From Synechococcus sp. (GTDB lineage: Bacteria > Cyanobacteriota > Cyanobacteriia > PCC-6307 > Cyanobiaceae): a stretch of 64,000 nucleotides of DNA. Position numbers and translations under genes: made by a program. The DNA is taken from NCBI GenBank assembly GCA_047284725.1, contig JBJBEO010000001.1, positions 2,232,203 to 2,296,202 on the forward strand. Direction: 5' to 3'. Of the stretch, positions 1 through 64,000 are shown in pieces. The notes beneath the pieces are model-generated. The model worked only from the letters and a program-made list of their open reading frames with translations, did not search any database and was not told where the DNA came from. Numbering within the stretch: the stretch's first letter is position 1; each line of letters begins with the position of its first letter.

Positions 1-207
1 ACATGCGCCAGCAGCAGCCTCTCAGGCTGCTGCCATGGCTCCAAATGAAGCGTTTGGCATCGAGGACGGGCTGCGCCCGCTTGCCGATCTGCGCCTCCGC
101 AGACGATGGGGCAAGGCAGACCTCTGCAATCTCATGCCATTTCCCCACTTGCTTTCAGGAACTTGAGGAATCCTTAACGCATTGAAGACCAGAGGTAACC
201 AACATCC

Positions 208-387
208 CTAAAAAATATGGGTTTCAATCACATCCCCCCTCTTGCCAAGCAGCTGAATGGACTCATACCCCGACGGCTCAAGCGTTTCCATCGCATCCTC
301 AAAAGCCATCTGAGCATCATGCAAGTAGTCAAACGTCTCATAGACCCGAGACTGACCTGCATCCTTGATCGTGATTGAATAAACCAT
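208..387 (-). CDS. small hypothetical protein (59 aa, not in the ORF track)
   Basis: Manual translation MVYSITIKDAGQSRVYETFDYLHDAQMAFEDAMETLEPSGYESIQLLGKRGDVIETHIF*; ATG preceded by AGGAA; protein-like composition. Confidence 0.55.
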   Translation of the reverse strand: MVYSITIKDAGQSRVYETFDYLHDAQMAFEDAMETLEPSGYESIQLLGKRGDVIETHIF

Positions 388-463
388 TTCCTAGTGAGCC
401 AATAGTCGACTGGGACATCCTCAAAGCTTTCGAGTCAGTGATCACGTCACAATCTCCTCAAAC

Positions 464-491
464 CAAGCCAACAATCGCAAGCCAACAATCG
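464..491. repeat. perfect 14-bp tandem direct repeat (CAAGCCAACAATCG x2)
   Basis: Copies at 464-477 and 478-491 read directly. Confidence 0.9.
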
Positions 492-797
492 GGTTGTCGT
501 CACAGAAGGTCAACCCCAAAGACACAGAGAGACTGGTGATAGCGATGAAGCAAGACAAGAGGACAACCGTCGATGGGTTGATCAGCGACCCACCCAGGAG
601 CCTGCGAGAGGGATCGGCTGGGAGGCCGAACAGACCGTCCTGGAGGCTGGATCACCGCAGTCTTGCGTCAATGCGCAAGTTCACTCATGTATCGAGGCGA
701 ACACTTTGGCTAGAACAACAGTGTTCAACGGGAGGGCCAAGAACACGCGTCGACATTGGAGACCCTGGCCGGCTCATTGGGGGAGCCGGTTTTTTTT
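491..797 (+). ncRNA. candidate structured non-coding RNA (possibly Cyano-2-like; family not confirmed)
   Basis: Nested stems AGACTGGTGAT(530-540)/ATCACCgcAGTCT(651-663), TGGGTTG/CGACCCA, CCAGGA/TCCTGG, TCGGC/GCCGA, CTTGCG/CGCAAG, GAACACT/AGTGTTC; several GCGA words; ends in an intrinsic terminator; overlapping ORFs are not protein-like. Confidence 0.6.
768..797 (+). terminator. rho-independent terminator
   Basis: GCCGGCTC-loop-GAGCCGGT followed by a T run. Confidence 0.85.
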
Positions 798-950
798 GGC
801 CGCCCCACCCCACGCAGGCGCCGTGAGCGAACGCAACAGGCCAATCTCGGAGTGAGGCTTGGACACCGAACCTGCGGGACCTGACAACAAAGGTGTTGAA
901 TCGAGCCAACTTCCGTACAGTTCGGCCATCGCATCACAACAATCCACAGG

Positions 951-2381
951 TTGAGCTCGACCAACCCACGATCAAGGCGGAGGAGCCAACCGGGACGCAG
1001 GCGGCAAGCCATGCGGGAACTCCAAGCGGAGCGACAGCGGGATCTGGTCGACCGCTCACGCCGTGCTGTTCGCTGGCTTCAACCAGGTCTGGTGGTCAAG
1101 CGCTGGTTGCTCACGTCGGGCATCGGCCTCGTCCTGGCCTTGCTCGGCGCTGCTGTCTGGGCCGATCTCCAACCGATTTACTGGACGCTCTGGGCCATTC
1201 AGGAATCCCTGAGCTGGATCACAAGGGTGCTGCCTCGCGGGATCACCGGTCCGTTGCTGGCCCTGATCGGCATCGGATTGCTTCTTTGGGGCCAGAGCCG
1301 CAGCTTTGGCTCGATTCAACAGGCCCTGGCACCAGAAAAAGACACGGTGCTCGTCGATGCCCTGCGGGCCAAAAGCCGGCTCAACCGCGGGCCCAGCATT
1401 GTGGCCATCGGCGGGGGAACGGGCCTCTCCACTCTGCTCAGCGGCCTGAAGCGCTACAGCTCCAACATCACAGCGATCGTGACCGTCGCCGATGACGGTG
1501 GCAGCAGTGGCGTCCTGCGCCGGGAACTCGGCGTGCAACCGCCCGGCGACATCCGCAACTGCCTGGCGGCCCTCTCCACCGAAGAGCCACTGCTCACACG
1601 CTTGTTCCAATACCGCTTCTCCTCGGGGACCGGCCTGGAAGGTCACAGTTTCGGCAACCTGTTCCTCTCGGCGCTCACAGCCATCACCGGCAATCTTGAA
1701 ACGGCGATCACCGCCTCCAGCCGAGTCCTGGCGGTCCAAGGTCAGGTGGTTCCTGCCACCACAGCGGATGTACGCCTCTGGGCCGAACTGGAGAACGGTC
1801 AGCGCATCGAGGGTGAATCCGCCATCGGCCATGCCCCCAGCCCGATCGTGCGTCTGGGCTGCCTGCCGGAGCAACCACCAGCTCTGCCCAGAGCCCTGGA
1901 AGCGATTGCCAATGCCGACCTTATCCTGCTCGGCCCCGGCAGCCTCTACACCTCCCTCCTGCCGAATCTGCTGGTTCCCGAGCTGGTGACGGCCATCCAG
2001 CGGAGCCGCGCACCGCGGCTCTACATCTGCAACCTGATGACCCAGCCGGGCGAGACCGATGGACTCGACGTGAGCGGCCACCTGCGGGCGATTGAATCTC
2101 AACTGGCCAGTCTCGGTGTGGGTCAACGCCTCTTCACCGCAGTGCTGGCACAGGAGCAACTGCCCGATTCAGCACTGATCGCCCATTACCGCTCCCGGGG
2201 CGCCGAACCCGTGCGGTGCAATCGCCAGGATCTGGCAAGGGAGGGCTATGACGTGATGGAAGCTCCGCTGCAAGGAAGCAGACCGACGGCGACGCTGCGC
2301 CACGATCCCCGAAGCCTGGCGCTCGGGGTGATGCGCTTCTACCGGAAACACAAAGCCGACAAACAATCCCTAGCTAGCTGA
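951..2381 (+). CDS. yvcK: YvcK/CofD-family (gluconeogenesis factor/GlmR-like) protein with N-terminal membrane helices; start may be ATG 1011
   Basis: GGGTG, VTVADDGGSSG, PPGDIRNC, GHSFGNL, GPGSLYTS motifs; usual position next to ndhJ. Confidence 0.9.
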   Translation: MSSTNPRSRRRSQPGRRRQAMRELQAERQRDLVDRSRRAVRWLQPGLVVKRWLLTSGIGLVLALLGAAVWADLQPIYWTLWAIQESLSWITRVLPRGITGPLLALIGIGLLLWGQSRSFGSIQQALAPEKDTVLVDALRAKSRLNRGPSIVAIGGGTGLSTLLSGLKRYSSNITAIVTVADDGGSSGVLRRELGVQPPGDIRNCLAALSTEEPLLTRLFQYRFSSGTGLEGHSFGNLFLSALTAITGNLETAITASSRVLAVQGQVVPATTADVRLWAELENGQRIEGESAIGHAPSPIVRLGCLPEQPPALPRALEAIANADLILLGPGSLYTSLLPNLLVPELVTAIQRSRAPRLYICNLMTQPGETDGLDVSGHLRAIESQLASLGVGQRLFTAVLAQEQLPDSALIAHYRSRGAEPVRCNRQDLAREGYDVMEAPLQGSRPTATLRHDPRSLALGVMRFYRKHKADKQSLAS

Positions 2382-2437
2382 GAACGCTCTAAAACTCCCC
2401 AGCCGCCAGAAACAGAAAAGGATCAAACGTTAAAACG

Positions 2438-2995
2438 TCAGTAAGCATCCTGCATTTCGTAGAAGTCTGGCTGCACATAGTCCTTGCGCAAAGGCCAGCC
2501 TTTCCAGTCTTCCGGCATCAATAACCGCTTGGGATGGGGATGTCCATCGAAGCGAATGCCAAACATGTCGAAGGTTTCACGCTCCTGCCAATCAGCCCCG
2601 CGGAACAGTCCATAGAGGGTCGGCACATGGGGCTCGCCGTCCCGCGAGAGGAACACTTTGAGGCGCACTTCACGCACCTGATCACCACCACCTTCAGCCA
2701 CTTCCGCCATGGCCACCAGGTGATAGAAGCAGACCAACCGCTGGCCAGGGCCTTCGTCGTAGCCGCCCTGGCACTGGAGGTAATCGAAGCCGTGGGCTTT
2801 CAAAGCTGCAGCGATGACCGGAAGGAACATCGGCTCAATGCCAATGGTTTCCACGCCAAGGTGGTCGGCAGGCAGGATCTCGTGATCGAAGCCCTGCTGC
2901 TGCAACCACACACTGACGGGACCACGCTCGGGAGCAGCCGGTAGCTGGCTCTCCTCAGCGAGATTGGATGCGGACGCGTTCGGGGTTTCACTCAT
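2438..2995 (-). CDS. ndhJ: NAD(P)H-quinone oxidoreductase subunit J
   Basis: [20 protein letters not shown]...GWPLRKDY; ndhCKJ order. Confidence 0.97.
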
Positions 2996-3006
2996 GGCGA
3001 ATGCCC

Positions 3007-3771
3007 TCAGGAGGCGGATGGTTCGGAGGAGGCTTCAGCGGGAGCTTCCGCAGGTGTGGACAGGGCTGGCATCGGCAGACCGGCACCAGCCTGCAAGGCT
3101 GCGATCTGAGTCTCGGCCTGCAGATAAGCACCGGTGACCATGGGATCCACAGGCTTCATCCCATGCTTCACCGTGTAATAGCGATGCGTCTGCTGCAGCT
3201 GTCGGCGATCACTCACCGACTCATTCGCCACCTTCTTGCGCAATTTGATCACGGCATCAAAGATCGCTTCAGGGCGCGGTGGGCACCCAGGGAGGTAGAG
3301 ATCCACAGGGATGAGCTTGTCGACGCCGCGCACCGCCGTGGTGGAGTCGGCACTGAACATGCCACCGGTGATGGTGCAAGCACCCATGGCGATCACGTAT
3401 TTGGGCTCAGGCATCTGCTCGTAGAGACGCACCAGAGCTGGAGCCATCTTCATGGTCACGGTGCCCGCAACGATCAGGAGATCAGCCTGCCGGGGCGAAC
3501 TGCGTGGAACCAGACCAAAACGGTCAAAGTCGAACCGTGATCCAATCAGGGCCGCGAATTCGATGAAGCAGCAGGCCGTGCCGTAGAGAAGAGGCCAGAG
3601 GCTGCTCAGACGAGCCCAGTTATGGAGGTCATCAAGGCTGGTGAGAATGACGTTCTCACTGAGATCCGTGGTGACAGCTGGAGCACCTTCGGCGGCACCT
3701 GCCACAGGACCACAACTGGCGGCGCGCAGATCACGAACAGCTGCAATCGATGGGGTCGTTGATTCAGGCAT
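3007..3771 (-). CDS. ndhK: NAD(P)H-quinone oxidoreductase subunit K
   Basis: [27 protein letters not shown] 3771 just downstream of the ndhC stop. Confidence 0.97.
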
Positions 3772-3775
3772 CAGC

Positions 3776-4138
3776 TCAGCTCCACTCGAGGGCGCCTTTG
3801 CGCCAGGCATAGGCCAGCGCCACCACAAGGATGGCGATGAAGATCAAAGCCTCAATAAAGGCCAGCAAACCAAGACGGTGGAACGCCACCGCCCAGGGAT
3901 ACAGAAACACGGTCTCCACATCGAAGATGACGAAGACCAGGGCAAACATGTAGTAACGGATATTGAATTGAATCCAGGCACCGCCGATGGGCTCCATGCC
4001 TGATTCATAGGTGATCTCCCTCTCACCCTGCTGACTGCGGGGCGACAGAAGCTTGTTGGTGACCAACGCCAGCACCGGCACCGCTGCTGCGATCAGCAGG
4101 AAGCCGAGGAAGGCGTCGTAACCCGGCAGAGCAAACAT
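3776..4138 (-). CDS. ndhC: NAD(P)H-quinone oxidoreductase subunit 3
   Basis: [25 protein letters not shown]. Confidence 0.98.
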
Positions 4139-4224
4139 GAATCAGCCTGACCTGTGGGTCAGTCTGGCATTCACCACCACCATCTGACGCCCCCGATAGA
4201 GTTGCTCCACTAGTCCAAGCCACG

Positions 4225-4674
4225 GTGAGCGACGAGATTTCTGGATCCGAAACGACCAACCCTGCGGCAGGAGAGACTGATCAACGCAGCGACACGACCA
4301 ACGCGTCGGTGGCCACCGAGGGCATCAACTCCGAAGCAGCGTCTGAACTGGACAGCGATCCCCGCACCCACCGGTTCGAATGCCGCAGCTGTGGATACGT
4401 GTATGACCCGGCAGAAGGCGTCAAAAAACTAGGCATCGAGCCCAACACCCCCTTCGACGATCTCGACGCCGTCAGCTTCCGATGCCCGGTGTGCCGAAGC
4501 CGGGTGGGTGCGTTCCGCGACATCGGCCCAGTGACCAAAGCGAGCGGCTTTGAGGAAAATCTCGACTTTGGCCTCGGCGTGAACCGGCTCACTCCTGGCC
4601 AGAAGAACGTCTTGATCTTCGGCAGCCTCGCTCTCGGCTTCGCCTTTTTCCTCTCTCTGTACTCCCTTCGCTAA
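4225..4674 (+). CDS. rubA: membrane-anchored rubredoxin
   Basis: CRSCGYVYDP and CPVC motifs plus C-terminal TM helix; upstream of ycf48. Confidence 0.95.
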   Translation: MSDEISGSETTNPAAGETDQRSDTTNASVATEGINSEAASELDSDPRTHRFECRSCGYVYDPAEGVKKLGIEPNTPFDDLDAVSFRCPVCRSRVGAFRDIGPVTKASGFEENLDFGLGVNRLTPGQKNVLIFGSLALGFAFFLSLYSLR

Positions 4675-4713
4675 CCGTCCTGGCTGGACACGGCTACTCC
4701 CTCAACGACACCC

Positions 4714-5706
4714 ATGAAGCGCCTGCTTAACCCCTTCTTTCACCTGTTGCTGGTGGCTTGCCTAGGTCTCGGCCTCGGCGGTTGTGTGGCCACGCGCCTC
4801 GCCGCTGCCGAAACCAGCCCCTGGCAAGCGATTGATCTGAAGACTGAGGCCAATCCCCTGGATGTGGCCTTCACGGATGCCAACCACGGCTTTCTGGTGG
4901 GCAGCAATCGCATGATTCTGGAAACCATGGATGGAGGGGCAAGCTGGGACGAGCGCAGCCTTGATCTGCCGGAAGAAGAGAACTTCCGGTTGATCAGCAT
5001 TGATTTCGATGGCGATGACGGCTGGATCGCTGGTCAACCCGGCCTGCTGATGCACACCACCGACGGCGGCAGCAACTGGACCCGCCTCTTCCTCGACACC
5101 AAATTGCCAGGCGAGCCCTACCTGATCACCGCCCTCGGTCGCGACAGCGCTGAACTCGCCACGAACGTCGGCGCCGTGTACCGCACATCGGATGGTGGCG
5201 GCAGCTGGGATGCCAAGGTCAGCGATGCCGCCGGTGCCGTGCGCGATCTACGCCGCAGCGATGACGGGCGCTACGTGAGCGTGAGCAGCCTGGGCAATTT
5301 CTACGCCAGCTGGGATCCAGGCCAGTCCGTGTGGCAGGTGCACCAGCGCGTCAGCAGCCAACGTCTTCAGAGCATCGGCTATCAGCCCGACGGCCGTCTG
5401 TGGATGCTCGCCCGCGGCGCCCAGATCCGCCTCAACGACGATGCCTCGAACAACGAGAGCTGGAGCAAGCCGATCGTGCCGATCACCAATGGCTATGGCT
5501 ATCTCGACCTGGCCTGGACTGACGATGGCGCTCTCTGGGCCGCCGGCGGCAACGGCACGCTGCTGGTGAGCCGCGACGGTGGCGACAGCTGGCAGCGCGA
5601 CCCGGTGGGCGCGGAACAACCCAGCAACTTCACGCGCTTTGAGCTCACCGACGGCAAAGCCTTCCTGCTCGGCGAGCGCGGCATCCTGCTGCGCAACGTG
5701 GGCTGA
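4714..5706 (+). CDS. ycf48: photosystem II assembly factor Ycf48/Hcf136
   Basis: Lipoprotein-type signal (LGGC), Asp-box TxDGGxxW repeats, synteny with psbEFLJ. Confidence 0.96.
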   Translation: MKRLLNPFFHLLLVACLGLGLGGCVATRLAAAETSPWQAIDLKTEANPLDVAFTDANHGFLVGSNRMILETMDGGASWDERSLDLPEEENFRLISIDFDGDDGWIAGQPGLLMHTTDGGSNWTRLFLDTKLPGEPYLITALGRDSAELATNVGAVYRTSDGGGSWDAKVSDAAGAVRDLRRSDDGRYVSVSSLGNFYASWDPGQSVWQVHQRVSSQRLQSIGYQPDGRLWMLARGAQIRLNDDASNNESWSKPIVPITNGYGYLDLAWTDDGALWAAGGNGTLLVSRDGGDSWQRDPVGAEQPSNFTRFELTDGKAFLLGERGILLRNVG

Positions 5707-5721
5707 GCCCAGGCCTCGTTC

Positions 5722-5746
5722 GGGTTGGCGGCGTTGACGCCAACCC
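5722..5746 (+). other. 9-bp stem-loop between ycf48 and psbE
   Basis: GGGTTGGCG-GCGTTGA-CGCCAACCC; no U tract. Confidence 0.5.
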
Positions 5747-5804
5747 CCCACAACGCTCTGTAACCAAGAACCTTCCGGTGACGCGGGAACTGATCACCGC
5801 CCTT

Positions 5805-5810
5805 TAGGAT
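5805..5810 (+). promoter_or_regulatory. putative -10 box for psbEFLJ
   Basis: TAGGAT about 25 nt upstream of the psbE ATG. Confidence 0.4.
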
Positions 5811-5834
5811 CACCGAGCTGATACGCCCGAAGCC

Positions 5835-6083
5835 ATGGCAGCCGGCTCCACCGGGGAACGCCCGTTTTTCGAGATCATCACCAGCATCCGCTATTGGGTG
5901 ATCCACGCTGTGACCCTGCCTGCGATTTTCCTTGCAGGCTTCCTGTTTGTGTCCACTGGCCTTGCCTACGACGCCTTTGGCACACCTCGTCCGGATGCCT
6001 ACTTCCAGGCCTCCGAAAGCAAAGCTCCTGTGGTGAGCCAGCGCTATGAGGGCAAGGATCAACTCGATGTTCGCCTGAAATAA
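5835..6083 (+). CDS. psbE: cytochrome b559 alpha subunit
   Basis: [18 protein letters not shown]. Confidence 0.99.
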
Positions 6084-6086
6084 GTC

Positions 6087-6224
6087 ATGACACAAACCCC
6101 CTCCACATCCACGCCGCGCAACTATCCGATTTTCACGGTGCGCTGGCTTGCTTTGCACACCCTGGGCGTGCCCACGGTGTTCTTCCTGGGTGCCCTGGCT
6201 GCCATGCAGTTCATCCGTCGCTGA
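6087..6224 (+). CDS. psbF: cytochrome b559 beta subunit
   Basis: Manual translation [45 protein letters not shown]. Confidence 0.99.
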
Positions 6225-6246
6225 TCCATCCACCTGCTGAACCACC

Positions 6247-6366
6247 ATGGAGCGCAATCCAAATCCAAACAGCCTTCCGGTTGAGCTGAACAGAACCAGT
6301 CTTTACCTGGGAATCCTGTTCGTCTCCACCTGCGGAATTCTGTTCTCCAGCTACTTCTTCAACTGA
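6247..6366 (+). CDS. psbL: photosystem II protein L
   Basis: Manual translation [39 protein letters not shown]. Confidence 0.98.
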
Positions 6367-6377
6367 GGAACTGATTC

Positions 6378-6578
6378 ATGAGCGGCAAGAAATCCAATCT
6401 TCCCGACGGTCGTATTCCTGATCGTCTTCCTGACGGACGTCCCGCAGTGGCCTGGCGTTCCCGCTGGACCGAAGGCACTCTCCCCCTCTGGCTCGTCGCC
6501 ACTGCAGGTGGCATGGCCGTGCTGTTTGTGGTGGGCCTGTTCTTCTACGGCTCCTACACCGGCGTCGGTTCCGCCTGA
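6378..6578 (+). CDS. psbJ: photosystem II protein J
   Basis: LPLWLVAT...[11 protein letters not shown] with picocyanobacterial N-terminal extension. Confidence 0.97.
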
Positions 6579-6597
6579 TTGAGGAATCATCCTCTGA

Positions 6598-6634
6598 GAA
6601 AAAGCCCCCTGGCCTTGTCCAGAGGGCTTTTTTT
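6598..6634 (+). terminator. intrinsic terminator (potentially bidirectional) after psbJ
   Basis: AAAAAGCCCCCTGG-loop-CCAGAGGGCTTTTTT. Confidence 0.85.
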
Positions 6635-6736
6635 AGTGCCATACGGAAGGCACATCAATCCACTGGCTGATCTCCTTGCGTGGTATGTCGAGGAACCGAG
6701 AGAACCTTAAAATTCTCGTGGTCAGCACTTGGATGA

Positions 6737-7201
6737 ATGCAGGAGAGCCAAGCTGCTGCCAATGAAGCCACGCAGACACCACGCCCGCGACGCAATCGCC
6801 GACCCAAGCTACGGGCCCTGTTCTGTCCAAGGCACCCCGAGCAACGCATCGAAGGCAACGGCAAAAAGTACTACTTACACCTGCTCCAGCCCGAGCAACT
6901 GCAGCAGCGCGGCATGTCAGCCAAACGCGCTCAGCTGGTGATCAATGCCTATCCCGTATTAGTGCTCAGCGATGAGTGGCTTGAGGAGCTGTTCTGCCCC
7001 CTGTGCGGCCAGAGCCGTTGGTGCCACATCACCAAACATGACCGGGTCGAACACAGCGTGCGCTGGGCACCAAGGGATCTATGGGAACAGGTCGCCCATG
7101 TAGATCCCACGGCCGCCAACCCCACGGTGAGTGAATTCACCCAGCGTGCAGCCCGGCGCACCCAACTCAAACGGGCTGACGGACGCCGCTTTTACGACTG
7201 A
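6737..7201 (+). CDS. hypothetical protein with CPxH and CPxC motifs (possible zinc ribbon)
   Basis: LFCPRHP and EELFCPLCG; clean ORF. Confidence 0.7.
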   Translation: MQESQAAANEATQTPRPRRNRRPKLRALFCPRHPEQRIEGNGKKYYLHLLQPEQLQQRGMSAKRAQLVINAYPVLVLSDEWLEELFCPLCGQSRWCHITKHDRVEHSVRWAPRDLWEQVAHVDPTAANPTVSEFTQRAARRTQLKRADGRRFYD

Positions 7202-8265
7202 ACCTGCGAAGTCGATTGCCCAACCGCTGATCCAACGCCGTAGAAGGCGCGATACCAGTCAGCGAAACGCTGCACGCCTGTCTCAATCGGGGTGGAAGGC
7301 TTGAAGCCCACCCAAGCCTCCAGAGCCGACGTATTGGCCGCGGTGGCCACCACATCGCCGGGCTGCATGGGCTGGAAGTCCTTGATGGCTTCGCGGCCCA
7401 GGGCCTGCTCCATCACCTCAATGAAGCGCATCAACGGAGTGGGCTGACTGTTGCCGATATTGAAAACACGATGAGGGGCCGCAGCCGTAGCCGGATCCGG
7501 AGCGAGGGGGTCAAAGTCGGGATTCGCCGTGGCCGGCTTGTCGCCGCAGCGCAGCACCCCCTCCACGATGTCATCGATGTAGGTGAAATCGCGCTGCATC
7601 TTGCCGTGGTTAAACACCCGAATCGGCTTCCCGGCCAGGATCGCTTTGGCGAACAACATCGGAGCCATATCGGGTCGGCCCCAGGGGCCATACACCGTGA
7701 AAAAGCGCAGACCGGTCGCCGGTAGACCATACAGATGGCTGTAGGTGTGAGCCATCAATTCATTCGCCTTTTTGCTTGCGGCATACAGGCTCACCGGGTG
7801 ATTCACCGGTTGACGCTCGTCAAACGGCAGGTTGCGGTTGCCGCCATACACCGAGCTGCTGGAGGCATACACCAGGTTTTCCACCCCATGGTGCCGGCAG
7901 CCCTCAAGGATGTGCCCGAACCCCACCAGATTGCTCTGGATGTAGGCCGCAGGATTGTCCAGCGAGTAACGCACGCCGGCCTGGGCAGCCAGGTTCACAA
8001 CCACCCGGGGCCGTTCGGCAGAAAACAGCGCCAGCAGGGTTTCCCCCTCTTCCAGGGCCATCCGCTCAAAACGCCAGGCACCGGCAGGGGCCATGGCCTC
8101 AATCACCTCGAGGCGCGCCTGCTTCAGGGCTGGGTCGTAGTAGGTGTTGAGATTGTCGACGCCGATCACACGATCGCCCCGCTTAAGCAGGCGCTGGCAC
8201 AAGGCAGAACCGATGAATCCGGCAGCACCGGTGACCAGAATCGGACGGGAGCTCACAGCAGGCAT
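7192..8265 (-). CDS. NAD-dependent epimerase, UDP-glucuronate 4-epimerase (CapI/LspL-like)
   Basis: GAAGFIG, LAAQAGVRYS, YAASKKANE, YGPWGRPDMA; adjacent to ugd. Confidence 0.9.
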   Translation of the reverse strand: MPAVSSRPILVTGAAGFIGSALCQRLLKRGDRVIGVDNLNTYYDPALKQARLEVIEAMAPAGAWRFERMALEEGETLLALFSAERPRVVVNLAAQAGVRYSLDNPAAYIQSNLVGFGHILEGCRHHGVENLVYASSSSVYGGNRNLPFDERQPVNHPVSLYAASKKANELMAHTYSHLYGLPATGLRFFTVYGPWGRPDMAPMLFAKAILAGKPIRVFNHGKMQRDFTYIDDIVEGVLRCGDKPATANPDFDPLAPDPATAAAPHRVFNIGNSQPTPLMRFIEVMEQALGREAIKDFQPMQPGDVVATAANTSALEAWVGFKPSTPIETGVQRFADWYRAFYGVGSAVGQSTSQVQS

Positions 8266-9740
8266 CAGACGTCGGCCTCCACTCCACCATCACCCACGCG
8301 CCACAACTTCAGACCAGCAGCCGCCACCGCAGCGGGATCAACCACCGAACGGGCATCAAAAATCCATGCCGGATGCCGCATCCGAGCCGCCAGGGCCGAC
8401 CAGTCCAAGTGGCGATACTGCTTCCATTCCGTCAGGATCAGCACCGCATCGGCGCCGGCCACGGTGCTCTCCACATCCTCCCCCTGCCACCAGGCGCCCT
8501 CGCCACTGAGGGCCGCCCTGGTAGGCTCCGCCTCCGCAACCGGCCCCGCACTGACGGGCCGCTGAAGGTCACGGGCGATCTGAGCCCCATCCACCTTCGG
8601 ATCATGGATTGAGAGCTGGGCCCCTTCTTCGAGCAGATCGCGGCAGATCCGAATCGCCGGTGCTTCACGGGTGTCGTTGGTGTCGGCCTTGAAGGCAAAC
8701 CCCAGCACCGCCAGGCGCTTCCCCGTGACGGTGCCGAACAGCTTCTGCACCACCAACCTGGCAATGCGGTGCTGCTGCCAGGTGTTGAGCGCCACCACGC
8801 TCTCCCAGTAATCGGCCACTTCAGGCAGGCCGAAATGGCGGCAGAGATACACGAGATTGAGGATGTCTTTCTGGAAACAGCTGCCACCAAACCCAGGGCC
8901 TGCTTGGAGAAATTTGGGACCGATGCGGCTGTCGGTGCCGATCGCCCGCGCCACCTCGCGCACATCCGCACCGGTGGCCTCACAGAACGCCGCAATCGAA
9001 TTGATCGAGCTGATGCGCTGGGCCAGAAAAGCATTGGCGGTGAGCTTGGACAGCTCACTGCTCCAGAGATTGGTGCGGAGGATCCGCTCCTCCGGCACCC
9101 AATGGGCATACACCGACGCCAGCGCATCCATGGAGGCCTGGTCTTCGCCGCCGATCAACACCCGATCCGGGGCTTCCAGATCGGGGATCGCCGTCCCTTC
9201 TGCCAGAAACTCGGGGTTCGAGAGCACCGCGAAGCTGCGACGTGTGGAGCCCGGCGCCTCGGCCGCCGCCAGGATGTCCTTGATCGTCTGAGCGGTGCGC
9301 ACCGGAAGGGTGCTTTTCTCCACCACGATCGTGTGACCCGTCGCCACCTTGGCCACCTGGCGAGCACAGGCCTCCACCCAGCGCAGATCACTGGCCTGGC
9401 CTGCACCCAAGCCTTTGGTTTTGGTGGGGGTGTTCACCGAGATGAACACCATGTCGGCAGCAGCAATCGCCTCATCCACCGCCGTGGAGAAACTGAGGTT
9501 GCGGCCACGGGCCCGGCCCAGCACCGCATCCAAACCGGGCTCATACACTGGCAGCTTGCCGAGATCGCTGTCGTTCCAGGCGGCGATGCGCTGCTCATTA
9601 AGGTCCACCACCGTGACCTGAAGGTCGGGGCAGCGATCGGCGATCACCGCCATGGTCGGCCCGCCCACATAGCCGGCCCCGATGCAACAGATGCGGCGCA
9701 CAGCACCCGCTGCAGAGGTTGGGGCGGAAGACAGTGTCAT
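8265..9740 (-). CDS. ugd: UDP-glucose 6-dehydrogenase
   Basis: GAGYVG, EKSTLP, NPEFLAEG, GFGGSCFQKD. Confidence 0.95.
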   Translation of the reverse strand: MTLSSAPTSAAGAVRRICCIGAGYVGGPTMAVIADRCPDLQVTVVDLNEQRIAAWNDSDLGKLPVYEPGLDAVLGRARGRNLSFSTAVDEAIAAADMVFISVNTPTKTKGLGAGQASDLRWVEACARQVAKVATGHTIVVEKSTLPVRTAQTIKDILAAAEAPGSTRRSFAVLSNPEFLAEGTAIPDLEAPDRVLIGGEDQASMDALASVYAHWVPEERILRTNLWSSELSKLTANAFLAQRISSINSIAAFCEATGADVREVARAIGTDSRIGPKFLQAGPGFGGSCFQKDILNLVYLCRHFGLPEVADYWESVVALNTWQQHRIARLVVQKLFGTVTGKRLAVLGFAFKADTNDTREAPAIRICRDLLEEGAQLSIHDPKVDGAQIARDLQRPVSAGPVAEAEPTRAALSGEGAWWQGEDVESTVAGADAVLILTEWKQYRHLDWSALAARMRHPAWIFDARSVVDPAAVAAAGLKLWRVGDGGVEADV

Positions 9741-9798
9741 CGGCAGATCCAGCGTGCCCAGAGGGGTGCCGCCAGGTTACCGGCAGTTCTCCAAGCGA

Positions 9799-11085
9799 TT
9801 AGCCCAAGGCCTCAAGCAAGGCGGGGATGGCATCCAGGGCCAGGGTCTGCTCGTCCGCTTCGTCGCGCAGCGATTTCAGGCGCACGTGGCCCTGTTCCGC
9901 CTCCTGATCCCCGATCACCAGCGCCCAGGGAGCCCCACAACGGTCGGCGCGCTTGAACTGTTTGCCGAAGGCTGCCCCGGAGCCATCCAGCTCCACCGGC
10001 ACGCCGGCTTGTCGCAGATGGCGGGCCAAGCCGAGAGCTGCGGCCTCCGCCAGTTCGCCCCGGTTGATCAGATACACCGTGGGGGGCTGCTGCGCGGTGA
10101 GCCGGGCCGCAGCCCCCTCGGGATCAGCGTTGGCCGCCGCCTCCAGCACCAGCAGAAGGCGCTCCATCCCCAGGGCCCAGCCGATGGCCGGTGTTGCCGG
10201 GCCGCCCAACTGCTTCACCAGGCCGTCGTAACGACCACCGCCGCAGACGGTGGCCTGAGCACCGAGCTGGTCGCTGGTGATCTCAAAGGCGGTGTGACCG
10301 TAGTAATCGAGGCCGCGCACCAGACGGGTGTTCACCTGAAAGGGAATCGCCAGCTGACGCAACAGGGTCTGCACCTCCGCAAAGCGAGCGGCACTCTCCT
10401 CACAAAGAGCTTCCAGCAGGGTGGGGGCATCCGCCAACAGCGCCTGGGTGGTTTTGTTCTTGCTGTCGAGGATGCGCAGGGGGTTGGTGGCCAGGCGCTG
10501 CTGGGAATCGGGGTCGAGCTGATCGGCCCGCTGCTGCAGCCAAGCCACCAGTTGCTCGCGGTAGCGAAGGCGATCGTCTGGGGTGCCAAGGCTGTTGATC
10601 TCCAGCTCCAGCCCCTGGACCCCCAGATCCGCCAGGAGATCCCAGGCCAGGGCCATCACCTCCACATCACTGCGGGCACTGCTCACCCCCAGGCACTCCA
10701 CTCCGATCTGGTGAAACTGGCGCTGACGCCCCGCCTGGGGCCGCTCATAGCGAAACATCGGGCCGGCATACCAGAGCTTTTGGGCTCCCTGACTGAGCAA
10801 GCCGTGCTGCACCGCTGCCCGCACGGCGGAGGCGGTGCCTTCCGGCCGCAGGGTGCAGGAACGCTCACCGCGGTCGAGAAAGGAATACATCTCCTTGCCC
10901 ACCACATCAGTGCCTTCGCCGATGCCCCGCGCGAAGAGTTCAGTGACCTCCAGCAGCGGTGTGCGGATCTCCTCGATCCCGGCCCGGCGGAAATGCTCAC
11001 GGGCCACGGCCTCCACCGCCTGCCACCGCCGGGTCTGTTCCGGCAGCAAATCGACCATGCCGCGCAGGCTCTGCAGCTGACTCAC
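9799..11085 (-). CDS. hisS: histidine--tRNA ligase
   Basis: [39 protein letters not shown]. Confidence 0.98.
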
Positions 11086-11175
11086 ACCCTTCCCGCTTCA
11101 GTGGCGCCAGTCTGCCGGGTGGGGGTGGGCGGGGTCTTTGTGTCCCCCTGGCCTGCGGACCGTGATCAAGGGCCC

Positions 11176-11589
11176 ATGGCCGCAGCGGATGTGCGCTGGC
11201 TGCAGCGCCTGGACAACTACGAACGGGCGCTGGGAACCTTGGCCCGGGCCCTCTCACTGGCAGACGAGCGGCCCTTGAGTGAACTGGAAGAACAAGGATT
11301 GATTCAGGCGTTTGAATTCACCCACGAGCTCAGCTGGTTGTTGCTCAAAGACTTCCTCGTGGATCAAGGGGTGAGCGGCATCAGCGGCTCCCGGGATGCG
11401 GTGGTTCGCGAGCTGTTGCCAGCGGGGACGGAAGCCACCTGGATGGCGATGATCCGCAGCCGCAATCTCACCAGCCGTACCTACAACCCCGCGCTGGCCC
11501 ATGAGATCGCCGCACTGATCAGCGAGCGTTACGCGCAAGAACTGACAAACCTCCAACAGGAATTGCGACGCAGGGCCGACAAGCTGTGA
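11176..11589 (+). CDS. HI0074-family HEPN protein (HepT-like toxin); catalytic His appears substituted
   Basis: RWLQRLDNY, EQGLIQAFEFTHELSW; RNLTSRTY where RNxxxH is expected; ATG at 11176 (the 635-aa track ORF is an antisense-of-hisS extension). Confidence 0.85.
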   Translation: MAAADVRWLQRLDNYERALGTLARALSLADERPLSELEEQGLIQAFEFTHELSWLLLKDFLVDQGVSGISGSRDAVVRELLPAGTEATWMAMIRSRNLTSRTYNPALAHEIAALISERYAQELTNLQQELRRRADKL

Positions 11590-11912
11590 TCATCCCAGGC
11601 ATCCCCGATGCGGACAGCGCCCAGGTGCTGAAACTGATTCAACGCAATCCCAGCGTGCGCCGGGTGGTGCTCTATGGCTCCCGAGCACTGGGCCGGCATC
11701 GACCAGGGTCAGATCTTGACCTCTGCCTCGATGCCCCGGACATGGAGCTGGGGGAGCTGCTGGAACTCGGCGGTGCTCTCGATGATCTGCTGCTGCCCTG
11801 GCCCATCGACCTGCAGCTGCGCCATCAGATTGAGCACAAGGGGTTGCTGGACCATCTCGAGAAGGTGGGCCAGGTGCTGTGGACCCAGCCAGGTCAGCCC
11901 AGCAGCTCCTGA
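11586..11912 (+). CDS. minimal nucleotidyltransferase (MNT/MntA-like antitoxin, HI0073 family)
   Basis: LYGSRALG...SDLDL (GS-x10-DxD); 4-nt overlap with the HEPN gene. Confidence 0.9.
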
Positions 11913-12844
11913 AACCAGGCGATGGTGGGCTCGAGGCCCTGCTCCAGGCTTACCTGGGGCCGCCAGCCCAGAACGCTCTGGGCCAGAGCAATGTCGGGTT
12001 GGCGTTGGCGGGGGTCATCCGCAGGCAGAGGCTTCTCGATCAGGGGCAACTCGGGGTTGATGCGGGCACGCACCTGGTCGGCCAGCCGTCGAATCGTGAA
12101 TTCACTGGGATTGCCAAGGTTGACGGGACCGGTGGCATCGCCATTCATCAACCGGATCAAGCCTTCGATCAGATCATCGACATAACAGAAGGAACGGCTC
12201 TGGCTGCCATCGCCGTAGAGGGTGAGTGGTTCACCGCGCAGGGCCTGCACAATGAAGTTGCTGACCACGCGGCCATCGTCGGCAAGCATACGCGGGCCGT
12301 AGGTGTTGAAGATGCGAGCAATGCGGATCTCGCTGCCATGCATGCGCTGGTAGTCGAAACAGAGGGTTTCGGCGATGCGCTTGCCCTCGTCGTAACAGGC
12401 GCGAATGCCGATCGGGTTGACGCAGCCGCGGTAGCCCTCGGGCTGGGGGTGGAGCTCGGGATCGCCATACACCTCACTGGTGGAGGCGAGCAGCAGGCGG
12501 GCCCTCACGCGGCGGGCCAGGCCAAGCATGTTGTAGGTGCCCAGGAAGCTGGTTTTAGCGGTTTTGACTGGATTGGTCTGGTAGTGAATCGGAGAGGCGG
12601 GGCAGGCGAGGTGCCAGATGCGATCCACCTCGAGCTTGATCGGCTCCGTGACATCGTGGCGAATGAACTCAAAGCGAGGGTGATCCCACCACTGACGCAC
12701 GTTGGCCTTGCGGCCCGTGAAGGTGTTGTCGAGACAGAGCACCTCTTCCCCGGCCTCCATCAAGCGATCGACGAGGTGAGAACCGAGAAAGCCAGCACCA
12801 CCGGTGACCAGGTTGCGGATCGGACCGGCAGGCATCGGCGGCAT
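11894..12844 (-). CDS. UDP-glucuronate decarboxylase (UDP-xylose synthase)
   Basis: [30 protein letters not shown]. Confidence 0.92.
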
Positions 12845-12871
12845 GGTTGATTGACTGACGTTAAGCAGGGA

Positions 12872-13645
12872 TCACCAGGTGCGATACACCAGCCTGCCCA
12901 GCAGCTCGCGCAGGGCACGGGAACTGGAATCCAGTGCCTGCGCCGACGGCAGCCACTGGCTGGGGTCGCGCCAGAGGGGGCCGGCCCAGCGGCCCCGGGT
13001 CTGGAAATCCACCGGGAAGGGACGCACCTGCAGGCCCTGACGTTCAAACAGGCGCTGGGCACGGCGCATGTGGAAGGCACTGGTGACCAGCAAAATGCGC
13101 GGGGGTGAGGCGGTCGTTGTCGATGTCTGGCGACCTAGGAGACGGCGAATCGCGATCGCTTCTTCAGCCGTGTTCACCACAGGCGGGGTACTGGCCATCG
13201 CCACTGGCGGAATACCAAGCTGCGCTGCTTCCTCGAGATAACGCTGGCCTTCCGGCGGCTGGCCGGGGCGGAACGGGCTGGCGCCACCGGTGAACAGCAG
13301 GCGCGGCGCCTTACCGGCGCGGTAGAGATCGAGCCCAGCCAGAAAGCGGTCGGGATCCTCCCACTCGCTGACGCGGGCGGCACCGGGGGCGGGGTGACGA
13401 CCGCCACTGAGCACCACAATGGCGTCGGCCAGCGGCGCCTCTGTCGCCAGGCGGCGTTGCCAGGGGGCCTCCAACCATTGCCACAGGCGCTGGCTCACCA
13501 GGCCCAGAGAGAAGAACCAGAGCAGCAGCAGGGCGGTGATCACCGGCCAGCGCCAGCGGCCGATCAAGCCGATGAACAGCAGGATCAGACTGAACCCAAG
13601 GGGCAGGAGAGCGAGCGGCAGCAGCTTGCTGAGCAGATAAGCCAT
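12872..13645 (-). CDS. YdcF/ElyC (DUF218) family envelope protein
   Basis: N-terminal TMs, IVVLSGG, NTAEEA, LVTSAFHMRRA, RELLG. Confidence 0.9.
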   Translation of the reverse strand: MAYLLSKLLPLALLPLGFSLILLFIGLIGRWRWPVITALLLLWFFSLGLVSQRLWQWLEAPWQRRLATEAPLADAIVVLSGGRHPAPGAARVSEWEDPDRFLAGLDLYRAGKAPRLLFTGGASPFRPGQPPEGQRYLEEAAQLGIPPVAMASTPPVVNTAEEAIAIRRLLGRQTSTTTASPPRILLVTSAFHMRRAQRLFERQGLQVRPFPVDFQTRGRWAGPLWRDPSQWLPSAQALDSSSRALRELLGRLVYRTW

Positions 13646-13652
13646 CGATCGG

Positions 13653-13929
13653 TCAGAGCAGCCAGCGCAGGTCACGCCTGAGCTCCATCGCCATGCGAGA
13701 GCCGTCGGTCAAGCGTTGCTCGAGCTCAGCTGGGGTCAGCACGAGCAGATCACTCCCGAACATGCCAACGTTCTCAAGGCTTGGCAAACGCCGCGTCTGC
13801 TGCTGTGCCCAGACCCGGTCGTCCTTCAAAACCTGATCAAGGGCTGGCCAGTGCCAGACGGATTGCTTTAACGAGCGCACGGGCTTGGCTGATGGCGTCT
13901 GAACTCTGCAGACGGCCGAAGTGATCGTC
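13653..13929 (-). pseudogene. decayed HEPN + nucleotidyltransferase toxin-antitoxin remnant
   Basis: 13929-13837 reads DDHFGRLQSSDAISQARALVKAIRLALASP* (HEPN-like C-terminus); the overlapping frame reads (K)PVRSL..W.WP..VGMFGS|DLLVLTPAEL..LRRDLRWL, an MNT with AAG where ATG is expected and the DxD core missing. Confidence 0.7.
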
Positions 13930-14092
13930 ATCAAGGTCCGGGTCGTGCACGTCAAGCATCAAACATCAACCTAGGTGCGTTTCCGGGGAATCCAACACGG
14001 CTTCCCTCGAAGAGCCAACCTGCAGGAAATCTCACCGACTAAGCAAGAGACATGCACTGCAGCGGATGTCCAACCAGCAACACGCCTTGTGA

Positions 14093-16000
14093 TCAAGCAC
14101 GACGCCCGCCTGACTGACTGGGCTCTTTCCTTTGCCACTCCGGCACCAGAGCCGCCAACAGCTCCATCGCTGCCGGCAGATCCTGCGCCGCAATCGCTGC
14201 TTCCAGTGCTTCCAATTGGGGCCAGAGCTGCGCGGGGGGGAGTGCGCGTTCCTGGGCCCGGTAGATCAACGGATGCGCTGTGGGCTGGGATTCGGCATCG
14301 ATCAACAACTCCTCGAAAAGCTTCTCGCCAGGACGCAGTCCAGTGCAGACGATCTCAATCTCGCCGCCGGGGTTCTTGGCATCGCGCAAGGAGAGGCCAC
14401 TGAGACGCACCATCTGCTCGGCCAGGTCTTTGATCAGCACCGGCTCGCCCATATCGAGCAGGAACACATCCCCGCCCTGGGCGAGAACAGACGCCTGCAA
14501 CACCAAGGAGGCCGCCTCCCGGATCGTCATGAAATAGCGGATTATCTTGGGGTGGGTGAGGGTGATCGGCCCTCCTGCCGCGATCTGGCGTCGGAACAAG
14601 GGCACCACCGAACCGGAAGAGCCGAGCACGTTGCCAAAGCGCACCATGGCAAAACGGGTGTTGCTGGCCTCAGCGGCGTGGGCCTGCAGCACCAATTCGG
14701 CCAAGCGCTTGGACGCACCCATCACGTTGGTGGGGCGCACGGCTTTGTCGGTGGAAATCAAGACCACCTCGCGAACGCCGGTAAATACGGCAGCGCGGCA
14801 CACATGGTGGGTGGAACCGACGTTATTGGCCAGTCCCGCCAGGGGATTGGCCTCCACCAAAGGCACATGCTTGTAGGCGGCGGCATGGAACACGAGCTCC
14901 ACAGCCTGATCCGCAAACAAGTGTTTGAGCAATTGGTAATCGGTGGCCGTACCCAGCACAGGCTCAATCGCGCCACCCTCCGGCAACAGGGAACGAAGCT
15001 GCTGCTCGACGGCATAGAGCGCCGGTTCACTGCTCTCCAGCAGAATCAGCTTGGCTGGTGATAACGCCAGGATCTGGCGGCAGAGCTCGGAGCCAATCGA
15101 TCCGCCAGCACCGGTGACGCAGACGACGGCTGCGCGAATGCCTGGGCCGAGCAGCTTGGGGTCAGCGGGCACAGCATCTCTGCCGAGCAGATCCTCGATC
15201 ACGATCGGCCGCAGAGAATCGATGCTGGCGCGGCCGGAGGTGAGGTCATCCACCGAGGGCACCTGCAACACGGCAATGCCACGGCGCTGAAGGTCGTCCA
15301 CGATGCGGCGCCGTTCACTGCGGGCGAGGGATGGAATGGCCAGAAGCACGCCATCGACGGAGCCCTTGAGATCCTTCAACACCTGAGGTGGCTGGATCGC
15401 GACTCCGTTGATCGAACGGCTCCAATAAGAAGGATTGTCGTCCAGGAAAGTAACGATCTTGTGGTTGCCGGCGAGCCGAAGGGCCGCCGCCAACTGGGCG
15501 CCGGCTTCACCAGCGCCATAGATCGCGACACGCATCTGTTGCTTGTGCTGCGTAGAACGCAAACTGAGTAAGACATCGCGCAGGGCAAAGCGCACAGCGC
15601 CCGTCAAACCGGTGAGCAACAACCAAAGCAAGATCCAACTGCTGCGGGGCGGCATCGGCAGCCGCAACATCACACCTGTGCCGGCCAGCACCAGCACTAG
15701 AAGGCCGTTGCGTCCTGCAAGGCGATAGAGCGCTGCACTACCGACATAGCGGGTGAGTCCCTTGTATTGCGCTGTCATTGCATACAAGGGCAGGCCCACG
15801 GCAATCACGGCAAGTAACAACCAACCACCAACGGCCATGAAGTTGGGGTGGAAGGGATGGGCCAAGCGCAACCAGAAGCTCAGCCACACCGCCAGGGGCA
15901 GCAGAAGTGCATCAACGGCAATCAGAAGGAGTCTGCGTAACAAAGGTGAGACACGCAGCAGAGGGTTGATCGCCGCAGCAGAGGTTGAACTCATCGACAA
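14093..16000 (-). CDS. membrane-bound UDP-GlcNAc 4,6-dehydratase (CapD/WbpM/PglF family)
   Basis: N-terminal TMs, GAGEAG, GAGGSIG, HAAAYKHVP, STDKAV, MGASK, GLRPGEK. Confidence 0.95.
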   Translation of the reverse strand: MSMSSTSAAAINPLLRVSPLLRRLLLIAVDALLLPLAVWLSFWLRLAHPFHPNFMAVGGWLLLAVIAVGLPLYAMTAQYKGLTRYVGSAALYRLAGRNGLLVLVLAGTGVMLRLPMPPRSSWILLWLLLTGLTGAVRFALRDVLLSLRSTQHKQQMRVAIYGAGEAGAQLAAALRLAGNHKIVTFLDDNPSYWSRSINGVAIQPPQVLKDLKGSVDGVLLAIPSLARSERRRIVDDLQRRGIAVLQVPSVDDLTSGRASIDSLRPIVIEDLLGRDAVPADPKLLGPGIRAAVVCVTGAGGSIGSELCRQILALSPAKLILLESSEPALYAVEQQLRSLLPEGGAIEPVLGTATDYQLLKHLFADQAVELVFHAAAYKHVPLVEANPLAGLANNVGSTHHVCRAAVFTGVREVVLISTDKAVRPTNVMGASKRLAELVLQAHAAEASNTRFAMVRFGNVLGSSGSVVPLFRRQIAAGGPITLTHPKIIRYFMTIREAASLVLQASVLAQGGDVFLLDMGEPVLIKDLAEQMVRLSGLSLRDAKNPGGEIEIVCTGLRPGEKLFEELLIDAESQPTAHPLIYRAQERALPPAQLWPQLEALEAAIAAQDLPAAMELLAALVPEWQRKEPSQSGGRRA

Positions 16001-17160
16001 GCTCTTTGCACCACTGAACGAACCACTTCCGTGTAAGCAGACATCTGCTCATTGGTAATGGTTGGATGAACTAAAAACATCAGACTTGTCTCGCCAAGAT
16101 TGCGGGCCACAGGCAGGCGCTCAGCGGGGGCGAGCCCAGCCTCCTGGAAGCACCTCTCCAGGTAGATCTCGCTGCAACTGCCGGCGAGAGCGGGATATCC
16201 AAGTGCGGCGATCTCCGTAAGGATACGGTCACGGCTCCAACCATCAGCCAGCGCTTCGGGCTGCACAAAGGCATAGAACTTGTACCAGGCGTGGGTGAAG
16301 TGCTCTGGTGGCAGGGGCACACGCACGGAGGGCAAATCCCCCAGGGCCTGAGCGAGCAAGAGAGCATTGCGAGTGCGAGTAGCGGTCCACTCCGGCAAGC
16401 GCTGGAGCTGGATTCGACCGATTGCGCTTTGCAACTCAGTGAGGCGGAAATTGGAGCCGAAACGTTCGTGCAGCCAACGAAAGCCGGGTGGATGCTCGCG
16501 CTCGAAGACCGCCTCATGAGTTTTTCCGTGATCCTTGAAGGCCCACATGGAATCCCAGAGTTCAGAGCGAGAGGTGTTCACCATGCCGCCCTCTCCAGCG
16601 GTGGTCATGATCTTGTCCTGACAGAAGCTCCAGGCGGCCAAATCGCCGAAGCTGCCCACTGATTGACCGTTGATACGGGCGCCATGGGCCTGAGCGCAGT
16701 CTTCAATCACGGCGATGCCATGGGTGCGGGCGAGATCACAGATGGCCGGCATGTCGGCGGGCCAGCCACCCAAATGCACCACGGAGATGGCCTTGGTGCG
16801 GGTGGTGATCAGCGGGGCGATGGTGGCAGCTGTGATGGCGCCGGAATCGGCATCGACATCGGCAAAAATCGGCTTCGCACCAAGAAGCACGGCGCTGGAA
16901 GCGGTGGCGATGAAGGTACGCGGAGTGGTGATCAGCTCATCACCCTGGCCTATGCCGATAGCTAGATAGGCAGCGGAAAGAGCCAGAGAGCCATTGGCCA
17001 TGGCGATCGCCTGACTGCTGCCACACCACTCAGCAAACTCGTGCTCAAAAGCCTTTGTTTCTTCTCCCGTCCAGGTATTCACCTTGCCGGAAGTAAGAAC
17101 ATGCGCGACCGAATCAACTTGATCGCTATCGAAATAAGGCCAAGAGTTAATAAGGGACAC
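15991..17160 (-). CDS. DegT/DnrJ/EryC1/StrS sugar aminotransferase (PglE-like)
   Basis: EDCAQAHG, WSFCQDKIMTTAGEGG. Confidence 0.93.
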   Translation of the reverse strand: MSLINSWPYFDSDQVDSVAHVLTSGKVNTWTGEETKAFEHEFAEWCGSSQAIAMANGSLALSAAYLAIGIGQGDELITTPRTFIATASSAVLLGAKPIFADVDADSGAITAATIAPLITTRTKAISVVHLGGWPADMPAICDLARTHGIAVIEDCAQAHGARINGQSVGSFGDLAAWSFCQDKIMTTAGEGGMVNTSRSELWDSMWAFKDHGKTHEAVFEREHPPGFRWLHERFGSNFRLTELQSAIGRIQLQRLPEWTATRTRNALLLAQALGDLPSVRVPLPPEHFTHAWYKFYAFVQPEALADGWSRDRILTEIAALGYPALAGSCSEIYLERCFQEAGLAPAERLPVARNLGETSLMFLVHPTITNEQMSAYTEVVRSVVQRACR

Positions 17161-17176
17161 GGCTGCAGAAGACTAT

Positions 17177-17821
17177 TCAGCTTGAAGACACAACACGCGC
17201 CGGCACGCCGACAGATGTGACGCTACTGGGAAGATCACGAATAACAGCAGCACCAGCACCCACGATGACATCGGAGCCAATGCACACCTTCTGGATCACC
17301 GAAGCACCGATGCCGATCCAGCTGCGGGCACCAACTCGCACCTCACCGGCCAGGCGAGAACCTGGGCAAAGATGAACGCCATCAGCGAGTTGGGCGTCGT
17401 GATCGACGCTACAACCGGTATTTAGGATCACGCCAGTACCAATACAGACCTGAGCTTGTACAGCCACCTGAGCAAAGACCACAGAGGCTGGTCCAAGCTG
17501 GGCAGACGGCGAGACCCACGCGGTGGGGTGCAGCAGCGTGGGCAAGTGATAACCGGCTCGCTGTAGCCGCTGAATCCAGTCAATACGAGTAGAGGCATGA
17601 CCGATGGCCACTACAGCCGCGTCAAATTGAGAGGCGGTACATGACTGCAGGGACAACGCAAGAGGGCCAATGACAGGCCAATCAATTACCGGCGGCAATG
17701 GATCCATGGCGGTAAAGCGATCGTCTAGAAAAGCAAGACTGGAAGCAAATCCACTGACGAGAGCGGTTTCCGCTACAACCTTGGCGTGTCCACCTGCTCC
17801 CAGAATTAGAAGACGGCTCAT
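17177..17821 (-). CDS. sugar N-acetyltransferase (PglD/NeuD-like, hexapeptide repeat)
   Basis: GAGGHAKVV, VDHD, LbH repeats, GVPAR. Confidence 0.92.
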   Translation of the reverse strand: MSRLLILGAGGHAKVVAETALVSGFASSLAFLDDRFTAMDPLPPVIDWPVIGPLALSLQSCTASQFDAAVVAIGHASTRIDWIQRLQRAGYHLPTLLHPTAWVSPSAQLGPASVVFAQVAVQAQVCIGTGVILNTGCSVDHDAQLADGVHLCPGSRLAGEVRVGARSWIGIGASVIQKVCIGSDVIVGAGAAVIRDLPSSVTSVGVPARVVSSS

Positions 17822-18242
17822 ATGGCGCCGATGTCATTCAAAAACACTGCCAAAATCACTCCCAAGCCACTCGCGCCAATAATAAAAGGAATCCAGCAAA
17901 GCTCTGACGAGCAGACTGGTAGCAAAAAGTTGGGTACTATAATCTCTCTGGTCAAAATAAAAAGACTGCAAGCAGGAAGAAAGGGACAGATCAAAAGGAT
18001 TCACCTGCCCCCAAAACACCAACAAGACCGAACAGCACCATGAGAGAAACGCAATGTCAAGCAGTAAGCAACACAAAACTTTTAAACAAGACAACTCAGC
18101 GTTCGGAGAACCCACTGCAAAATAAAACCGTCTCAAACCTATCGCAATCAAATACCAACAAGACAACGAGCAGGGCAAACAACGATACAAAAATCGAAAA
18201 CAGAAAATATAACGAAAGGATATATATTAGGTGTGTTTTAAT
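17818..18242 (-). other. hydrophobic, stop-interrupted stretch; possible decayed small membrane-protein gene
   Basis: Short hydrophobic frames; one ends ...GVILAVFLNDIGAI* with its TGA overlapping the next ATG; no intact convincing ORF. Confidence 0.3.
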
Positions 18243-19232
18243 CTACTCCAAAGACTTTAGAATCAAAGCTTCCAAATCACTTACTCTGGCCTGCAAAGAA
18301 GAAATCTGAGAACGCAGTGAAATAATCTCACACTCTGCATAAAAGCCGAGCTTTCGTCCAACCCTTGGGAGCCATTCTGGGGAAGCAGACCATTCAAGAA
18401 TCCATAAACAGCCATCACCGCACTGGATCAGAAATTCACCAGTGTCAGACACTTCAAGGATTCGCCCAACAACTCCTTTTATAGATTCAGAAAAAGTAAG
18501 ATTTGCACGTGTAATGACAATTTTTTCGTCCACATCAAAGGTGAATGCGCCAGGGTGGGGAGAGCACGAAGCACGAATATGAGTCAATAAATCAACAGCT
18601 GTGTTATGCCAGTTTATCCATCCATCATCAGGGGAGCGCTTACCATAATAGGTAGCAGAATTATGATCCTGAGGACGTAACTCAACTGAGCCATCTGCGA
18701 GCCTTGGCAACAAATCATCTAGCGCGATGGCCTCTGCATTCAACAGCTTTTTTTCTACGGAGGACGCATCATCAGAAAAGTCAACACTAAAAGGCACTTG
18801 AACTAAGATTGGTCCATCGTCAACGCCCTCTTGCATAATGAAGAATGAAGCAGCTCCATCATTTTGCTCAAGAATCAACCAAGCCAATGGAGCCCTGCCA
18901 CGACCTAGAGGCAAGTTAGTAGGGTGAAATCCCACAAAACCGTCAGGAGGTATGGTCAACATAGCTATCGGGATTATTTGCGATAGACCAACCGCAAAAA
19001 CCCGATCAGGCCCAAAGTCTCTAAGAGACTGTGTGCATTCATCAACCCTTACAAATGATTGGTAAATAAATCCCGACTCTTTGGCGACCAAGGAAAGATC
19101 AACCCAACCACTTACATTGGAAGTATTTTGAGGCTGATAACCAAAAACAATGACATCCTTAAAACCATGTTCACAAAGCTTTCGAACAACAACACCTGTT
19201 GAACGAACACCACCAATGACTGCAATTTTCAT
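18243..19232 (-). CDS. sugar N-formyltransferase (Fmt-like) with C-terminal coiled coil
   Basis: GFHPTNLPLGRGRAP, GVDDGPI, PHPGA. Confidence 0.88.
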   Translation of the reverse strand: MKIAVIGGVRSTGVVVRKLCEHGFKDVIVFGYQPQNTSNVSGWVDLSLVAKESGFIYQSFVRVDECTQSLRDFGPDRVFAVGLSQIIPIAMLTIPPDGFVGFHPTNLPLGRGRAPLAWLILEQNDGAASFFIMQEGVDDGPILVQVPFSVDFSDDASSVEKKLLNAEAIALDDLLPRLADGSVELRPQDHNSATYYGKRSPDDGWINWHNTAVDLLTHIRASCSPHPGAFTFDVDEKIVITRANLTFSESIKGVVGRILEVSDTGEFLIQCGDGCLWILEWSASPEWLPRVGRKLGFYAECEIISLRSQISSLQARVSDLEALILKSLE

Positions 19233-19810
19233 AATTCAGGAGTAATACTTTTCTCACCAAAAACAACTACAGCTAGAGTTTGAAAAATAATCATTAGATC
19301 AAACAAAAACCCCGCATTGTCAATATATTCGACATCGTAGTTCCACCTTTGCTCCCACGAAAGAGTGGTATTACCATTTACTTGAGCAAAACCAGTCAAC
19401 CCAGGACGCATCTCCGTACGAATCTTCGCCCACCGAGGCATTGAATTAAAAGTCTCAAGAAGGCAGGGTCTAGGGCCGACAAAGCTCATATCCCCGATAA
19501 TTATATTTAAAATCTGAGGTAGTTCATCAATTTTGAAACGCCTTAAGAGTCCACCAAATGGAAATACACCATCTCCCCAATTCGAAGTTTGAGAAACTGG
19601 ACGGAAAAAATCTACGTGCATGGTTCTGAATTTGAGTATCGAAAACAAACGCCCCCCGAATCCGACTCTCTGTTGACAAAAAAACAAAGGACCTTTAGAA
19701 GAGCACTTTATTCCTATTGCAACAATTAAAAATAGTGGCACAAAAAGAATAACAAGCGACAAAGCAAAGGCAAAATCACAAAATCTCTTAAACAACAGAT
19801 AAGTACTCAT
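19229..19810 (-). CDS. initiating phosphoglycosyl transferase (small PglC-like sugar transferase)
   Basis: KRFCD, KFRTM, IDELPQ, MSFVGPRP, RPGLTG. Confidence 0.93.
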   Translation of the reverse strand: MSTYLLFKRFCDFAFALSLVILFVPLFLIVAIGIKCSSKGPLFFCQQRVGFGGRLFSILKFRTMHVDFFRPVSQTSNWGDGVFPFGGLLRRFKIDELPQILNIIIGDMSFVGPRPCLLETFNSMPRWAKIRTEMRPGLTGFAQVNGNTTLSWEQRWNYDVEYIDNAGFLFDLMIIFQTLAVVVFGEKSITPEL

Positions 19811-20487
19811 CGAGAATAGTCACCTATCAACATGAAAGCTTCAGCGGCAGAGGTTGCAATATTGGAACCCCTCAAGGTGGCAAGTGCACGAATAGTAGCT
19901 AAGGAACGCGGCAAGCCGTCGGGTTGCAGCTGACTGCCATAGGCCTTCATAGCCTCAATCTTTAAATCTATCGTAGATTCTATATTCACAAAAACATTGG
20001 GAAGAAAAGCATTTATTGGATACGGTGGAACAACATGAGTCTCCGAAAGTGTTTCATATGCCAAGATTTTACGAATCGAAGATGCAGATTTCAAATATGA
20101 GCGTGTTGCCACGTGAGCCCCGTAAGCTATAGCAGAGTGATCTTTATGCAGATCATAGAAAAAAGGAACGTAGACAACAGATGGCTGCACTCTACGCAGA
20201 ATATTTTCGACAACTTTATTTATTTTCCAGCTAGCAGTAAAGTCGAGACATGCCGCCGGTAGGTTTTCAAAGATCACATCGTGAATCCCCAATATCTCCG
20301 AGGAATTCAAACATTCATCACGAATCTTGTCCCAAAGTGAGTTAGGCCAAATTGGATGGTCGCCATCACCACTTCCAGTAAGAACCGAGAGGATGACATT
20401 GTCACCATCAGCAACATGCCGGGCAATAGTTCCACCAACCCCCAGAACCTCATCATCAGCATGAGGAGCGAAAACCAAAACACTCAT
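19807..20487 (-). CDS. PIG-L/LmbE family N-deacetylase
   Basis: APHADDEVLG, DLHKDH, AYETLSET. Confidence 0.92.
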   Translation of the reverse strand: MSVLVFAPHADDEVLGVGGTIARHVADGDNVILSVLTGSGDGDHPIWPNSLWDKIRDECLNSSEILGIHDVIFENLPAACLDFTASWKINKVVENILRRVQPSVVYVPFFYDLHKDHSAIAYGAHVATRSYLKSASSIRKILAYETLSETHVVPPYPINAFLPNVFVNIESTIDLKIEAMKAYGSQLQPDGLPRSLATIRALATLRGSNIATSAAEAFMLIGDYSR

Positions 20488-20618
20488 ACAATCAAAACCA
20501 ATTAGAGAGGAATACGTTATAACCAGGCTTAGCCCGCAGCAAAGAAAAACAAAAACAAGAAGGATAGCAAAAAACCATAAATTAGATCAAAAAAGGAACG
20601 TAAAAACGTAAACAAGCA

Positions 20619-21902
20619 TCATCTAACACCAAATCCAAAACGAATCATACGCGCTCGATACTTAAAGGCAGTATCTTCCAAGACTTTACACCAACGTTGG
20701 GACAATAGCTCCCTTGAAAAGCTACTCTCGGCCAAAGCACGGGCATTTGAACCTAACGAAGCCCTAAGAGGTGGATCATCAGCGATTGAAATCAAAGCTC
20801 GTGCAAAATCCTCAGGACTTCGTGGTGGAACAGTAAGACCAACTTTCTCTTCGCGAATTATTTCTGAAAGCCAACCAGGATAATTATTGATGACGGGCAA
20901 ACCACAGGACAAATAATCAAAGAACTTATTAGGAGACGTACCTCTATAAAAAGCCGGTACATCCTCAAGAACCATCAGACCAGCATGTACAGACTTAGCA
21001 AGAATACCGGCGAGTTCTGACTTTGGAATCGGGGGCATAAAATGGCAACTAGTAAGCACTTCATCATCTACACGTTGAACCAAAGAAGGTTTACATCGAC
21101 CATCACCAATGAACAAAAAATGTATATCAAGACGCCCCCAATATTTCAATACAGATGCAGTGTCGAGAACAGCGTCTAGTCCATTACAAATTCCATGAGC
21201 ACCAGTAAAGGCCACTACAAGAGAACCAGGATCCAAGGAAAGACCGGCAATTTTCTCCGGCTGCTTGATTTCACCAGACGGGAGGGGGTGAAAGAGATCA
21301 AGATCACAAGCATTTGGTATGTTCGTAATACGCGAAGGGAGCACGCCACGTTCGGCAATACCCTCACAGATCCCCGGGGCTAAGCCAATGCAGGCATCTG
21401 CCGAGTGATAACTAAGCCATTCAAGAGCAGAAAGGGCCGAGAGCACGAATGGGTTACGCAGCACTCCCATTGCACGGGGAAGCTCGGGCCAGAGATCGCG
21501 CACCTCGAAGACAAATGGTGTCCCTCTCAACCAACGGGCGACAATACCGGGAATACCAGCTGTGAGAGGAGTGGTGGTCGCAAAAACAAGATCCGCATCA
21601 GACCGAAGCACTAGCAGTAGGCTCTGCCAGCTATAGCGAAAAAACACCATGGCCCTCTCCAGCAAACCTGCGTAATTCGAGTAGTGAAGGTCGAACTCGA
21701 TGACCTCAATCCCATCCACCAGACCTCTGCGATTGCCATGTCGAAAGGGCCCGTCCAAGCCGGTCTTGGTGCGGGCATCTCGAAGGCACACCATCTGAAC
21801 CTGATTACCAGCCTCCACTAGAGAACGGGCTAGAGCGTAAGAGCGGGTGCCGGCAGCACCTGCAGGCGTAGAGAAATACTGGTGGTAATAAAGAACCTTC
21901 AC
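20619..21902 (-). CDS. GT4 glycosyltransferase (WbuB-like)
   Basis: FEVRDLWPE, SPNKFFDY. Confidence 0.9.
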   Translation of the reverse strand: MKVLYYHQYFSTPAGAAGTRSYALARSLVEAGNQVQMVCLRDARTKTGLDGPFRHGNRRGLVDGIEVIEFDLHYSNYAGLLERAMVFFRYSWQSLLLVLRSDADLVFATTTPLTAGIPGIVARWLRGTPFVFEVRDLWPELPRAMGVLRNPFVLSALSALEWLSYHSADACIGLAPGICEGIAERGVLPSRITNIPNACDLDLFHPLPSGEIKQPEKIAGLSLDPGSLVVAFTGAHGICNGLDAVLDTASVLKYWGRLDIHFLFIGDGRCKPSLVQRVDDEVLTSCHFMPPIPKSELAGILAKSVHAGLMVLEDVPAFYRGTSPNKFFDYLSCGLPVINNYPGWLSEIIREEKVGLTVPPRSPEDFARALISIADDPPLRASLGSNARALAESSFSRELLSQRWCKVLEDTAFKYRARMIRFGFGVR

Positions 21903-21914
21903 GCGCAGTTGATA

Positions 21915-23813
21915 TCAGGAAGGAAGGAGAATGGAAGTAATGAAGACTGCAGGAGCATGCTCAACAGCTACTTCGAGAACAGGCAAAGGAGTTTTGGCAC
22001 CATAGTATTGAGATTCCCAGCCAGATATCAACTCCAGCCGGACAATGGGCTGATCACATTGAACTTGCAGAGTCGCCATTGAACTGATAAGAGTGGAACC
22101 ATCTAAGCTCCATTCTCCAGGACAAAGACGCCAACGCAGCAACGCTTGAGTCCGGAAGGCTGAACAGGTGTCAGTAATAGTCCAAGCCTTTCCCGTTGCA
22201 TCAACCATCACTTGACGTTGATGGCGGCCAAATGGACAGCGGTAGGCAGCGTTAATTGAGAGAACTTCCACCTGAGGTGAAGCTTCAAGCTTCACCCAAT
22301 CACCCCAGAGGAAGCGGCCGAGACGAAGCATGGGCTCGGCACCATCAAAATGAACGGTATTATGAGTTGTAATACCAGGAAAGATGGCAAGATCATCGGA
22401 AGAAGCATTGTATGCATAACTACCACCATCACGCAGGAGGTTGACGCCACGATGCCAAAGATCAAAGTGAAGCGGATCGGCATGTGCAGGCCTGAAACGG
22501 TAGGTAGGGAGGCGGAGCAGGGCCCAACAACTGACGGAAGGCCGCAAGGTTGCATAACCACCATCTTTAAACATAGTTATTACATTCGATGAGGTGGTCC
22601 CCAGAGCAGAATCTAGGGAACGACTAACAGAAAGCCCTAACCAATGGAGCGGTTCATCCCAAGGCCCATCCTGAAAGACTGGGTATCCTCGAAAAAGCAC
22701 GGAAGCTAACTGAATGGTGGGGCGGAAGTCGCGGTAATCCTGGCTGTGAAGGGTGTAGCAAAAGGCTCCGTCGTTGTTGCCGAGGTTGGGTCCATCGCCA
22801 CTAATGGGATCGACCATAGAAGTAAGCCAAGAAGTAGCAGCAAGGCAATGACTAAAAAATCTCTCAGAGAAAGGATCAAGATCAAGCCATCGACACCAAA
22901 GAACAGCCTGAGAAAGCGTATCAAGTAGCAAGCGGTGGTAAGTAAGCGAATGCTGAGAAAATGAGCCATCCGCCATAACGAGTCGGCCAACACTCTGCTC
23001 TAAAGAGAGACGGCCGGCTTTAGCCCACTGGCGACCAGATGAAGCATACAAACTGGAATTGGCTGCAAGCCAACTTCCACCTATGAACAGAGCTGCGGCT
23101 TCAGACGACCAGTGATTGTTTTCCTGAGATTGTGCGTAGTGAACCGTTGCAGAAATACGAGTCAAATGAGCAGAAACGAAGGCGGCTCGCTCGGGATTAC
23201 AGGTGGGGACATACCCTGGGGCGTCGCTCAAATGCCAAGCCTGAAGTGCATGCAGCAGCCGTATTGAACATTCCTGACCGCAAAGCCAGTTGGAACCACC
23301 ATTTACAGGATTGGCCTCACACCAACTCTGACTCCAGGCATTCAATCCATCCCGGTAGTAACTGTCGCCACTGAAAAGCCAAGCGCGCGCGAATAGTGGT
23401 GCCCAACCCCAGCGGGAGAGCTCCCAACAGCGTTTAATATCTGCACCGGAGAAGGGTCTGCAACGGCTCCAATGCTGGCTGCTATCAGGGAAGCGCAGGC
23501 CGGAGGCAGGGTCTAAAAACCAATCCGGTGGTGAGCCAATCTCATGGATTTCATGGCTGAACCAGGTAGCTCGGCCAATAAGCAGAGCATCAGCAACTGA
23601 AAGACAAGCCTCACGTGAAGCCAGAAACCATGAATATGAAGGGAGGTTATCTTGCTCCCGAGATCCCCTCAGTGGCTCGGGTACGGGACAGGGTTCGATA
23701 GGGGAAGCTAAGTGGTGGAGGCCGCTATGCAAAGCGACACGATGTTTGGCTACCGAAGCACAATTACGCCAGCCCAGCCTTTTGCTGGTGCGTAACAGAG
23801 AGAGCAATTTCAC
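21915..23813 (-). CDS. heparinase II/III-family protein
   Basis: WELSR, NNHW, DGSFSQHS..YH, HADPLH; GTG 23813 overlaps the wecC stop. Confidence 0.88.
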   Translation of the reverse strand: MKLLSLLRTSKRLGWRNCASVAKHRVALHSGLHHLASPIEPCPVPEPLRGSREQDNLPSYSWFLASREACLSVADALLIGRATWFSHEIHEIGSPPDWFLDPASGLRFPDSSQHWSRCRPFSGADIKRCWELSRWGWAPLFARAWLFSGDSYYRDGLNAWSQSWCEANPVNGGSNWLCGQECSIRLLHALQAWHLSDAPGYVPTCNPERAAFVSAHLTRISATVHYAQSQENNHWSSEAAALFIGGSWLAANSSLYASSGRQWAKAGRLSLEQSVGRLVMADGSFSQHSLTYHRLLLDTLSQAVLWCRWLDLDPFSERFFSHCLAATSWLTSMVDPISGDGPNLGNNDGAFCYTLHSQDYRDFRPTIQLASVLFRGYPVFQDGPWDEPLHWLGLSVSRSLDSALGTTSSNVITMFKDGGYATLRPSVSCWALLRLPTYRFRPAHADPLHFDLWHRGVNLLRDGGSYAYNASSDDLAIFPGITTHNTVHFDGAEPMLRLGRFLWGDWVKLEASPQVEVLSINAAYRCPFGRHQRQVMVDATGKAWTITDTCSAFRTQALLRWRLCPGEWSLDGSTLISSMATLQVQCDQPIVRLELISGWESQYYGAKTPLPVLEVAVEHAPAVFITSILLPS

Positions 23814-25024
23814 CCCTGATCTGTAACACCACACAGATCAAAAACCTCATGGTTACTGATTTCAAGCCCCTTGAAAGGGCTATGAGCCACGAGGAAGACC
23901 AATAAATCAGCTTGCGTCAAAACTTGATCAAGGGAGTGAAGCTTGATGGTGGGATGGTCAGACAAATTGGGTTCACAAGCAAGAACATCTAAACCGGCCA
24001 CTAAGAGTTCGGTAGTGATATGCAGAGCAGGGGATTCACGCAAATCGTCGACATCCGGCTTAAATGCCAAACCTAAGCAGCCAATGCGGGCAGGACGACC
24101 AAGCTCATCTTCAAGAGTGGCGGCACGAGCCTGAACCTGATCAATGACCCAACGACTCTTGCCGTCGTTAACTCGACGGGCATTTTGGATCAAAGAGGTG
24201 CAGTGGGGTGCGGCAGAAGCAATGAACCAAGGGTCCACGGCAATGCAGTGACCGCCCACACCACAACCAGGCTGGAGTACATTCACTCGGGGGTGATGAT
24301 TGGCCAGACTGATGAGCTCACGCACGTTGATATCAAGGTGATTACAAACCAGTGAAAGCTCATTAGCAAAAGCAATATTTACATCCCGAAAGCTGTTCTC
24401 CGTGAGCTTCACAAGCTCAGCAGTGCGGGCAGTCGTGGAAAGCAATTCCCCTTTGCAGAAACTGGCATAAAAAACCTGACCGGCTTTAGTAGAAGCTGTG
24501 GTGAGACCACCGATCACACGATCATTACTGACAAGTTCATGGAGGATACGCCCGGGAAGGACACGCTCAGGACAATAGGCGATATGAATCTCGTCACCAC
24601 TTACATTGCTTGCTTGGGCAATTACTTGAGCTAACTTCTCAGTCGTACCAACAGGAGAAGTGGATTCCAGCAAAATGAGATTGCCAGGACAAAGAACCGG
24701 AGCAATTGCACGGGCGGCGGAGAGCACATAATCAATGTTGGGCTGTGGGACACCATCGACACTGCTCCTGAAAGGGGTCGGTACGGCGATCAAAAACACA
24801 TCAGCTGGAGCTGGTGTGAGCTGTGCAGAGAGAGAACCGGAGGCAACGGCACTTGCAACTGCCTGTTCTAGGTCAGGCTCCACAATGTGAATGCGACCCT
24901 CATTAACAGTGCTTACAACCTGCACATTCACATCGACGCCAATTACCCGATGACCAGCACGAGCCAAGACGGCCGCTGTGGGAAGGCCTATATAACCAAG
25001 ACCAACTACACAACAAGTACTCAT
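23810..25024 (-). CDS. wecC: UDP-N-acetyl-D-mannosamine dehydrogenase
   Basis: GLGYIGLP, YCPERVLPG, GVGGHCIAVDP, DDLRESP. Confidence 0.9.
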   Translation of the reverse strand: MSTCCVVGLGYIGLPTAAVLARAGHRVIGVDVNVQVVSTVNEGRIHIVEPDLEQAVASAVASGSLSAQLTPAPADVFLIAVPTPFRSSVDGVPQPNIDYVLSAARAIAPVLCPGNLILLESTSPVGTTEKLAQVIAQASNVSGDEIHIAYCPERVLPGRILHELVSNDRVIGGLTTASTKAGQVFYASFCKGELLSTTARTAELVKLTENSFRDVNIAFANELSLVCNHLDINVRELISLANHHPRVNVLQPGCGVGGHCIAVDPWFIASAAPHCTSLIQNARRVNDGKSRWVIDQVQARAATLEDELGRPARIGCLGLAFKPDVDDLRESPALHITTELLVAGLDVLACEPNLSDHPTIKLHSLDQVLTQADLLVFLVAHSPFKGLEISNHEVFDLCGVTDQG

Positions 25025-27132
25025 TGGTTCACGGCCTCCAAAAGCCAGCGCTGAACTTCAAACAACTCTGAAGCAGGGATAGGTGCTGGACCACCCGATT
25101 GAATGGCTTGTATAAAGGCTTTACAACAGTTTATTTGCCCTTTGTCTTGGGCAAGAAGCCGACGCTTTCTGAAGCCAGTGATACCCCAAGCCTCAAGTTT
25201 ACGGTAATTATCGAGGCGGAGCACTTTACCGGAGGCAAACACTTCCAAACGCTCCTTAGGAAAAGCCTTACTGCCATTAGCGAAATAGTGAACAGTGCCA
25301 ATTGAGCCATCTGCAAACCGCAGGGTTAAGGAGAAGGTATCGGGACAAGGCTTGCTATCAGCAGCGCTGAGAAGTTGCAAATCTTCGATAGGGCTGGCAG
25401 CAAGATAGCGAAGTAGATCGACAAAGTGGCAAGCCTCACCAATGAGACGACCTCCTCCAAGAACAGGGTCTTGAGTCCAATGGTCGTCAGGAATGGAACC
25501 GGCATTACACGTATACACAAAAGACTTGGGACCACTGAAACGCTGGAGCTGTAGCTGAAGATCTATCGACAGCGGAGCGAATCGTCGGTTGAAACCAACC
25601 ATTAATAATTGCTCTCCAGTATGTGCTGCTTGTATGGCATCAAGCTGTTCGAAGGTTAGACAAAGGGGTTTCTCTACAAATACATGCTTGCCGGCATCCA
25701 GGGCCTGAACCACAAGTGATGCATGACTGTCGTGACGAGTAGCAATAACAACTGAATTGGACCCAGGGTCTTCCAACGCAGCGAGAACATCAGTGGTTAC
25801 ATGATTAAAACCATATTTGCGGCCAACGTGGACGGGGCCGATGCCGCTAGAGGCAGCAAGACTATGAAAAGAAGCACCGACCTTTGCAAAAGCAGGGATA
25901 AGCATACGGCTGGCATAATTACCAGCTCCGATTACTCCCAACGCGGGTTGGCAAGGAGAGGCAGAACTATGATCAACAGAGTGCTTAACAGAAAGAAGAC
26001 TCGTACACTGGGAGAGGCCGGAATTATCGGCATATTTAAGCAAGATGCCGAGCGACGGCGCGGAACTGGTTAGCAGCTCGTAAGCATCGGCAGCCTCCTC
26101 AAAGAGAAAACGGTGAGATATGAGCAAATCTGTGCGAAGAGCACCCGTCTGCAATACATGGAGAACAGCTTGAAAATTGCGCTGTTCTGTCCAGCGAACA
26201 AAACCGATGGGGTAATCACGACCAAGTTGCTCGTAAGCAGCGTCGTAACGACCAGGCCCGTACGAACAACTAACTTGAAAAGAAAGTTCTTTTTTGTAAA
26301 AAAGATCACGGCGAAGATCTAATCCTGTTACGCCGACCAAAACGATGCGACCACGTTGGCGACAGGCTTGAGCCGCAACATGGACTGGATCGCTCGACGA
26401 AGTGGCAGCAGTAATCAATACACCATCGACACCAACACCATCAGTGAGCTGAGAACACCATGCGACAGGATCTACATTTTCTGAAAGGTGAAAAGCTGTA
26501 ACACCAAGTTGCTCAGCGAGAGCACACTTAGTTGGATCTGGATCAAGACCTAAAACGCGACAGCCATGCGAAACAAGCAATTGTGCTGTCAATAGGCCAA
26601 TCAATCCAAGACCACTGACTAAAAACGTCTCCCCAAGAGTAGGATTAGCAAGACGGATTCCTTGAAGGCCAATAGATGCTAAAACTACAAATGTTGCATT
26701 TTCATCACTAACAGAGTCAGGAATTACTGCACAAAGATTTTGAGGAACAGCTACAAATTCAGCGTGGCTACCATTGGAGACAACTCGATCACCAACTTTA
26801 AAACCAGTGACGTTGGATCCAACTTCTACCACTGTTCCAACATTGCAATAACCAAGAGGAAGCGGTTGATCTAACTTACTACGTACAGAGTCAACGGTTG
26901 ACAAAAGTCCATCAGAACGGGCTTTATCGAACACCTGCTGAACCTTATCCGGCTGCTGACGAGCCTTCTGAATCAGATTCGACCTACCAAAATCAACGAG
27001 CATTTTTTCGGTGCCCGCAGAAACCAGGGAACTATTTGATCTTATTAATAGGGAATTAGAGCTTAGAGAAGGCGAAGGTACATCCCAGATTTCGGTCTCT
27101 CCTGTGGAAAGAAGTTGGATAATTTGCTTCAC
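25021..27132 (-). CDS. bi-domain oxidoreductase (MDR alcohol dehydrogenase-like + Gfo/Idh/MocA)
   Basis: SAGTE, GLGLIG, SCSYGPGRYD; then GAGNY, HVFVEKP, GFNRRF, GEACH. Confidence 0.9.
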   Translation of the reverse strand: MKQIIQLLSTGETEIWDVPSPSLSSNSLLIRSNSSLVSAGTEKMLVDFGRSNLIQKARQQPDKVQQVFDKARSDGLLSTVDSVRSKLDQPLPLGYCNVGTVVEVGSNVTGFKVGDRVVSNGSHAEFVAVPQNLCAVIPDSVSDENATFVVLASIGLQGIRLANPTLGETFLVSGLGLIGLLTAQLLVSHGCRVLGLDPDPTKCALAEQLGVTAFHLSENVDPVAWCSQLTDGVGVDGVLITAATSSSDPVHVAAQACRQRGRIVLVGVTGLDLRRDLFYKKELSFQVSCSYGPGRYDAAYEQLGRDYPIGFVRWTEQRNFQAVLHVLQTGALRTDLLISHRFLFEEAADAYELLTSSAPSLGILLKYADNSGLSQCTSLLSVKHSVDHSSASPCQPALGVIGAGNYASRMLIPAFAKVGASFHSLAASSGIGPVHVGRKYGFNHVTTDVLAALEDPGSNSVVIATRHDSHASLVVQALDAGKHVFVEKPLCLTFEQLDAIQAAHTGEQLLMVGFNRRFAPLSIDLQLQLQRFSGPKSFVYTCNAGSIPDDHWTQDPVLGGGRLIGEACHFVDLLRYLAASPIEDLQLLSAADSKPCPDTFSLTLRFADGSIGTVHYFANGSKAFPKERLEVFASGKVLRLDNYRKLEAWGITGFRKRRLLAQDKGQINCCKAFIQAIQSGGPAPIPASELFEVQRWLLEAVNQ

Positions 27133-27136
27133 AAAG

Positions 27137-27613
27137 CTAATTCAAATACGACTTAGGATTATTCACTCTATACCTTAAAAGCTTAGCCGGATTACCGGCT
27201 ACGATAGCATAGTCGGGAACATCCTTTGTGACAACAGATCCTGCACCTACGACAGCCCCAACACCAATAGTCACACCGTGCAAAATGGTTGATGAGGCAC
27301 CTACCCAAGCACCACGCGAAATTACCACTGGCTTAGCAGTGGGACGAGGACTGTCGATAATATCCGCACCGTCGACAATTTCAAGAGAATGATCACCACC
27401 AACACAAACAACGAATGCAGCAATCATGACATTTGGTTGAACCAGTAGCGGCACTGATGAGTAGAAATGTCTGCCTACGAAGCAATTAGGACCAATGCTC
27501 GTGCTGTATCTAGATGAGACGACGAAGTGCCTACAAATCTTTGAACGCTTAATTGAAACAAGGGGACGAAGTGAGAGAAATAGAGACCGAGCAACATCAA
27601 TAAATGAAATCAT
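27137..27613 (-). CDS. hexapeptide-repeat (LbH) acyltransferase
   Basis: GAVVGAGSVVTKDVPDYAIVAGNPAK. Confidence 0.85.
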   Translation of the reverse strand: MISFIDVARSLFLSLRPLVSIKRSKICRHFVVSSRYSTSIGPNCFVGRHFYSSVPLLVQPNVMIAAFVVCVGGDHSLEIVDGADIIDSPRPTAKPVVISRGAWVGASSTILHGVTIGVGAVVGAGSVVTKDVPDYAIVAGNPAKLLRYRVNNPKSYLN

Positions 27614-28755
27614 TCGGCACCCCGAGCAACCTCAAGGAGGCAATTTTTAATATTAGCATAATAGGAATAATAACCATGCTCAGATGTACTTAGAGAGCAA
27701 AGAGAATGCATTTGAAGAAGTGAGGCAGGAGCCGATTGAGCAAGATCAAGAAGGGCATCAAGAATATCTTGAGTATTAGACATAGTATTCACTACTCCAC
27801 AGCCATTCTTTAACCAATCAGCTTCTGACCCATCACCTATAGAAGCAAGTACAGGAATACCATGAGCGATGGCCTCGGATACAACTAAGCCGCCAAGACC
27901 AGGCATGACTAACAGGTCTTGACCAGTAAATACCCTCGAGAGCGCATCTCCTGACTGACGACCTAAAAAGGTGACATGCTGATTGATACCAAGATCTGTA
28001 GACAAATCCTGAAGATACGAATATAGTTCACCATCACCCACATAAGTAAGATGAGCGGAACGAAAATAATCGGAATTATTACTTATGAGTGGCAAAAGCG
28101 AACTAAATGCGCGCAAAAGAATATGAGGCTTTTTCGCGGCAGTCATAGCCCCAACATATATTAAATTGAAGCAGGAAGGGTTAGGATGGTAGGGCACTTC
28201 AGAAATGCAACGATTGTCGACTGTATTAACGGCACAATAGATTTTGGTGCTTGAAATCCCTAACTTTTTAAAATGGTCAATACCGCGATTACTGTACACC
28301 AAGGCAGCATCAGATAAACGCTCCACAAATGAAAATGGATATAACAAAAATTTCGACAAAGCGCTACGAGTAGGCAATGAGCCTAGACTCCATTGAATTA
28401 ATTTCTTGCGATAAATCTTACAATACGAGAAGGAGACAAGATTCATGAACAGATTAGATGCACCTTCGCAGACCACAACATCAGGAGAGAGTTGCTGCAG
28501 GGTATGAAATAAATCAAAAGAGAGAGGTATATAAGCTTTCCGTCCCATAAAGGAAAGAGTGATATTAAGAGAAGGTAGGCAAAGGCTATTGACAGAAGAA
28601 GTATCACCCGAGATAACTTTAGTGCCTACAAAGTCTTGAAAATGGATAAGAGTAAAGTCTATTTGAGGGTCGCGGGAGAGGTCCTCAAATAGAGGGATTC
28701 TCCAAAATTGAGCGACTCTGTATACAACGACTACCTTAATTTTCATATTGAACAT
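27610..28755 (-). CDS. GT4 glycosyltransferase
   Basis: YVGDG, PGLGGLVVSEAIAHGIPV. Confidence 0.85.
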   Translation of the reverse strand: MFNMKIKVVVVYRVAQFWRIPLFEDLSRDPQIDFTLIHFQDFVGTKVISGDTSSVNSLCLPSLNITLSFMGRKAYIPLSFDLFHTLQQLSPDVVVCEGASNLFMNLVSFSYCKIYRKKLIQWSLGSLPTRSALSKFLLYPFSFVERLSDAALVYSNRGIDHFKKLGISSTKIYCAVNTVDNRCISEVPYHPNPSCFNLIYVGAMTAAKKPHILLRAFSSLLPLISNNSDYFRSAHLTYVGDGELYSYLQDLSTDLGINQHVTFLGRQSGDALSRVFTGQDLLVMPGLGGLVVSEAIAHGIPVLASIGDGSEADWLKNGCGVVNTMSNTQDILDALLDLAQSAPASLLQMHSLCSLSTSEHGYYSYYANIKNCLLEVARGAE

Positions 28756-29479
28756 TCTTGAGACAGGCAGATCGAAGCCGTAAGTCGGAATTGAGGGATG
28801 AATAGGCGCGGTATATAAATCTACTATAACCTTCGCTTACTTTACGAGCACCATGAGAAACATCAGTGTCAAACATCAAAACATCTCCTGCTGAGAACGA
28901 TCTCGGGAGATATGATTCGGAATTTTCGTCAGACAAGATGGTTGATCTATTATCTATAGAGTCGTATAAACCACCTGTACGATTCAATGATTCTAGAGAT
29001 AAAACTCTAGTCATTTTATTCGTTATATGGGTATTAGGTATGATTTTAATTGGGCCAGCATCATAGGGTGTCTCTGTAAGATACACCCATGTTTTTATAG
29101 AACGGAGCCTGTCCCAATGAAGAACATTGCTGGGGGGATTGTTCGATGGAAAGGTTTGCTGTGAAATAAGCTGACGGTTAAACGCAATGTGAAATGGGGA
29201 TACATTGAAGGCTTTTGAAATAGTTTTGAGAAAAAAGGGATTAAAAAAGAAGCGAGTGGTATAAAGAAACTTATTTACATTTAATAGGACACGAGGCCTC
29301 TGGATCTGGCCAATTCGAACGGCTTGATCGTGAGAATTATCATATCGATAGGGATGGGCATTTATAATGTAATCGGCTTCTTGCCTAAGATGATGAAGAA
29401 AGTGCTCACCTATTAGCTTGGGAAGATAGCAATACCCATTAGCAATAAGAGAATGAGCGGCTTGGGTGGAGTTCTTCAT
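28736..29479 (-). CDS. PhyH-family Fe(II)/2-oxoglutarate dioxygenase
   Basis: NGYCYL, HWD, WVYLT...GP..IPNTH, AGDVLMFD..SHGA, distal R. Confidence 0.8.
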   Translation of the reverse strand: MKNSTQAAHSLIANGYCYLPKLIGEHFLHHLRQEADYIINAHPYRYDNSHDQAVRIGQIQRPRVLLNVNKFLYTTRFFFNPFFLKTISKAFNVSPFHIAFNRQLISQQTFPSNNPPSNVLHWDRLRSIKTWVYLTETPYDAGPIKIIPNTHITNKMTRVLSLESLNRTGGLYDSIDNRSTILSDENSESYLPRSFSAGDVLMFDTDVSHGARKVSEGYSRFIYRAYSSLNSDLRLRSACLKNVQYEN

Positions 29480-30207
29480 TTACAAATTCCAAAGAGAGAA
29501 GACTTGAGGCGCAATAACTTTAATAATAACGTTTGATATCTGTAACAAGTGAAGAGTGGGTTCCATCTGAAAAAGTATTTAAAAATAAGCGATAAAAGAA
29601 TAGCATCGCTTATATGAGAGGCAGTTAAAAAATCTTCAGAGTTAGGGTGGAGCTGAAAGTTTTCAGAAATACTTTTTCCAAGGTAAGGCCCTATATGAAC
29701 CTTATCATAGTTAGAAGGATTAGTAAACTCGAAACCTAAATATTTGATTGCAAGAGTACCATTGCAGTCAAACATAATGTCCCCCATAAATAAGGGTGAT
29801 ATGGAATGATATTGCAATAGGGACGTAAATCTAGGCAAGCAACTAACGACGAGACTGTTGATTGTAAAATCCGGAGAGTGAGGAAGCAAAAAATGGGTAG
29901 GCTTGCAATTTGCCATTTTAAGAATATTGAATAGCAAATGAAGTCGGTTAAAAAATAAAGATAGCCTGCGTTCGCGCTCGGAATTAGATACAGATTTAAG
30001 ATCGCGAAAAAAGGGCTCTGAAAAAGAGACAATCTTGCAATCATAAGAGCAAATAAATAAATTGAGAATAAAAATACGTAGAAATAAGTTGAATATAGCA
30101 AAAAAACTAAGTTGACGGAAGTCTCTACCTCGACCCAGATAAAAAGTAGAATCTTTAGATATATAGGAGAGTGAGCGGATGTGAGAATCGCCAAAAATAG
30201 CAATCAT
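29476..30207 (-). CDS. hypothetical protein with SGNH/GDSL-like motifs
   Basis: IFGDSH at the N-terminus and DKVH (DxxH) near the C-terminus. Confidence 0.6.
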   Translation of the reverse strand: MIAIFGDSHIRSLSYISKDSTFYLGRGRDFRQLSFFAIFNLFLRIFILNLFICSYDCKIVSFSEPFFRDLKSVSNSERERRLSLFFNRLHLLFNILKMANCKPTHFLLPHSPDFTINSLVVSCLPRFTSLLQYHSISPLFMGDIMFDCNGTLAIKYLGFEFTNPSNYDKVHIGPYLGKSISENFQLHPNSEDFLTASHISDAILLSLIFKYFFRWNPLFTCYRYQTLLLKLLRLKSSLFGICK

Positions 30208-31263
30208 TTAGTAAACCCAGGAGAAATAAAGGAAAGAAAACGCAGCTACAGCCAAGATATACCTGCTGAAATTATTCGCCAATAGACTCATATAGTGAGA
30301 AAGAGAAAGTGTGAGTAAAATAAACTCAAAAGGCCGGGAAAAGCGGGTGGCAAAGTGAAGATTGGATGAAAAAATAATATTAATAATAAGAGAACAAATA
30401 AAGGTAGCGACAAGAATTGTATCAAAACGAGCAGGCCTTAGGTTATTTAAAAAATTAGATCTAGATCGTATTAGCGAACGTAGCAAAGGCACGAGGCATA
30501 ATGCCAATGTAATGAACCCAGTGAAACGTAATCCTTGATACTTTGCAAGTCCCATATAACGAGTTCCCTGTGTCAAAGCAAAGACCTTAAAGAACGAAAT
30601 AGATATACCCAGAATAGGAATAAGGATAAAGATTAATACAATTAAAACTGACACCTGACGGTAACTAAGCTTTCGTGGGATGCGTAATTTGAAAAATAGA
30701 AGATGCTTCAGATTGAGAGCAATTGGGTAAAACAAAATTGCTGACAAAGATTGTATGTGAATGGAAACAGAAAAGAATAGCAATGAAAGTGTTAGGATGA
30801 TATTATCATAGAATGCGAATGCAAGCAAAACAATGCCAAGAGCAGTCCCGCTTCTCTGTTGGAAAACAAAAAGAATTGGAAAGTAAGAGGCAATAATTGT
30901 AGCAAGAGGGACGTAAGATACTGGTCGAAAATAAGACGCAGAAATCACTCTATAGGCGTATGCTATTATCCAAATAACAATTGCATCAAGACAGACATAA
31001 ATAAAGTGGATGTTATCCACAAGAGACTTTAAAAAAAAGACAATGAAAGTGTAACCAGGCTCAACGGATCCAGCACCGGCAAAAAATCCTATTGCACTCT
31101 TAATAATATACTCATAACCTTTAATATTGGTGTTTAGCGGGTGATATATGTAAGTAGCAACACCGGCATAGCAGAAAAATGGAATCGTTATAAGGAATAG
31201 ACGAGAACCTAGGAAGGAGGCAGTTATGAAAAGAAGTGAGCTAAGTAAATATAAACTAGACAT
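30208..31263 (-). CDS. multi-TM EpsG/Wzy-like polysaccharide polymerase
   Basis: About 10 hydrophobic segments, EPGY, QQRSGTA, SIH. Confidence 0.7.
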   Translation of the reverse strand: MSSLYLLSSLLFITASFLGSRLFLITIPFFCYAGVATYIYHPLNTNIKGYEYIIKSAIGFFAGAGSVEPGYTFIVFFLKSLVDNIHFIYVCLDAIVIWIIAYAYRVISASYFRPVSYVPLATIIASYFPILFVFQQRSGTALGIVLLAFAFYDNIILTLSLLFFSVSIHIQSLSAILFYPIALNLKHLLFFKLRIPRKLSYRQVSVLIVLIFILIPILGISISFFKVFALTQGTRYMGLAKYQGLRFTGFITLALCLVPLLRSLIRSRSNFLNNLRPARFDTILVATFICSLIINIIFSSNLHFATRFSRPFEFILLTLSLSHYMSLLANNFSRYILAVAAFSFLYFSWVY

Positions 31264-31267
31264 TTAA

Positions 31268-32317
31268 TCAAGAGAGGCAATCCCATGAAACTCGTTCACC
31301 ACGTTGGATATCCCTGGAGACCTTTTTACCTAGTAACTCCTGATAAAATCTAGGATGGAGACCGAAGCCTGGCCTGATTGCTCTCATATTGGATGATGAG
31401 ATAACCCCACCTTGTTTGATATCTTCAGTGAAGTACAAAGATCTTTTAAAAATAGAGTTACTTTTTTCAGCTTTAGAAGTGCCGTATGAAACATTTCCCA
31501 AGGATGACATAGCATTGATAGTAGAGGCCTTCAAGGCTCTAAGTTGCTGAGGCTCGATGCTGAAATCAGAATCAACACCGCCTAGGTCACGAGAATCAGT
31601 AAAATGTTTTTCAATAAAACACGCGCCTAAAGCCACACTGACAATCGCTGAGGTATTGTCAATTGTGTGGTCGCTTAAACCTACAAGAGTTTGAAATGTT
31701 TGTTGTAAGTTAGGTAATGACATAAGATTCATATCAGAAGGGGAAGCCGGATAAGCACTAGTACATTTCAACAAGATAATTTTAGTGGCTCCTGAGCTGT
31801 GGAGAACCGATAAAGCATCGCTTATCTCACCAATAGAGGCCATACCAGTAGAAACAATGATAGGTTTGTTAGTTCTAGCAACCCTTTTTAAGAGTTCATA
31901 ATCAACAATCTCAAAAGAAGCTATTTTATATGCAGGGCAATTAAAGGATTCTAATAAGTCGACAGACTCAAGATCAAATGGCGAAGAGAAAAGAGTTATG
32001 TTGTTTGCTTTGGCAAACTCAAAAATCTGCTTATGCCAAGAAAATGGAGTACACGCTTTTTTATACAATGAATAAAGTGTTTCTCCACTCCATAGACCTG
32101 ATTTAATACAGAAATCCGACTGGGAGGAATCCAAGGTTAGAGACTGTGGCTCATAAGATTGGATTTTTATTGCATCAGCCCCATTATCGTGAGCAAGCTT
32201 GATTAGATACAGCATCCGGTCCAATGATCCATTGTGATTGCCGGATATTTCAGCTACAACGTAAGGAGGATCTGCAGGGCCACCGATCGAAGTTTCAAGG
32301 ATATTAATTGGTTTCAT
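31268..32317 (-). CDS. pseI: pseudaminic acid synthase
   Basis: AEISGNHNG, YKIASFE, KCTSAYP, GLSDHT, IEKHFT, C-terminal SAF/AFP domain; ATG 32317. Confidence 0.93.
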   Translation of the reverse strand: MKPINILETSIGGPADPPYVVAEISGNHNGSLDRMLYLIKLAHDNGADAIKIQSYEPQSLTLDSSQSDFCIKSGLWSGETLYSLYKKACTPFSWHKQIFEFAKANNITLFSSPFDLESVDLLESFNCPAYKIASFEIVDYELLKRVARTNKPIIVSTGMASIGEISDALSVLHSSGATKIILLKCTSAYPASPSDMNLMSLPNLQQTFQTLVGLSDHTIDNTSAIVSVALGACFIEKHFTDSRDLGGVDSDFSIEPQQLRALKASTINAMSSLGNVSYGTSKAEKSNSIFKRSLYFTEDIKQGGVISSSNMRAIRPGFGLHPRFYQELLGKKVSRDIQRGERVSWDCLS

Positions 32318-32963
32318 ATTTTGAGATTTGAAGTTTGAAGGTTTGGTTTCTGTGTCTAAAGTGTACAGGGTAATGGTGCGGATCTGAGACTCGAAGCAAG
32401 TCAAATATGTCATTTATGGTAGATTCTATATCAACATATGAATCCTCCGGCCTCCTTCTTTTATAAAAACTAGAAGGTCTATCATCCTGAGGCAATGGGA
32501 TTATATTATTGTTTATCTTATTGGAGACAATCTCAAACAGCTTAAGATGGTTATCAAACATAATCTGGGAGATTTCATTATGAAGTGCATTATCAGGAAT
32601 ATGCATTAAAACCTTGGCCCAGATCGGGCCACAATCTAGTTCAACATCAGCAGAAATAGCTGACATCACTATTGATGTCTTACCTTCTAAAATTTGCCAA
32701 ACATGGGGAGACCATCCTTTACCATCGGGCAAATCACTCGCATGAATTACAATGCAATGTTTAAACCTTGAGAGGACGGATAATGATATGATATGTGGAT
32801 ATGAAACACAGAAAACAGTGGCACCTTCAGGGACGTCATCGATGTCAAAGACAAGTTCGTAGTTGTCAAAGGGAAAATGAAGTGAAGGCGACTTAAGTTC
32901 TTTATAAGAAGAATAGAAAGTTAAGAAAGAATGGTTTTTGTTGCCAAGAAGAATGTAATTCAT
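32304..32963 (-). CDS. short formyltransferase-family protein between pseG and pseI
   Basis: IHASDLPDGKGWSP, LDCGPI, YKRRRPEDS, LLRVSDP..YP. Confidence 0.8.
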   Translation of the reverse strand: MNYILLGNKNHSFLTFYSSYKELKSPSLHFPFDNYELVFDIDDVPEGATVFCVSYPHIISLSVLSRFKHCIVIHASDLPDGKGWSPHVWQILEGKTSIVMSAISADVELDCGPIWAKVLMHIPDNALHNEISQIMFDNHLKLFEIVSNKINNNIIPLPQDDRPSSFYKRRRPEDSYVDIESTINDIFDLLRVSDPHHYPVHFRHRNQTFKLQISKYETN

Positions 32964-33976
32964 TTTTGAGATAGGAAGTTGGAAGCTATAGAAGCGATTC
33001 GTTTGCAGCCCAAACCATCAACCATAGAAGAGGCTCTTTGAGAAAGCAGATTTACCCAGTTGACATCTTCCAGTCTTTGAAAAAGCTCAATAAGCTTAAC
33101 TCTGTCGAATGAACGACCAATTGATAGTGAGTCTTGTAATGAATATATCATTCCTAGTCTATTGAGGGTGGTATGGACCTGAAGTTGATTGTCAATGATA
33201 GGTAATTGTGCACTAGGTAACCCAATACAGGCGCGCTCCCACGAGGAGCTTCCTGAAGCACCTATACACGCATAGGAGGTTAGATACATAGGAGATAGAT
33301 CGGACTGATCGACAAAAAGTTGAATATTAAGATCTTGCTCATAAATCTGGGATTGCAGAGAGGATAGATGAGGGGCTGAAGAGAGAAGAGGTACTATGTA
33401 AGTATATTTATTTGAACAGGGAATGTCATTAAGAGCTGCTAACAATAAATTAGTCAGGCCAAAGGGGTCAGTAGATCCAAAGGATATAAGGATTTTTGAG
33501 TCTGAAAGGGAGCGAGTCCACTTGGCACGATGTTGAGAATATGACCCTGACAACTGTGTAAAAGAAGGGCCAAAATAGCAACTTTTAGGCGGTGACTTAG
33601 GGGCCAATGCGCTAGGATTTATTAAAATATCATAACCTGGTGGCAGTGATGTCAAGAGATCATGAATAATAACATTTACAGAGGATCTGAAGAGTGCATA
33701 ATCTAAGATATTACCAGGAGAATAGTGGTCAACGAAAAGAACATCACATGCAAAAAGAGAGTCACATGTCGAGACAAAGTCGATACGTATATTCTTAATA
33801 TATGGAGCAAGATAAGGGATAGATTCTGGAGAAATCAAAAAAGTAACATTTGCCTTGCAATCAAGCATAGTGATTGCCAAAGGCAAAGACCTAAATAAAT
33901 GGCCCATCCCTAAAGAGGGACTGCAATCCAAGCGAAAAACTATATTCTTACCAGATAGAAAATCAACATTCATCAA
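32960..33976 (-). CDS. pseG: UDP-2,4-diacetamido-2,4,6-trideoxy-altropyranose hydrolase
   Basis: FRLD..GMGHLFR, VDHY, FGSTD, GSSSWERACIGLP, DNQ, DGLG. Confidence 0.85.
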   Translation of the reverse strand: MMNVDFLSGKNIVFRLDCSPSLGMGHLFRSLPLAITMLDCKANVTFLISPESIPYLAPYIKNIRIDFVSTCDSLFACDVLFVDHYSPGNILDYALFRSSVNVIIHDLLTSLPPGYDILINPSALAPKSPPKSCYFGPSFTQLSGSYSQHRAKWTRSLSDSKILISFGSTDPFGLTNLLLAALNDIPCSNKYTYIVPLLSSAPHLSSLQSQIYEQDLNIQLFVDQSDLSPMYLTSYACIGASGSSSWERACIGLPSAQLPIIDNQLQVHTTLNRLGMIYSLQDSLSIGRSFDRVKLIELFQRLEDVNWVNLLSQRASSMVDGLGCKRIASIASNFLSQK

Positions 33977-34994
33977 CGAACATTTCGCCTTTAATATAAT
34001 CCCTAGAATAGGGCTTGCCTAAATAATTGAATATGATGTCTTTTGAGGAAATCCCAGTACCAGGCCTAAGGAATTGAAAGTGACTTGAATCGATTATTTG
34101 CCCACATTGAACAGGCTGTGCAAGGTATGCTGACTTATAATATTTGAGTGAATCAGAAAGATCTGAATCAGATGCAGTGAGCACAGGTTGGCCAAGCGCC
34201 CTATGACACTTTTTCACTTCTTGCATCCAATCATAAAATTCACTAGGTTCTAGAGATTTCCAATGACCATTCTGGTGTGTAGTTCGAGAAAGCGTGAGGC
34301 GCTTTTCTAACATAGACGCTCCAAGCCCAATCGACATGAAGTCATAGGAATTATCTCTTCCTTGCGGAGTATATCCAAATTGGTAGCCATTAAGATGTAA
34401 TTCTTTCATTGCACTCATATTCATCTGATCTACTTGATTAGTGTGTAAATCGAAAAGAACAAAAACGTCTGAGCCACCTGAATTAATATAAAAATCTCTT
34501 AAAGTATTTAGCTCATTAATATCAATAGTGCCGCTATCAAGGATCAACGGCTTTTTATTTTTTGCAAGCCCCTGAATCATACGAAAATGATTCAAACTCC
34601 AAGTGCAAATTTTGTTGCAACTAAGATCCAATGAATTAATTAGCGGAATTAAAGATTCAACATGGCATGTAACAACCAAATCAACACTATGATGATCACA
34701 ATGGCGCTTAATTTTATGCCACTCTTCGCATGAAAAGGTTAAGCGGGAGAACATTTTGCACATATTCTCGGTAACTTTGGAACCAGAATATGTTGGATAG
34801 GTATACTCGACTGATCTGTCACCTAAAAGTTCTAATGGATCTAAAGCCTGGAATTTAACGGCATTGACACCAATTTCGGATGCAACTTCGATAAGCAACA
34901 ATGCACGCTTAATATCACCGGAGCATGTCAAGCCAAAGTCAGCCATGATAGCAAGATCTGACTTTGTTACTTCTAAGACAGGCAGGACGGACAT
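33963..34994 (-). CDS. divergent NeuB/PseI-family protein lacking the canonical metal ligands
   Basis: AVKFQ, KPLILDSG, LGASMLEKRLTL, RPGTGI SAF domain; NH, SDH and EKH motifs altered. Confidence 0.8.
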   Translation of the reverse strand: MSVLPVLEVTKSDLAIMADFGLTCSGDIKRALLLIEVASEIGVNAVKFQALDPLELLGDRSVEYTYPTYSGSKVTENMCKMFSRLTFSCEEWHKIKRHCDHHSVDLVVTCHVESLIPLINSLDLSCNKICTWSLNHFRMIQGLAKNKKPLILDSGTIDINELNTLRDFYINSGGSDVFVLFDLHTNQVDQMNMSAMKELHLNGYQFGYTPQGRDNSYDFMSIGLGASMLEKRLTLSRTTHQNGHWKSLEPSEFYDWMQEVKKCHRALGQPVLTASDSDLSDSLKYYKSAYLAQPVQCGQIIDSSHFQFLRPGTGISSKDIIFNYLGKPYSRDYIKGEMFVDEC

Positions 34995-34996
34995 AG

Positions 34997-35602
34997 TTAG
35001 TTGATTTTTTCGAATAAGAACCAGTTTAAATCATCTTGGGGAGATACAGGATCAAATCTCCAACAGAAGCCATAATCAACCAACCTTATGGGTCGATCTT
35101 GCATAAACTCAGCAGCAAAGTCTCTTTTCCATAAGCGAGACTCGTGACCACGATAATTAATTTCTTGGGGTTGGGTAGAAAAATACTCTTTGATAAGTAT
35201 ATATTTTGAAGAGCAACAATACAACTTATCATATACAACGGGAAGCATTTCTGGATTAATATGAATAAGTACGCCGCATGTAAATGTGAGTTCCGCTGAT
35301 GTTGAAAGAGGGAAAGAATCAGAAAGAGATTGATTCAATACATTATGATTAGAAGAAGCAATTTGTGCTGCTTTAGTATTAATTTCAATACCGGTGGTAA
35401 CGGTGCTTGGCGTCAGAGTTTTAATAGCATCAAGGTTTAAACCTCTGTTGCATCCAAACTCGAGTACGCTATCTAGATTACCAGTCCTAGATATTAATCT
35501 AGACCAAAAGAACAAGTTTGCTTGGGCTTGGTCATTTCGAGAATTGCGTACCGTATATTCATCACCAAAATCGCCGCTCCAAAAATTTTCTTGATCGTTC
35601 AC
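34997..35602 (-). CDS. pseudaminic acid biosynthesis-associated methylase
   Basis: QENFWSGDFGDEYT.RN, LEFGCNRG, GVLIHINP, YRGH..LWKRDFA; GTG 35602 likely start. Confidence 0.9.
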   Translation of the reverse strand: MNDQENFWSGDFGDEYTVRNSRNDQAQANLFFWSRLISRTGNLDSVLEFGCNRGLNLDAIKTLTPSTVTTGIEINTKAAQIASSNHNVLNQSLSDSFPLSTSAELTFTCGVLIHINPEMLPVVYDKLYCCSSKYILIKEYFSTQPQEINYRGHESRLWKRDFAAEFMQDRPIRLVDYGFCWRFDPVSPQDDLNWFLFEKIN

Positions 35603-35675
35603 AGAATTGAATAAATAATAAAAAAAATCTAAACTAGATATCGATGTGCATTGCCTGAAAAGTGGCAATTGTAAT

Positions 35676-36737
35676 CTAACTTAAGAATCGAGCAATCGAA
35701 TCGTAGGCAGTTTGCGGCAGCTCAATAGTGCAACCAAAGCGGCTAGCTTCTTGAACGCTTTCAAAGTAATTGACAGATACAGATCGCTGCTCATCCACAT
35801 CTCTAAAAACCACAATGTCTTGAGGTGGGGCGGGAATAGAAAAAATAATAGATGACTGAAAAGTAAAATACTTGCGATAACAAACTCGACTAAAATCAAT
35901 CATGCTTGAGGTGTCAATAGACAAGCCATATTTAGTTAGCAAATGAAGTGTATTTTTGTCATCTAAAACACGGGGATGTGGCCTAATAACTAATTTGCTT
36001 GAATTATTTTTTAGGCTTAATTCTGCTAAGACTTTGAGAAGATATTTTTGCTCATTGGGAGTGTACGGCAAGCAGACTAATAAAGAATCTTGCTTGCTGA
36101 TAAGCTGCTTAAGCCTAGGCAAAGGTTCATAGATAACTTCTACATCACAATAATAAACGAGGTCTAAGAAATGGGAAAATCTATTTTTAGTCCTAACATA
36201 AAATTTAGTCGGAGAATTAAAAAACGAATTGAGCTTTTGAATAAACTGCTTTGAATAAAAGATATTTGAATTACAGTCGCCATGCTGCATATCCGCGAAA
36301 GCTAAATCATATTTCCTGCAAAAATCGGCTATGATTAATCCATAAGGCGTATACAGAGCGGGTATTAATACTACTTTTGATTCAAGGCAAGAATTTGCAT
36401 TAAATTTGAGGGAGAAGAGATAGCCCACATAAAGATAAGCAAGCAGCATACTAAAATACTGAGTAATACTGCCTTTCAAAAAAGCATGCTTTCTGCATCT
36501 ATATTCGAATTGTATAAAAGCAGTGAATAAACTAAATAGGGAGCTTGCAAATTTTTTTTTGCTAAAAATATAACCTACTACCTTAATGAACAGAGATCTG
36601 GGATTAGAGATATAATATGTAGAGCAATTCTGTGGCAAGAAGGGTGACTTGTAGAAGTTATTTGAAAAGTATTTTTCAAGGCCGATTGCCAAATAAGTCA
36701 TTTGATCAAAGTAAGTTAATTGAAAGCTTGAGGGCAA
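35676..36737 (-). CDS. hypothetical protein, candidate nonulosonic-acid transferase; start uncertain (frame open to 36851 without an upstream ATG)
   Basis: DMQHG, IRPHPR, FQSSII motifs; located in the pse cluster. Confidence 0.5.
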   Translation of the reverse strand: MPSSFQLTYFDQMTYLAIGLEKYFSNNFYKSPFLPQNCSTYYISNPRSLFIKVVGYIFSKKKFASSLFSLFTAFIQFEYRCRKHAFLKGSITQYFSMLLAYLYVGYLFSLKFNANSCLESKVVLIPALYTPYGLIIADFCRKYDLAFADMQHGDCNSNIFYSKQFIQKLNSFFNSPTKFYVRTKNRFSHFLDLVYYCDVEVIYEPLPRLKQLISKQDSLLVCLPYTPNEQKYLLKVLAELSLKNNSSKLVIRPHPRVLDDKNTLHLLTKYGLSIDTSSMIDFSRVCYRKYFTFQSSIIFSIPAPPQDIVVFRDVDEQRSVSVNYFESVQEASRFGCTIELPQTAYDSIARFLS

Positions 36738-37401
36738 TTTTTTAAACGGGAGCCATTGGAGAAACTTGGAAAGATCACTGGTTGTAGGTAAGAAATTTGC
36801 CGCTACGGCATTAAATTTAATAATAATCTCACTAGTGAGTATATCAGCAGCTTAGGGAATTTAGCGATGCCAACACGGAAGATCCAGAAGAAACAAAAAA
36901 TTAACAGCGTGGTAAGAGTAATGAATCTTTGCACATGTGAATCTATCAATGGATATACCTAAGAAAAAAGTGTTATCTCAGTGAGAGAGACTTTCACGGA
37001 TTCGAGTAATGCGCTTAGATCAATGTCATAGGAATTTAATCGCAGAAATCCCAGGCAGAGGATTGCTATTCAACTAATCGACTATCCATGCCATATAGAA
37101 GTCAGTGTCATAAAAGTAATTGCCTAACTCTAGGATCAAATCAGAATTTTTAGAGTGGGAAGAAGTTACAGGAACTAGTTTTTAATTCACAATATATGAT
37201 TGAGAAGTAATCTTCAGTTTGAGAACATGAGTATGGATTAAAATCTAAGAGTGAGTAATGCGTGAATAATGGTGAAAATATGTTTTTCTTAACATTGCAT
37301 CTGTTATTAATGCGGATAAAGGCTTTATTTCTCCAGCCGAGGATTCAAGAAGAAAAATCTAATTTTCAAAAACTATACCCTAAAGTGACCATCTGCATTA
37401 T

Positions 37402-38994
37402 TTATTTGGTCAAAGTAATTACATTACTAGAATATGCTGCAAAAAGCTGTTCATGAGTTACAACAATAATCAACTTATTGCTTGATTTCTCTACAATTGT
37501 CCGGATAACTTTAGTGGCTGCTGTAATGTCTAATCCAGAAGTTGGCTCATCAAGTAAAACTACTTCTTGAATGCCAACAAGTGATCGTACTACAGAAATA
37601 CGTTTTTTTTCACCACCTGAGAAATTTGAAGCATTCAGGTTTCTATTGAACAAATCATCGGGAAAACCCCAACTTTTTAGTATAGATAAACCTTCCTCTA
37701 TGTAATCGGAATCAAGGCCCCTGAAAAACTTTATGTTATCTTCAACATTGGAATCAAGGATGAAGCTGTCCTGCATAGAGTAACTGATACTATTTGGCTT
37801 GGTTTCTATATTGTTATAGAAAAGCTCAGACATAGAGGAGGACAAATTATCTAAGAAAGTAGATTTCCCAAGACCAGAAGCGCCCATTATTACGTATAGT
37901 CCTGGATTAGTCAGATCAAATTCTATTCGGCTGGGTTTAGTATTTTCTGTTGCATAACATTGAAGTGTTTCTGAACATATGATGTCGTATGGTCTATAAG
38001 AGCCTCGCAACTGGTCTGCTGATGAACAGATTGACTCAATTTGTTTAAGAGCTACTGGCTCAGCAAATTTAAAAGACTGGTTAGCTATGGACAATTTGTT
38101 TAAAGATGGGAGAAGTCGCAGCAAGCTCAATGTTATAAACGCTACGTTTTCAGAATTCGAGGTAGTCGACAATAAAATAGCAATTGCTAAAAGTGAAAAA
38201 GCACCGAACGCCTCTAAGAAAGATCTAGAAATTGGCTTTAGTGATAGAAATTTTCCGTCAGCCTTATTAGAAGCTGTAAGTTTGTCAATCAAGAAATATT
38301 TTGCGATATCTATAACATTAAAAGCAGAAGCTTCTTTTCTGAGTGAAAACAAGTTATTTATAGATTCTGTCCACTCTTTTTCATAAGCAAGTCTTTTTCT
38401 GCCAAAAGATTTACTAAAAGGTGTAAACACAAACTGAATAATGGTATATCCAGCCAACAATATTAATAGTGAAACTAAAATAGAAAGTGGCTCGATGAAT
38501 ACAAAAATCAGGATAAATAGTAGTAAGAGCAGGAATTCCGACAGAATATTGGCAAATGGCATGAATATTTGACCAGTAATCATTTGCACTTCGTTTGTAA
38601 GAGCTGAAAACAAGCGACCAGACTCTTTGGAACTGCTGCGAGAAGTGGACTGAAAAGATTTAGTGAGCAGTGCTTTTTGAAGGCCAGATTTTAGACACTC
38701 TAAATAATGAAAATTAAATCGATAACTTACTGAAAGAATAGCTGCGCGCAAAACCCAAAATAAGATAATGAATATTGAGGCTTGGAACTTTGTCTCAAAG
38801 CTAAAAAAGTAAAAATTGACATTACTAGAATTGGCAGAGAATTGTGTTAAAATTGCTCCAATTGAGGCTATACCAATAATTTCTAGTGAAGCAATTAAAA
38901 GATTGGATAATATGTAGAGTGGAAAATACTTATTCTTTCTGGGAAACTCTGCGATTTGGAAAAGTTTTGCAACCGTGCGAATGTTATACGACAT
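37402..38994 (-). CDS. ABC transporter permease/ATP-binding fusion (PglK/Wzk/MsbA-like flippase)
   Basis: N-terminal TMD, GASGLGKS, FSGGEKKR, VLLDEPTSGLD, VTH. Confidence 0.88.
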   Translation of the reverse strand: MSYNIRTVAKLFQIAEFPRKNKYFPLYILSNLLIASLEIIGIASIGAILTQFSANSSNVNFYFFSFETKFQASIFIILFWVLRAAILSVSYRFNFHYLECLKSGLQKALLTKSFQSTSRSSSKESGRLFSALTNEVQMITGQIFMPFANILSEFLLLLLFILIFVFIEPLSILVSLLILLAGYTIIQFVFTPFSKSFGRKRLAYEKEWTESINNLFSLRKEASAFNVIDIAKYFLIDKLTASNKADGKFLSLKPISRSFLEAFGAFSLLAIAILLSTTSNSENVAFITLSLLRLLPSLNKLSIANQSFKFAEPVALKQIESICSSADQLRGSYRPYDIICSETLQCYATENTKPSRIEFDLTNPGLYVIMGASGLGKSTFLDNLSSSMSELFYNNIETKPNSISYSMQDSFILDSNVEDNIKFFRGLDSDYIEEGLSILKSWGFPDDLFNRNLNASNFSGGEKKRISVVRSLVGIQEVVLLDEPTSGLDITAATKVIRTIVEKSSNKLIIVVTHEQLFAAYSSNVITLTK

Positions 38995-38997
38995 GTG

Positions 38998-39744
38998 CTA
39001 ATCCAAAAATTTATCGATGATGTAAAGATCGTCTGAGAGAGTTTGGAATCCAGATTGAGCAAGTTTAAACTCATATTCATGATCAATATCAATAGACGCA
39101 ATATTATTCATCAAGAAGCCACCAATTGAAAAATCTGCTGGTGATTTATTTAATAAGGAATGAATCAAGAAAGTAGAAACACAACCATTTGAGAAATAAG
39201 TTTGAGGGCATTCAGTCGATTTAATGTTTTTGTAGGGACTATCCGCAAAGGTATGCGAAAGTCTAATAATGCAATTAGCATCAATATTTTCTGCAGATGA
39301 CCAAGCATTAAAAGGAGGCTTGGAGGATGGAGAAACGCTTATTATGCGGTCTAGATTACTATTAAAAGCCAGATTTTGTATATTTTGTATGGACTCAATA
39401 CTGCTAAATGGAGACGTAGGCAGAATGCATGTGACAACATCATCATTATATTTTATTGGCGAAATAAGTACATCAATAAGTACATCAATAATTGTTGATG
39501 GATCTTTTGCTAATAACGCAGGCCTTTCTCGAACATGAACTTTACCTAGATTTGTGTACCTACTCAAATAATCAAGCTGTCTATTTACCTCGGGTTTATT
39601 TTCCGAGGATATATGTATATCTTCGGTAGTTGCATGTAATGCACGAATGACAGCGATTTGAAATAATGACAGATGCTTATAGAAGGGAATAAAGTTTTTG
39701 GACTTTAATCTTGATGATGAGTGCTTTGCTGGAATAATAATCAT
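38998..39744 (-). CDS. pseF: CMP-nonulosonate synthetase (PseF/NeuA-like cytidylyltransferase)
   Basis: IIPAK..S.RL..KN, LPTSPF, SIDID. Confidence 0.8.
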   Translation of the reverse strand: MIIIPAKHSSSRLKSKNFIPFYKHLSLFQIAVIRALHATTEDIHISSENKPEVNRQLDYLSRYTNLGKVHVRERPALLAKDPSTIIDVLIDVLISPIKYNDDVVTCILPTSPFSSIESIQNIQNLAFNSNLDRIISVSPSSKPPFNAWSSAENIDANCIIRLSHTFADSPYKNIKSTECPQTYFSNGCVSTFLIHSLLNKSPADFSIGGFLMNNIASIDIDHEYEFKLAQSGFQTLSDDLYIIDKFLD

Positions 39745-40898
39745 AATTGTAACAACGCGTTCTTGAGAGTATCGCGAACAGTCAGTTGATCATCGTTACT
39801 GAGCTTAGTATGCAGAGGTAAAGTCAAAGCTTTGGCGTAATATTTTTCAGATTTATCAAGTAAATCATACTTGTCGAGATTTTTGTAGAAAGGCTGTGTA
39901 TGGATGGGCTGATAATGAACGTTCACGCCTATATTAAGAGATTTAAGGTGCTGAAAGATTGCCGATTTACGCTCTATATCATTATCAGAAAGCTGAATAA
40001 CAAATAAATGCCAAGAGGATGTTTTAAGTTGTGATCGTTGTGGCAGGCAAATAGGCAGATCTGCCAAGATCTGGAAATAATTATCAACAAGATCTTTCCT
40101 GCGCTTTAAGAAATATTCCAACTTATGCAGTTGCGTTATCCCGAGAGATGCTTGAATGTCAGTCATTCTATAATTAAAACCTAGACATATTTGTTGGTAT
40201 TCCCATAACTCAAGGGTACTCTCAGTAGAGTTTTCTCGCGTGACTCCATGTGAACGCAAAAGTTTCATTTTTTCGTATAGGGTTTTACTATTAGTCAAGG
40301 CCACTCCTCCTTCACCAGTAGTAATCATTTTTACAGGGTGAAAGCTAAAAACAGTTATGTCCGAGAATTTGCACGAGCCAACAAGAGTATCTCGATAAAT
40401 TGCGCCAACAGCATGAGAAGCATCTTCAATAATTTTAAAACCATACTCCTTAGAAAGTTTATAAATCTCATACATGTCACAAGAAGCGCCAGCAAAATGA
40501 ACTGGTATTAGAATTTTTGGAAGTTTATTAGCTAGTTTTGCTTTTAACAGTTTTTGTCTCAGAGAATCTGTGCAAATATTATAAGTCTCTGGATTGATAT
40601 CTACAAAGTCAACTTTGGCTCCACACATCAATGCACAATTAGCACTTGAAACAAAGGAGTTAGGTGAGGTCCACACTATATCATCATTTGTTAATCCTAA
40701 AGATAGGCATGCAATATGAAGCGCACTTGTAGCACTATTAACTGCAATGCCGAAACTAGAACCAGTAATCTGGCAAATTGCCGACTCAAAGGATGGAACC
40801 ATTGGTCCTTGAGTCAAAAAGTCTGAATTAAGAACATTAATAACTTGTTCGATATCTCTTTCGTCAAGATCTTGAGACCCATAGGTGTTAAGCTTCAT
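39741..40898 (-). CDS. pseC: UDP-4-amino-4,6-dideoxy-N-acetyl-beta-L-altrosamine transaminase
   Basis: YGSQ, LTQGP, EDASHA, FSFHPVK.ITTGEGG, LRSHG, GFNYRMTD. Confidence 0.92.
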   Translation of the reverse strand: MKLNTYGSQDLDERDIEQVINVLNSDFLTQGPMVPSFESAICQITGSSFGIAVNSATSALHIACLSLGLTNDDIVWTSPNSFVSSANCALMCGAKVDFVDINPETYNICTDSLRQKLLKAKLANKLPKILIPVHFAGASCDMYEIYKLSKEYGFKIIEDASHAVGAIYRDTLVGSCKFSDITVFSFHPVKMITTGEGGVALTNSKTLYEKMKLLRSHGVTRENSTESTLELWEYQQICLGFNYRMTDIQASLGITQLHKLEYFLKRRKDLVDNYFQILADLPICLPQRSQLKTSSWHLFVIQLSDNDIERKSAIFQHLKSLNIGVNVHYQPIHTQPFYKNLDKYDLLDKSEKYYAKALTLPLHTKLSNDDQLTVRDTLKNALLQL

Positions 40899-40910
40899 GT
40901 TTAAACCAGT

Positions 40911-41900
40911 TTAGTGAGAATAATTATTCGAAATCCAGGCAGAGAGAGTCTCCGATGTCATCCAATTTCTATTAGTATTACTAGAATAACAAAAATTTGG
41001 GTCAACAAGAGTTCCGTTTTTTATTCTTGACGGGCATTCGTTCCAGTTATTTATTTGTGGTAGAATCTTAAAGTAATTATCATATTCAAAGGTAGACAAA
41101 GAGTCTTCGCATCCAATCATTTGTTCATGAAGCTTTTCTCCGGGTCTGATGCCAACTATTTCGTAGTCCGAGTTCGGACGTACTGCTTTGGCAATATCTA
41201 ATATATTCATAGACGGTATCTTCTTAACATATATTTCTCCTCCCATCATATCATCAAATGCATGCCATACCAAATTAACGCCCTGCTCGAGAGTAATCAT
41301 AAACCTCGTCATGCCTGGATCAGTAATTGGTGTCTTTTTAGAGCTAGGTAAGGACAAGAAATAAGGAATTACTGAGCCTCTTGAACCCATTACATTTCCA
41401 TATCTAACAACGGCAAACTGTGTTTGGTGCCCTAAAGCGTAGGAGGAATTACTAGCTACAAATAACTTATCAGAGGCTAGTTTAGTTGCGCCATATAAAT
41501 TAACTGGGCTGCTGGCTTTATCAGTAGATAAAGCTACTATTTTTTTAACCCCTTGATCAATGGCAGCATCGATCAAATTCATGGCACCGTCAATATTTGT
41601 TTTAATGCATTCAAAAGGATTGTATTCTGCGATAGGGACAATCTTAGTTGCGGCCGCATGTACTACATAATCGACACCATGAAGAGCTCTGTACAAACGG
41701 CTTTTATCTCTAACATCACCAATAAAAAACCTTACGCGATCATCATTGTTGTATTTTTTTGCCATTTCCCATTGTTTCATCTCGTCGCGAGAAAATATAA
41801 TTACTTTTCTTGGATTATACTTTTCTAAAGTTAAAGGGACAAAAGCGTTACCAAATGATCCAGTTCCGCCCGTTATCAAAATCACAGAATTTTCTAACAT
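40911..41900 (-). CDS. pseB: UDP-GlcNAc 4,6-dehydratase (inverting)
   Basis: GGTGSFG, SRDEMKQ, AEYNP, STDKA, YGATK, RYGNVMGSRGSV. Confidence 0.95.
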   Translation of the reverse strand: MLENSVILITGGTGSFGNAFVPLTLEKYNPRKVIIFSRDEMKQWEMAKKYNNDDRVRFFIGDVRDKSRLYRALHGVDYVVHAAATKIVPIAEYNPFECIKTNIDGAMNLIDAAIDQGVKKIVALSTDKASSPVNLYGATKLASDKLFVASNSSYALGHQTQFAVVRYGNVMGSRGSVIPYFLSLPSSKKTPITDPGMTRFMITLEQGVNLVWHAFDDMMGGEIYVKKIPSMNILDIAKAVRPNSDYEIVGIRPGEKLHEQMIGCEDSLSTFEYDNYFKILPQINNWNECPSRIKNGTLVDPNFCYSSNTNRNWMTSETLSAWISNNYSH

Positions 41901-42329
41901 TGCTAAAAACTTAGATAACATTAATTTTAGCATATGGGGGCCAGCGCGTGTCAGCAGCACTGCAGTATCGCAAGCCCATACTTTGACACTGTGCTTCAAT
42001 CCCCAGCAAAAAAATTCAACAGTAGTGGTTAAGGGTTTAAATGATTTGAAACTTTTGGCGACTTTGCAAGGCGAAGATTCTCAATATCCATACAAAGCGC
42101 AGAGTAACTTGCTGAAACCGAGTCGGGGACTCTGGGACGCGGCGAGAAGCTTTACTTTGATGATATCAGTTAATGACATGCAAAGTTGTTATTTGACAAG
42201 CGCAGGCGCAGACACCTCTAGCAAGCTGGCGCAAAGACTATGCTAAATGTTTGCTATATTTTGGCTTGATCTATACTTTTTATGTGGGCATTATGTACTT
42301 TTCATTCTTTCCGTATTTGAGACCATAAA

Positions 42330-44060
42330 GACACAGTGAGTGAATCTTGAGGCTCAAGAGCAATTGCTAACTTATGAAGCTTTAGAGATAGTTGATCGCA
42401 ATAGAGGCAATACTATTTTACCCTGTATTTTATTACATAAACCTTCAATGCAACAAAAAAATCAATTAATAGCACTTCATACAGCTTTTCGCCGGATCTT
42501 ATCCCAGTGCAAACAAGTTGGATAGAACCGTGGGAATTACTTCGGTTCTTAAAGAAAGGTCACTTGTACACCATATGCTCAGCAAGAAATTATATTCAAA
42601 CCAGCTGTCTCAGACCCAAGAAGAACAGGTAACCTACCAAAGCATCATGCAATAAAGAATGATCTCCTTGTAAGTCAACATTATTTGTCCACTAGCTGTA
42701 ATCTATTGCGGAACAGAGGAACGACAGATCCAGAAGGCGCAAGGACATTAGCAAAACTCACCATCACAAATAGAGTGAAGTCTGAAGGTTGCTACTCAAC
42801 CACTAGCTCAGCCTAACCTTTACTAGCCCCAACATGTTGGTAAACCGCACGTCTTAATCGATTAAAATGAAAACAAGCAAACAAGTCCACAGTGATTGTC
42901 TAATTAAATACAATAGGTATGTTCAAAATATTCTTACCAAAAATGCCAAAAGATTTGCTTGGCCAATGGAACATGCTATACCCAACATTATGGAATACAA
43001 CATTCACTTCATATTCACTGAAGCAACAATCCCCCAAAGACGCGTCAGCAGTACTGCCAAGCGCAGGCAAACCTCCACTCCCGCGAACAGCGGAACAAAC
43101 CCTTACTTAATGAAATAGAGGCTAGGTTCGCTGATTTCCTACGAAGCCAGCCTACGCGGCTTAAAAGCAAGGATTTAACGACAAAGTTCCGAACCGGTAA
43201 AGCGAACCGCAACGGTGACGCAGATAAAGGTCCTAGTAATTCCAGGCCAAGTAGACAAGAATCCGTCGGTACTGGATCACGACATAGAAATTTCTCTACC
43301 TGAATCACTTACAGCACATCGATGCGTGAGCGGAGCCTTATGATCTCCTCGATGAAGGGGATCTGAATAATGGGAATACCGCTCAGCTGCAGAACATCTA
43401 CAATCTGACGAAACTTGGTAAAACTCAGCGAAGACATCCAGAATAAATTTGATCAATCGCTTAAACTCGCTGTTTCAATATCTGCGGTTACTAAATCAAT
43501 ACCCCATTGATCGAAAGACTCCAAGGATTCGGATAGTCATCAACAATTACCTAGTCACTTTGGCTATTGGCAAGACACAGTGAGTTCATAAGGTGAACCC
43601 CAGCATCCAGCATCATTGGTGCAATACAGAGCCACAGGGATAAGGAAGTTTTTAAGCTTGCTGTGCAAATTAAGCAAGATGTTGCTCAAAACGAAGTGAA
43701 CAGAGACGCTGAGGCCCATTAACAACAGCCATAGCAACGGCCAACTGCGACAAGGTGGCATAGGCAGGCGCAATAGTCGAGCAAAGTCCAAGAGAATCAA
43801 CACCCACAAGCCATTGGGGAACGTAAGTATGTAAGGTGCAATACTCTTCACATTTCGAGTGATGCATTTTTATTGGCAACTAAAAGTATAGAGTGGGAAA
43901 AGAACTGGCCAAACAGACGGCAACAGCAAATCCAGCGTTGCAAAAGCTCGAGTGAAGAAAGTAGGCGAGCCAAACGTTCGCCATATCGCTAAAGGCAGGA
44001 GTGAGGCGCCAACAGCTAGTAACAATTAGGATTGAAGTAGATCAAGTCGCAACCATTTGG
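42330..44060 (-). pseudogene. heavily decayed CapD/WbpM/PglF pseudogene
   Basis: Colinear fragments LLPLAIW, LRLPMPP..W.LLWLLL, RQIVDVLQ, RDPVP, GSELCR, VFH..Y.HVPL, SGSVVPLFR, CTGIRSGEKLYEVLLID, interrupted by many stops and frameshifts; end points approximate. Confidence 0.88.
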
Positions 44061-44074
44061 AATCAAAAAATCTT

Positions 44075-44390
44075 TCAATTCTCACATGCTCTCTTTACCA
44101 ATAGAGGATTTATGAGAAAGCGAGGAGGGCTGATACTTCAACGGGGGGATGGGCAGTGAAACTTATCAATCCCAAATAGCAGGCCAATCGCATAGTAATA
44201 TTGGTTGCGATAGTACAGGAGCGAAGTTAAAACGATAGATATATTCTGACTTCGGTCATGCGAACCTGTAGCATCCATTCCTCTGAAAAAGCTTTCTGCA
44301 ATACACGGGAGGAAAAGGAAACATCTGCATAGAGCACAGATAAGCGGCTGTCTAGGAACCAATATGCGCCCACCCCGAAAATGCAAAAAT
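44075..44390 (-). pseudogene. possible 3' remnant of a DegT-family aminotransferase
   Basis: Fragments EVRIYL, LGLISFTAHP, LVKRACEN* resemble SEIYL, LGETSLMFLVHP, VVQRACR* of 15991-17160, and sit directly upstream of the capD fossil. Confidence 0.45.
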
Positions 44391-44393
44391 TAA

Positions 44394-45755
44394 ATGCATA
44401 AAAGAATAATATTAGCCTGGGAAACATCACAACGGCTTCCCGAACCGGAAGGCGGTCCGTCCATTGCCAGGCCTGGCTGTCGGAAGCATGAGCATAAAAT
44501 TTGCTTTATGAACCAGGATTCACCTAGCTCCAGATATCGACGACCTCGCCTCTCCGCCCTGCTAGGGCTTGGCATTTTCCTGCAGCCATCCGTAGCGACA
44601 GCTCAGGGCTTGATAGCCCCTCAGAGCTCGAAAGCTTCAATCCACTCATTACAAATCCAGGCTCCGGCAACTCAGCAAGCCGATCCCACGATGGGAGACG
44701 GTTACATTCTCGGTCCTGGCGACGCCTTAGTTATTGAGTTACTAGACGTGCCTGAATACTCGGGTGTCTTCACGATAGGTCCAGACGGAACCCTCTATTT
44801 GCCACGGCTCCGGTCTCTTGTCGTGGAAGGGCTTACCGTCGAGGAGTTGCGGTACTTCCTGACTCAACAGTTCAGCGCCTACGTTCGTGATCCGCAGGTA
44901 TTCGTTAGCCCTGCTGCCTTCAGGCCAATTAGAGTTTACATCGGCGGTGAGGTAGCCCGCCCAGGGTATTACTACCTGTCGGGGCAGCAGGCTGCTATTG
45001 GAGCTGAAAGCGTCGGTTCCGCCGCCAAGCCTGGATCAGTCAACCTCGCCACCGGCCAGGTCAGCGTCACAAGCCTGAGCTCGGGCAGCAGCAATCCGGC
45101 AACCGAGGCAGGTCCGACCATCGGTGGTGTTGTAGTCAATCGCGGGCTACGCCTTCCAACCGTTTTCGATGCTCTGCGCAGCGCCGGTGGTGTGACCCCT
45201 TTCTCCAAGCTGAATGAGGTGTCCGTTACCCGCAAACGCCCGCTCAGCAGCGGTGGCGGGAAGATGCGCACAACCCTCGATTTCCTCTCTCTGATCACCG
45301 AGGGCAACGAATCCCAGAACATTCGTTTGTTTGATGGTGACACCGTCGTGGTCGCTCGCTCCCCAGTGGAGTTGCGCGAGCAAATCATCAAGGCGGGCCA
45401 GACCAATCTCAGCCCCGACTTCCTTCAGGTGTATGTGACAGGTCGTGTTCGCGATCCAGGTTCCAAGGTGTTACCCCAAGGGGCTTCTCTCGATCAAGCC
45501 CTAGCCGCCGCCGGAGGCCAGAAGTTGTTGCGTGGACAGGTTGAGTTCATGCGCTTCAATCGCGACGGCACCACCGATAAGCGCAAGTTCTTCGTAGGTG
45601 GCGGTAATCCAGCAGGTTCTTACAAGAATCCGATCCTTATGGCAGGTGATGTGGTGCGAGTCAATGATTCGCCCCTCTCCGCCACTATTAACGTTCTCAA
45701 TGAGATCACCGGACCCGCCGTTGGCATCTATTCGGTGTACAACCTGTTCAAGTGA
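44394..45755 (+). CDS. polysaccharide export protein (Wza/SLBB family); start may be ATG 44508
   Basis: YILGPGD, IGPDG.LYLP, GEVARPG, SLBB repeats. Confidence 0.9.
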   Translation: MHKRIILAWETSQRLPEPEGGPSIARPGCRKHEHKICFMNQDSPSSRYRRPRLSALLGLGIFLQPSVATAQGLIAPQSSKASIHSLQIQAPATQQADPTMGDGYILGPGDALVIELLDVPEYSGVFTIGPDGTLYLPRLRSLVVEGLTVEELRYFLTQQFSAYVRDPQVFVSPAAFRPIRVYIGGEVARPGYYYLSGQQAAIGAESVGSAAKPGSVNLATGQVSVTSLSSGSSNPATEAGPTIGGVVVNRGLRLPTVFDALRSAGGVTPFSKLNEVSVTRKRPLSSGGGKMRTTLDFLSLITEGNESQNIRLFDGDTVVVARSPVELREQIIKAGQTNLSPDFLQVYVTGRVRDPGSKVLPQGASLDQALAAAGGQKLLRGQVEFMRFNRDGTTDKRKFFVGGGNPAGSYKNPILMAGDVVRVNDSPLSATINVLNEITGPAVGIYSVYNLFK

Positions 45756-47506
45756 TGACAACAGCTTCCACCGATCAGCCAATGCTACCCAACAAGTTGC
45801 AGGCCGACGAAGAAATTGATCTCGGCCAGGTGGCCGGCGCATTCGCCCGCCGTTGGCACTGGATCGCCGGCGGCGGCACCATTGGTCTTCTACTCTCAGG
45901 TCTTTACCTACTCACCGCCAAACCTGTGTATCAGGGTGAGTTCCAGATCGTGTTGTCTAATGAAAAGGGAAGTGGAGCAGCCTCCCTGCTTTCCCAGAAC
46001 CCTGGGCTAGCAGCTATCGCCGGCCTCGCAGGCGCCAGCGGCAGCGATTCGATCGCCACCGAGGTGCAGATTCTCAAAAGCCCGTCGGTGCTGAGGCCCG
46101 TCTTCGATGCTGTGGCGTCGCGCAAGCCCCCTGAACAAGCCAAAGCGATGCGGTTTCAAGATTGGGCCAAATCGGCAATCACGGCCAACGAGGAGAAGGG
46201 CACTTCCGTGCTCAACGTTGAATTTCGCGACACCGACGAGCAGCTGGTGCTACCGATCACCCGGATGATCTCGGAGGCTTACCAAAGTTATTCCAACCGC
46301 GGCCGTGCCCGTGAGCTTTCTAATGTGATCGCCTATCTGAAAGCTCAGATAGCTGTGACCAAGCCCCAGGCCGAGGCCAGCTCCCGCGCCGCCCTCGACT
46401 TTGGCTACGCCAACGGCCTCGGCCTGCTCGATGGCCTGCCCCTCGCCGGCAATGTGGCCGGTGCAGGTGTAAGCGAAGGATCTGGATCCAAGGTGGGCAC
46501 AGCTGGTGGCAGCATCGAAGCGGCCCGCACTAGTGCCCAACAAAAGGTCAAGGCCCTGGAAGTGCAAATCCAGGAAGCCACAAAAGCAGGTGCCGGCTCT
46601 CTCTATTTCGCCTCCCAGCTAGCCTCTCTCACCGACAAATCATCCACTTTCGACCAGCTCACCGCGGTGGAAACACGCCTGGCTGAGCACCGTTCGCGCT
46701 TGAAAGACAATGATCCTCTGGTGAAGAGACTGCAGCGCGAACGCAACACCCTGGTGCGCTACATCAACCAGCAGACAATTGCTTTGCTCAAAGGCGAACT
46801 AGACCTAGCCAAAGCCAACCTCCAGGCCCTCGATCGACCCAAGAATGTGGTGAGCCGTCACCGTGAGCTCACCCAGCAGGCTCTGCGCGATGAGGCCACC
46901 CTGGTAACCCTGCAGAACCAGCTTAAACAGTTCCAGCTGGAGAAGGCCCGTGACGCCAGCCCCTGGGAGCTGATCTCCACCCCAACTTTACTCAACAAAC
47001 CAGTCAGTCCCCGTCGCGGACCCACCATTGCCCTCGGAATGCTTGCCGGTCTGATGTTGGGCAGCGGCGGCGCGCTTATCACCGATCGCCGCAGCGGCCT
47101 CGTGTTCAACAGCGATGAACTATCTCGACATTTGCCTGGCCCTTTGCTCGAGCGTCTTCCCTGCCATGACGACGGGCGGCCGATCGAGGCCTGGCGTGCG
47201 CCGATTCAACTCCTGGCCGATGGCCCCCTCGCCGGTGGCAGTTCCCTGGCCCTGATTCCGGTGGGAACGATCGCGCCTGCCGACCTCGACGCCTTCTCGG
47301 CCAGCTTGCGTCAGGCGCTTGGGCCTCAACGGGAGCTGCTGATTAGCCGTGATTTGCTAGTCACCCGCGCCTGCAGCACCCAGCTGCTGTTGACAGCCCC
47401 AGGTGCCGCCAAGCGAGAACAACTGCGCCAACTGCGGGAGCAGCTAGCTCTTCAAGGGACACCAGTAGCCGGTTGGGTTCTGCTCGACACCAGCCTCGAG
47501 GCCTGA
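45752..47506 (+). CDS. polysaccharide co-polymerase (Wzz/Wzc/GumC-like) with degenerate kinase-like tail
   Basis: EEIDL, TM-P.Y, ILKSPSVL, PVSP-TM; no Walker A and no Tyr cluster. Confidence 0.85.
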   Translation: MMTTASTDQPMLPNKLQADEEIDLGQVAGAFARRWHWIAGGGTIGLLLSGLYLLTAKPVYQGEFQIVLSNEKGSGAASLLSQNPGLAAIAGLAGASGSDSIATEVQILKSPSVLRPVFDAVASRKPPEQAKAMRFQDWAKSAITANEEKGTSVLNVEFRDTDEQLVLPITRMISEAYQSYSNRGRARELSNVIAYLKAQIAVTKPQAEASSRAALDFGYANGLGLLDGLPLAGNVAGAGVSEGSGSKVGTAGGSIEAARTSAQQKVKALEVQIQEATKAGAGSLYFASQLASLTDKSSTFDQLTAVETRLAEHRSRLKDNDPLVKRLQRERNTLVRYINQQTIALLKGELDLAKANLQALDRPKNVVSRHRELTQQALRDEATLVTLQNQLKQFQLEKARDASPWELISTPTLLNKPVSPRRGPTIALGMLAGLMLGSGGALITDRRSGLVFNSDELSRHLPGPLLERLPCHDDGRPIEAWRAPIQLLADGPLAGGSSLALIPVGTIAPADLDAFSASLRQALGPQRELLISRDLLVTRACSTQLLLTAPGAAKREQLRQLREQLALQGTPVAGWVLLDTSLEA

Positions 47507-47514
47507 GACCCGAC

Positions 47515-48570
47515 ATGGCCCGTCTGCTCATCACCGGCGGTGCCGGCTTCATCGGCAGCCACACCTGCGTTGTTTTACTGGAGGCTGGCCATTTCCTTCT
47601 GGTGCTCGACGACTTCTCCAATAGCTCACCCATCGCCTTGGAGCGAGTCGCGGAACTGGCAGATGTGCCCCTCGGCAGCGAGCAGCTAATGCTGATTCGC
47701 GGTGACGTCCGCGATGCCTCCTTGCTGGAGGTGCTGTTCACAGAAGCCAAAGCCACCAACCACCCGATCGACGCTGTCATCCACTTCGCCGGCGTCAAGG
47801 CCGTCGGTGAATCCGTCGCCGATCCTCTGCGCTACTGGGATGTGAATGTCTGCGGCTCCCGAGTCCTGCTTACAGCAATGGATGCTCATGCTTGCAGGAC
47901 TTTAGTGTTCAGCAGCACCAGCACCGTCTACGGCGAACCCGACACCTTCCCTCTGACCGAAACCACCCCCACCAACCCCATTCACCCCTACGCCCAAACA
48001 AAACTGGCAGTAGAGCAGATGCTCAGTGCCTTAGCCGCCAAAGGAGATTGGCGCGTATCGGCCTTGCGTTACTTCAATCCCGTAGGGGCCCATCCTTCAG
48101 GTCGCATAGGAGAAGACCCCCTAGGCATCCCCAACAACCTCTTCCCCTTCATCACCCAGATAGCAGCAGGGCGACATGCACACCTGAAAGTGTACGGAGA
48201 CGACTACCCCACTCCCGATGGCACAGGCATCCGCGATTATCTACACGTCATAGATCTCGCCGAAGCCCATACCGCTGCGGTGGAACACCTTCTTCAGATC
48301 AAAGCCCCTTATTCCCAAACCCTGAACCTCGGCAGCGCTAAGGGCCTGAGTGTGCTCGACGTAGTCCAAGGATTCGAAGCCGCAACAGGCATCACCATCC
48401 CCTACGAAATCGTCGCGCGCCGTCCTGGTGACGTGCCAAAGCTCGAGGCCTGTCCCAAACGCGCCGAAGAGGTGCTCGGCTGGAAAGCAACACGCACCCT
48501 CGCGGACATCTGCCGCGACGGCTGGGCCTGGCAATCCGCCAATCCCCAGGGCTATAGGGGAAAGGCTTGA
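47515..48570 (+). CDS. galE: UDP-glucose 4-epimerase
   Basis: GGAGFIGSHT, HFAG.KAVGES, LRYFNP.GAH, DGT.IRDY. Confidence 0.96.
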   Translation: MARLLITGGAGFIGSHTCVVLLEAGHFLLVLDDFSNSSPIALERVAELADVPLGSEQLMLIRGDVRDASLLEVLFTEAKATNHPIDAVIHFAGVKAVGESVADPLRYWDVNVCGSRVLLTAMDAHACRTLVFSSTSTVYGEPDTFPLTETTPTNPIHPYAQTKLAVEQMLSALAAKGDWRVSALRYFNPVGAHPSGRIGEDPLGIPNNLFPFITQIAAGRHAHLKVYGDDYPTPDGTGIRDYLHVIDLAEAHTAAVEHLLQIKAPYSQTLNLGSAKGLSVLDVVQGFEAATGITIPYEIVARRPGDVPKLEACPKRAEEVLGWKATRTLADICRDGWAWQSANPQGYRGKA

Positions 48571-49877
48571 TGAACTTGGAAACTCTGCACAAGAACCTAT
48601 GCAGGCCCTTGCTGGCCATCGGCCTCGCTCACACAGCTCTTGGTCTGTCAACACCATTGCACGCTCAGGTGGTGTGGGAGCCGGTTAGTGAACAAAAGGC
48701 ACAGCAAGACGAGATCCTGGTGCGCAAGCCCGGTGGCTCGAGCAACGACCCGGTGCCACCTCAACCGATCGTCTGGACACCGGTCCCAAGCGAAGACAGC
48801 AGAACAGCAGATGAAAACAACGCGATCGTCTGGACCCCAGTGCCGGAAACCAAATCGATGGCAAGTGAGTCACCTCCCAACACCGCGGTGGTTTGGGAGG
48901 TGATCCCCGACAGAGACACCCCGCTCTCGCCTTCACCCAGCAATACCCTTGCAGAAGCAAGCCAAGGCTCTTCAGCCAACGCACAAGAAACCCCTCCCGC
49001 AGAGGTGATCGCTCAGGAATCAGCAATGCCGCAACGCATGTTGTCTGGCCCCCCGCCACCGCCTCCTCTGCAAACGCTCAACCGTTCCATCGCCTACGGC
49101 GATGGCTTAGTGGGTCCTGACATCGGTTGGCGAGTCCCAAACGGTTTGCGTTGGAATCGTCGATGGTTCGGTGATGCCACGGTGCAAGCAATTAACAGGC
49201 GCCAACAAGAAGATGACAACTTCTTAGACTTTGGCATAGGTGATGGCGAAGGAATCGTGCACGCCAACATTCTCCAAACCAAGAATTGGAGCGTGGGACT
49301 GAATTACTCTTTCCGCAGCCTGCAAAACAACCCCAACGTCGCTGGTGGAAACACAGACATCACCGATGGCATGTCGACAGGCTTCCGCATCGCTCGCGCG
49401 ATGGGCGACACCGGTGGCATTGCCTTCGGAGCCGAGCAGCTCATTCAATGGGACGACCAGACCGATACCGGACGGAACATTTATTTAATGGCAACAAAAG
49501 GCTGGTGGCTAGGAAATCAAGGCAATGACTATCCACTCCTGATTGCCAACGGCGGAGTGGGAACGGGCGCATTTCAATACGACAACCCTCTACGATTTGC
49601 TTGCATCAACAACGTTCAAACCCGGCCTGAGCCGAACTTTCAAAGAGACAGCGATCTCTGCTGGGGACCAATTGGGACCGTAGCCCTCGTTTTCAACGAA
49701 TACTTTGGGATTTTCACGGAATACAACGGCACAGCGACTACATTATCTGCATCACTCAATCTCACAGGTGGCATTCCAATACGCCTAACTTGGGGTATCA
49801 GCTTTGCTGACAGCAAGGAGCTCAGAGAAGAATTCGATCAATATAGGTGGAATTTTGGCGCAAGCATCGGCTTCTAA
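48567..49877 (+). CDS. putative outer-membrane beta-barrel protein with repetitive N-terminal linker
   Basis: Signal peptide (LHA-Q), four (V/I)VW(E/T)xV/I motifs, amphipathic strands, C-terminal ...ASIGF. Confidence 0.7.
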   Translation: MMNLETLHKNLCRPLLAIGLAHTALGLSTPLHAQVVWEPVSEQKAQQDEILVRKPGGSSNDPVPPQPIVWTPVPSEDSRTADENNAIVWTPVPETKSMASESPPNTAVVWEVIPDRDTPLSPSPSNTLAEASQGSSANAQETPPAEVIAQESAMPQRMLSGPPPPPPLQTLNRSIAYGDGLVGPDIGWRVPNGLRWNRRWFGDATVQAINRRQQEDDNFLDFGIGDGEGIVHANILQTKNWSVGLNYSFRSLQNNPNVAGGNTDITDGMSTGFRIARAMGDTGGIAFGAEQLIQWDDQTDTGRNIYLMATKGWWLGNQGNDYPLLIANGGVGTGAFQYDNPLRFACINNVQTRPEPNFQRDSDLCWGPIGTVALVFNEYFGIFTEYNGTATTLSASLNLTGGIPIRLTWGISFADSKELREEFDQYRWNFGASIGF

Positions 49878-51996
49878 CCAACCCCATCTTGTTTTAGCCG
49901 GGGGAGGCCACACCCATGCCCTGCTGCTCAAGCAATGGCTGATGCGACCGCATTCGCGACCCAAAAGCTTGATCACACTGGTAAGCGCAAGCAGCAGCAC
50001 CCTCTATTCAGGATTCATTCCATCCCATCTCTCGGGGCAACTCCCTCTGGCAGATACCTCCATCAATATGCGCAGCCTTGCCGATCGAGCCGGCGTACAT
50101 TTCATCCAATCGGATGCTAGATCCATCGATCTGAGCAACAAATTGCTTCTGCTCAGCAATCGCCCTGCGATTGCTTTTGACGTCCTCAGCCTCAACCTAG
50201 GAGCGATTGTACCCAAGCAACACTTCAATGCCTCAATCCCAATCAAACCCCTAGGAGAAGCTCTACAAGCCCTACGCCAACAAGACCTAGACCGCAACCG
50301 TGACCAATCCGTCTTTCACGTAGTCGGTGCAGGATTCGCTGCGACTGAGGTGGTATTTGCGTTGCGTCGTCGGTGGCCCAAACGACCCCTTGTTCTGCAC
50401 TGCGGTGCTCATCAACTCAACGAACGCTTCATCAAAGCCCTTTCAGCCATTGATGTCACCGTCACGAAAACACCAGCCCCTGATGGCACCGATACATTGC
50501 TATGCACAGGATCTGAAGCCCCAAGCTGGCTGCACAAAACAGGTCTGAGATGTGATTTCCAGGGTCGCGTTCTCACCGAATCAACGCTGCAATCGCTCGA
50601 TCATCCTTGGCTCTTCGCCTCAGGCGACTGTGCCTCGATCCATGAGCATCCCAGACCCGCATCAGGGGTTTACGCCGTGCGAGCCGCTCCCGTCCTGGCC
50701 ACCAACCTGAAGCGAACACTCGAAGGCCAGGCACTCAAACGCTGGACACCTCAACAATGCGCCCTGCAATTAGTCGGCACCCACAATCCCAACCGACGGA
50801 ACACCGCCTGGGCCAAGATCGGCACCATTCTGATTGGCCCACATCCCTGGCTCTGGCGCTGGAAGCAATGGCTGGATCGCCGTTTCATCCAAAGCTTTCA
50901 ACGCCTCACAGAGGCTGCGAGCGAGATGCGTGGCCAGAGCGATACAACGAACACCATGGCTTGCCGGGGCTGCGCAGCCAAGCTGGGCGCCTCTCCCCTC
51001 AAGCAAGCGCTGCAACTGGCTGGTGTACCCAGCCTGGGCAGTGACCCCGCAGATGCCCAGCCCATCGCCATCCATCGCGATGGAACCACACAACTCACCT
51101 CTGTGGATGGTTTTCCGGCTCTGCTGTCAGACCCCTGGCTGAATGGCCGGCTCACAACATTGCACGCCTGCTCCGACCTCTGGGCCAGTGGAGCGGACGT
51201 CTCCAGCGCCCTGGCGCTTCTGACGCTGCCGGCCACCGACCAGGCCAGCCAGATTCAGCTGATGAGCCAAACCCTGGCAGGCATTCGATCAGCACTTGAG
51301 CAACAAAATGCCGCCCTCCTTGGCGGCCACACCATGGAGTCGAGGCAAGCGAGCAACCAACCGGTCGGCCTCGACCTGCAGGTGAGCCTGAGCGTGTTCG
51401 GATCCACCCCCTCTCAACAACCAGCCTGGGGCAAAGGGCCCTTGCGCAGTGGGGATCGATTGTTGCTCAGCCGGAGCATCGGAACAGGGGTGTTGTTTGC
51501 CGCGGCCATGCAGGGACGCTGCCCGGGGCCATGGCTAGATCAAGCCTTGGACGAACTGACCAAGAGTCAACATCCACGTCTCCACGAGCTGCGAGAAGCC
51601 AACGCAAAGGCACCTGACAGCATCCATGCCTGCACCGACATCACCGGCTTTGGCCTGCTGGGGCATCTCAACGAAATGGTGGATGCCAGTGACACCATCC
51701 AAGTGGAACTGGAGATCGACAAAATTCCTGCTTATCACGGGGTGCACCACTTGCTGGAACAAGGCTTGACCAGCACTGCTGCACCGGCCAACCGAAAGGC
51801 CTGGTCCAGCCTGGAGCACTCGGTCAAACTGAAAACGAGTGAGCTGAAATCAGGAACCGCGGCTGACACCATCCACCTGGAACTTCTGATTGACCCGCAA
51901 ACCTGCGGCCCACTCCTGGTGAGCTGCTCACAGGCAGCCGCCGACATCTTGCTCTCCCAAGGATGGACGGCCATCGGCACCGTTAGGCACCGATGA
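49804..51996 (+). CDS. selD: selenide, water dikinase fused to an N-terminal pyridine nucleotide-disulfide oxidoreductase domain; start may be downstream (TTG near 49855)
   Basis: GGGHTH, FASGDCA, CRGCAAK, GGHT, TDITGFGLLGHL, DPQTCGPLL. Confidence 0.92.
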   Translation: MLTARSSEKNSINIGGILAQASASNQPHLVLAGGGHTHALLLKQWLMRPHSRPKSLITLVSASSSTLYSGFIPSHLSGQLPLADTSINMRSLADRAGVHFIQSDARSIDLSNKLLLLSNRPAIAFDVLSLNLGAIVPKQHFNASIPIKPLGEALQALRQQDLDRNRDQSVFHVVGAGFAATEVVFALRRRWPKRPLVLHCGAHQLNERFIKALSAIDVTVTKTPAPDGTDTLLCTGSEAPSWLHKTGLRCDFQGRVLTESTLQSLDHPWLFASGDCASIHEHPRPASGVYAVRAAPVLATNLKRTLEGQALKRWTPQQCALQLVGTHNPNRRNTAWAKIGTILIGPHPWLWRWKQWLDRRFIQSFQRLTEAASEMRGQSDTTNTMACRGCAAKLGASPLKQALQLAGVPSLGSDPADAQPIAIHRDGTTQLTSVDGFPALLSDPWLNGRLTTLHACSDLWASGADVSSALALLTLPATDQASQIQLMSQTLAGIRSALEQQNAALLGGHTMESRQASNQPVGLDLQVSLSVFGSTPSQQPAWGKGPLRSGDRLLLSRSIGTGVLFAAAMQGRCPGPWLDQALDELTKSQHPRLHELREANAKAPDSIHACTDITGFGLLGHLNEMVDASDTIQVELEIDKIPAYHGVHHLLEQGLTSTAAPANRKAWSSLEHSVKLKTSELKSGTAADTIHLELLIDPQTCGPLLVSCSQAAADILLSQGWTAIGTVRHR

Positions 51997-52140
51997 CAGG
52001 CAACGTCAAGTCCTTCATTCGCAAGGACAGCGCTTGAACATTCGGCACCTCCTGGTTGCACCCATCAACTGCAGAAACACCCCCTCCTCGCGACCAACCA
52101 GGTCATCACCGGCTGCATGAGGCGGCGAAGACGCCTCACC

Positions 52141-54528
52141 TCATCCATCAACAGCTTGAATCGGTGCCAGACGTGGATCAAGAATTTTCGGCCCCATCCC
52201 TGGGAACTTCACAGCGATCGAGACCTTCTCGCCGCTTCCGAAGGTGTGGGTGATCTCGCCAACGCCAAAGCTCGCGTGACTCACCTGGTCACCGACCGCC
52301 CAGCTCTTACCAGGAGCCGGGCCAACCTGACGGCGACGCACCGCATTGGCAGGAGGACTGCCCGGTTTGCGCCGATCCACCCGTGTCAATCGCTCCAGCC
52401 GCTGGTCCCGCCGGATCGCCGCCCCGCCGCTGCGAGGGATGTCCCCCTGCACCAGGGCCTCCGGCAGCTCTGAAAGGAACACACTCGGCACCGCCGGCTC
52501 ACGCATCCCTCCCCAGAGGCGCCGCTCACTGGCATGGGAAAGGAACAGCCGCTCCTTGGCCCGGGTGATGCCCACGTAACAGAGGCGGCGTTCTTCCTCC
52601 AACGAAGCTGGGTCGTCAAGGGATCGATAGCTGGGGAACAGCCCCTGCTCCATTCCCACCAGACACACCACGGGGAATTCCAGTCCTTTGCTGCTATGGA
52701 GCGTCATCAAGGTGATGCGATCAGCCGCCGTGTCTTTGCTGTCGGCATCGCTGGCCAGGGCCGCCGAGGCCAGGAAACCCTCGAGGTCGCCTTCCTCATT
52801 TTCCTCCTGATATTGCAGAGCTGCATTCACCAGTTCCTGCAGGTTGCGGCGTCGTTCCTCCGCCTCATCGGAGCCATCAGCGATCAACTCACTGACGTAG
52901 CCGCTCTTTTCCATCACCTGCTGAATCAGTTCCGACGGCGGTGTGTCGTGGATGCACTGCTTGAGATCGTTGAGCAGATCGCAGAACTGCAGCAATCCCT
53001 TCGCGGAGCGCCCCCCAAGGGATCGCACCGCTTCGGGGTCACTGACCACATCCCAGAGGGGAATCCCCAGCTGAGTGGCCGCATCCGTAAGACGCTGAAT
53101 GGTGGTTTTGCCGATCCCACGCTTCGGCACATTGATCACCCGCAACAGGCTGACCGTGTCGGCAGGGTTGATCAGCAGGCGCAAATAGGCAAGAAGATCC
53201 TTGATCTCGCGGCGGTCGTAGAAACGCAGACCGCCCACCACCACGTAAGGAATGCGCCAGCGCACCAGCGATTCCTCGATCGCCCGCGACTGGGCATTGG
53301 TCCGATACAGCACCGCCATATCTCCCCAGGTGAGCTCGGGGTTCGCCGCCTCCATCATCCGCAGCCGATGCACCACCGCTTCTGCCTCGGCGATTTCGTC
53401 ATCGCAACGGGTGAGGGAAATCAGCTCCCCTTCACCGCGCGTGGGCCGCAGCACCTTGTCGATCCGCTCACTGTTGTTGGCGATCAGAGCATTGGCCGCC
53501 TCGAGAATCGTGGCGGTGGAGCGATAGTTCTCCTCCAGCTTCACCATCGTGCGGGTGCTGTCATCCGGCGCTTGGTCACCGAAATCGTCCTGGAAACCCA
53601 TCAGGATCGTGAAGTCAGCAGCCCGGAAGCTGTAGATGCTCTGATCGGCGTCACCCACCACAAAGACCGACCGCCCCTGCCAGTTGTCGTAACGCTCAGG
53701 ATCCACCCCATCAGTCACAAGGAGCTTGATCAGCTCGTACTGGGTGCGATTGGTGTCTTGGTATTCGTCCACCAGCACATGGGCAAAACGGCGGTGCCAA
53801 TAGCCGCGAACCTGCTCGTTCTGCTGCAGCAACTGCACCGGCAACAGCAGCAGATCGTCGAAATCGAGGGCGTTGTTAGCCGCCAACGCTTTGCGGTAGC
53901 GGCGATACACATCAGCGGTGAGCTTGCCCCGCTGACCCTCGGCATTGGCCTCCAGCTGATCCGGCAACCAGCCCTGGTTCTTGGCATTGCTGATCGCCCA
54001 ACGCGTCTTCTTGGGATCGAACCGCTTGGGATCAAGCTGCAGCTCCTGGGTGACGATCTCCTTCACCAGGCTCTGGGCGTCGGCCTCGTCGTAGATGGAG
54101 AACTGCTTGGTCCAGGTGAGGCCCTCCGCGTCTTTGAACTTGTCGATGTCAAAGCGGAGCATGCGCGCAAACAGCGCATGGAAGGTACCGATCCAAAGCT
54201 CCTTGGTCACGTCCCGGTATATCCTAGAACGCAACTGACGCTGCTCCACCGCTGGCAAGGTGCTCCAGGGCTGGCCGTACTGACTCTGGGCCAAGCGCTG
54301 GGCCAGCAACAGCTCCAGCCGCTCCTTCATCTCGCGAGCAGCCTTATTGGTGAACGTCACCGCCAGGATCTGGGCTGGATCAGCACCATGCTCTCCAATC
54401 AGGTGAGCGATGCGATGGGTGAGCGCGCGCGTCTTGCCGCTGCCGGCTCCAGCCACCACCAAGAGCGGCCCCTCGTGATGATCCACTGCCCGTCGCTGGG
54501 CGTCGTTGAGACCTGCAAGAAAGCTCAT
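52141..54528 (-). CDS. uvrD: UvrD/PcrA ATP-dependent DNA helicase
   Basis: AGAGSGKT, TFTNKAA, DEYQDTN, GDADQSIY, NYRS, TLHSSKGLEF, EERRL.YVGITRA. Confidence 0.97.
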   Translation of the reverse strand: MSFLAGLNDAQRRAVDHHEGPLLVVAGAGSGKTRALTHRIAHLIGEHGADPAQILAVTFTNKAAREMKERLELLLAQRLAQSQYGQPWSTLPAVEQRQLRSRIYRDVTKELWIGTFHALFARMLRFDIDKFKDAEGLTWTKQFSIYDEADAQSLVKEIVTQELQLDPKRFDPKKTRWAISNAKNQGWLPDQLEANAEGQRGKLTADVYRRYRKALAANNALDFDDLLLLPVQLLQQNEQVRGYWHRRFAHVLVDEYQDTNRTQYELIKLLVTDGVDPERYDNWQGRSVFVVGDADQSIYSFRAADFTILMGFQDDFGDQAPDDSTRTMVKLEENYRSTATILEAANALIANNSERIDKVLRPTRGEGELISLTRCDDEIAEAEAVVHRLRMMEAANPELTWGDMAVLYRTNAQSRAIEESLVRWRIPYVVVGGLRFYDRREIKDLLAYLRLLINPADTVSLLRVINVPKRGIGKTTIQRLTDAATQLGIPLWDVVSDPEAVRSLGGRSAKGLLQFCDLLNDLKQCIHDTPPSELIQQVMEKSGYVSELIADGSDEAEERRRNLQELVNAALQYQEENEEGDLEGFLASAALASDADSKDTAADRITLMTLHSSKGLEFPVVCLVGMEQGLFPSYRSLDDPASLEEERRLCYVGITRAKERLFLSHASERRLWGGMREPAVPSVFLSELPEALVQGDIPRSGGAAIRRDQRLERLTRVDRRKPGSPPANAVRRRQVGPAPGKSWAVGDQVSHASFGVGEITHTFGSGEKVSIAVKFPGMGPKILDPRLAPIQAVDG

Positions 54529-54717
54529 GGGGGTGAGGCTATCGCTCTTCAACCACCTGCAAAGACTGCACGGATGCGACACCCACTCGGGTGAAGACAC
54601 AAACGGCTGGATGGGCTAAAAATTCCCGCAGGGAATCACCGAGTGTTCATGTGCAGTCAACAGGCCCAGAGTCCCTAATGCAGATGAATCGGCCACACCG
54701 GCAACGCGGGCGTCGCC

Positions 54718-56154
54718 TCACGATGACCGACGTTCACAACGCCAGACCTGGGCATAGGGCGCATCGGGCAACCGTTGTTCGCAGTGATAACCAACCGCTT
54801 TCACCCGGCGCAGCATCGGCTTCACGCGAGGCCTGACGCCCTCCAAATCACCGCTGTCGGCCAACCAGAGCAAAGAGGGTGGATCAGCCTGACGTAACAA
54901 CCGGTCGAGAGCAGCGGCATCACCCCAGATAGACGGCGGAGAGTGCATCCGACCAGCTGCCACCTCCGTGCGATCGCTGAGGTTGAGCAAACGCTCACGG
55001 CGCGAAAAACGGTAAGGCTCCGCTGCCAGCGATCGACTCACCAACTGGAACTGATCCCCCTCCCGGGAGGCCAGTCCTCGGATACCAGGGTCAAGCTCTG
55101 CAAAAGCATGCCACCACCAACTGATCACCAACAACAGCAACAGCAATGCGGCCATTCGCTGCCCGATGCGCGTCAACGACAGTGCAGCCCCTTGCACAGC
55201 AAGCCAGGGGATCAAGGCAGGCAGCAGCACCACGAAATAGCGGCTGAAGGCCATTGGCTTCCAGTAGGAGATCCCCACCACCGCAAACACCATCACCAAC
55301 GAGGGCAGCAAGCCACTGTGATCGGCCAGAGCACAGGACGACAACTTCCTTCGTGGGACGTTCGTGGGCGCAGACGAGGGAGCCGAGCACCAGTGCACGA
55401 TGGCCCAGCCACCGAGCCCAAGCACGGCCAACTTGGGGAGTGGCCAGAGCCCCAACGCACGCGCCAGAGTGTCTTCGAGGAGAGCGAAATCAGGAGGCCC
55501 GATCCATGCACCGGTGCCGCTGCGCAGCAGATAGGCCGATGCCAACACCATCCACAGCGCAGCCGGAACCAAGCCGAAGGCCGCCGACAACGCCAAGCCA
55601 CGTCGACCGCGACATGCATCCCAAACCAACGCAGCTGAGAACAGGAACAGGCCGTAATAGTGAGTAAGAGCAGCGAGGGCGACGATGCCTCCGTAAGCCC
55701 AGCGTTGCTGCCGTCTCCGGAACCACCAGGCCGCAGCCACCACCAACACCAACAGGGCATAGCCCTTGCCCTCAATGGCAAAACGCACCGTGTAGGGGGA
55801 ACACAATGTCAGCAAAGCAGCGAGGCCCATCGCCCGCTTTGGCCGTTCGAGAGCCAGAGCACCCGCCTGAAGCGTGATCATCAGCCCACCAGCCACGTAA
55901 AACAGCCAAGACAACAACCGCAAACCGACTGCGGTGGGTGGCAGCCAATGCCCCCAAAGCCAAACCAAGCTGTAATACAGCGGCGGATGGGTGTCTTGGC
56001 GGAGCATCGCAAGCAACGCCGCAAAACTGGGCTGAAAGCTCTTCCCCACCGTGTAGAGCTCATCGCTCCACAAACCGGTGGCATCGATCAACGCAAGCGC
56101 TCGTAAGGCAAACGCTGCACAACAAAGCAGCACTAACCAGTGCAACCCTTTCAT
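54718..56154 (-). CDS. GT-C fold membrane glycosyltransferase (GT39/ArnT-like)
   Basis: LWSDE, DTHPPLYY, THYY, many TMs; ATG overlaps the upstream stop (ATGA). Confidence 0.8.
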   Translation of the reverse strand: MKGLHWLVLLCCAAFALRALALIDATGLWSDELYTVGKSFQPSFAALLAMLRQDTHPPLYYSLVWLWGHWLPPTAVGLRLLSWLFYVAGGLMITLQAGALALERPKRAMGLAALLTLCSPYTVRFAIEGKGYALLVLVVAAAWWFRRRQQRWAYGGIVALAALTHYYGLFLFSAALVWDACRGRRGLALSAAFGLVPAALWMVLASAYLLRSGTGAWIGPPDFALLEDTLARALGLWPLPKLAVLGLGGWAIVHWCSAPSSAPTNVPRRKLSSCALADHSGLLPSLVMVFAVVGISYWKPMAFSRYFVVLLPALIPWLAVQGAALSLTRIGQRMAALLLLLLVISWWWHAFAELDPGIRGLASREGDQFQLVSRSLAAEPYRFSRRERLLNLSDRTEVAAGRMHSPPSIWGDAAALDRLLRQADPPSLLWLADSGDLEGVRPRVKPMLRRVKAVGYHCEQRLPDAPYAQVWRCERRSS

Positions 56155-57428
56155 CGCACACCCTCCAAAGCCCTCAGCCGCGCGTCCCGTAGAGCCTTCC
56201 CGACTGCAGGACCAGGTTGCATCCCCTGTGACAAGAGCTGCCGAGCCGTCACAGGAGCCACCACATGCCGCCATCGCCCCCACCAGCGGAGCAGCGGTCG
56301 CCAGCAAGGGCTGAACAAGGCAATGTCCAGCGCAATGACCTCTGCGCTCCAGGCCTCAGCCTCCAGCACTGCGGTCCAATGGGCTGCAGACCACACCTGC
56401 CAGGGGTGGGGTAAGACCTCCTTGATCAACCAAGCTTGAAAAGCCATGCGTTGATCGATCCAGCGCTGCTGCTGCAGGGGCAGCTGCAAACGCTGGGCTA
56501 AAACCTGGGGCGAGGCCGAAGCAGCGACCAGCGCGCAGAGCAATGGCAGTTGCAACCGCTCCGCACGCCGCAAGCGACGCTTCAACCGCGCATCGTTTTG
56601 TAGCTGTGCATCGAGCAGAGGCATGGCACCCCAGGCCTGCAGATGGGTGAGTGCCTGAGACCAGGGTTCACGGGCAAACAGCAACTCGAGCTCCATCCGC
56701 AGCCGGGTGCCCAGAGCAGGGGGCACTGCATCGAGGGAATCCCCGGGGCTCCAAGCCCAAGGCCAAGCCGCCACGGTGGTCTGCAACTGATCCAAAGCCT
56801 GCGGGGCCATTGCAAATCCCAGTCGAGCCGCATAACGAGCTCCCCTGATCACCCGAGTGGGATCGTCCTGCACGCTTCCCGCATGCAGGAAGTTCAACCG
56901 ACGCAGCGCAAGGTCCTGCTGACCACCATGGAGATCTAGCAGCTGGGGTTTCATGCCATTGGGATGAAGCACCAGGGCCATGGCATTAATAGTGAAATCA
57001 CGACGAACAAGGTCGTCTTGAAAGCAACCAGGCTCAACCAAGGGGTTCTGCCCTGGAGACGGATAGTGCTCCTTCCGGGCTTGGGCCACATCGACCATGA
57101 ACCCATCAAGCACCAATTCAACGGTGCCGAAGCTGCCGTGCACCCGCAATTCCGGCACCCGCTCGAGACCCAAACGCTCCCGCAACGTGGTTGCCAGCGC
57201 TTCACTGCTGCCCTCAACAACCAGATCGAGATCTGGCAAACCCCGCCATGGATCACGATGAACGTGATGAAGCAAGGCATCCCTCACTGCACCCCCAACG
57301 AGGGCCAACCGCTTGACGCCACAGTCACCAGCGGCTGCCTGCAGGTTGGCGAGGAGATCGCGAGGTACGCCGAGTAGGTCCACCGACTCAGGCACGAAAG
57401 GAACAGGACTGCAAATAATCTGCCTCAA
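56151..57428 (-). CDS. cca: class II tRNA nucleotidyltransferase (CCA family; loop resembles the A-adding type)
   Basis: LVGGAVRD, DLDL, FGT, AR.E.Y..PG.NP, DLVRRDFTINAM, DDPTR. Confidence 0.9.
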   Translation of the reverse strand: MRQIICSPVPFVPESVDLLGVPRDLLANLQAAAGDCGVKRLALVGGAVRDALLHHVHRDPWRGLPDLDLVVEGSSEALATTLRERLGLERVPELRVHGSFGTVELVLDGFMVDVAQARKEHYPSPGQNPLVEPGCFQDDLVRRDFTINAMALVLHPNGMKPQLLDLHGGQQDLALRRLNFLHAGSVQDDPTRVIRGARYAARLGFAMAPQALDQLQTTVAAWPWAWSPGDSLDAVPPALGTRLRMELELLFAREPWSQALTHLQAWGAMPLLDAQLQNDARLKRRLRRAERLQLPLLCALVAASASPQVLAQRLQLPLQQQRWIDQRMAFQAWLIKEVLPHPWQVWSAAHWTAVLEAEAWSAEVIALDIALFSPCWRPLLRWWGRWRHVVAPVTARQLLSQGMQPGPAVGKALRDARLRALEGVR

Positions 57429-57662
57429 GCATCATTCGCAGCTCTACAGATTTGCGCAAGACACAAACTATCTTCGCACCCTAAACGGCACGTCAAATCC
57501 TGGTTAGGCAATCGCACGACTCACGAAGACGGCCGCCAAGCGCCAACACCTCCCATACCAGCGAACAACAACAATGCAGGTGGAAATCTAAAGAACTCAA
57601 GGAGCAAGAAAATCAAGAATGACCAACCCAAAGCAGAACACATCATTGCCTGTATCGACTCA

Positions 57663-58727
57663 TCAAGAGGAGGCAACACCAGCGCCTGGGAAGCAGACCG
57701 AAACAAGCTGGCGCCCTAATTGCTCATAATCAGCAGAACGCAAGAATGCCTCACGCGCCCCATCCAAGGGCCAAGAAGATGGCCTCTCTTTGGAAAGGAT
57801 TGCACATATCTTCATCAACCACTCATCGGCACTGGCCCCCATCCGCATATGCCAGACCCCTTCAGAACCAGGTGTAAATTCCAGTGAAAATCCCGTCATC
57901 ATCGATAGCGTGGAACAACCACAAGCGATCGCCTCAGGAAACGACAAAGGCCCGCCCTCTTGTACAGCAACAGAGCACAACAAACGAGCTGAACGCATCA
58001 AATCCGGATAATCCGAGTAGGGGGGATCCAAAACTTGCACTTGCGAAGGAATCAACTCCCTCTCATCACTCCAACCTGGACCAACGACAGCAACTCTCAA
58101 GCCACACTCAGAAAGACGTCGAAGAAGATCAAGCTGCAACACATAACCTTTACGAAAACGTTCACCGACCTGGCGCAACGAATAACTCGACCCAGCAAAA
58201 AGCACATCGATCTTGCAATCAGACTCCGAAATCAATCGAGGCGGCCAAAAAATGGATCGGTTCACCCCGGCAGGAAAATGGTGGACTCTGTGCCCTTCAA
58301 CGCCCTTGGACAAAAACAAATTATGCTCAAACAAACTTTGCGTCAAAATCGCGTGAAGCTCTTTAACCCTCGGCACAACCTTATTAACCTCCACATGAGG
58401 AGCATAATAAACAATCCTTTGAGGGGGCACTCCTACGCGTAGCACCTCCCCAATACGGGCACCAGACATCACAAACACGAAGGCATTCGAGGAAGAAAAA
58501 AGCCTCTTGAGCTCGACAATCGAATCGCAGGCTACAACCTCAGGGCGACCTGGCAAAGCACATAAAGCCTGCGAAGACACTAATCCTCGCCAGACAAAAC
58601 CCAAGCTCCAACGACCAGTTGAATAATAAATAATTTTTTTGGCCCCATCAGCATTGGGTGACAACGAAAACAGCGCCGCTTGGCCGGAGCGAACCGATGA
58701 AATCTTACGGAAAACTCGTTTCAGCAC
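57663..58727 (-). CDS. GT-B glycosyltransferase (GT4-like)
   Basis: QEGGPLSFPEAIACG, VVGPGW. Confidence 0.75.
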   Translation of the reverse strand: MLKRVFRKISSVRSGQAALFSLSPNADGAKKIIYYSTGRWSLGFVWRGLVSSQALCALPGRPEVVACDSIVELKRLFSSSNAFVFVMSGARIGEVLRVGVPPQRIVYYAPHVEVNKVVPRVKELHAILTQSLFEHNLFLSKGVEGHRVHHFPAGVNRSIFWPPRLISESDCKIDVLFAGSSYSLRQVGERFRKGYVLQLDLLRRLSECGLRVAVVGPGWSDERELIPSQVQVLDPPYSDYPDLMRSARLLCSVAVQEGGPLSFPEAIACGCSTLSMMTGFSLEFTPGSEGVWHMRMGASADEWLMKICAILSKERPSSWPLDGAREAFLRSADYEQLGRQLVSVCFPGAGVASS

Positions 58728-58953
58728 GGCTCGACCTGATTGACACGACCATCATAGAGATCATCAACCATGAGAACAACCTGACGAATCAGCCAGCAAT
58801 GCAGATATCAAAAACGCACAAACAATCATGACGCGTTCAGGAACACAACTATCCCTCCCGTCGCCCCAAAAGAGGAGTCGCCAACCAAACCAGCCAAAAG
58901 CATATTCTCATCATTTAAGACAAAGACGCTCAACCAGGAAATCCCAGAAGGCC

Positions 58954-60270
58954 TCAAGATCTTGCCCACACCTTCCAGTTATCCGCCGAGGACTTATAAG
59001 ACATTGGCCCACCCCTGACCATCCAGTTACCACGAAAAAAGGAGAGCGAAAAATCTTGGAACAGCACCCTCTGCAACAACGGCAGCCCAGAATGATCCAA
59101 TTGCTGCAGAGGAGATCGCGCACACAAACGCTCCAACGCCGAATTGTAAGAAGCCGGACCAAAGGAGCAATCATGGATTAATTGCAGTCGCCCAACAGAA
59201 TCGAATCGAGCATCAGTGTAATCAAAACCCCTTAAATCATTCGCCATCTCGGCAAAAAACGGACAGCTCCGCCTCGACACGAAAAAACTACTTTGCAAAT
59301 AGGGGACTCTCTTCTTGAGATACAGCAAACTTGCATCATGCTGCAGGGCCAAGGCAAGCACGCGCTGAGACGTGGCGACGGGTATGACGTCGCTGTCAAG
59401 CCAAATCATGTCGTTGCACGAAGCATAAGCCAGACGAAAAACATCCGATTCGGCAGCGTAATGAGGTGCAGTTTCAAACGGAATTTGAAAATCAGGGTTG
59501 CACTTGACAATCCACGCAAGAGCCTGATCACGATTGAAAACCTGTACAGCGTTCAGGCCAAGCCTTCCGAAGAGTGTGTTCCACTGCTCTGTGATCGCCA
59601 CAACATCATGAGGTGGTGTGCCTTGACTCCAATACTGAATCGGCTGTGGCCGGAACAACGGGCTGACCACCGGATCAACAGCATCATCCAGGCCCCTCGC
59701 ATCATCACCATGGAGAATCGCTTCACTCCAGAGCCCATAAAGAGGAACCTGATCCCGTTTGAGATACGCCTGCAGATGGCGATGGACGTGACGTGATCGC
59801 ACCGTTCCAATGAGTTGATCACCTTTCAGACATTGTCGGCAACCCTTGTCCAAAATGGCGATAGCATCAGCTGGTCTACCTAAAAGCTGCAAACTTTCGC
59901 AGGCAATGTGATAGCCATCAAAGGACGAGGGCGATCGCTCGATCAGGGCCTGGGCATGCTGCAGGGCTTGGGCATAGCGGGCACTGGCATAGCAGGAGTC
60001 AGCCACGATCAAGCGCAGCTGTTGATCACCTGGCGATGAAGAAAGAGCCTGCTCACCAAGCTTGATCGTGGCATCAAACCATCGGCGCTTGGCACAAAGG
60101 CGCGCCACCTCGCGATGCAGATCAGTCCATCTCTTCGTTAAGGCCACCAAAATGATCAGGAGGCGCTGGGCCAGACGCTCACCACCACAGGCTGTCGCCA
60201 ACTTGACCAGAACCGTGAGCGCTTTCCGCAAGGTGCCAAACCTCGAACGACAAAAAACCCTAGAAGCCAA
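58954..60270 (-). CDS. TPR-containing protein with C-terminal GT32-like (DXD) domain
   Basis: TPR-like helices, then IQYW, ESDVFRL, IWLDSD, FGP. Confidence 0.65.
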   Translation of the reverse strand: MASRVFCRSRFGTLRKALTVLVKLATACGGERLAQRLLIILVALTKRWTDLHREVARLCAKRRWFDATIKLGEQALSSSPGDQQLRLIVADSCYASARYAQALQHAQALIERSPSSFDGYHIACESLQLLGRPADAIAILDKGCRQCLKGDQLIGTVRSRHVHRHLQAYLKRDQVPLYGLWSEAILHGDDARGLDDAVDPVVSPLFRPQPIQYWSQGTPPHDVVAITEQWNTLFGRLGLNAVQVFNRDQALAWIVKCNPDFQIPFETAPHYAAESDVFRLAYASCNDMIWLDSDVIPVATSQRVLALALQHDASLLYLKKRVPYLQSSFFVSRRSCPFFAEMANDLRGFDYTDARFDSVGRLQLIHDCSFGPASYNSALERLCARSPLQQLDHSGLPLLQRVLFQDFSLSFFRGNWMVRGGPMSYKSSADNWKVWARS

Positions 60271-60298
60271 CGTTCCGCCTCACAGGCCGCAATGAAGC

Positions 60299-61588
60299 TC
60301 ACCGACGGAGCATTAACGCCTCTCGCCAGGTGCCATCAAGGACATCCCAAGAGTGGGCGTCCATCAATCGAGCGGCTACCAATCCCAATTGGCTGCGCAA
60401 TGCCTGGTCCTCTGCCAAGTGCTGCATCGCCTCAGCCAGAGAGTTGACCTGCTCAGTGGGGACCACCCACCCACTCTCTGCATGCCTCACGACCTCCAGC
60501 GGCCCTGGAGAAGCATCGCTGACGATGACTGCCAGACCGGCAGCCATCGCTTCCAGCAGTGCATTCGGCATCCCCTCAAACCGGGAAGGCAACACAAAAA
60601 CTGAATCCTGACCATAAAAGCGTTGAGGCTGAGGCTGAAAACCCAGAAAGCGCACCTGATTCTTCACGCCAAGAGAAACCACCAACGCTTCCAGATCGTT
60701 CAGTTCCGGACCATCGCCAACAATCTGCAAAGGCCACACCGAGCGAATTGATTCAGGCAGCTGGGCATAGGCCCGCACCAACAGATCAATACCCTTCTGC
60801 GGCACCAAACGGCACACAGCCAGGAAAGAAGGCGAGCTCACACCCGAGGCATCAGCGGAAGCGCGAGAGGTGGGTGCACCCAACCGCAATGGATTGGGAA
60901 GCAGACGCATTGCTTCCGCCTGTTGGGGGTGGCAACGCTTCAGCCCTTCCAAAACGCCAACCGTGTTCGCCGTCACCACATCGGCCCGCTGCCACAGCCA
61001 TCCCTGCAAACGAGGCCAGGGAAAAGGTTGCCGCTGCAAACGAGGATCATTGCGCTCCGACACCACCAAGTGACCGGGTAAAGCCCACAACGCCTGACAA
61101 CACAACAGGTTGGTGCGCGTCAGCAGAGACAACACCCGCAAGGGCTGTCCATCCCGCAGAAGATCCCGTAACAAGGTCGCCTGCACGCCAGACACGCTGG
61201 TCACCAGCCATTGCACCAGTACAAGGGCCTCACCCCGCTTCAAGCGACGCAACGCTTGCCAGCCTGCCGCGAGCGCCAACCACGCCAGCAAACGACGACT
61301 CCAGGCAAATAAAAAACGACTGGCCCTGGACCGCACAGCTCGGTTGCTCCACGTGGCAGCCACGTGCGGTCCTAGATCAATCCAAAGCAGGCCATCCGGC
61401 AACGAATGGGCAAGAGGCTTATCGGGCAACAACGTGACAACCACAACCTCCAACCCATCGCGAAGGAAGTGCTCGGCAACCATCAAGGCCACTTTTTGAG
61501 CACCCCCTGGTCCCAGATGGGGCAACACGATCACCAGATCAGAGTGGAGTGGCAACGACGGCACCATTAAGAGTGCACCCCGTGGCAC
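60299..61588 (-). CDS. GT4 glycosyltransferase (PglH/PglJ-like)
   Basis: GGAQKV, SERN, RLVPQKG, PSRFEGMPNALLEAM. Confidence 0.9.
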   Translation of the reverse strand: MPRGALLMVPSLPLHSDLVIVLPHLGPGGAQKVALMVAEHFLRDGLEVVVVTLLPDKPLAHSLPDGLLWIDLGPHVAATWSNRAVRSRASRFLFAWSRRLLAWLALAAGWQALRRLKRGEALVLVQWLVTSVSGVQATLLRDLLRDGQPLRVLSLLTRTNLLCCQALWALPGHLVVSERNDPRLQRQPFPWPRLQGWLWQRADVVTANTVGVLEGLKRCHPQQAEAMRLLPNPLRLGAPTSRASADASGVSSPSFLAVCRLVPQKGIDLLVRAYAQLPESIRSVWPLQIVGDGPELNDLEALVVSLGVKNQVRFLGFQPQPQRFYGQDSVFVLPSRFEGMPNALLEAMAAGLAVIVSDASPGPLEVVRHAESGWVVPTEQVNSLAEAMQHLAEDQALRSQLGLVAARLMDAHSWDVLDGTWREALMLRR

Positions 61589-62619
61589 TGCTGCAATCGC
61601 TCAGCGATCACTGCATTCAACTCCCTAGCGGAAGAATGATTCAGCAATTGCGACAGTCGCCTAACCCCGGTCTCCCGATCCATCGGCGTATCACTCCTGA
61701 GCTTGAGAAGGTTCTTCTCCAACTGCGCCATCAGCGCCAGGTGATTCTCCTGCGTTTTGGAGACCCCTTCACCTGATGGAGTCAGGCAATAACGACGAAT
61801 CGACGCATCAACACCCTTGACCGCCTCGAGGCTGCGCATCAGCAAAGCAGCAGGATTGTCGGCAGGCAGCAAAGCGCCCACGGTTAAGCACCGCGACAAG
61901 TTGCTCGACATACGCAGACAAGCATCGGCATCGAGCTCGGCATACCGCAACCTTGAAGCCACTGCCATCACTTCGTCCCACACCCAGGCAAGAGCCACGT
62001 CATCCCCGACCATCAAGGCCAAGTGATAAGTCGTTGTACAGAGAGAAATCAACAATTTGGCCCGATTGCGCCGATTCGACTCACCACAGCCGTACACCGT
62101 TGCATCGGCAGACAGCGTCTTGACAAGTGGATGAACCTGCTCGAGCAGCGTCAGCGCTAAAGACCTTTCCGCGAGCTTCAACACCAAATAACTCTGCGCA
62201 ATCAAGGCATAACAACGATGACTCTCCAGCAGATCGGGCAATCGACACAATTGGCCCAGCACCTTGAGACGAGCCTGTTCGTCCTGCGGCCTTGAGCCCG
62301 TTCGAAACAACAGTCTCTCGACGGCCCGATAGTCACCAACTTGCAAGCGAGACGCCAGCAGCTCAAAGCCCTTGTCTAGGTTGCCGGAACGAAACGCGAG
62401 CGTGCACTGCATCGATTGCACATCAGCAGTGCCAGGAAATCGCCTGGCAGCCAAATCAGCCAGCACCGTGGCTCGTGGGTAGCAGTGAAGTCTGAGGCTT
62501 GTTTCAAACAAGCGATAGAACCATCGCTTCCGGCAACACCAACCCCATGACAGGCGACAAGCCCAGTACTGCACCTGATAACCCAGGCGCTGCGATTGGC
62601 TCGCCCACAGACTGGCCAT
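61567..62619 (-). CDS. hypothetical, largely helical protein
   Basis: 350-aa ORF tightly coupled to its neighbours; no recognised motif. Confidence 0.65.
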   Translation of the reverse strand: MASLWASQSQRLGYQVQYWACRLSWGWCCRKRWFYRLFETSLRLHCYPRATVLADLAARRFPGTADVQSMQCTLAFRSGNLDKGFELLASRLQVGDYRAVERLLFRTGSRPQDEQARLKVLGQLCRLPDLLESHRCYALIAQSYLVLKLAERSLALTLLEQVHPLVKTLSADATVYGCGESNRRNRAKLLISLCTTTYHLALMVGDDVALAWVWDEVMAVASRLRYAELDADACLRMSSNLSRCLTVGALLPADNPAALLMRSLEAVKGVDASIRRYCLTPSGEGVSKTQENHLALMAQLEKNLLKLRSDTPMDRETGVRRLSQLLNHSSARELNAVIAERLQQCHGVHS

Positions 62620-63590
62620 CAGATCTTCACCATTTCGCCCATCGCCTCATCAAACGACAACGGCTCAACCGACTCACTTCCGCTCCCTGGGAAAAAAGTA
62701 AATTCTCCAAAGAAAATTCGAGGAACATCCTGGACAAAGCTATAAAGATCAACACGTAAATATGGGAACTCTCGGGAGAAGGCAACTGCCATTTCCATCA
62801 TCTGATCCAGGTTATCCGGAGGCAATGGGGGCACCAAGGGCTGGGGGTAGACCCACGTCACATCTTGATAACACCAGGGAGGACGAAAGATCGCCACGGA
62901 ACGTTCTTGCGACTGAAAGCCTTGGTTAACCTGAATCATGAGGCAACGGCCTCGACTCATATGAAATTTATAATCAACCACCCCCCCACCACCATCGGGC
63001 TCAATCAACTCCTCAATTAGCAGACGTCTTGGCACAGGCCAATACGCCCACTCATGCTTATAAACCCCATAGGGGTAATCAAGCCATTGCCTGCACTTCA
63101 AACGCAAAGCATCACGATCCACCGCCTCCCTTTGATCAACAAAGTGATTCGCACCAGAGCGATGACTCGCCTTGATCAGAAAACGCTCGGGCAATGAATT
63201 CCAAGGGATTTGATTCACATCCGTCACAACAGCAAGCGTTCTGGCAACTCCCAAATCGAAGCCACTTTGATCAGCCCACTCCAACGCAAGATCTTTCGCC
63301 AAAATCTTATCAACAGCCCGAACAAAAATTCGTGGGGAACGACGAATCTTGAGGGCTGTAATTTTATGATGAAAGGTCCGAGGATTGTTCAGATCGAGCT
63401 CATACCCTGTGCGCCTTAAAAAGGCCTGATGCAGAGCGGGATAACCCGTCAAACGCTCCTTGAGTTGGAACGACCTGCCGCGCAATTCGTAAAAGGGAGG
63501 CGTTTCCCACAGCCACAACCGAAAGCGATTAATTGCCTTGAGGCCATGAATCAATCGTCGCCAAAGGCTGGTCATGACACGCGCAGGCAT
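62619..63590 (-). CDS. TupA-like ATP-grasp amidoligase; start uncertain (ATG 63590 or 63575)
   Basis: NPRTF..K, DK, LP..F.IKASH.SG, LLIEE, DYKF, RVDLY, FGEFTF.PGSG. Confidence 0.85.
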   Translation of the reverse strand: MPARVMTSLWRRLIHGLKAINRFRLWLWETPPFYELRGRSFQLKERLTGYPALHQAFLRRTGYELDLNNPRTFHHKITALKIRRSPRIFVRAVDKILAKDLALEWADQSGFDLGVARTLAVVTDVNQIPWNSLPERFLIKASHRSGANHFVDQREAVDRDALRLKCRQWLDYPYGVYKHEWAYWPVPRRLLIEELIEPDGGGGVVDYKFHMSRGRCLMIQVNQGFQSQERSVAIFRPPWCYQDVTWVYPQPLVPPLPPDNLDQMMEMAVAFSREFPYLRVDLYSFVQDVPRIFFGEFTFFPGSGSESVEPLSFDEAMGEMVKI

Positions 63591-63732
63591 CGACACAAGG
63601 CAACGACGAATGCCGTTCGAGCAACGGCAACCAGCACATTCTGCACGGCTGACCCAGGCACGGAAGGGGCATGAACCATGCGGTTGCATCACCCTTGAGG
63701 CCCCAGAATCGACGCAGTCGGTGTCTCTGTTG

Positions 63733-64000
63733 TTGTCTGCCCTCACCCGCTGCCTGCAGGAGGAAGCAGCCGCCATCGCCGCTGCAGCCGATCGCTTGAG
63801 CAGCGATGAAGTGGAAGGAGCCCTAGCCCTGCTGGAACGCTGCGCCGATCGCAAGGCCAAGTTGGTCATCACCGGAGTGGGCAAGAGCGGCATTGTGGCT
63901 CGCAAGATCGCCGCCACGTTCTCCTCCATCGGCCTGATGGCCCTGTATCTCAATCCCCTCGATGCCTTGCATGGGGATCTGGGGGTGGTCGCTCCCGATG
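63733..64000 (+). CDS. kpsF: KpsF/GutQ arabinose-5-phosphate isomerase (5' part, runs off the window)
   Basis: Manual translation MSALTRCLQEEA...ITGVGKSGIVARKIAATFSSIG...DALHGDLG. Confidence 0.92.
   Translation, partial: MSALTRCLQEEAAAIAAAADRLSSDEVEGALALLERCADRKAKLVITGVGKSGIVARKIAATFSSIGLMALYLNPLDALHGDLGVVAPD

Follow-up and report, generated by a model that had tools for sequence, protein, structure and literature searches.

A putative promoter-plus-small-RNA unit on a strain-specific insertion beside yvcK in Synechococcus

Upstream of yvcK in a Synechococcus sp. genome (2.58 Mb, single contig), positions 664 to 797 of the window, by which we mean the whole 64,000-nt stretch of DNA analyzed, are probably (at roughly 55%) a promoter-plus-sRNA unit. 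The unit lies on a strain-specific insertion, would carry an undescribed nonstandard promoter, and is present, at one to three copies per genome, in variable parts of marine Synechococcus genomes. The initial annotation had instead proposed, at 491 to 797, a single RNA of about 300 nt with an elaborate fold and its own terminator. As first written, that finding is largely unsupported, yet it overlaps a real and uncatalogued family of about 135 bp.

In the mechanism that we favor, 664 to 720 would hold DNA signals that an alternative RNA polymerase holoenzyme reads: a box at the upstream end, then TGTATC in the role of a -35 sequence, then an extended -10 element lacking the housekeeping T at -7. 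Transcription would begin near 723 and stop at the 797 terminator, and the resulting ncRNA of about 75 nt would accumulate and most likely act in trans, on any target it may have, via its unpaired conserved segments GGGCUAAGACCAAGC and UGAAUGCG. It would be coinduced with a handful of small-protein genes having the same promoter. The features of the locus are as follows, in window coordinates.

-519 to 906 (1 to 906 within the window), no strand: insertion of about 1.42 kb, its right part in the window, between a divergent ABC-ATPase gene and yvcK; junctions placed by comparison with the nearest relatives
208 to 387, minus strand: 59-aa ORF carried by the insertion and pointing away from the element; weakly positive codon score, the only positive one among the scored ORFs
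491 to 663, no strand: 5' half of the earlier candidate; foldable, unconserved spacer DNA (z about -2.1 on either strand)
664 to 678, plus strand: upstream box GTCAATGCGC, where the family begins on its left side, with a sharp boundary in alignments; present in 19 of 27 copies
688 to 693, plus strand: -35-like TGTATC, 17 nt before the -10-like hexamer; 14 of 27 copies have it so spaced, including 6 picked by a pattern that contains it
702 to 716, plus strand: extended -10-like element, consensus CAnTTGAGCCAnAAC, here CACTTTGGCTAGAAC, with the -10 hexamer TAGAAC at 711 to 716; position -7 is C, not T
723 to 797, plus strand: predicted ncRNA of about 75 nt, with a 5' hairpin with a GGRA loop, the linker GGGCYAAGaCCAaGC, a TGAATGCG box, and the terminator
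767 to 797, plus strand: intrinsic terminator, the sole covarying helix
908 to 922, plus strand: yvcK promoter box AACTTCCGTACAGTT, with the canonical -10 sequence TACAGT at 916 to 921; exact in 6 of the 8 nearest relatives
1011 to 2381, plus strand: yvcK/CofD-family gene (Pfam PF01933, E 7e-111)

The insertion has a GC content of 0.51 to 0.52, versus 0.59 for the genome. The flagged stretch was matched at none of 80 relative yvcK loci, which match only 892 to 933; the nearest named yvcK relatives share 87 to 95% protein identity and are mostly labeled Synechococcus, so we take the strain to be a marine Synechococcus. At 78 of these 80 loci, yvcK has the ABC-ATPase gene as its immediate divergent neighbor, with about 110 to 340 nt between the start of that gene's match and the yvcK match, and the other 2 loci stop at a contig edge. 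The TACAGT box is the sole plus-strand TAnnnT in 388 to 930, and there is none in 388 to 915. Since this box survives to the right of the insertion, the element is cargo and the yvcK promoter is independent of it. Either a stand-alone sRNA or a leader or attenuator of yvcK had been proposed initially. A stand-alone terminated ncRNA is plausible, for the last ~75 nt only, whereas a yvcK leader is not, because the element is missing at all 80 relative loci and a conserved -10 sequence belonging to yvcK itself lies downstream. A cis leader or riboswitch of yvcK was rejected on the family's surroundings as well. The next downstream gene, called with a crude codon model, is convergent in 14 of the 27 copies, on the same strand more than 320 nt away in 8, and uncalled in 4; a close same-strand gene (within 300 nt) follows 1 copy of 27, the one beside yvcK. 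We regard yvcK as merely a neighbor and think it somewhat better than an even bet that a unit with a noncanonical promoter and a terminated sRNA of ~75 to 95 nt was inserted beside it by chance.

The insertion has other contents. Homologs of the 59-aa ORF, which is acidic, occur in 3 of 400 genomes (L264, L265, and L266; 39 to 49% identity, one with internal stops), and their flanks bear no resemblance to 491 to 797. The ORF belongs to no Pfam or NCBIfam family, and its best score in the ESM Atlas, 0.86, is uninformative. A 141-codon frame with hydrophobic stretches (genome position about 2231820 to 2232246, minus strand) straddles the window start and is uncalled by the codon model. At 464 to 491, a perfect 14-nt repeat, CAAGCCAACAATCG, is present twice in tandem.

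Judged by sequence, 664 to 797 is a real family, with 27 aligned copies in two genera and in metagenomes, at unrelated loci. DNA searches of 100 relatives, of the genus, and of 400 genomes of the family found homology confined to 664 to 800, so the proposed length of about 300 nt found no support. The 491-to-663 segment had no homolog among the 100 relatives, its short matches elsewhere falling in coding DNA, and 380 to 670 was present in none of the 51 genomes of genus g5; 491 to 663 is spacer unrelated to the conserved unit. A sequence-only model built from 19 copies matched 9 genomes among 150 of the family, these belonging to 2 of the 36 genera covered, as well as 17 of 51 g5 genomes and 12 of 46 g1 genomes, with up to 3 matches per genome, promoter-only or doubtful ones included. 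The genome studied here holds a single copy, with no paralog of the element elsewhere in it. In a pattern scan of metagenomes, 14 of 48 matches were accepted as true homologs by profile score and by eye (37.9 to 145 bits, versus at most 17.8 bits for the other 34). There was no match in a phage collection, and none of three element patterns was found in a viral contig. A promoter for a cyanophage polymerase was rejected because all 40 viral matches to the short motif sit in open frames of at least 123 codons and lack the rest of the element.

The alignment holds 27 distinct full-length copies. Excluded from it were seven near-duplicates (L129, L130, L135, L142, L145, L149, and L169), seven partial copies (L111, L121, L158, L162, L172, L175, and L179), five promoter-only matches (L176 to L178, L180, and L183), and five doubtful matches (L163, L164, L181, L184, and L189). 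The last five, together with the weak matches G318 C7 (L104), L092, L094 to L098, L102, L103, L105, and L106, were dropped as chance. Glutamine-II riboswitches lie ~300 to 350 nt from three element copies (L004:1169-1226, L005:1931-1992, and L093:1062-1124), and those in L005 and L093 head a convergent gene for a 53-aa LTYRG-repeat protein.

Many of the structural details first reported for 491 to 797 can be seen in the sequence. An 11-bp stem with a 2-nt bulge can form between 530 to 540 (AGACTGGTGAT) and 651 to 663, the complementary pentamers TTGGC (706 to 710) and GCCAA (736 to 740) are where they were placed, and GCGA occurs four times, at 542, 585, 604, and 697. The intrinsic terminator, a hairpin at 767 to 791 with a T run to 797, was confirmed, and 767 to 797 alone folds with a z score of -3.66 (0 of 200 shuffles as good). 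No credible protein overlaps the stretch; the seven ORFs scored at 217 to 909, which overlap or adjoin it on the plus strand or are short minus-strand frames, all have negative codon scores. Nor is there a match to a known RNA family: Rfam was negative for 491 to 797 at E<=10, and no Rfam family covers the element in the window or in 32 homolog or control loci.

What was made of these details fared less well. Unusual folding is a property of the terminator and not of the remainder; the whole of 491 to 797 has a z score of -1.83 (4 of 100 shuffles as good), and 491 to 765, without the terminator, has one of -0.68 (49 of 200). The 526-to-665 domain, which had been chosen by eye, gives -2.1 on either strand. 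The 530-to-540/651-to-663 stem is outcompeted in the full 491-to-797 ensemble, where 526 to 537 pairs with 785 to 796 (P of 0.93 to 1.0 for 527 to 537). A conserved multibranch fold was not found: RNAalifold predicted no pairs on the first 19 copies and the terminator as the sole helix on 27, so that covariation is present in the terminator (two-sided changes in 4 of 6 pairs) and in no other helix. The pairing of the suggested pseudoknot is kept in 72% of cells in the 27 homologs, and 281 of 500 shuffles score as high. Four GCGA copies, against 1.64 expected, are within chance (Poisson P of 0.08). A long 5' hairpin (GCTCA/TGAGC) was rejected as unconserved across the aligned copies.

These observations bear on whether the locus could still make one structured RNA of ~300 to 380 nt, running from 491 or from ~412 to 418 to 797, or a yvcK attenuator in which 526 to 537 pairs with the 3' arm of the terminator. 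We consider this very improbable. Its helices can form, the equilibrium fold does pair 526 to 537 with 785 to 796, and a degenerate copy of the family motif lies at 395 to 405. Against it stand the z score that remains once the terminator is removed, the want of any homolog for 491 to 663, the absence of the element from all 80 yvcK loci, and the -10 sequence that yvcK owns. The 526-to-537/785-to-796 pairing itself is a 12-bp, G-U-rich, unconserved helix that, in the equilibrium fold, would sequester the 3' arm and U tract of the terminator. The degenerate motif copy (TGAGCCAATAG) may mark an additional, weak start, and 418 and 419 are where two contigs of a single study begin. Contigs assembled from sequencing runs labeled RNA (four examined, two of them flagged as probably DNA) start at 418, 419, 729, 736, and 738 and run through the terminator. 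None spans 620 to 728, strand is absent, one start is at an adapter end, and the runs were preselected for holding the stretch. At most, these contigs are a weak hint for a transcript, and we left them out of the evidence.

Returning to the promoter-plus-sRNA reading, we examined the parts of the 664-to-797 unit. The residues G709, A712, A715, and C716 are invariant in all 27 aligned copies, and the -10-like hexamer ends in C in all 27; this invariance of the block is partly by construction because 6 of the 27 copies were found with a pattern that fixed part of it. With the invariant A set at -11, the start would fall near 723, giving a 75-nt RNA at the window copy; as cut in the 27 copies, the predicted RNA spans 76 to 93 nt. 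Because 388 to 915 contains no plus-strand TAnnnT, an RNA ending at 797 needs a noncanonical start. The 664-to-678 box, which would span roughly -59 to -45 if transcription starts as predicted, is possibly an activator site. Just after the block, a 5-bp hairpin is kept in 84% of cells (22 copies), versus 24 to 57% when its position is slid; it shows one two-sided change only, and its covariation is not above that of shuffles. The TGAATGC-type box (TGAATGCG) is present in 20 of 27 copies and lost in the window copy. The window copy is thus degenerate, with a motif of 17.5 bits versus 25.3 for the best site, and it may be decaying. As regards a possible type I antitoxin, which would overlap or be complementary to a small-protein mRNA, the convergent genes end from 4 nt to more than 1 kb beyond the element, do not overlap it, and include no constant partner.

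Pairwise identity is 0.72 to 0.82 in the promoter block versus mostly 0.41 to 0.61 in the predicted RNA (TGAATGCG box, 0.77), and this better conservation of the block counts against the promoter reading. It fits a unit that is a relic or acts at the DNA level, either an insulator or a promoter and terminator that have outlasted a lost small gene, with a short transcript that has no function. The missing family box of the window copy and the location of copies in variable regions also fit. However, the unit has been kept and duplicated in two genera with conserved internal motifs, its terminator covaries, and its 5-bp hairpin persists in 84% of cells, so we judge this explanation quite unlikely.

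The block contains an ATG in 26 of 27 copies, a further point against a promoter and one in favor of a micro-mRNA for a peptide of about 10 residues (here MYRGEHFG, 687 to 713). The frame is exactly 10 codons long in 11 copies, and several variable columns fall at third codon positions. Across the family, however, the frame can be as short as 6 codons or stay open past the terminator, and it is shifted in 3 of the 27 copies. The ATG is lost in L160 and in the partial copies L158 and L179, the equivalent site reads TTGTATC in the 57-aa gene promoters, and the invariance was partly imposed by the search pattern. Such a coding role seems to us improbable.

The promoter reading draws on genes that have the motif and lack the rest of the element. 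A matrix of the 3' 20 nt of the block placed the genome's best site (25.3 bits) in intergenic DNA, 25 nt before a 56-aa ORF, and the block alone was found just before a 57-aa ORF. In five genomes, a pattern search returned 20 matches, whereas the reversed control gave 2. Of the 20, the element itself accounted for 5, sites before small genes for another 5, and long reading frames for 9, with 1 ambiguous. The motif stands 26 to 28 nt before the ATG in 8 of 9 56-aa loci, 5 of 6 57-aa loci, and 3 of 4 44-aa loci, the last gathered with a query one base out of frame and then checked, and a variant stands further off in the other three. TAnnnT is absent from the 110 nt upstream at all 19 small-gene loci. 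As a control, TAnnnT was found within 40 nt upstream of 24 of 49 tRNA genes; the corresponding figures were 2 of 27 for the element copies and 5% for random windows. In the 57-aa family, 4 of 6 putative promoters have TGTATC 16 nt before CATAAC; in the element, the spacing is 17 nt. Among 10 loci examined, the intergenic gap is wholly without TAnnnT in 9 and the upstream gene is divergent in 5, so that the small gene at these 5 needs a promoter within the gap. From these sequences, we infer that the block (TGTATC-N17-YANAAC, in extended form GAGCCAnAAC), the best conserved of the family, is a noncanonical promoter without the -7 T.

The near-constant 25 to 27 nt that separate the motif from the ATG of unrelated genes might just as well reflect a signal at the RNA level. 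On that account, the whole unit of ~135 nt would be RNA; in the leaders of the small genes, GAGCCAnAAC would bind a protein or sRNA immediately 5' of where the ribosome sits, and the copy that has no ORF would be a titrating decoy. The near-fixed spacing in three unrelated families, the sharp conserved left edge at 664, and the TSAATGCG-type boxes at both ends of the unit suit this account, and 9 of 27 copies begin 29 to 36 nt after a same-strand small gene with which they could be cotranscribed. Against it, no canonical promoter lies upstream of 25 of the 27 copies or of any of the 19 small genes, some of which have a divergent neighbor, and the 5' block is without conserved structure. We consider this alternative unlikely.

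The set of genes under the putative promoter would be small. In 29 g5 genomes, the exact motif had 49 matches, versus 6 for the reversed control, and it is present in 68 of 401 family genomes (22 of 29 in g5, 11 of 29 in g1, and 0 of 29 in g50). Of 30 exact-motif loci among the matches listed, 23 lie in frames of at least 200 codons, and an ATG follows 26 to 27 nt on in 4, all in g5. With the motif mostly in long frames and few loci at the ATG spacing, any real regulon would be tiny and confined to two genera. Genome-wide intergenic enrichment was absent (38 of 156 loose matches were intergenic, versus an intergenic share of 25.5%), sites of at least 10 bits were not enriched genome-wide (214, versus 177 to 189 in shuffles), and a broad regulon was not found in the genome itself, where the gene model undercalls (coding fraction, 0.745) and so blunts these tests.

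Several of the motif-headed genes can be listed. An unannotated family of 54- to 56-aa genes (1823920 to 1824095, minus strand; L274 to L282), in 9 of 46 genomes of the genus, is headed by the best motif copy. Others encode 57 aa (L176 and L269 to L273), 44 aa (L235, L238, L249, L267, and L360), or 64 aa (L245). The 57- and 44-aa proteins had no significant NCBIfam family, and in G049 and G423 less than 2 kb separates the motif of the 44-aa gene from a copy of the element.

Our first guess for the reader of the motif is a group-3 type sigma factor. The genome has ten sigma-70-type genes, which, reading their sequences, we take to be seven of group 1 or 2, two group-3-like, and one ECF-like. 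Group-3-like genes were present in 7 of 7 genomes examined and look broken in some. In three g1 genomes, the frames of both types are long and open; in g5 genomes that keep the motif, the broken-looking genes have open frames of 117 to 184 codons or an internal stop (L302, L303, L305, and L306, in three genomes). Because group-3-like genes look broken in some motif-keeping g5 genomes and none is headed by the motif, the assignment is a guess. Sigma autoregulation was rejected, the motif being upstream of none of 17 sigma loci. Three loci (L261, L321, and L328) share a GAGCGTGAA(T/G)GCAG box shortly upstream of one group-3-like sigma type, and the group-2 sigma genes at genome positions 971358 and 2390092 are nearly identical in their core sequence. 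Three 16S rRNA-like copies (genome positions 269923, 276601, and 1969836), two of them in tandem 6.7 kb apart, are unusual or an assembly effect.

By analogy, the element may work most like the multicopy Yfr-type sRNAs of picocyanobacteria, with a promoter like type 3; the comparisons that follow concern the available parts of the cited papers. Yfr2 and Yfr103 likewise have several copies per genome at unrelated loci and, in the promoter region, a motif that is conserved (PMC6191309, PMC5069720), and the 65 to 80 nt of Yfr2 (PMC6596454) resembles the predicted RNA size. As described there, the CGRE1 of Yfr2 is a palindrome flanked by GTTG/GTTA (13 to 14 nt apart) at -55 to -57 (PMC6191309), and by inspection the element box is not one. 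Yfr103 is a multicopy RNA of 290 to 328 nt with a strongly conserved fold and a palindrome at -29 to -58 of its start site (PMC5069720); unlike it, the conserved unit is ~135 nt, has no consensus fold, and is single copy here, and it is by this description that we set the two apart. The actuaton, an sRNA whose read-through drives the downstream gene, is also an sRNA unit newly upstream of a same-strand gene; however, its downstream gene is described as having no start site of its own (PMC6596454), whereas yvcK keeps a -10 sequence conserved in 6 of the 8 nearest relatives.

A relation to Cyano-2 (RF01702), which the initial annotation had raised because of the recurring GCGA, did not survive comparison with its model. 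Cyano-2 is also found in ORF-free DNA of marine Synechococcus (PMC2864571), and its linker consensus auGUaucgugaCGAaC resembles 687 to 702. That linker, however, is without GAGCCAnAAC, and the two conserved GCGA-loop stem-loop domains described in the available part of PMC2864571 are absent from the element. The locus gave no match even at E<=10, and the covariance model matched nothing in 1 to 3000; its best scores in the genome, elsewhere, were 14.4 and 10.8 bits, versus a 40-bit threshold and 98 to 110 bits for a true member in the relative G026 (L088:1-171). The Cyano-2 linker has a TGTATC...GAAC-like stretch of its own, possibly a signal in the DNA that lies between two distinct hairpin units.

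The putative promoter is likened to cyanobacterial type 3 promoters, which are read by group-3 sigma factors (PMC6495340; Synechocystis SigF, PMC2758279, both in part). In sequence and spacing only, it has the type 3 feature of a -10 distinct from TAnnnT with a conserved extended part. The J-box of Nostoc SigJ, GGGaAtacT in the available part of PMC6495340, keeps the T, whereas the family motif GAGCCAnAAC ends in C in all 27 copies. An NtcA promoter (GTA-N8-TAC) was rejected, with 0 of 27 copies (GTA-N8-AAC occurs in 13 of 27). The element thus lacks the defining features of Cyano-2, Yfr103, Yfr2/CGRE1, the J-box, the NtcA site, and the actuaton. Neither element nor motif was found in the literature covered, which took in the PMC5069720 supplementary tables and stopped short of Gierga 2012 and Voigt 2014, so an earlier Yfr name is possible.

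Taken together, these results put a smaller unit, both conserved and testable, in place of the claimed one-off ornate RNA. Should the promoter reading be true, the unit would represent an sRNA family new to Rfam along with a named nonhousekeeping promoter sequence, and four unannotated small genes are pointed to as coregulated. The reading makes a sharp prediction, in that start sites should lie ~11 nt after the invariant A. We also put forward, tentatively and as a possible but doubtful extension, that two marine Synechococcus genera have an undescribed promoter class (TGTATC-N16/17-GAGCCAnAAC, without the -7 T) that would be read by a divergent group-3 sigma factor and would control a miniregulon of three or four unannotated small proteins and a mobile, multicopy sRNA family of ~80 nt. 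Marine Synechococcus is the ocean's second most abundant phototroph. If true, this would be the first promoter and regulon for its divergent group-3 sigma factors, and the sRNA would be a new one, moving from one genomic island to another with its wiring already in place.

Follow-up and report, generated by a model that had tools for sequence, protein, structure and literature searches.

The open reading frame at 33963..34994 (minus strand) of the window (the whole 64,000-nucleotide stretch of Synechococcus sp. DNA that was analysed) encodes a NeuB-family protein of 343 aa in which both Mn-binding histidines of NeuB synthases are replaced. Judged by sequence, it is a member of a conserved clade under purifying selection, the selection being shown in its relatives, and the family is a NeuB variant with a rebuilt active site, real and conserved, whose reaction we infer. 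The preferred account, held tentatively and at a little under even confidence, is that the His-less protein is a Mn- and PEP-independent aldol-type tailoring enzyme, for example a C4 epimerase, acting on pseudaminate made by the neighbouring PseI. The protein likely performs an extra step in making a surface sugar. The family is apparently previously undescribed, and a full-text literature search (titles and starts of abstracts, few subscription journals) returned no description of a histidine-less NeuB family.

The protein scores 113.6 bits against the Pfam NeuB model PF03102 (cut-off 22) and falls under the cut-offs of both relevant equivalogs, with 115 bits for PseI (TIGR03586, cut-off 340) and 144 bits for NeuB_NnaB (TIGR03569, cut-off 400). 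An AlphaFold model made from the 50-row alignment (pLDDT 96.4) matches PseI 8h2c at TM 0.84 and NeuB 1xuu/4ipi at TM 0.83 over its full length (Foldseek), and a structural alignment pairs residues 4-343 with 4ipi and 8h2c (Z 31). The TIM-barrel plus SAF architecture proposed in the preliminary description is borne out by structural alignment, although Pfam SAF gives no call in this protein. Because the modelled structure aligns over 4-343 and SAF is called in many homologs, the presence of a C-terminal antifreeze-like/SAF domain is supported. Structure searches found no solved structure of the His-less family. The two NeuB proteins of the genome are 24% identical to each other, and no third was found in the genome.

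The preliminary description had reported an intact full-length frame with four altered motifs (ADFGLTC, FDLHTN, GYTPQG and EKRLT) and a retained KFQ, near a canonical pseI; all of this was confirmed, and RPG is retained also. The neighbouring PseI, 1.65 kb away, keeps the standard motifs AEISGNH, KCTSAYP, GLSDHT and EKHFT. With pocket numbering taken from an alignment to Neisseria NeuB, the altered positions (NeuB to His-less) are E25>D19, F112>H111, S132>T131, G133>W132, E134>S133, S154>D153, S213>T209, H215>Q211, H236>R232 and D247>G243. In the His-less protein the N184-Y186 loop has lost two residues and bears H184, which pairs with N184 in some alignments and with Y186 in another. In the available part of PMC11339185, NeuB is described as a domain-swapped dimer in which Mn is bound by two histidines (in a homolog numbered two lower), the PEP phosphate by three serines and an Asn, the carboxylate by two lysines, and the sugar by Asp, Gln, Tyr and an Arg from the other subunit; a list of pocket residues is given in the accessible text of PMC6795526. 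In the His-less protein, Q211 and R232 replace the Mn-binding histidines H215 and H236, and the PEP-phosphate serines S132, S154 and S213 are not retained, T131, D153 and T209 standing in their places. Trp occupies the sugar-specificity position, for which PMC7371886 gives Gly among Neu/Leg synthases and Phe for PseI. A large NeuB survey (PMC8208679) discusses variants of E134, F112, F288 and R314, and its main text, in the part available, makes no mention of H215 or H236. As far as alignment can tell, the protein retains the site for the carboxylate and also the swapped Arg, but has other residues at the metal site and in part of the phosphate site. The earlier view that this is not a standard Mn-dependent synthase therefore holds at the level of sequence, H215 and H236 being absent and the scores lying under the equivalog cut-offs.

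A homolog search returned 51 proteins at E 1e-30 or better, of which 50 were aligned and one partial sequence was omitted; pairwise identity goes down to 29%, with a median of 46%. The residues K53, Q55, T110, K129, E234 and R314 (NeuB numbering), which include the PEP-carboxylate residues K53, T110 and K129 and of which the last is R310 within RPG, are found in 50/50 aligned homologs and H215, H236, S154, N184 and D247 in 0/50, proportions to be read with the knowledge that the first search used exact query words and the genome scan motif patterns, by which motif conservation is inflated. Conservation reaches 90% or more at 14 of the 15 changed pocket positions and at 62 of 303 other positions. 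Since the same residues are fixed across 50 homologs with identity as low as 29%, the motif changes exceed chance. The family was widened by a word-free search of 1.84 billion representatives, which returned identical motifs, and by a search with a sister protein. Arg stands at the H236 position in 201 of the 291 proteins that measure 300-400 aa, 49 of them core and 152 sister; within this set H215 occurs in 0/201, and D153, W132, K47, K128 and E230 occur in 201/201. H184 and R310 are each conserved in 99-100% of the core and sister proteins, and the S132 position is Ala in 64% of the 152 sisters. In 76 canonical proteins, S132 is conserved at 99%, S154 at 99% and S213 at 100%.

In a FastTree phylogeny of 97 sampled rows the family forms a single branch (support 99), with the core clade nested within it (support 100). 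The dN/dS ratio is 0.032-0.173 in the five unsaturated of 171 pairs, the window gene being without an unsaturated partner, and 0.047-0.087 for PseI (3 close pairs). Among 40 listed of 93 metagenome contigs, four differences were seen in the gene, two synonymous and two outside the pocket, a number too small to weigh. The proposal that the substitutions would mark a conserved clade under purifying selection was thus upheld. A second divergent NeuB family of 13 sequences (P0080, P0083, P0085, P0103, P0104, P0111, P0114, P0120, P0128, P0143, P0145, P0174 and P0201) was noted on one branch (support 96); it keeps H215, has Thr at H236, mostly has Asp at S154 and Glu near D247, and possibly has a KDO8PS-like metal site. 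No fused family member was found among the 120 listed of 430 longer proteins (624-2000 aa), which is weak evidence; these proteins score at most 276 bits and contain an EKH-type histidine motif.

Besides this genome, the core clade is present in 18 GTDB genomes, which by their titles belong to Alpha- and Gammaproteobacteria, Bacteroidota and Thermodesulfobacteriota. It was found in 0/60 relatives of this genome and in 0/200 roseobacter-family genomes drawn at random, and the wider family in 2/300 and 1/350 genomes of two other draws. A plasmid search gave matches of 25-27% identity only among 15 listed of 116 records; GenBank phages gave no match to the family, and the core profile gave none to virus contigs. 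A metagenome scan yielded at least two family loci among 80 listed. Nine IMG/VR virus records (L193-L201) carry a His-less and a canonical NeuB in an ulosonate cluster. The rarity and patchiness of the family, together with the low GC of its surroundings (35-39% in the island, 59% genome-wide), suggest a horizontally moving island gene. Two copies of the family were found in genome G068: a decayed one in the pse locus (L151:8030-8611), missing a large internal stretch, and an intact one of another subclade (L008), which lies on another contig beside an integrase fragment.

The genes around the His-less ORF, all on the minus strand, are ordered pseB-pseC-pseF-ABC-orphan-methylase-His-less NeuB gene-pseG-formyltransferase-pseI. 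PseB, an inverting UDP-GlcNAc 4,6-dehydratase (40911..41999; TIGR03589, 498 bits, cut-off 408), the aminotransferase PseC (39741..40898; TIGR03588, 504 bits, cut-off 424) and the canonical pseudaminic acid synthase PseI (31268..32317; TIGR03586, 454 bits, cut-off 340) are over their cut-offs; the PseI frame is given from an ATG start, and an upstream TTG would lengthen it to 32413. The PseG-like UDP-sugar hydrolase (32960..33976; TIGR03590, 119 bits, under the cut-off of 154) is divergent, as is the PseF-like CMP-transferase (38998..39744; PF02348; TIGR03584, 30 bits vs 206). The nearest relative of the latter (45%) is that of locus L001, where the closest pseB and a closely related family member also lie. 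A formyltransferase (32304..32963; PF00551) likely N-formylates the 4-amino sugar, standing in for PseH; the genome has no match to two PseH/GNAT queries at E 1e-4. PseB, PseC, the formyltransferase, PseG, PseI and PseF would make up a complete route, and since no PseH-like gene was found its product is probably 7-N-formyl pseudaminate.

The His-less ORF shares 14 bp with pseG, and the TIGR03587 pseudaminic-acid-associated SAM methylase (34997..35668; 229 bits, cut-off 112) ends 2 bp ahead of its start codon. Beyond the methylase lie an orphan ORF of 353 aa (35676..36737) and an ABC transporter with ATPase and membrane parts (37402..38994; PF00005). The orphan has no Pfam or NCBIfam match; its nearest named Atlas clusters are polysaccharide-biosynthesis families (0.90-0.92, 3 of 10 agreeing), a weak lead to a candidate glycosyltransferase for the CMP-sugar. 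On the other side of pseI are an EpsG-family membrane protein (30208..31263; PF14897), likely a polysaccharide polymerase, a 243-aa ORF (29476-30207) with neither a Pfam/NCBIfam match nor a counterpart in the fetched loci, and a PhyH-like Fe/2OG dioxygenase (28736..29479; PF05721) with H121, D123 and H209 conserved by alignment. A promoter scan gave no more than chance level. The same island contains a second sugar pathway at 14093-21902, comprising a PglF-like dehydratase, an aminotransferase, a PglD-like acetyltransferase, a formyltransferase, an initiating transferase, a PIG-L deacetylase and a GT4, which suggests synthesis of an N-formylated amino-deoxy sugar.

The company kept by the family was compared with that of control genomes, with the caution that 8 of the 18 core genomes are roseobacters and co-occurrence counts overstate independence. 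As the preliminary description anticipated, the clade co-occurs with PseI, which is over cut-off in 18/18 other core genomes vs 93/300 genomes of a random Rhodospirillales draw; exactly two NeuB-like matches were found in 16/18 core genomes. A His-retaining NeuB stands beside the family in 4/4 bacterial sister loci and 9/9 virus loci, and the sole core locus without a canonical NeuB (L031) is a 7.7-kb fragment. The canonical synthase is the next gene in 7/9 virus loci and in L015, L017 and L018. Sister and virus loci have a CMP-transferase, pseB/pseC where the locus extends that far, usually a SAM methyltransferase (L200 showed none) and, in many cases, WbqC and PIG-L; in most sister loci the partner synthase has Asp rather than Phe at the specificity position. 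A CMP-transferase adjoins the family gene in 12/18 GTDB loci; in the window the two are 4 kb apart. In Mantel tests on 14-16 genomes with three near-duplicates removed, family distances correlate with those of pseB (r 0.54), pseC (0.55) and pseF (0.48), all at p<0.01, and with those of pseI at 0.26 (p 0.075) and of the methylase at 0.09.

The TIGR03587 methylase is found in 18/19 clade genomes including this one, several times on another contig, and in 7/93 PseI-positive controls and 1/200 roseobacter-family genomes. The suggestion that the protein works as a tailoring enzyme with the abutting methylase stands as to co-occurrence and is weakened as to tight pairing, and an obligate pair was rejected: 11/12 methylase genomes of the Rhodospirillales draw, and G118, are without the family, TIGR03587 is missing from the family-bearing G280, and the distances are nearly uncorrelated. 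The Fe/2OG dioxygenase, traced with a profile built from 11 clade sequences, occurs in 13/19 clade genomes vs 1/58 controls and 0/3 sister genomes, a small family nearly restricted to core-clade genomes. Replacement of PseG by the His-less protein was hinted at by PseG being present in 10/19 clade genomes vs 66/80 controls (80/93 PseI-positive genomes) and in 0/5 family-bearing virus records, two of them complete. It was rejected because PseG is also found in 0/5 virus records without the family, and because 5/9 of the absences accompany a formyltransferase-PseI-DUF218 module that occurs without the family too. That trio was seen in seven genomes (G061, G064, G065, G066, G069, G470 and G513; loci L004, L005, L006, L009, L149, L179 and L185) with a PseG match in 0/7; a non-orthologous UDP-sugar hydrolase is one possible identity for the DUF218 protein.

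In the preferred aldol-type reading, the C1 carboxylate of the free ulosonate would be gripped by K47, Q49, T109 and K128, and R232, at the His236 position, would place a positive charge at the C4 oxygen, replacing Mn. D153 and H184 in the former phosphate pocket would manage the C2-C3 enolate, and the Pse-type N-acyl sugar would be read by W132 and by R310, the latter from the swapped C-terminal domain. Once the C3-C4 bond had been cleaved and closed again, the sugar would emerge as a 4-epimer or in a related rearranged form, ready for activation by PseF; its further tailoring would fall to the methylase and dioxygenase, neither being an obligate partner. Action on the product of the synthase is proposed because the carboxylate site is kept while Arg occupies the metal site and Asp and His the phosphate site, and because the family was seen without a working synthase only once, on the 7.7-kb fragment. 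The aldol-type reading is also favoured because family distances track pseB, pseC and pseF better than pseI, because the gene so often abuts the CMP-transferase, because the specificity position is Trp where the synthases have Gly or Phe, because the changed pocket sites are highly conserved and the family's dN/dS resembles that of PseI, and because L-ribulose-5-phosphate 4-epimerase gives a precedent for the mechanism. It is weakened by the T131 and T209 hydroxyls that remain in the core clade and by the ability of Arg to bind phosphate; by D19, E230, H244 and H184, which could make a relocated metal site; by the Asp of most sister-locus partners at the specificity position; by the 4 kb to pseF in the window; and by a pocket geometry that depends on alignments in which the placement of H184 varies.

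A rather doubtful alternative is that the protein is a second synthase that joins PEP to a Pse-pathway sugar bearing some modification (a methyl, a hydroxyl or a different acyl group), either Mn-free with R232 or with a relocated metal, so that two ulosonates would be made. The six invariant NeuB residues K53, Q55, T110, K129, E234 and R314, the hydroxyls of T131 and T209 and the synthase-like position adjoining the CMP-transferase agree with such an activity. KDO8P synthases that need no metal are known and the identity of the metal makes no difference to NeuB, according to the available part of PMC12531865, where NeuB is said to act mainly by approximation of substrates, the metal's role being unclear, which favours a metal-free synthase. 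The Asp at S154 in 201/201 proteins and the Ala at S132 in most sisters speak against it, as does the loss of the ManNAc ligands D247 and Y186, although Asp at 154 need not bar PEP, since the second divergent family mostly has it and keeps H215. An independent synthase should moreover sometimes be alone, whereas the family was never found as a genome's sole NeuB (PseI in 18/18). The presence of a synthase beside it would suit a lyase or proof-reading enzyme that splits surplus or wrongly acylated ulosonate into pyruvate and sugar, a recycling role for which the chemistry and the residue pattern would be identical to those of the aldol-type reading; but a house-keeping lyase should accompany PseI widely, and a family so rare (0/200, 2/300 and 1/350 genomes), tied to tailoring genes and retained in virus clusters suits building better, which makes recycling quite improbable.

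An unlikely possibility, already raised in the preliminary description and now weakened, is that the protein is a non-catalytic subunit or binding protein, either pairing by domain swap with the canonical synthase into a heterodimer, where it would supply R310 and alter the specificity of the synthase, or retaining the product for a later enzyme. It would account for the canonical NeuB wherever this can be judged, often as the next gene, and for the near-invariance of R310 in an enzyme type known as a domain-swapped dimer (PMC11339185, available part). In two virus loci (L199 and L200) the partner synthase has 278 aa and no C-terminal domain; canonical NeuBs of reduced length are, however, also found in virus fragments that have no family member. 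In the virus fragments L204-L206 a His-retaining NeuB of 231-250 aa, its C-terminal domain absent, stands beside pseC and TIGR03587-like methylases. In a quick tree of 53 rows, its controls taxonomically skewed, the partner PseIs come out polyphyletic, with four label changes of which at least two are forced by well-supported branches; the partner in G061, encoded on another contig, clusters at 98% with the PseIs of two family-less genomes. Partners span PseI-type and other NeuB types, the Mantel correlation with pseI is not significant, and a scaffold would not need the new invariant polar residues in its own barrel pocket, which is strongly constrained. Decay of a pseI duplicate has a parallel in the decayed copy of G068, yet the protein is only 24% identical to the adjacent PseI, its substitutions are fixed in 50 homologs, dN/dS is low and the branch is separate (support 99-100); strain-specific decay, which the preliminary description had named as the outcome that would overturn it, is excluded, and a decaying duplicate has a negligible chance of being the explanation.

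It is possible, though the odds are against it, that the family represents the first case of a new reaction on the NeuB fold, namely an aldolase-type step without metal that together with the methylase and dioxygenase would convert pseudaminic acid into an undescribed ulosonate, either the 4-epimer or a C-methylated ten-carbon sugar known by mass spectrometry without genes. If this were true, phages would carry a pathway for coating themselves or their hosts; that ulosonate clusters can be phage-borne is evident from the virus records. A ten-carbon ulosonate of Magnetospirillum is described, with no genes named in the available parts of the sources, in the SugarBase preprint (bioRxiv 10.64898/2026.04.20.719630) and in PMC8157484; the connection was set aside as a lead only, Magnetospirillum being 0/18 of the named core-clade records. 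At least 201 family proteins, wherever named, are labelled 'N-acetylneuraminate synthase', 'SpsE' or 'legionaminate synthase'. Such labels wrongly present its members as ordinary synthases, so that counting NeuB genes to predict the type of sugar probably gives wrong answers in these genomes. The family also permits a direct test of the metal requirement in NeuB chemistry, supplies candidates for the genes behind ulosonate isomers or ten-carbon variants that have no known enzymes, and places the uncharacterised TIGR03587 methylase in a context for the first time.

Among known systems, PseI (TIGR03586; 8h2c, Campylobacter jejuni) is the best structural match, sharing the barrel and C-terminal domain, an aromatic residue at the sugar-specificity position and a common gene cluster, but the His-less protein is only 20-24% identical to it, lacks the SDH and EKH histidines, has S154>D and D247>G, and has a two-residue deletion in the CxSYP loop. 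NeuB/SiaC of Neisseria meningitidis (TIGR03569; 1xuu, 4ipi) shares the fold (TM 0.83) and the six retained pocket residues, and differs by H215>Q, H236>R, E25>D, F112>H, G133>W, E134>S, S154>D, D247>G and the exchange of the N184/Y186 loop for a His. Metal-independent KDO8P synthases, which have the superfamily fold in common with the His-less protein (TM about 0.55), are still PEP synthases with the phosphate site intact, whereas in the His-less protein the phosphate pocket is altered too. They provide a precedent for metal loss (PMC12531865, available part). L-ribulose-5-phosphate 4-epimerase is an analogy only. That enzyme has another fold and needs a metal. What it shares with the proposed reaction is the breaking and re-forming of a C3-C4 bond by an aldol mechanism, and it is in this respect that it serves as the working analogy (PMC12531865, in the part available).
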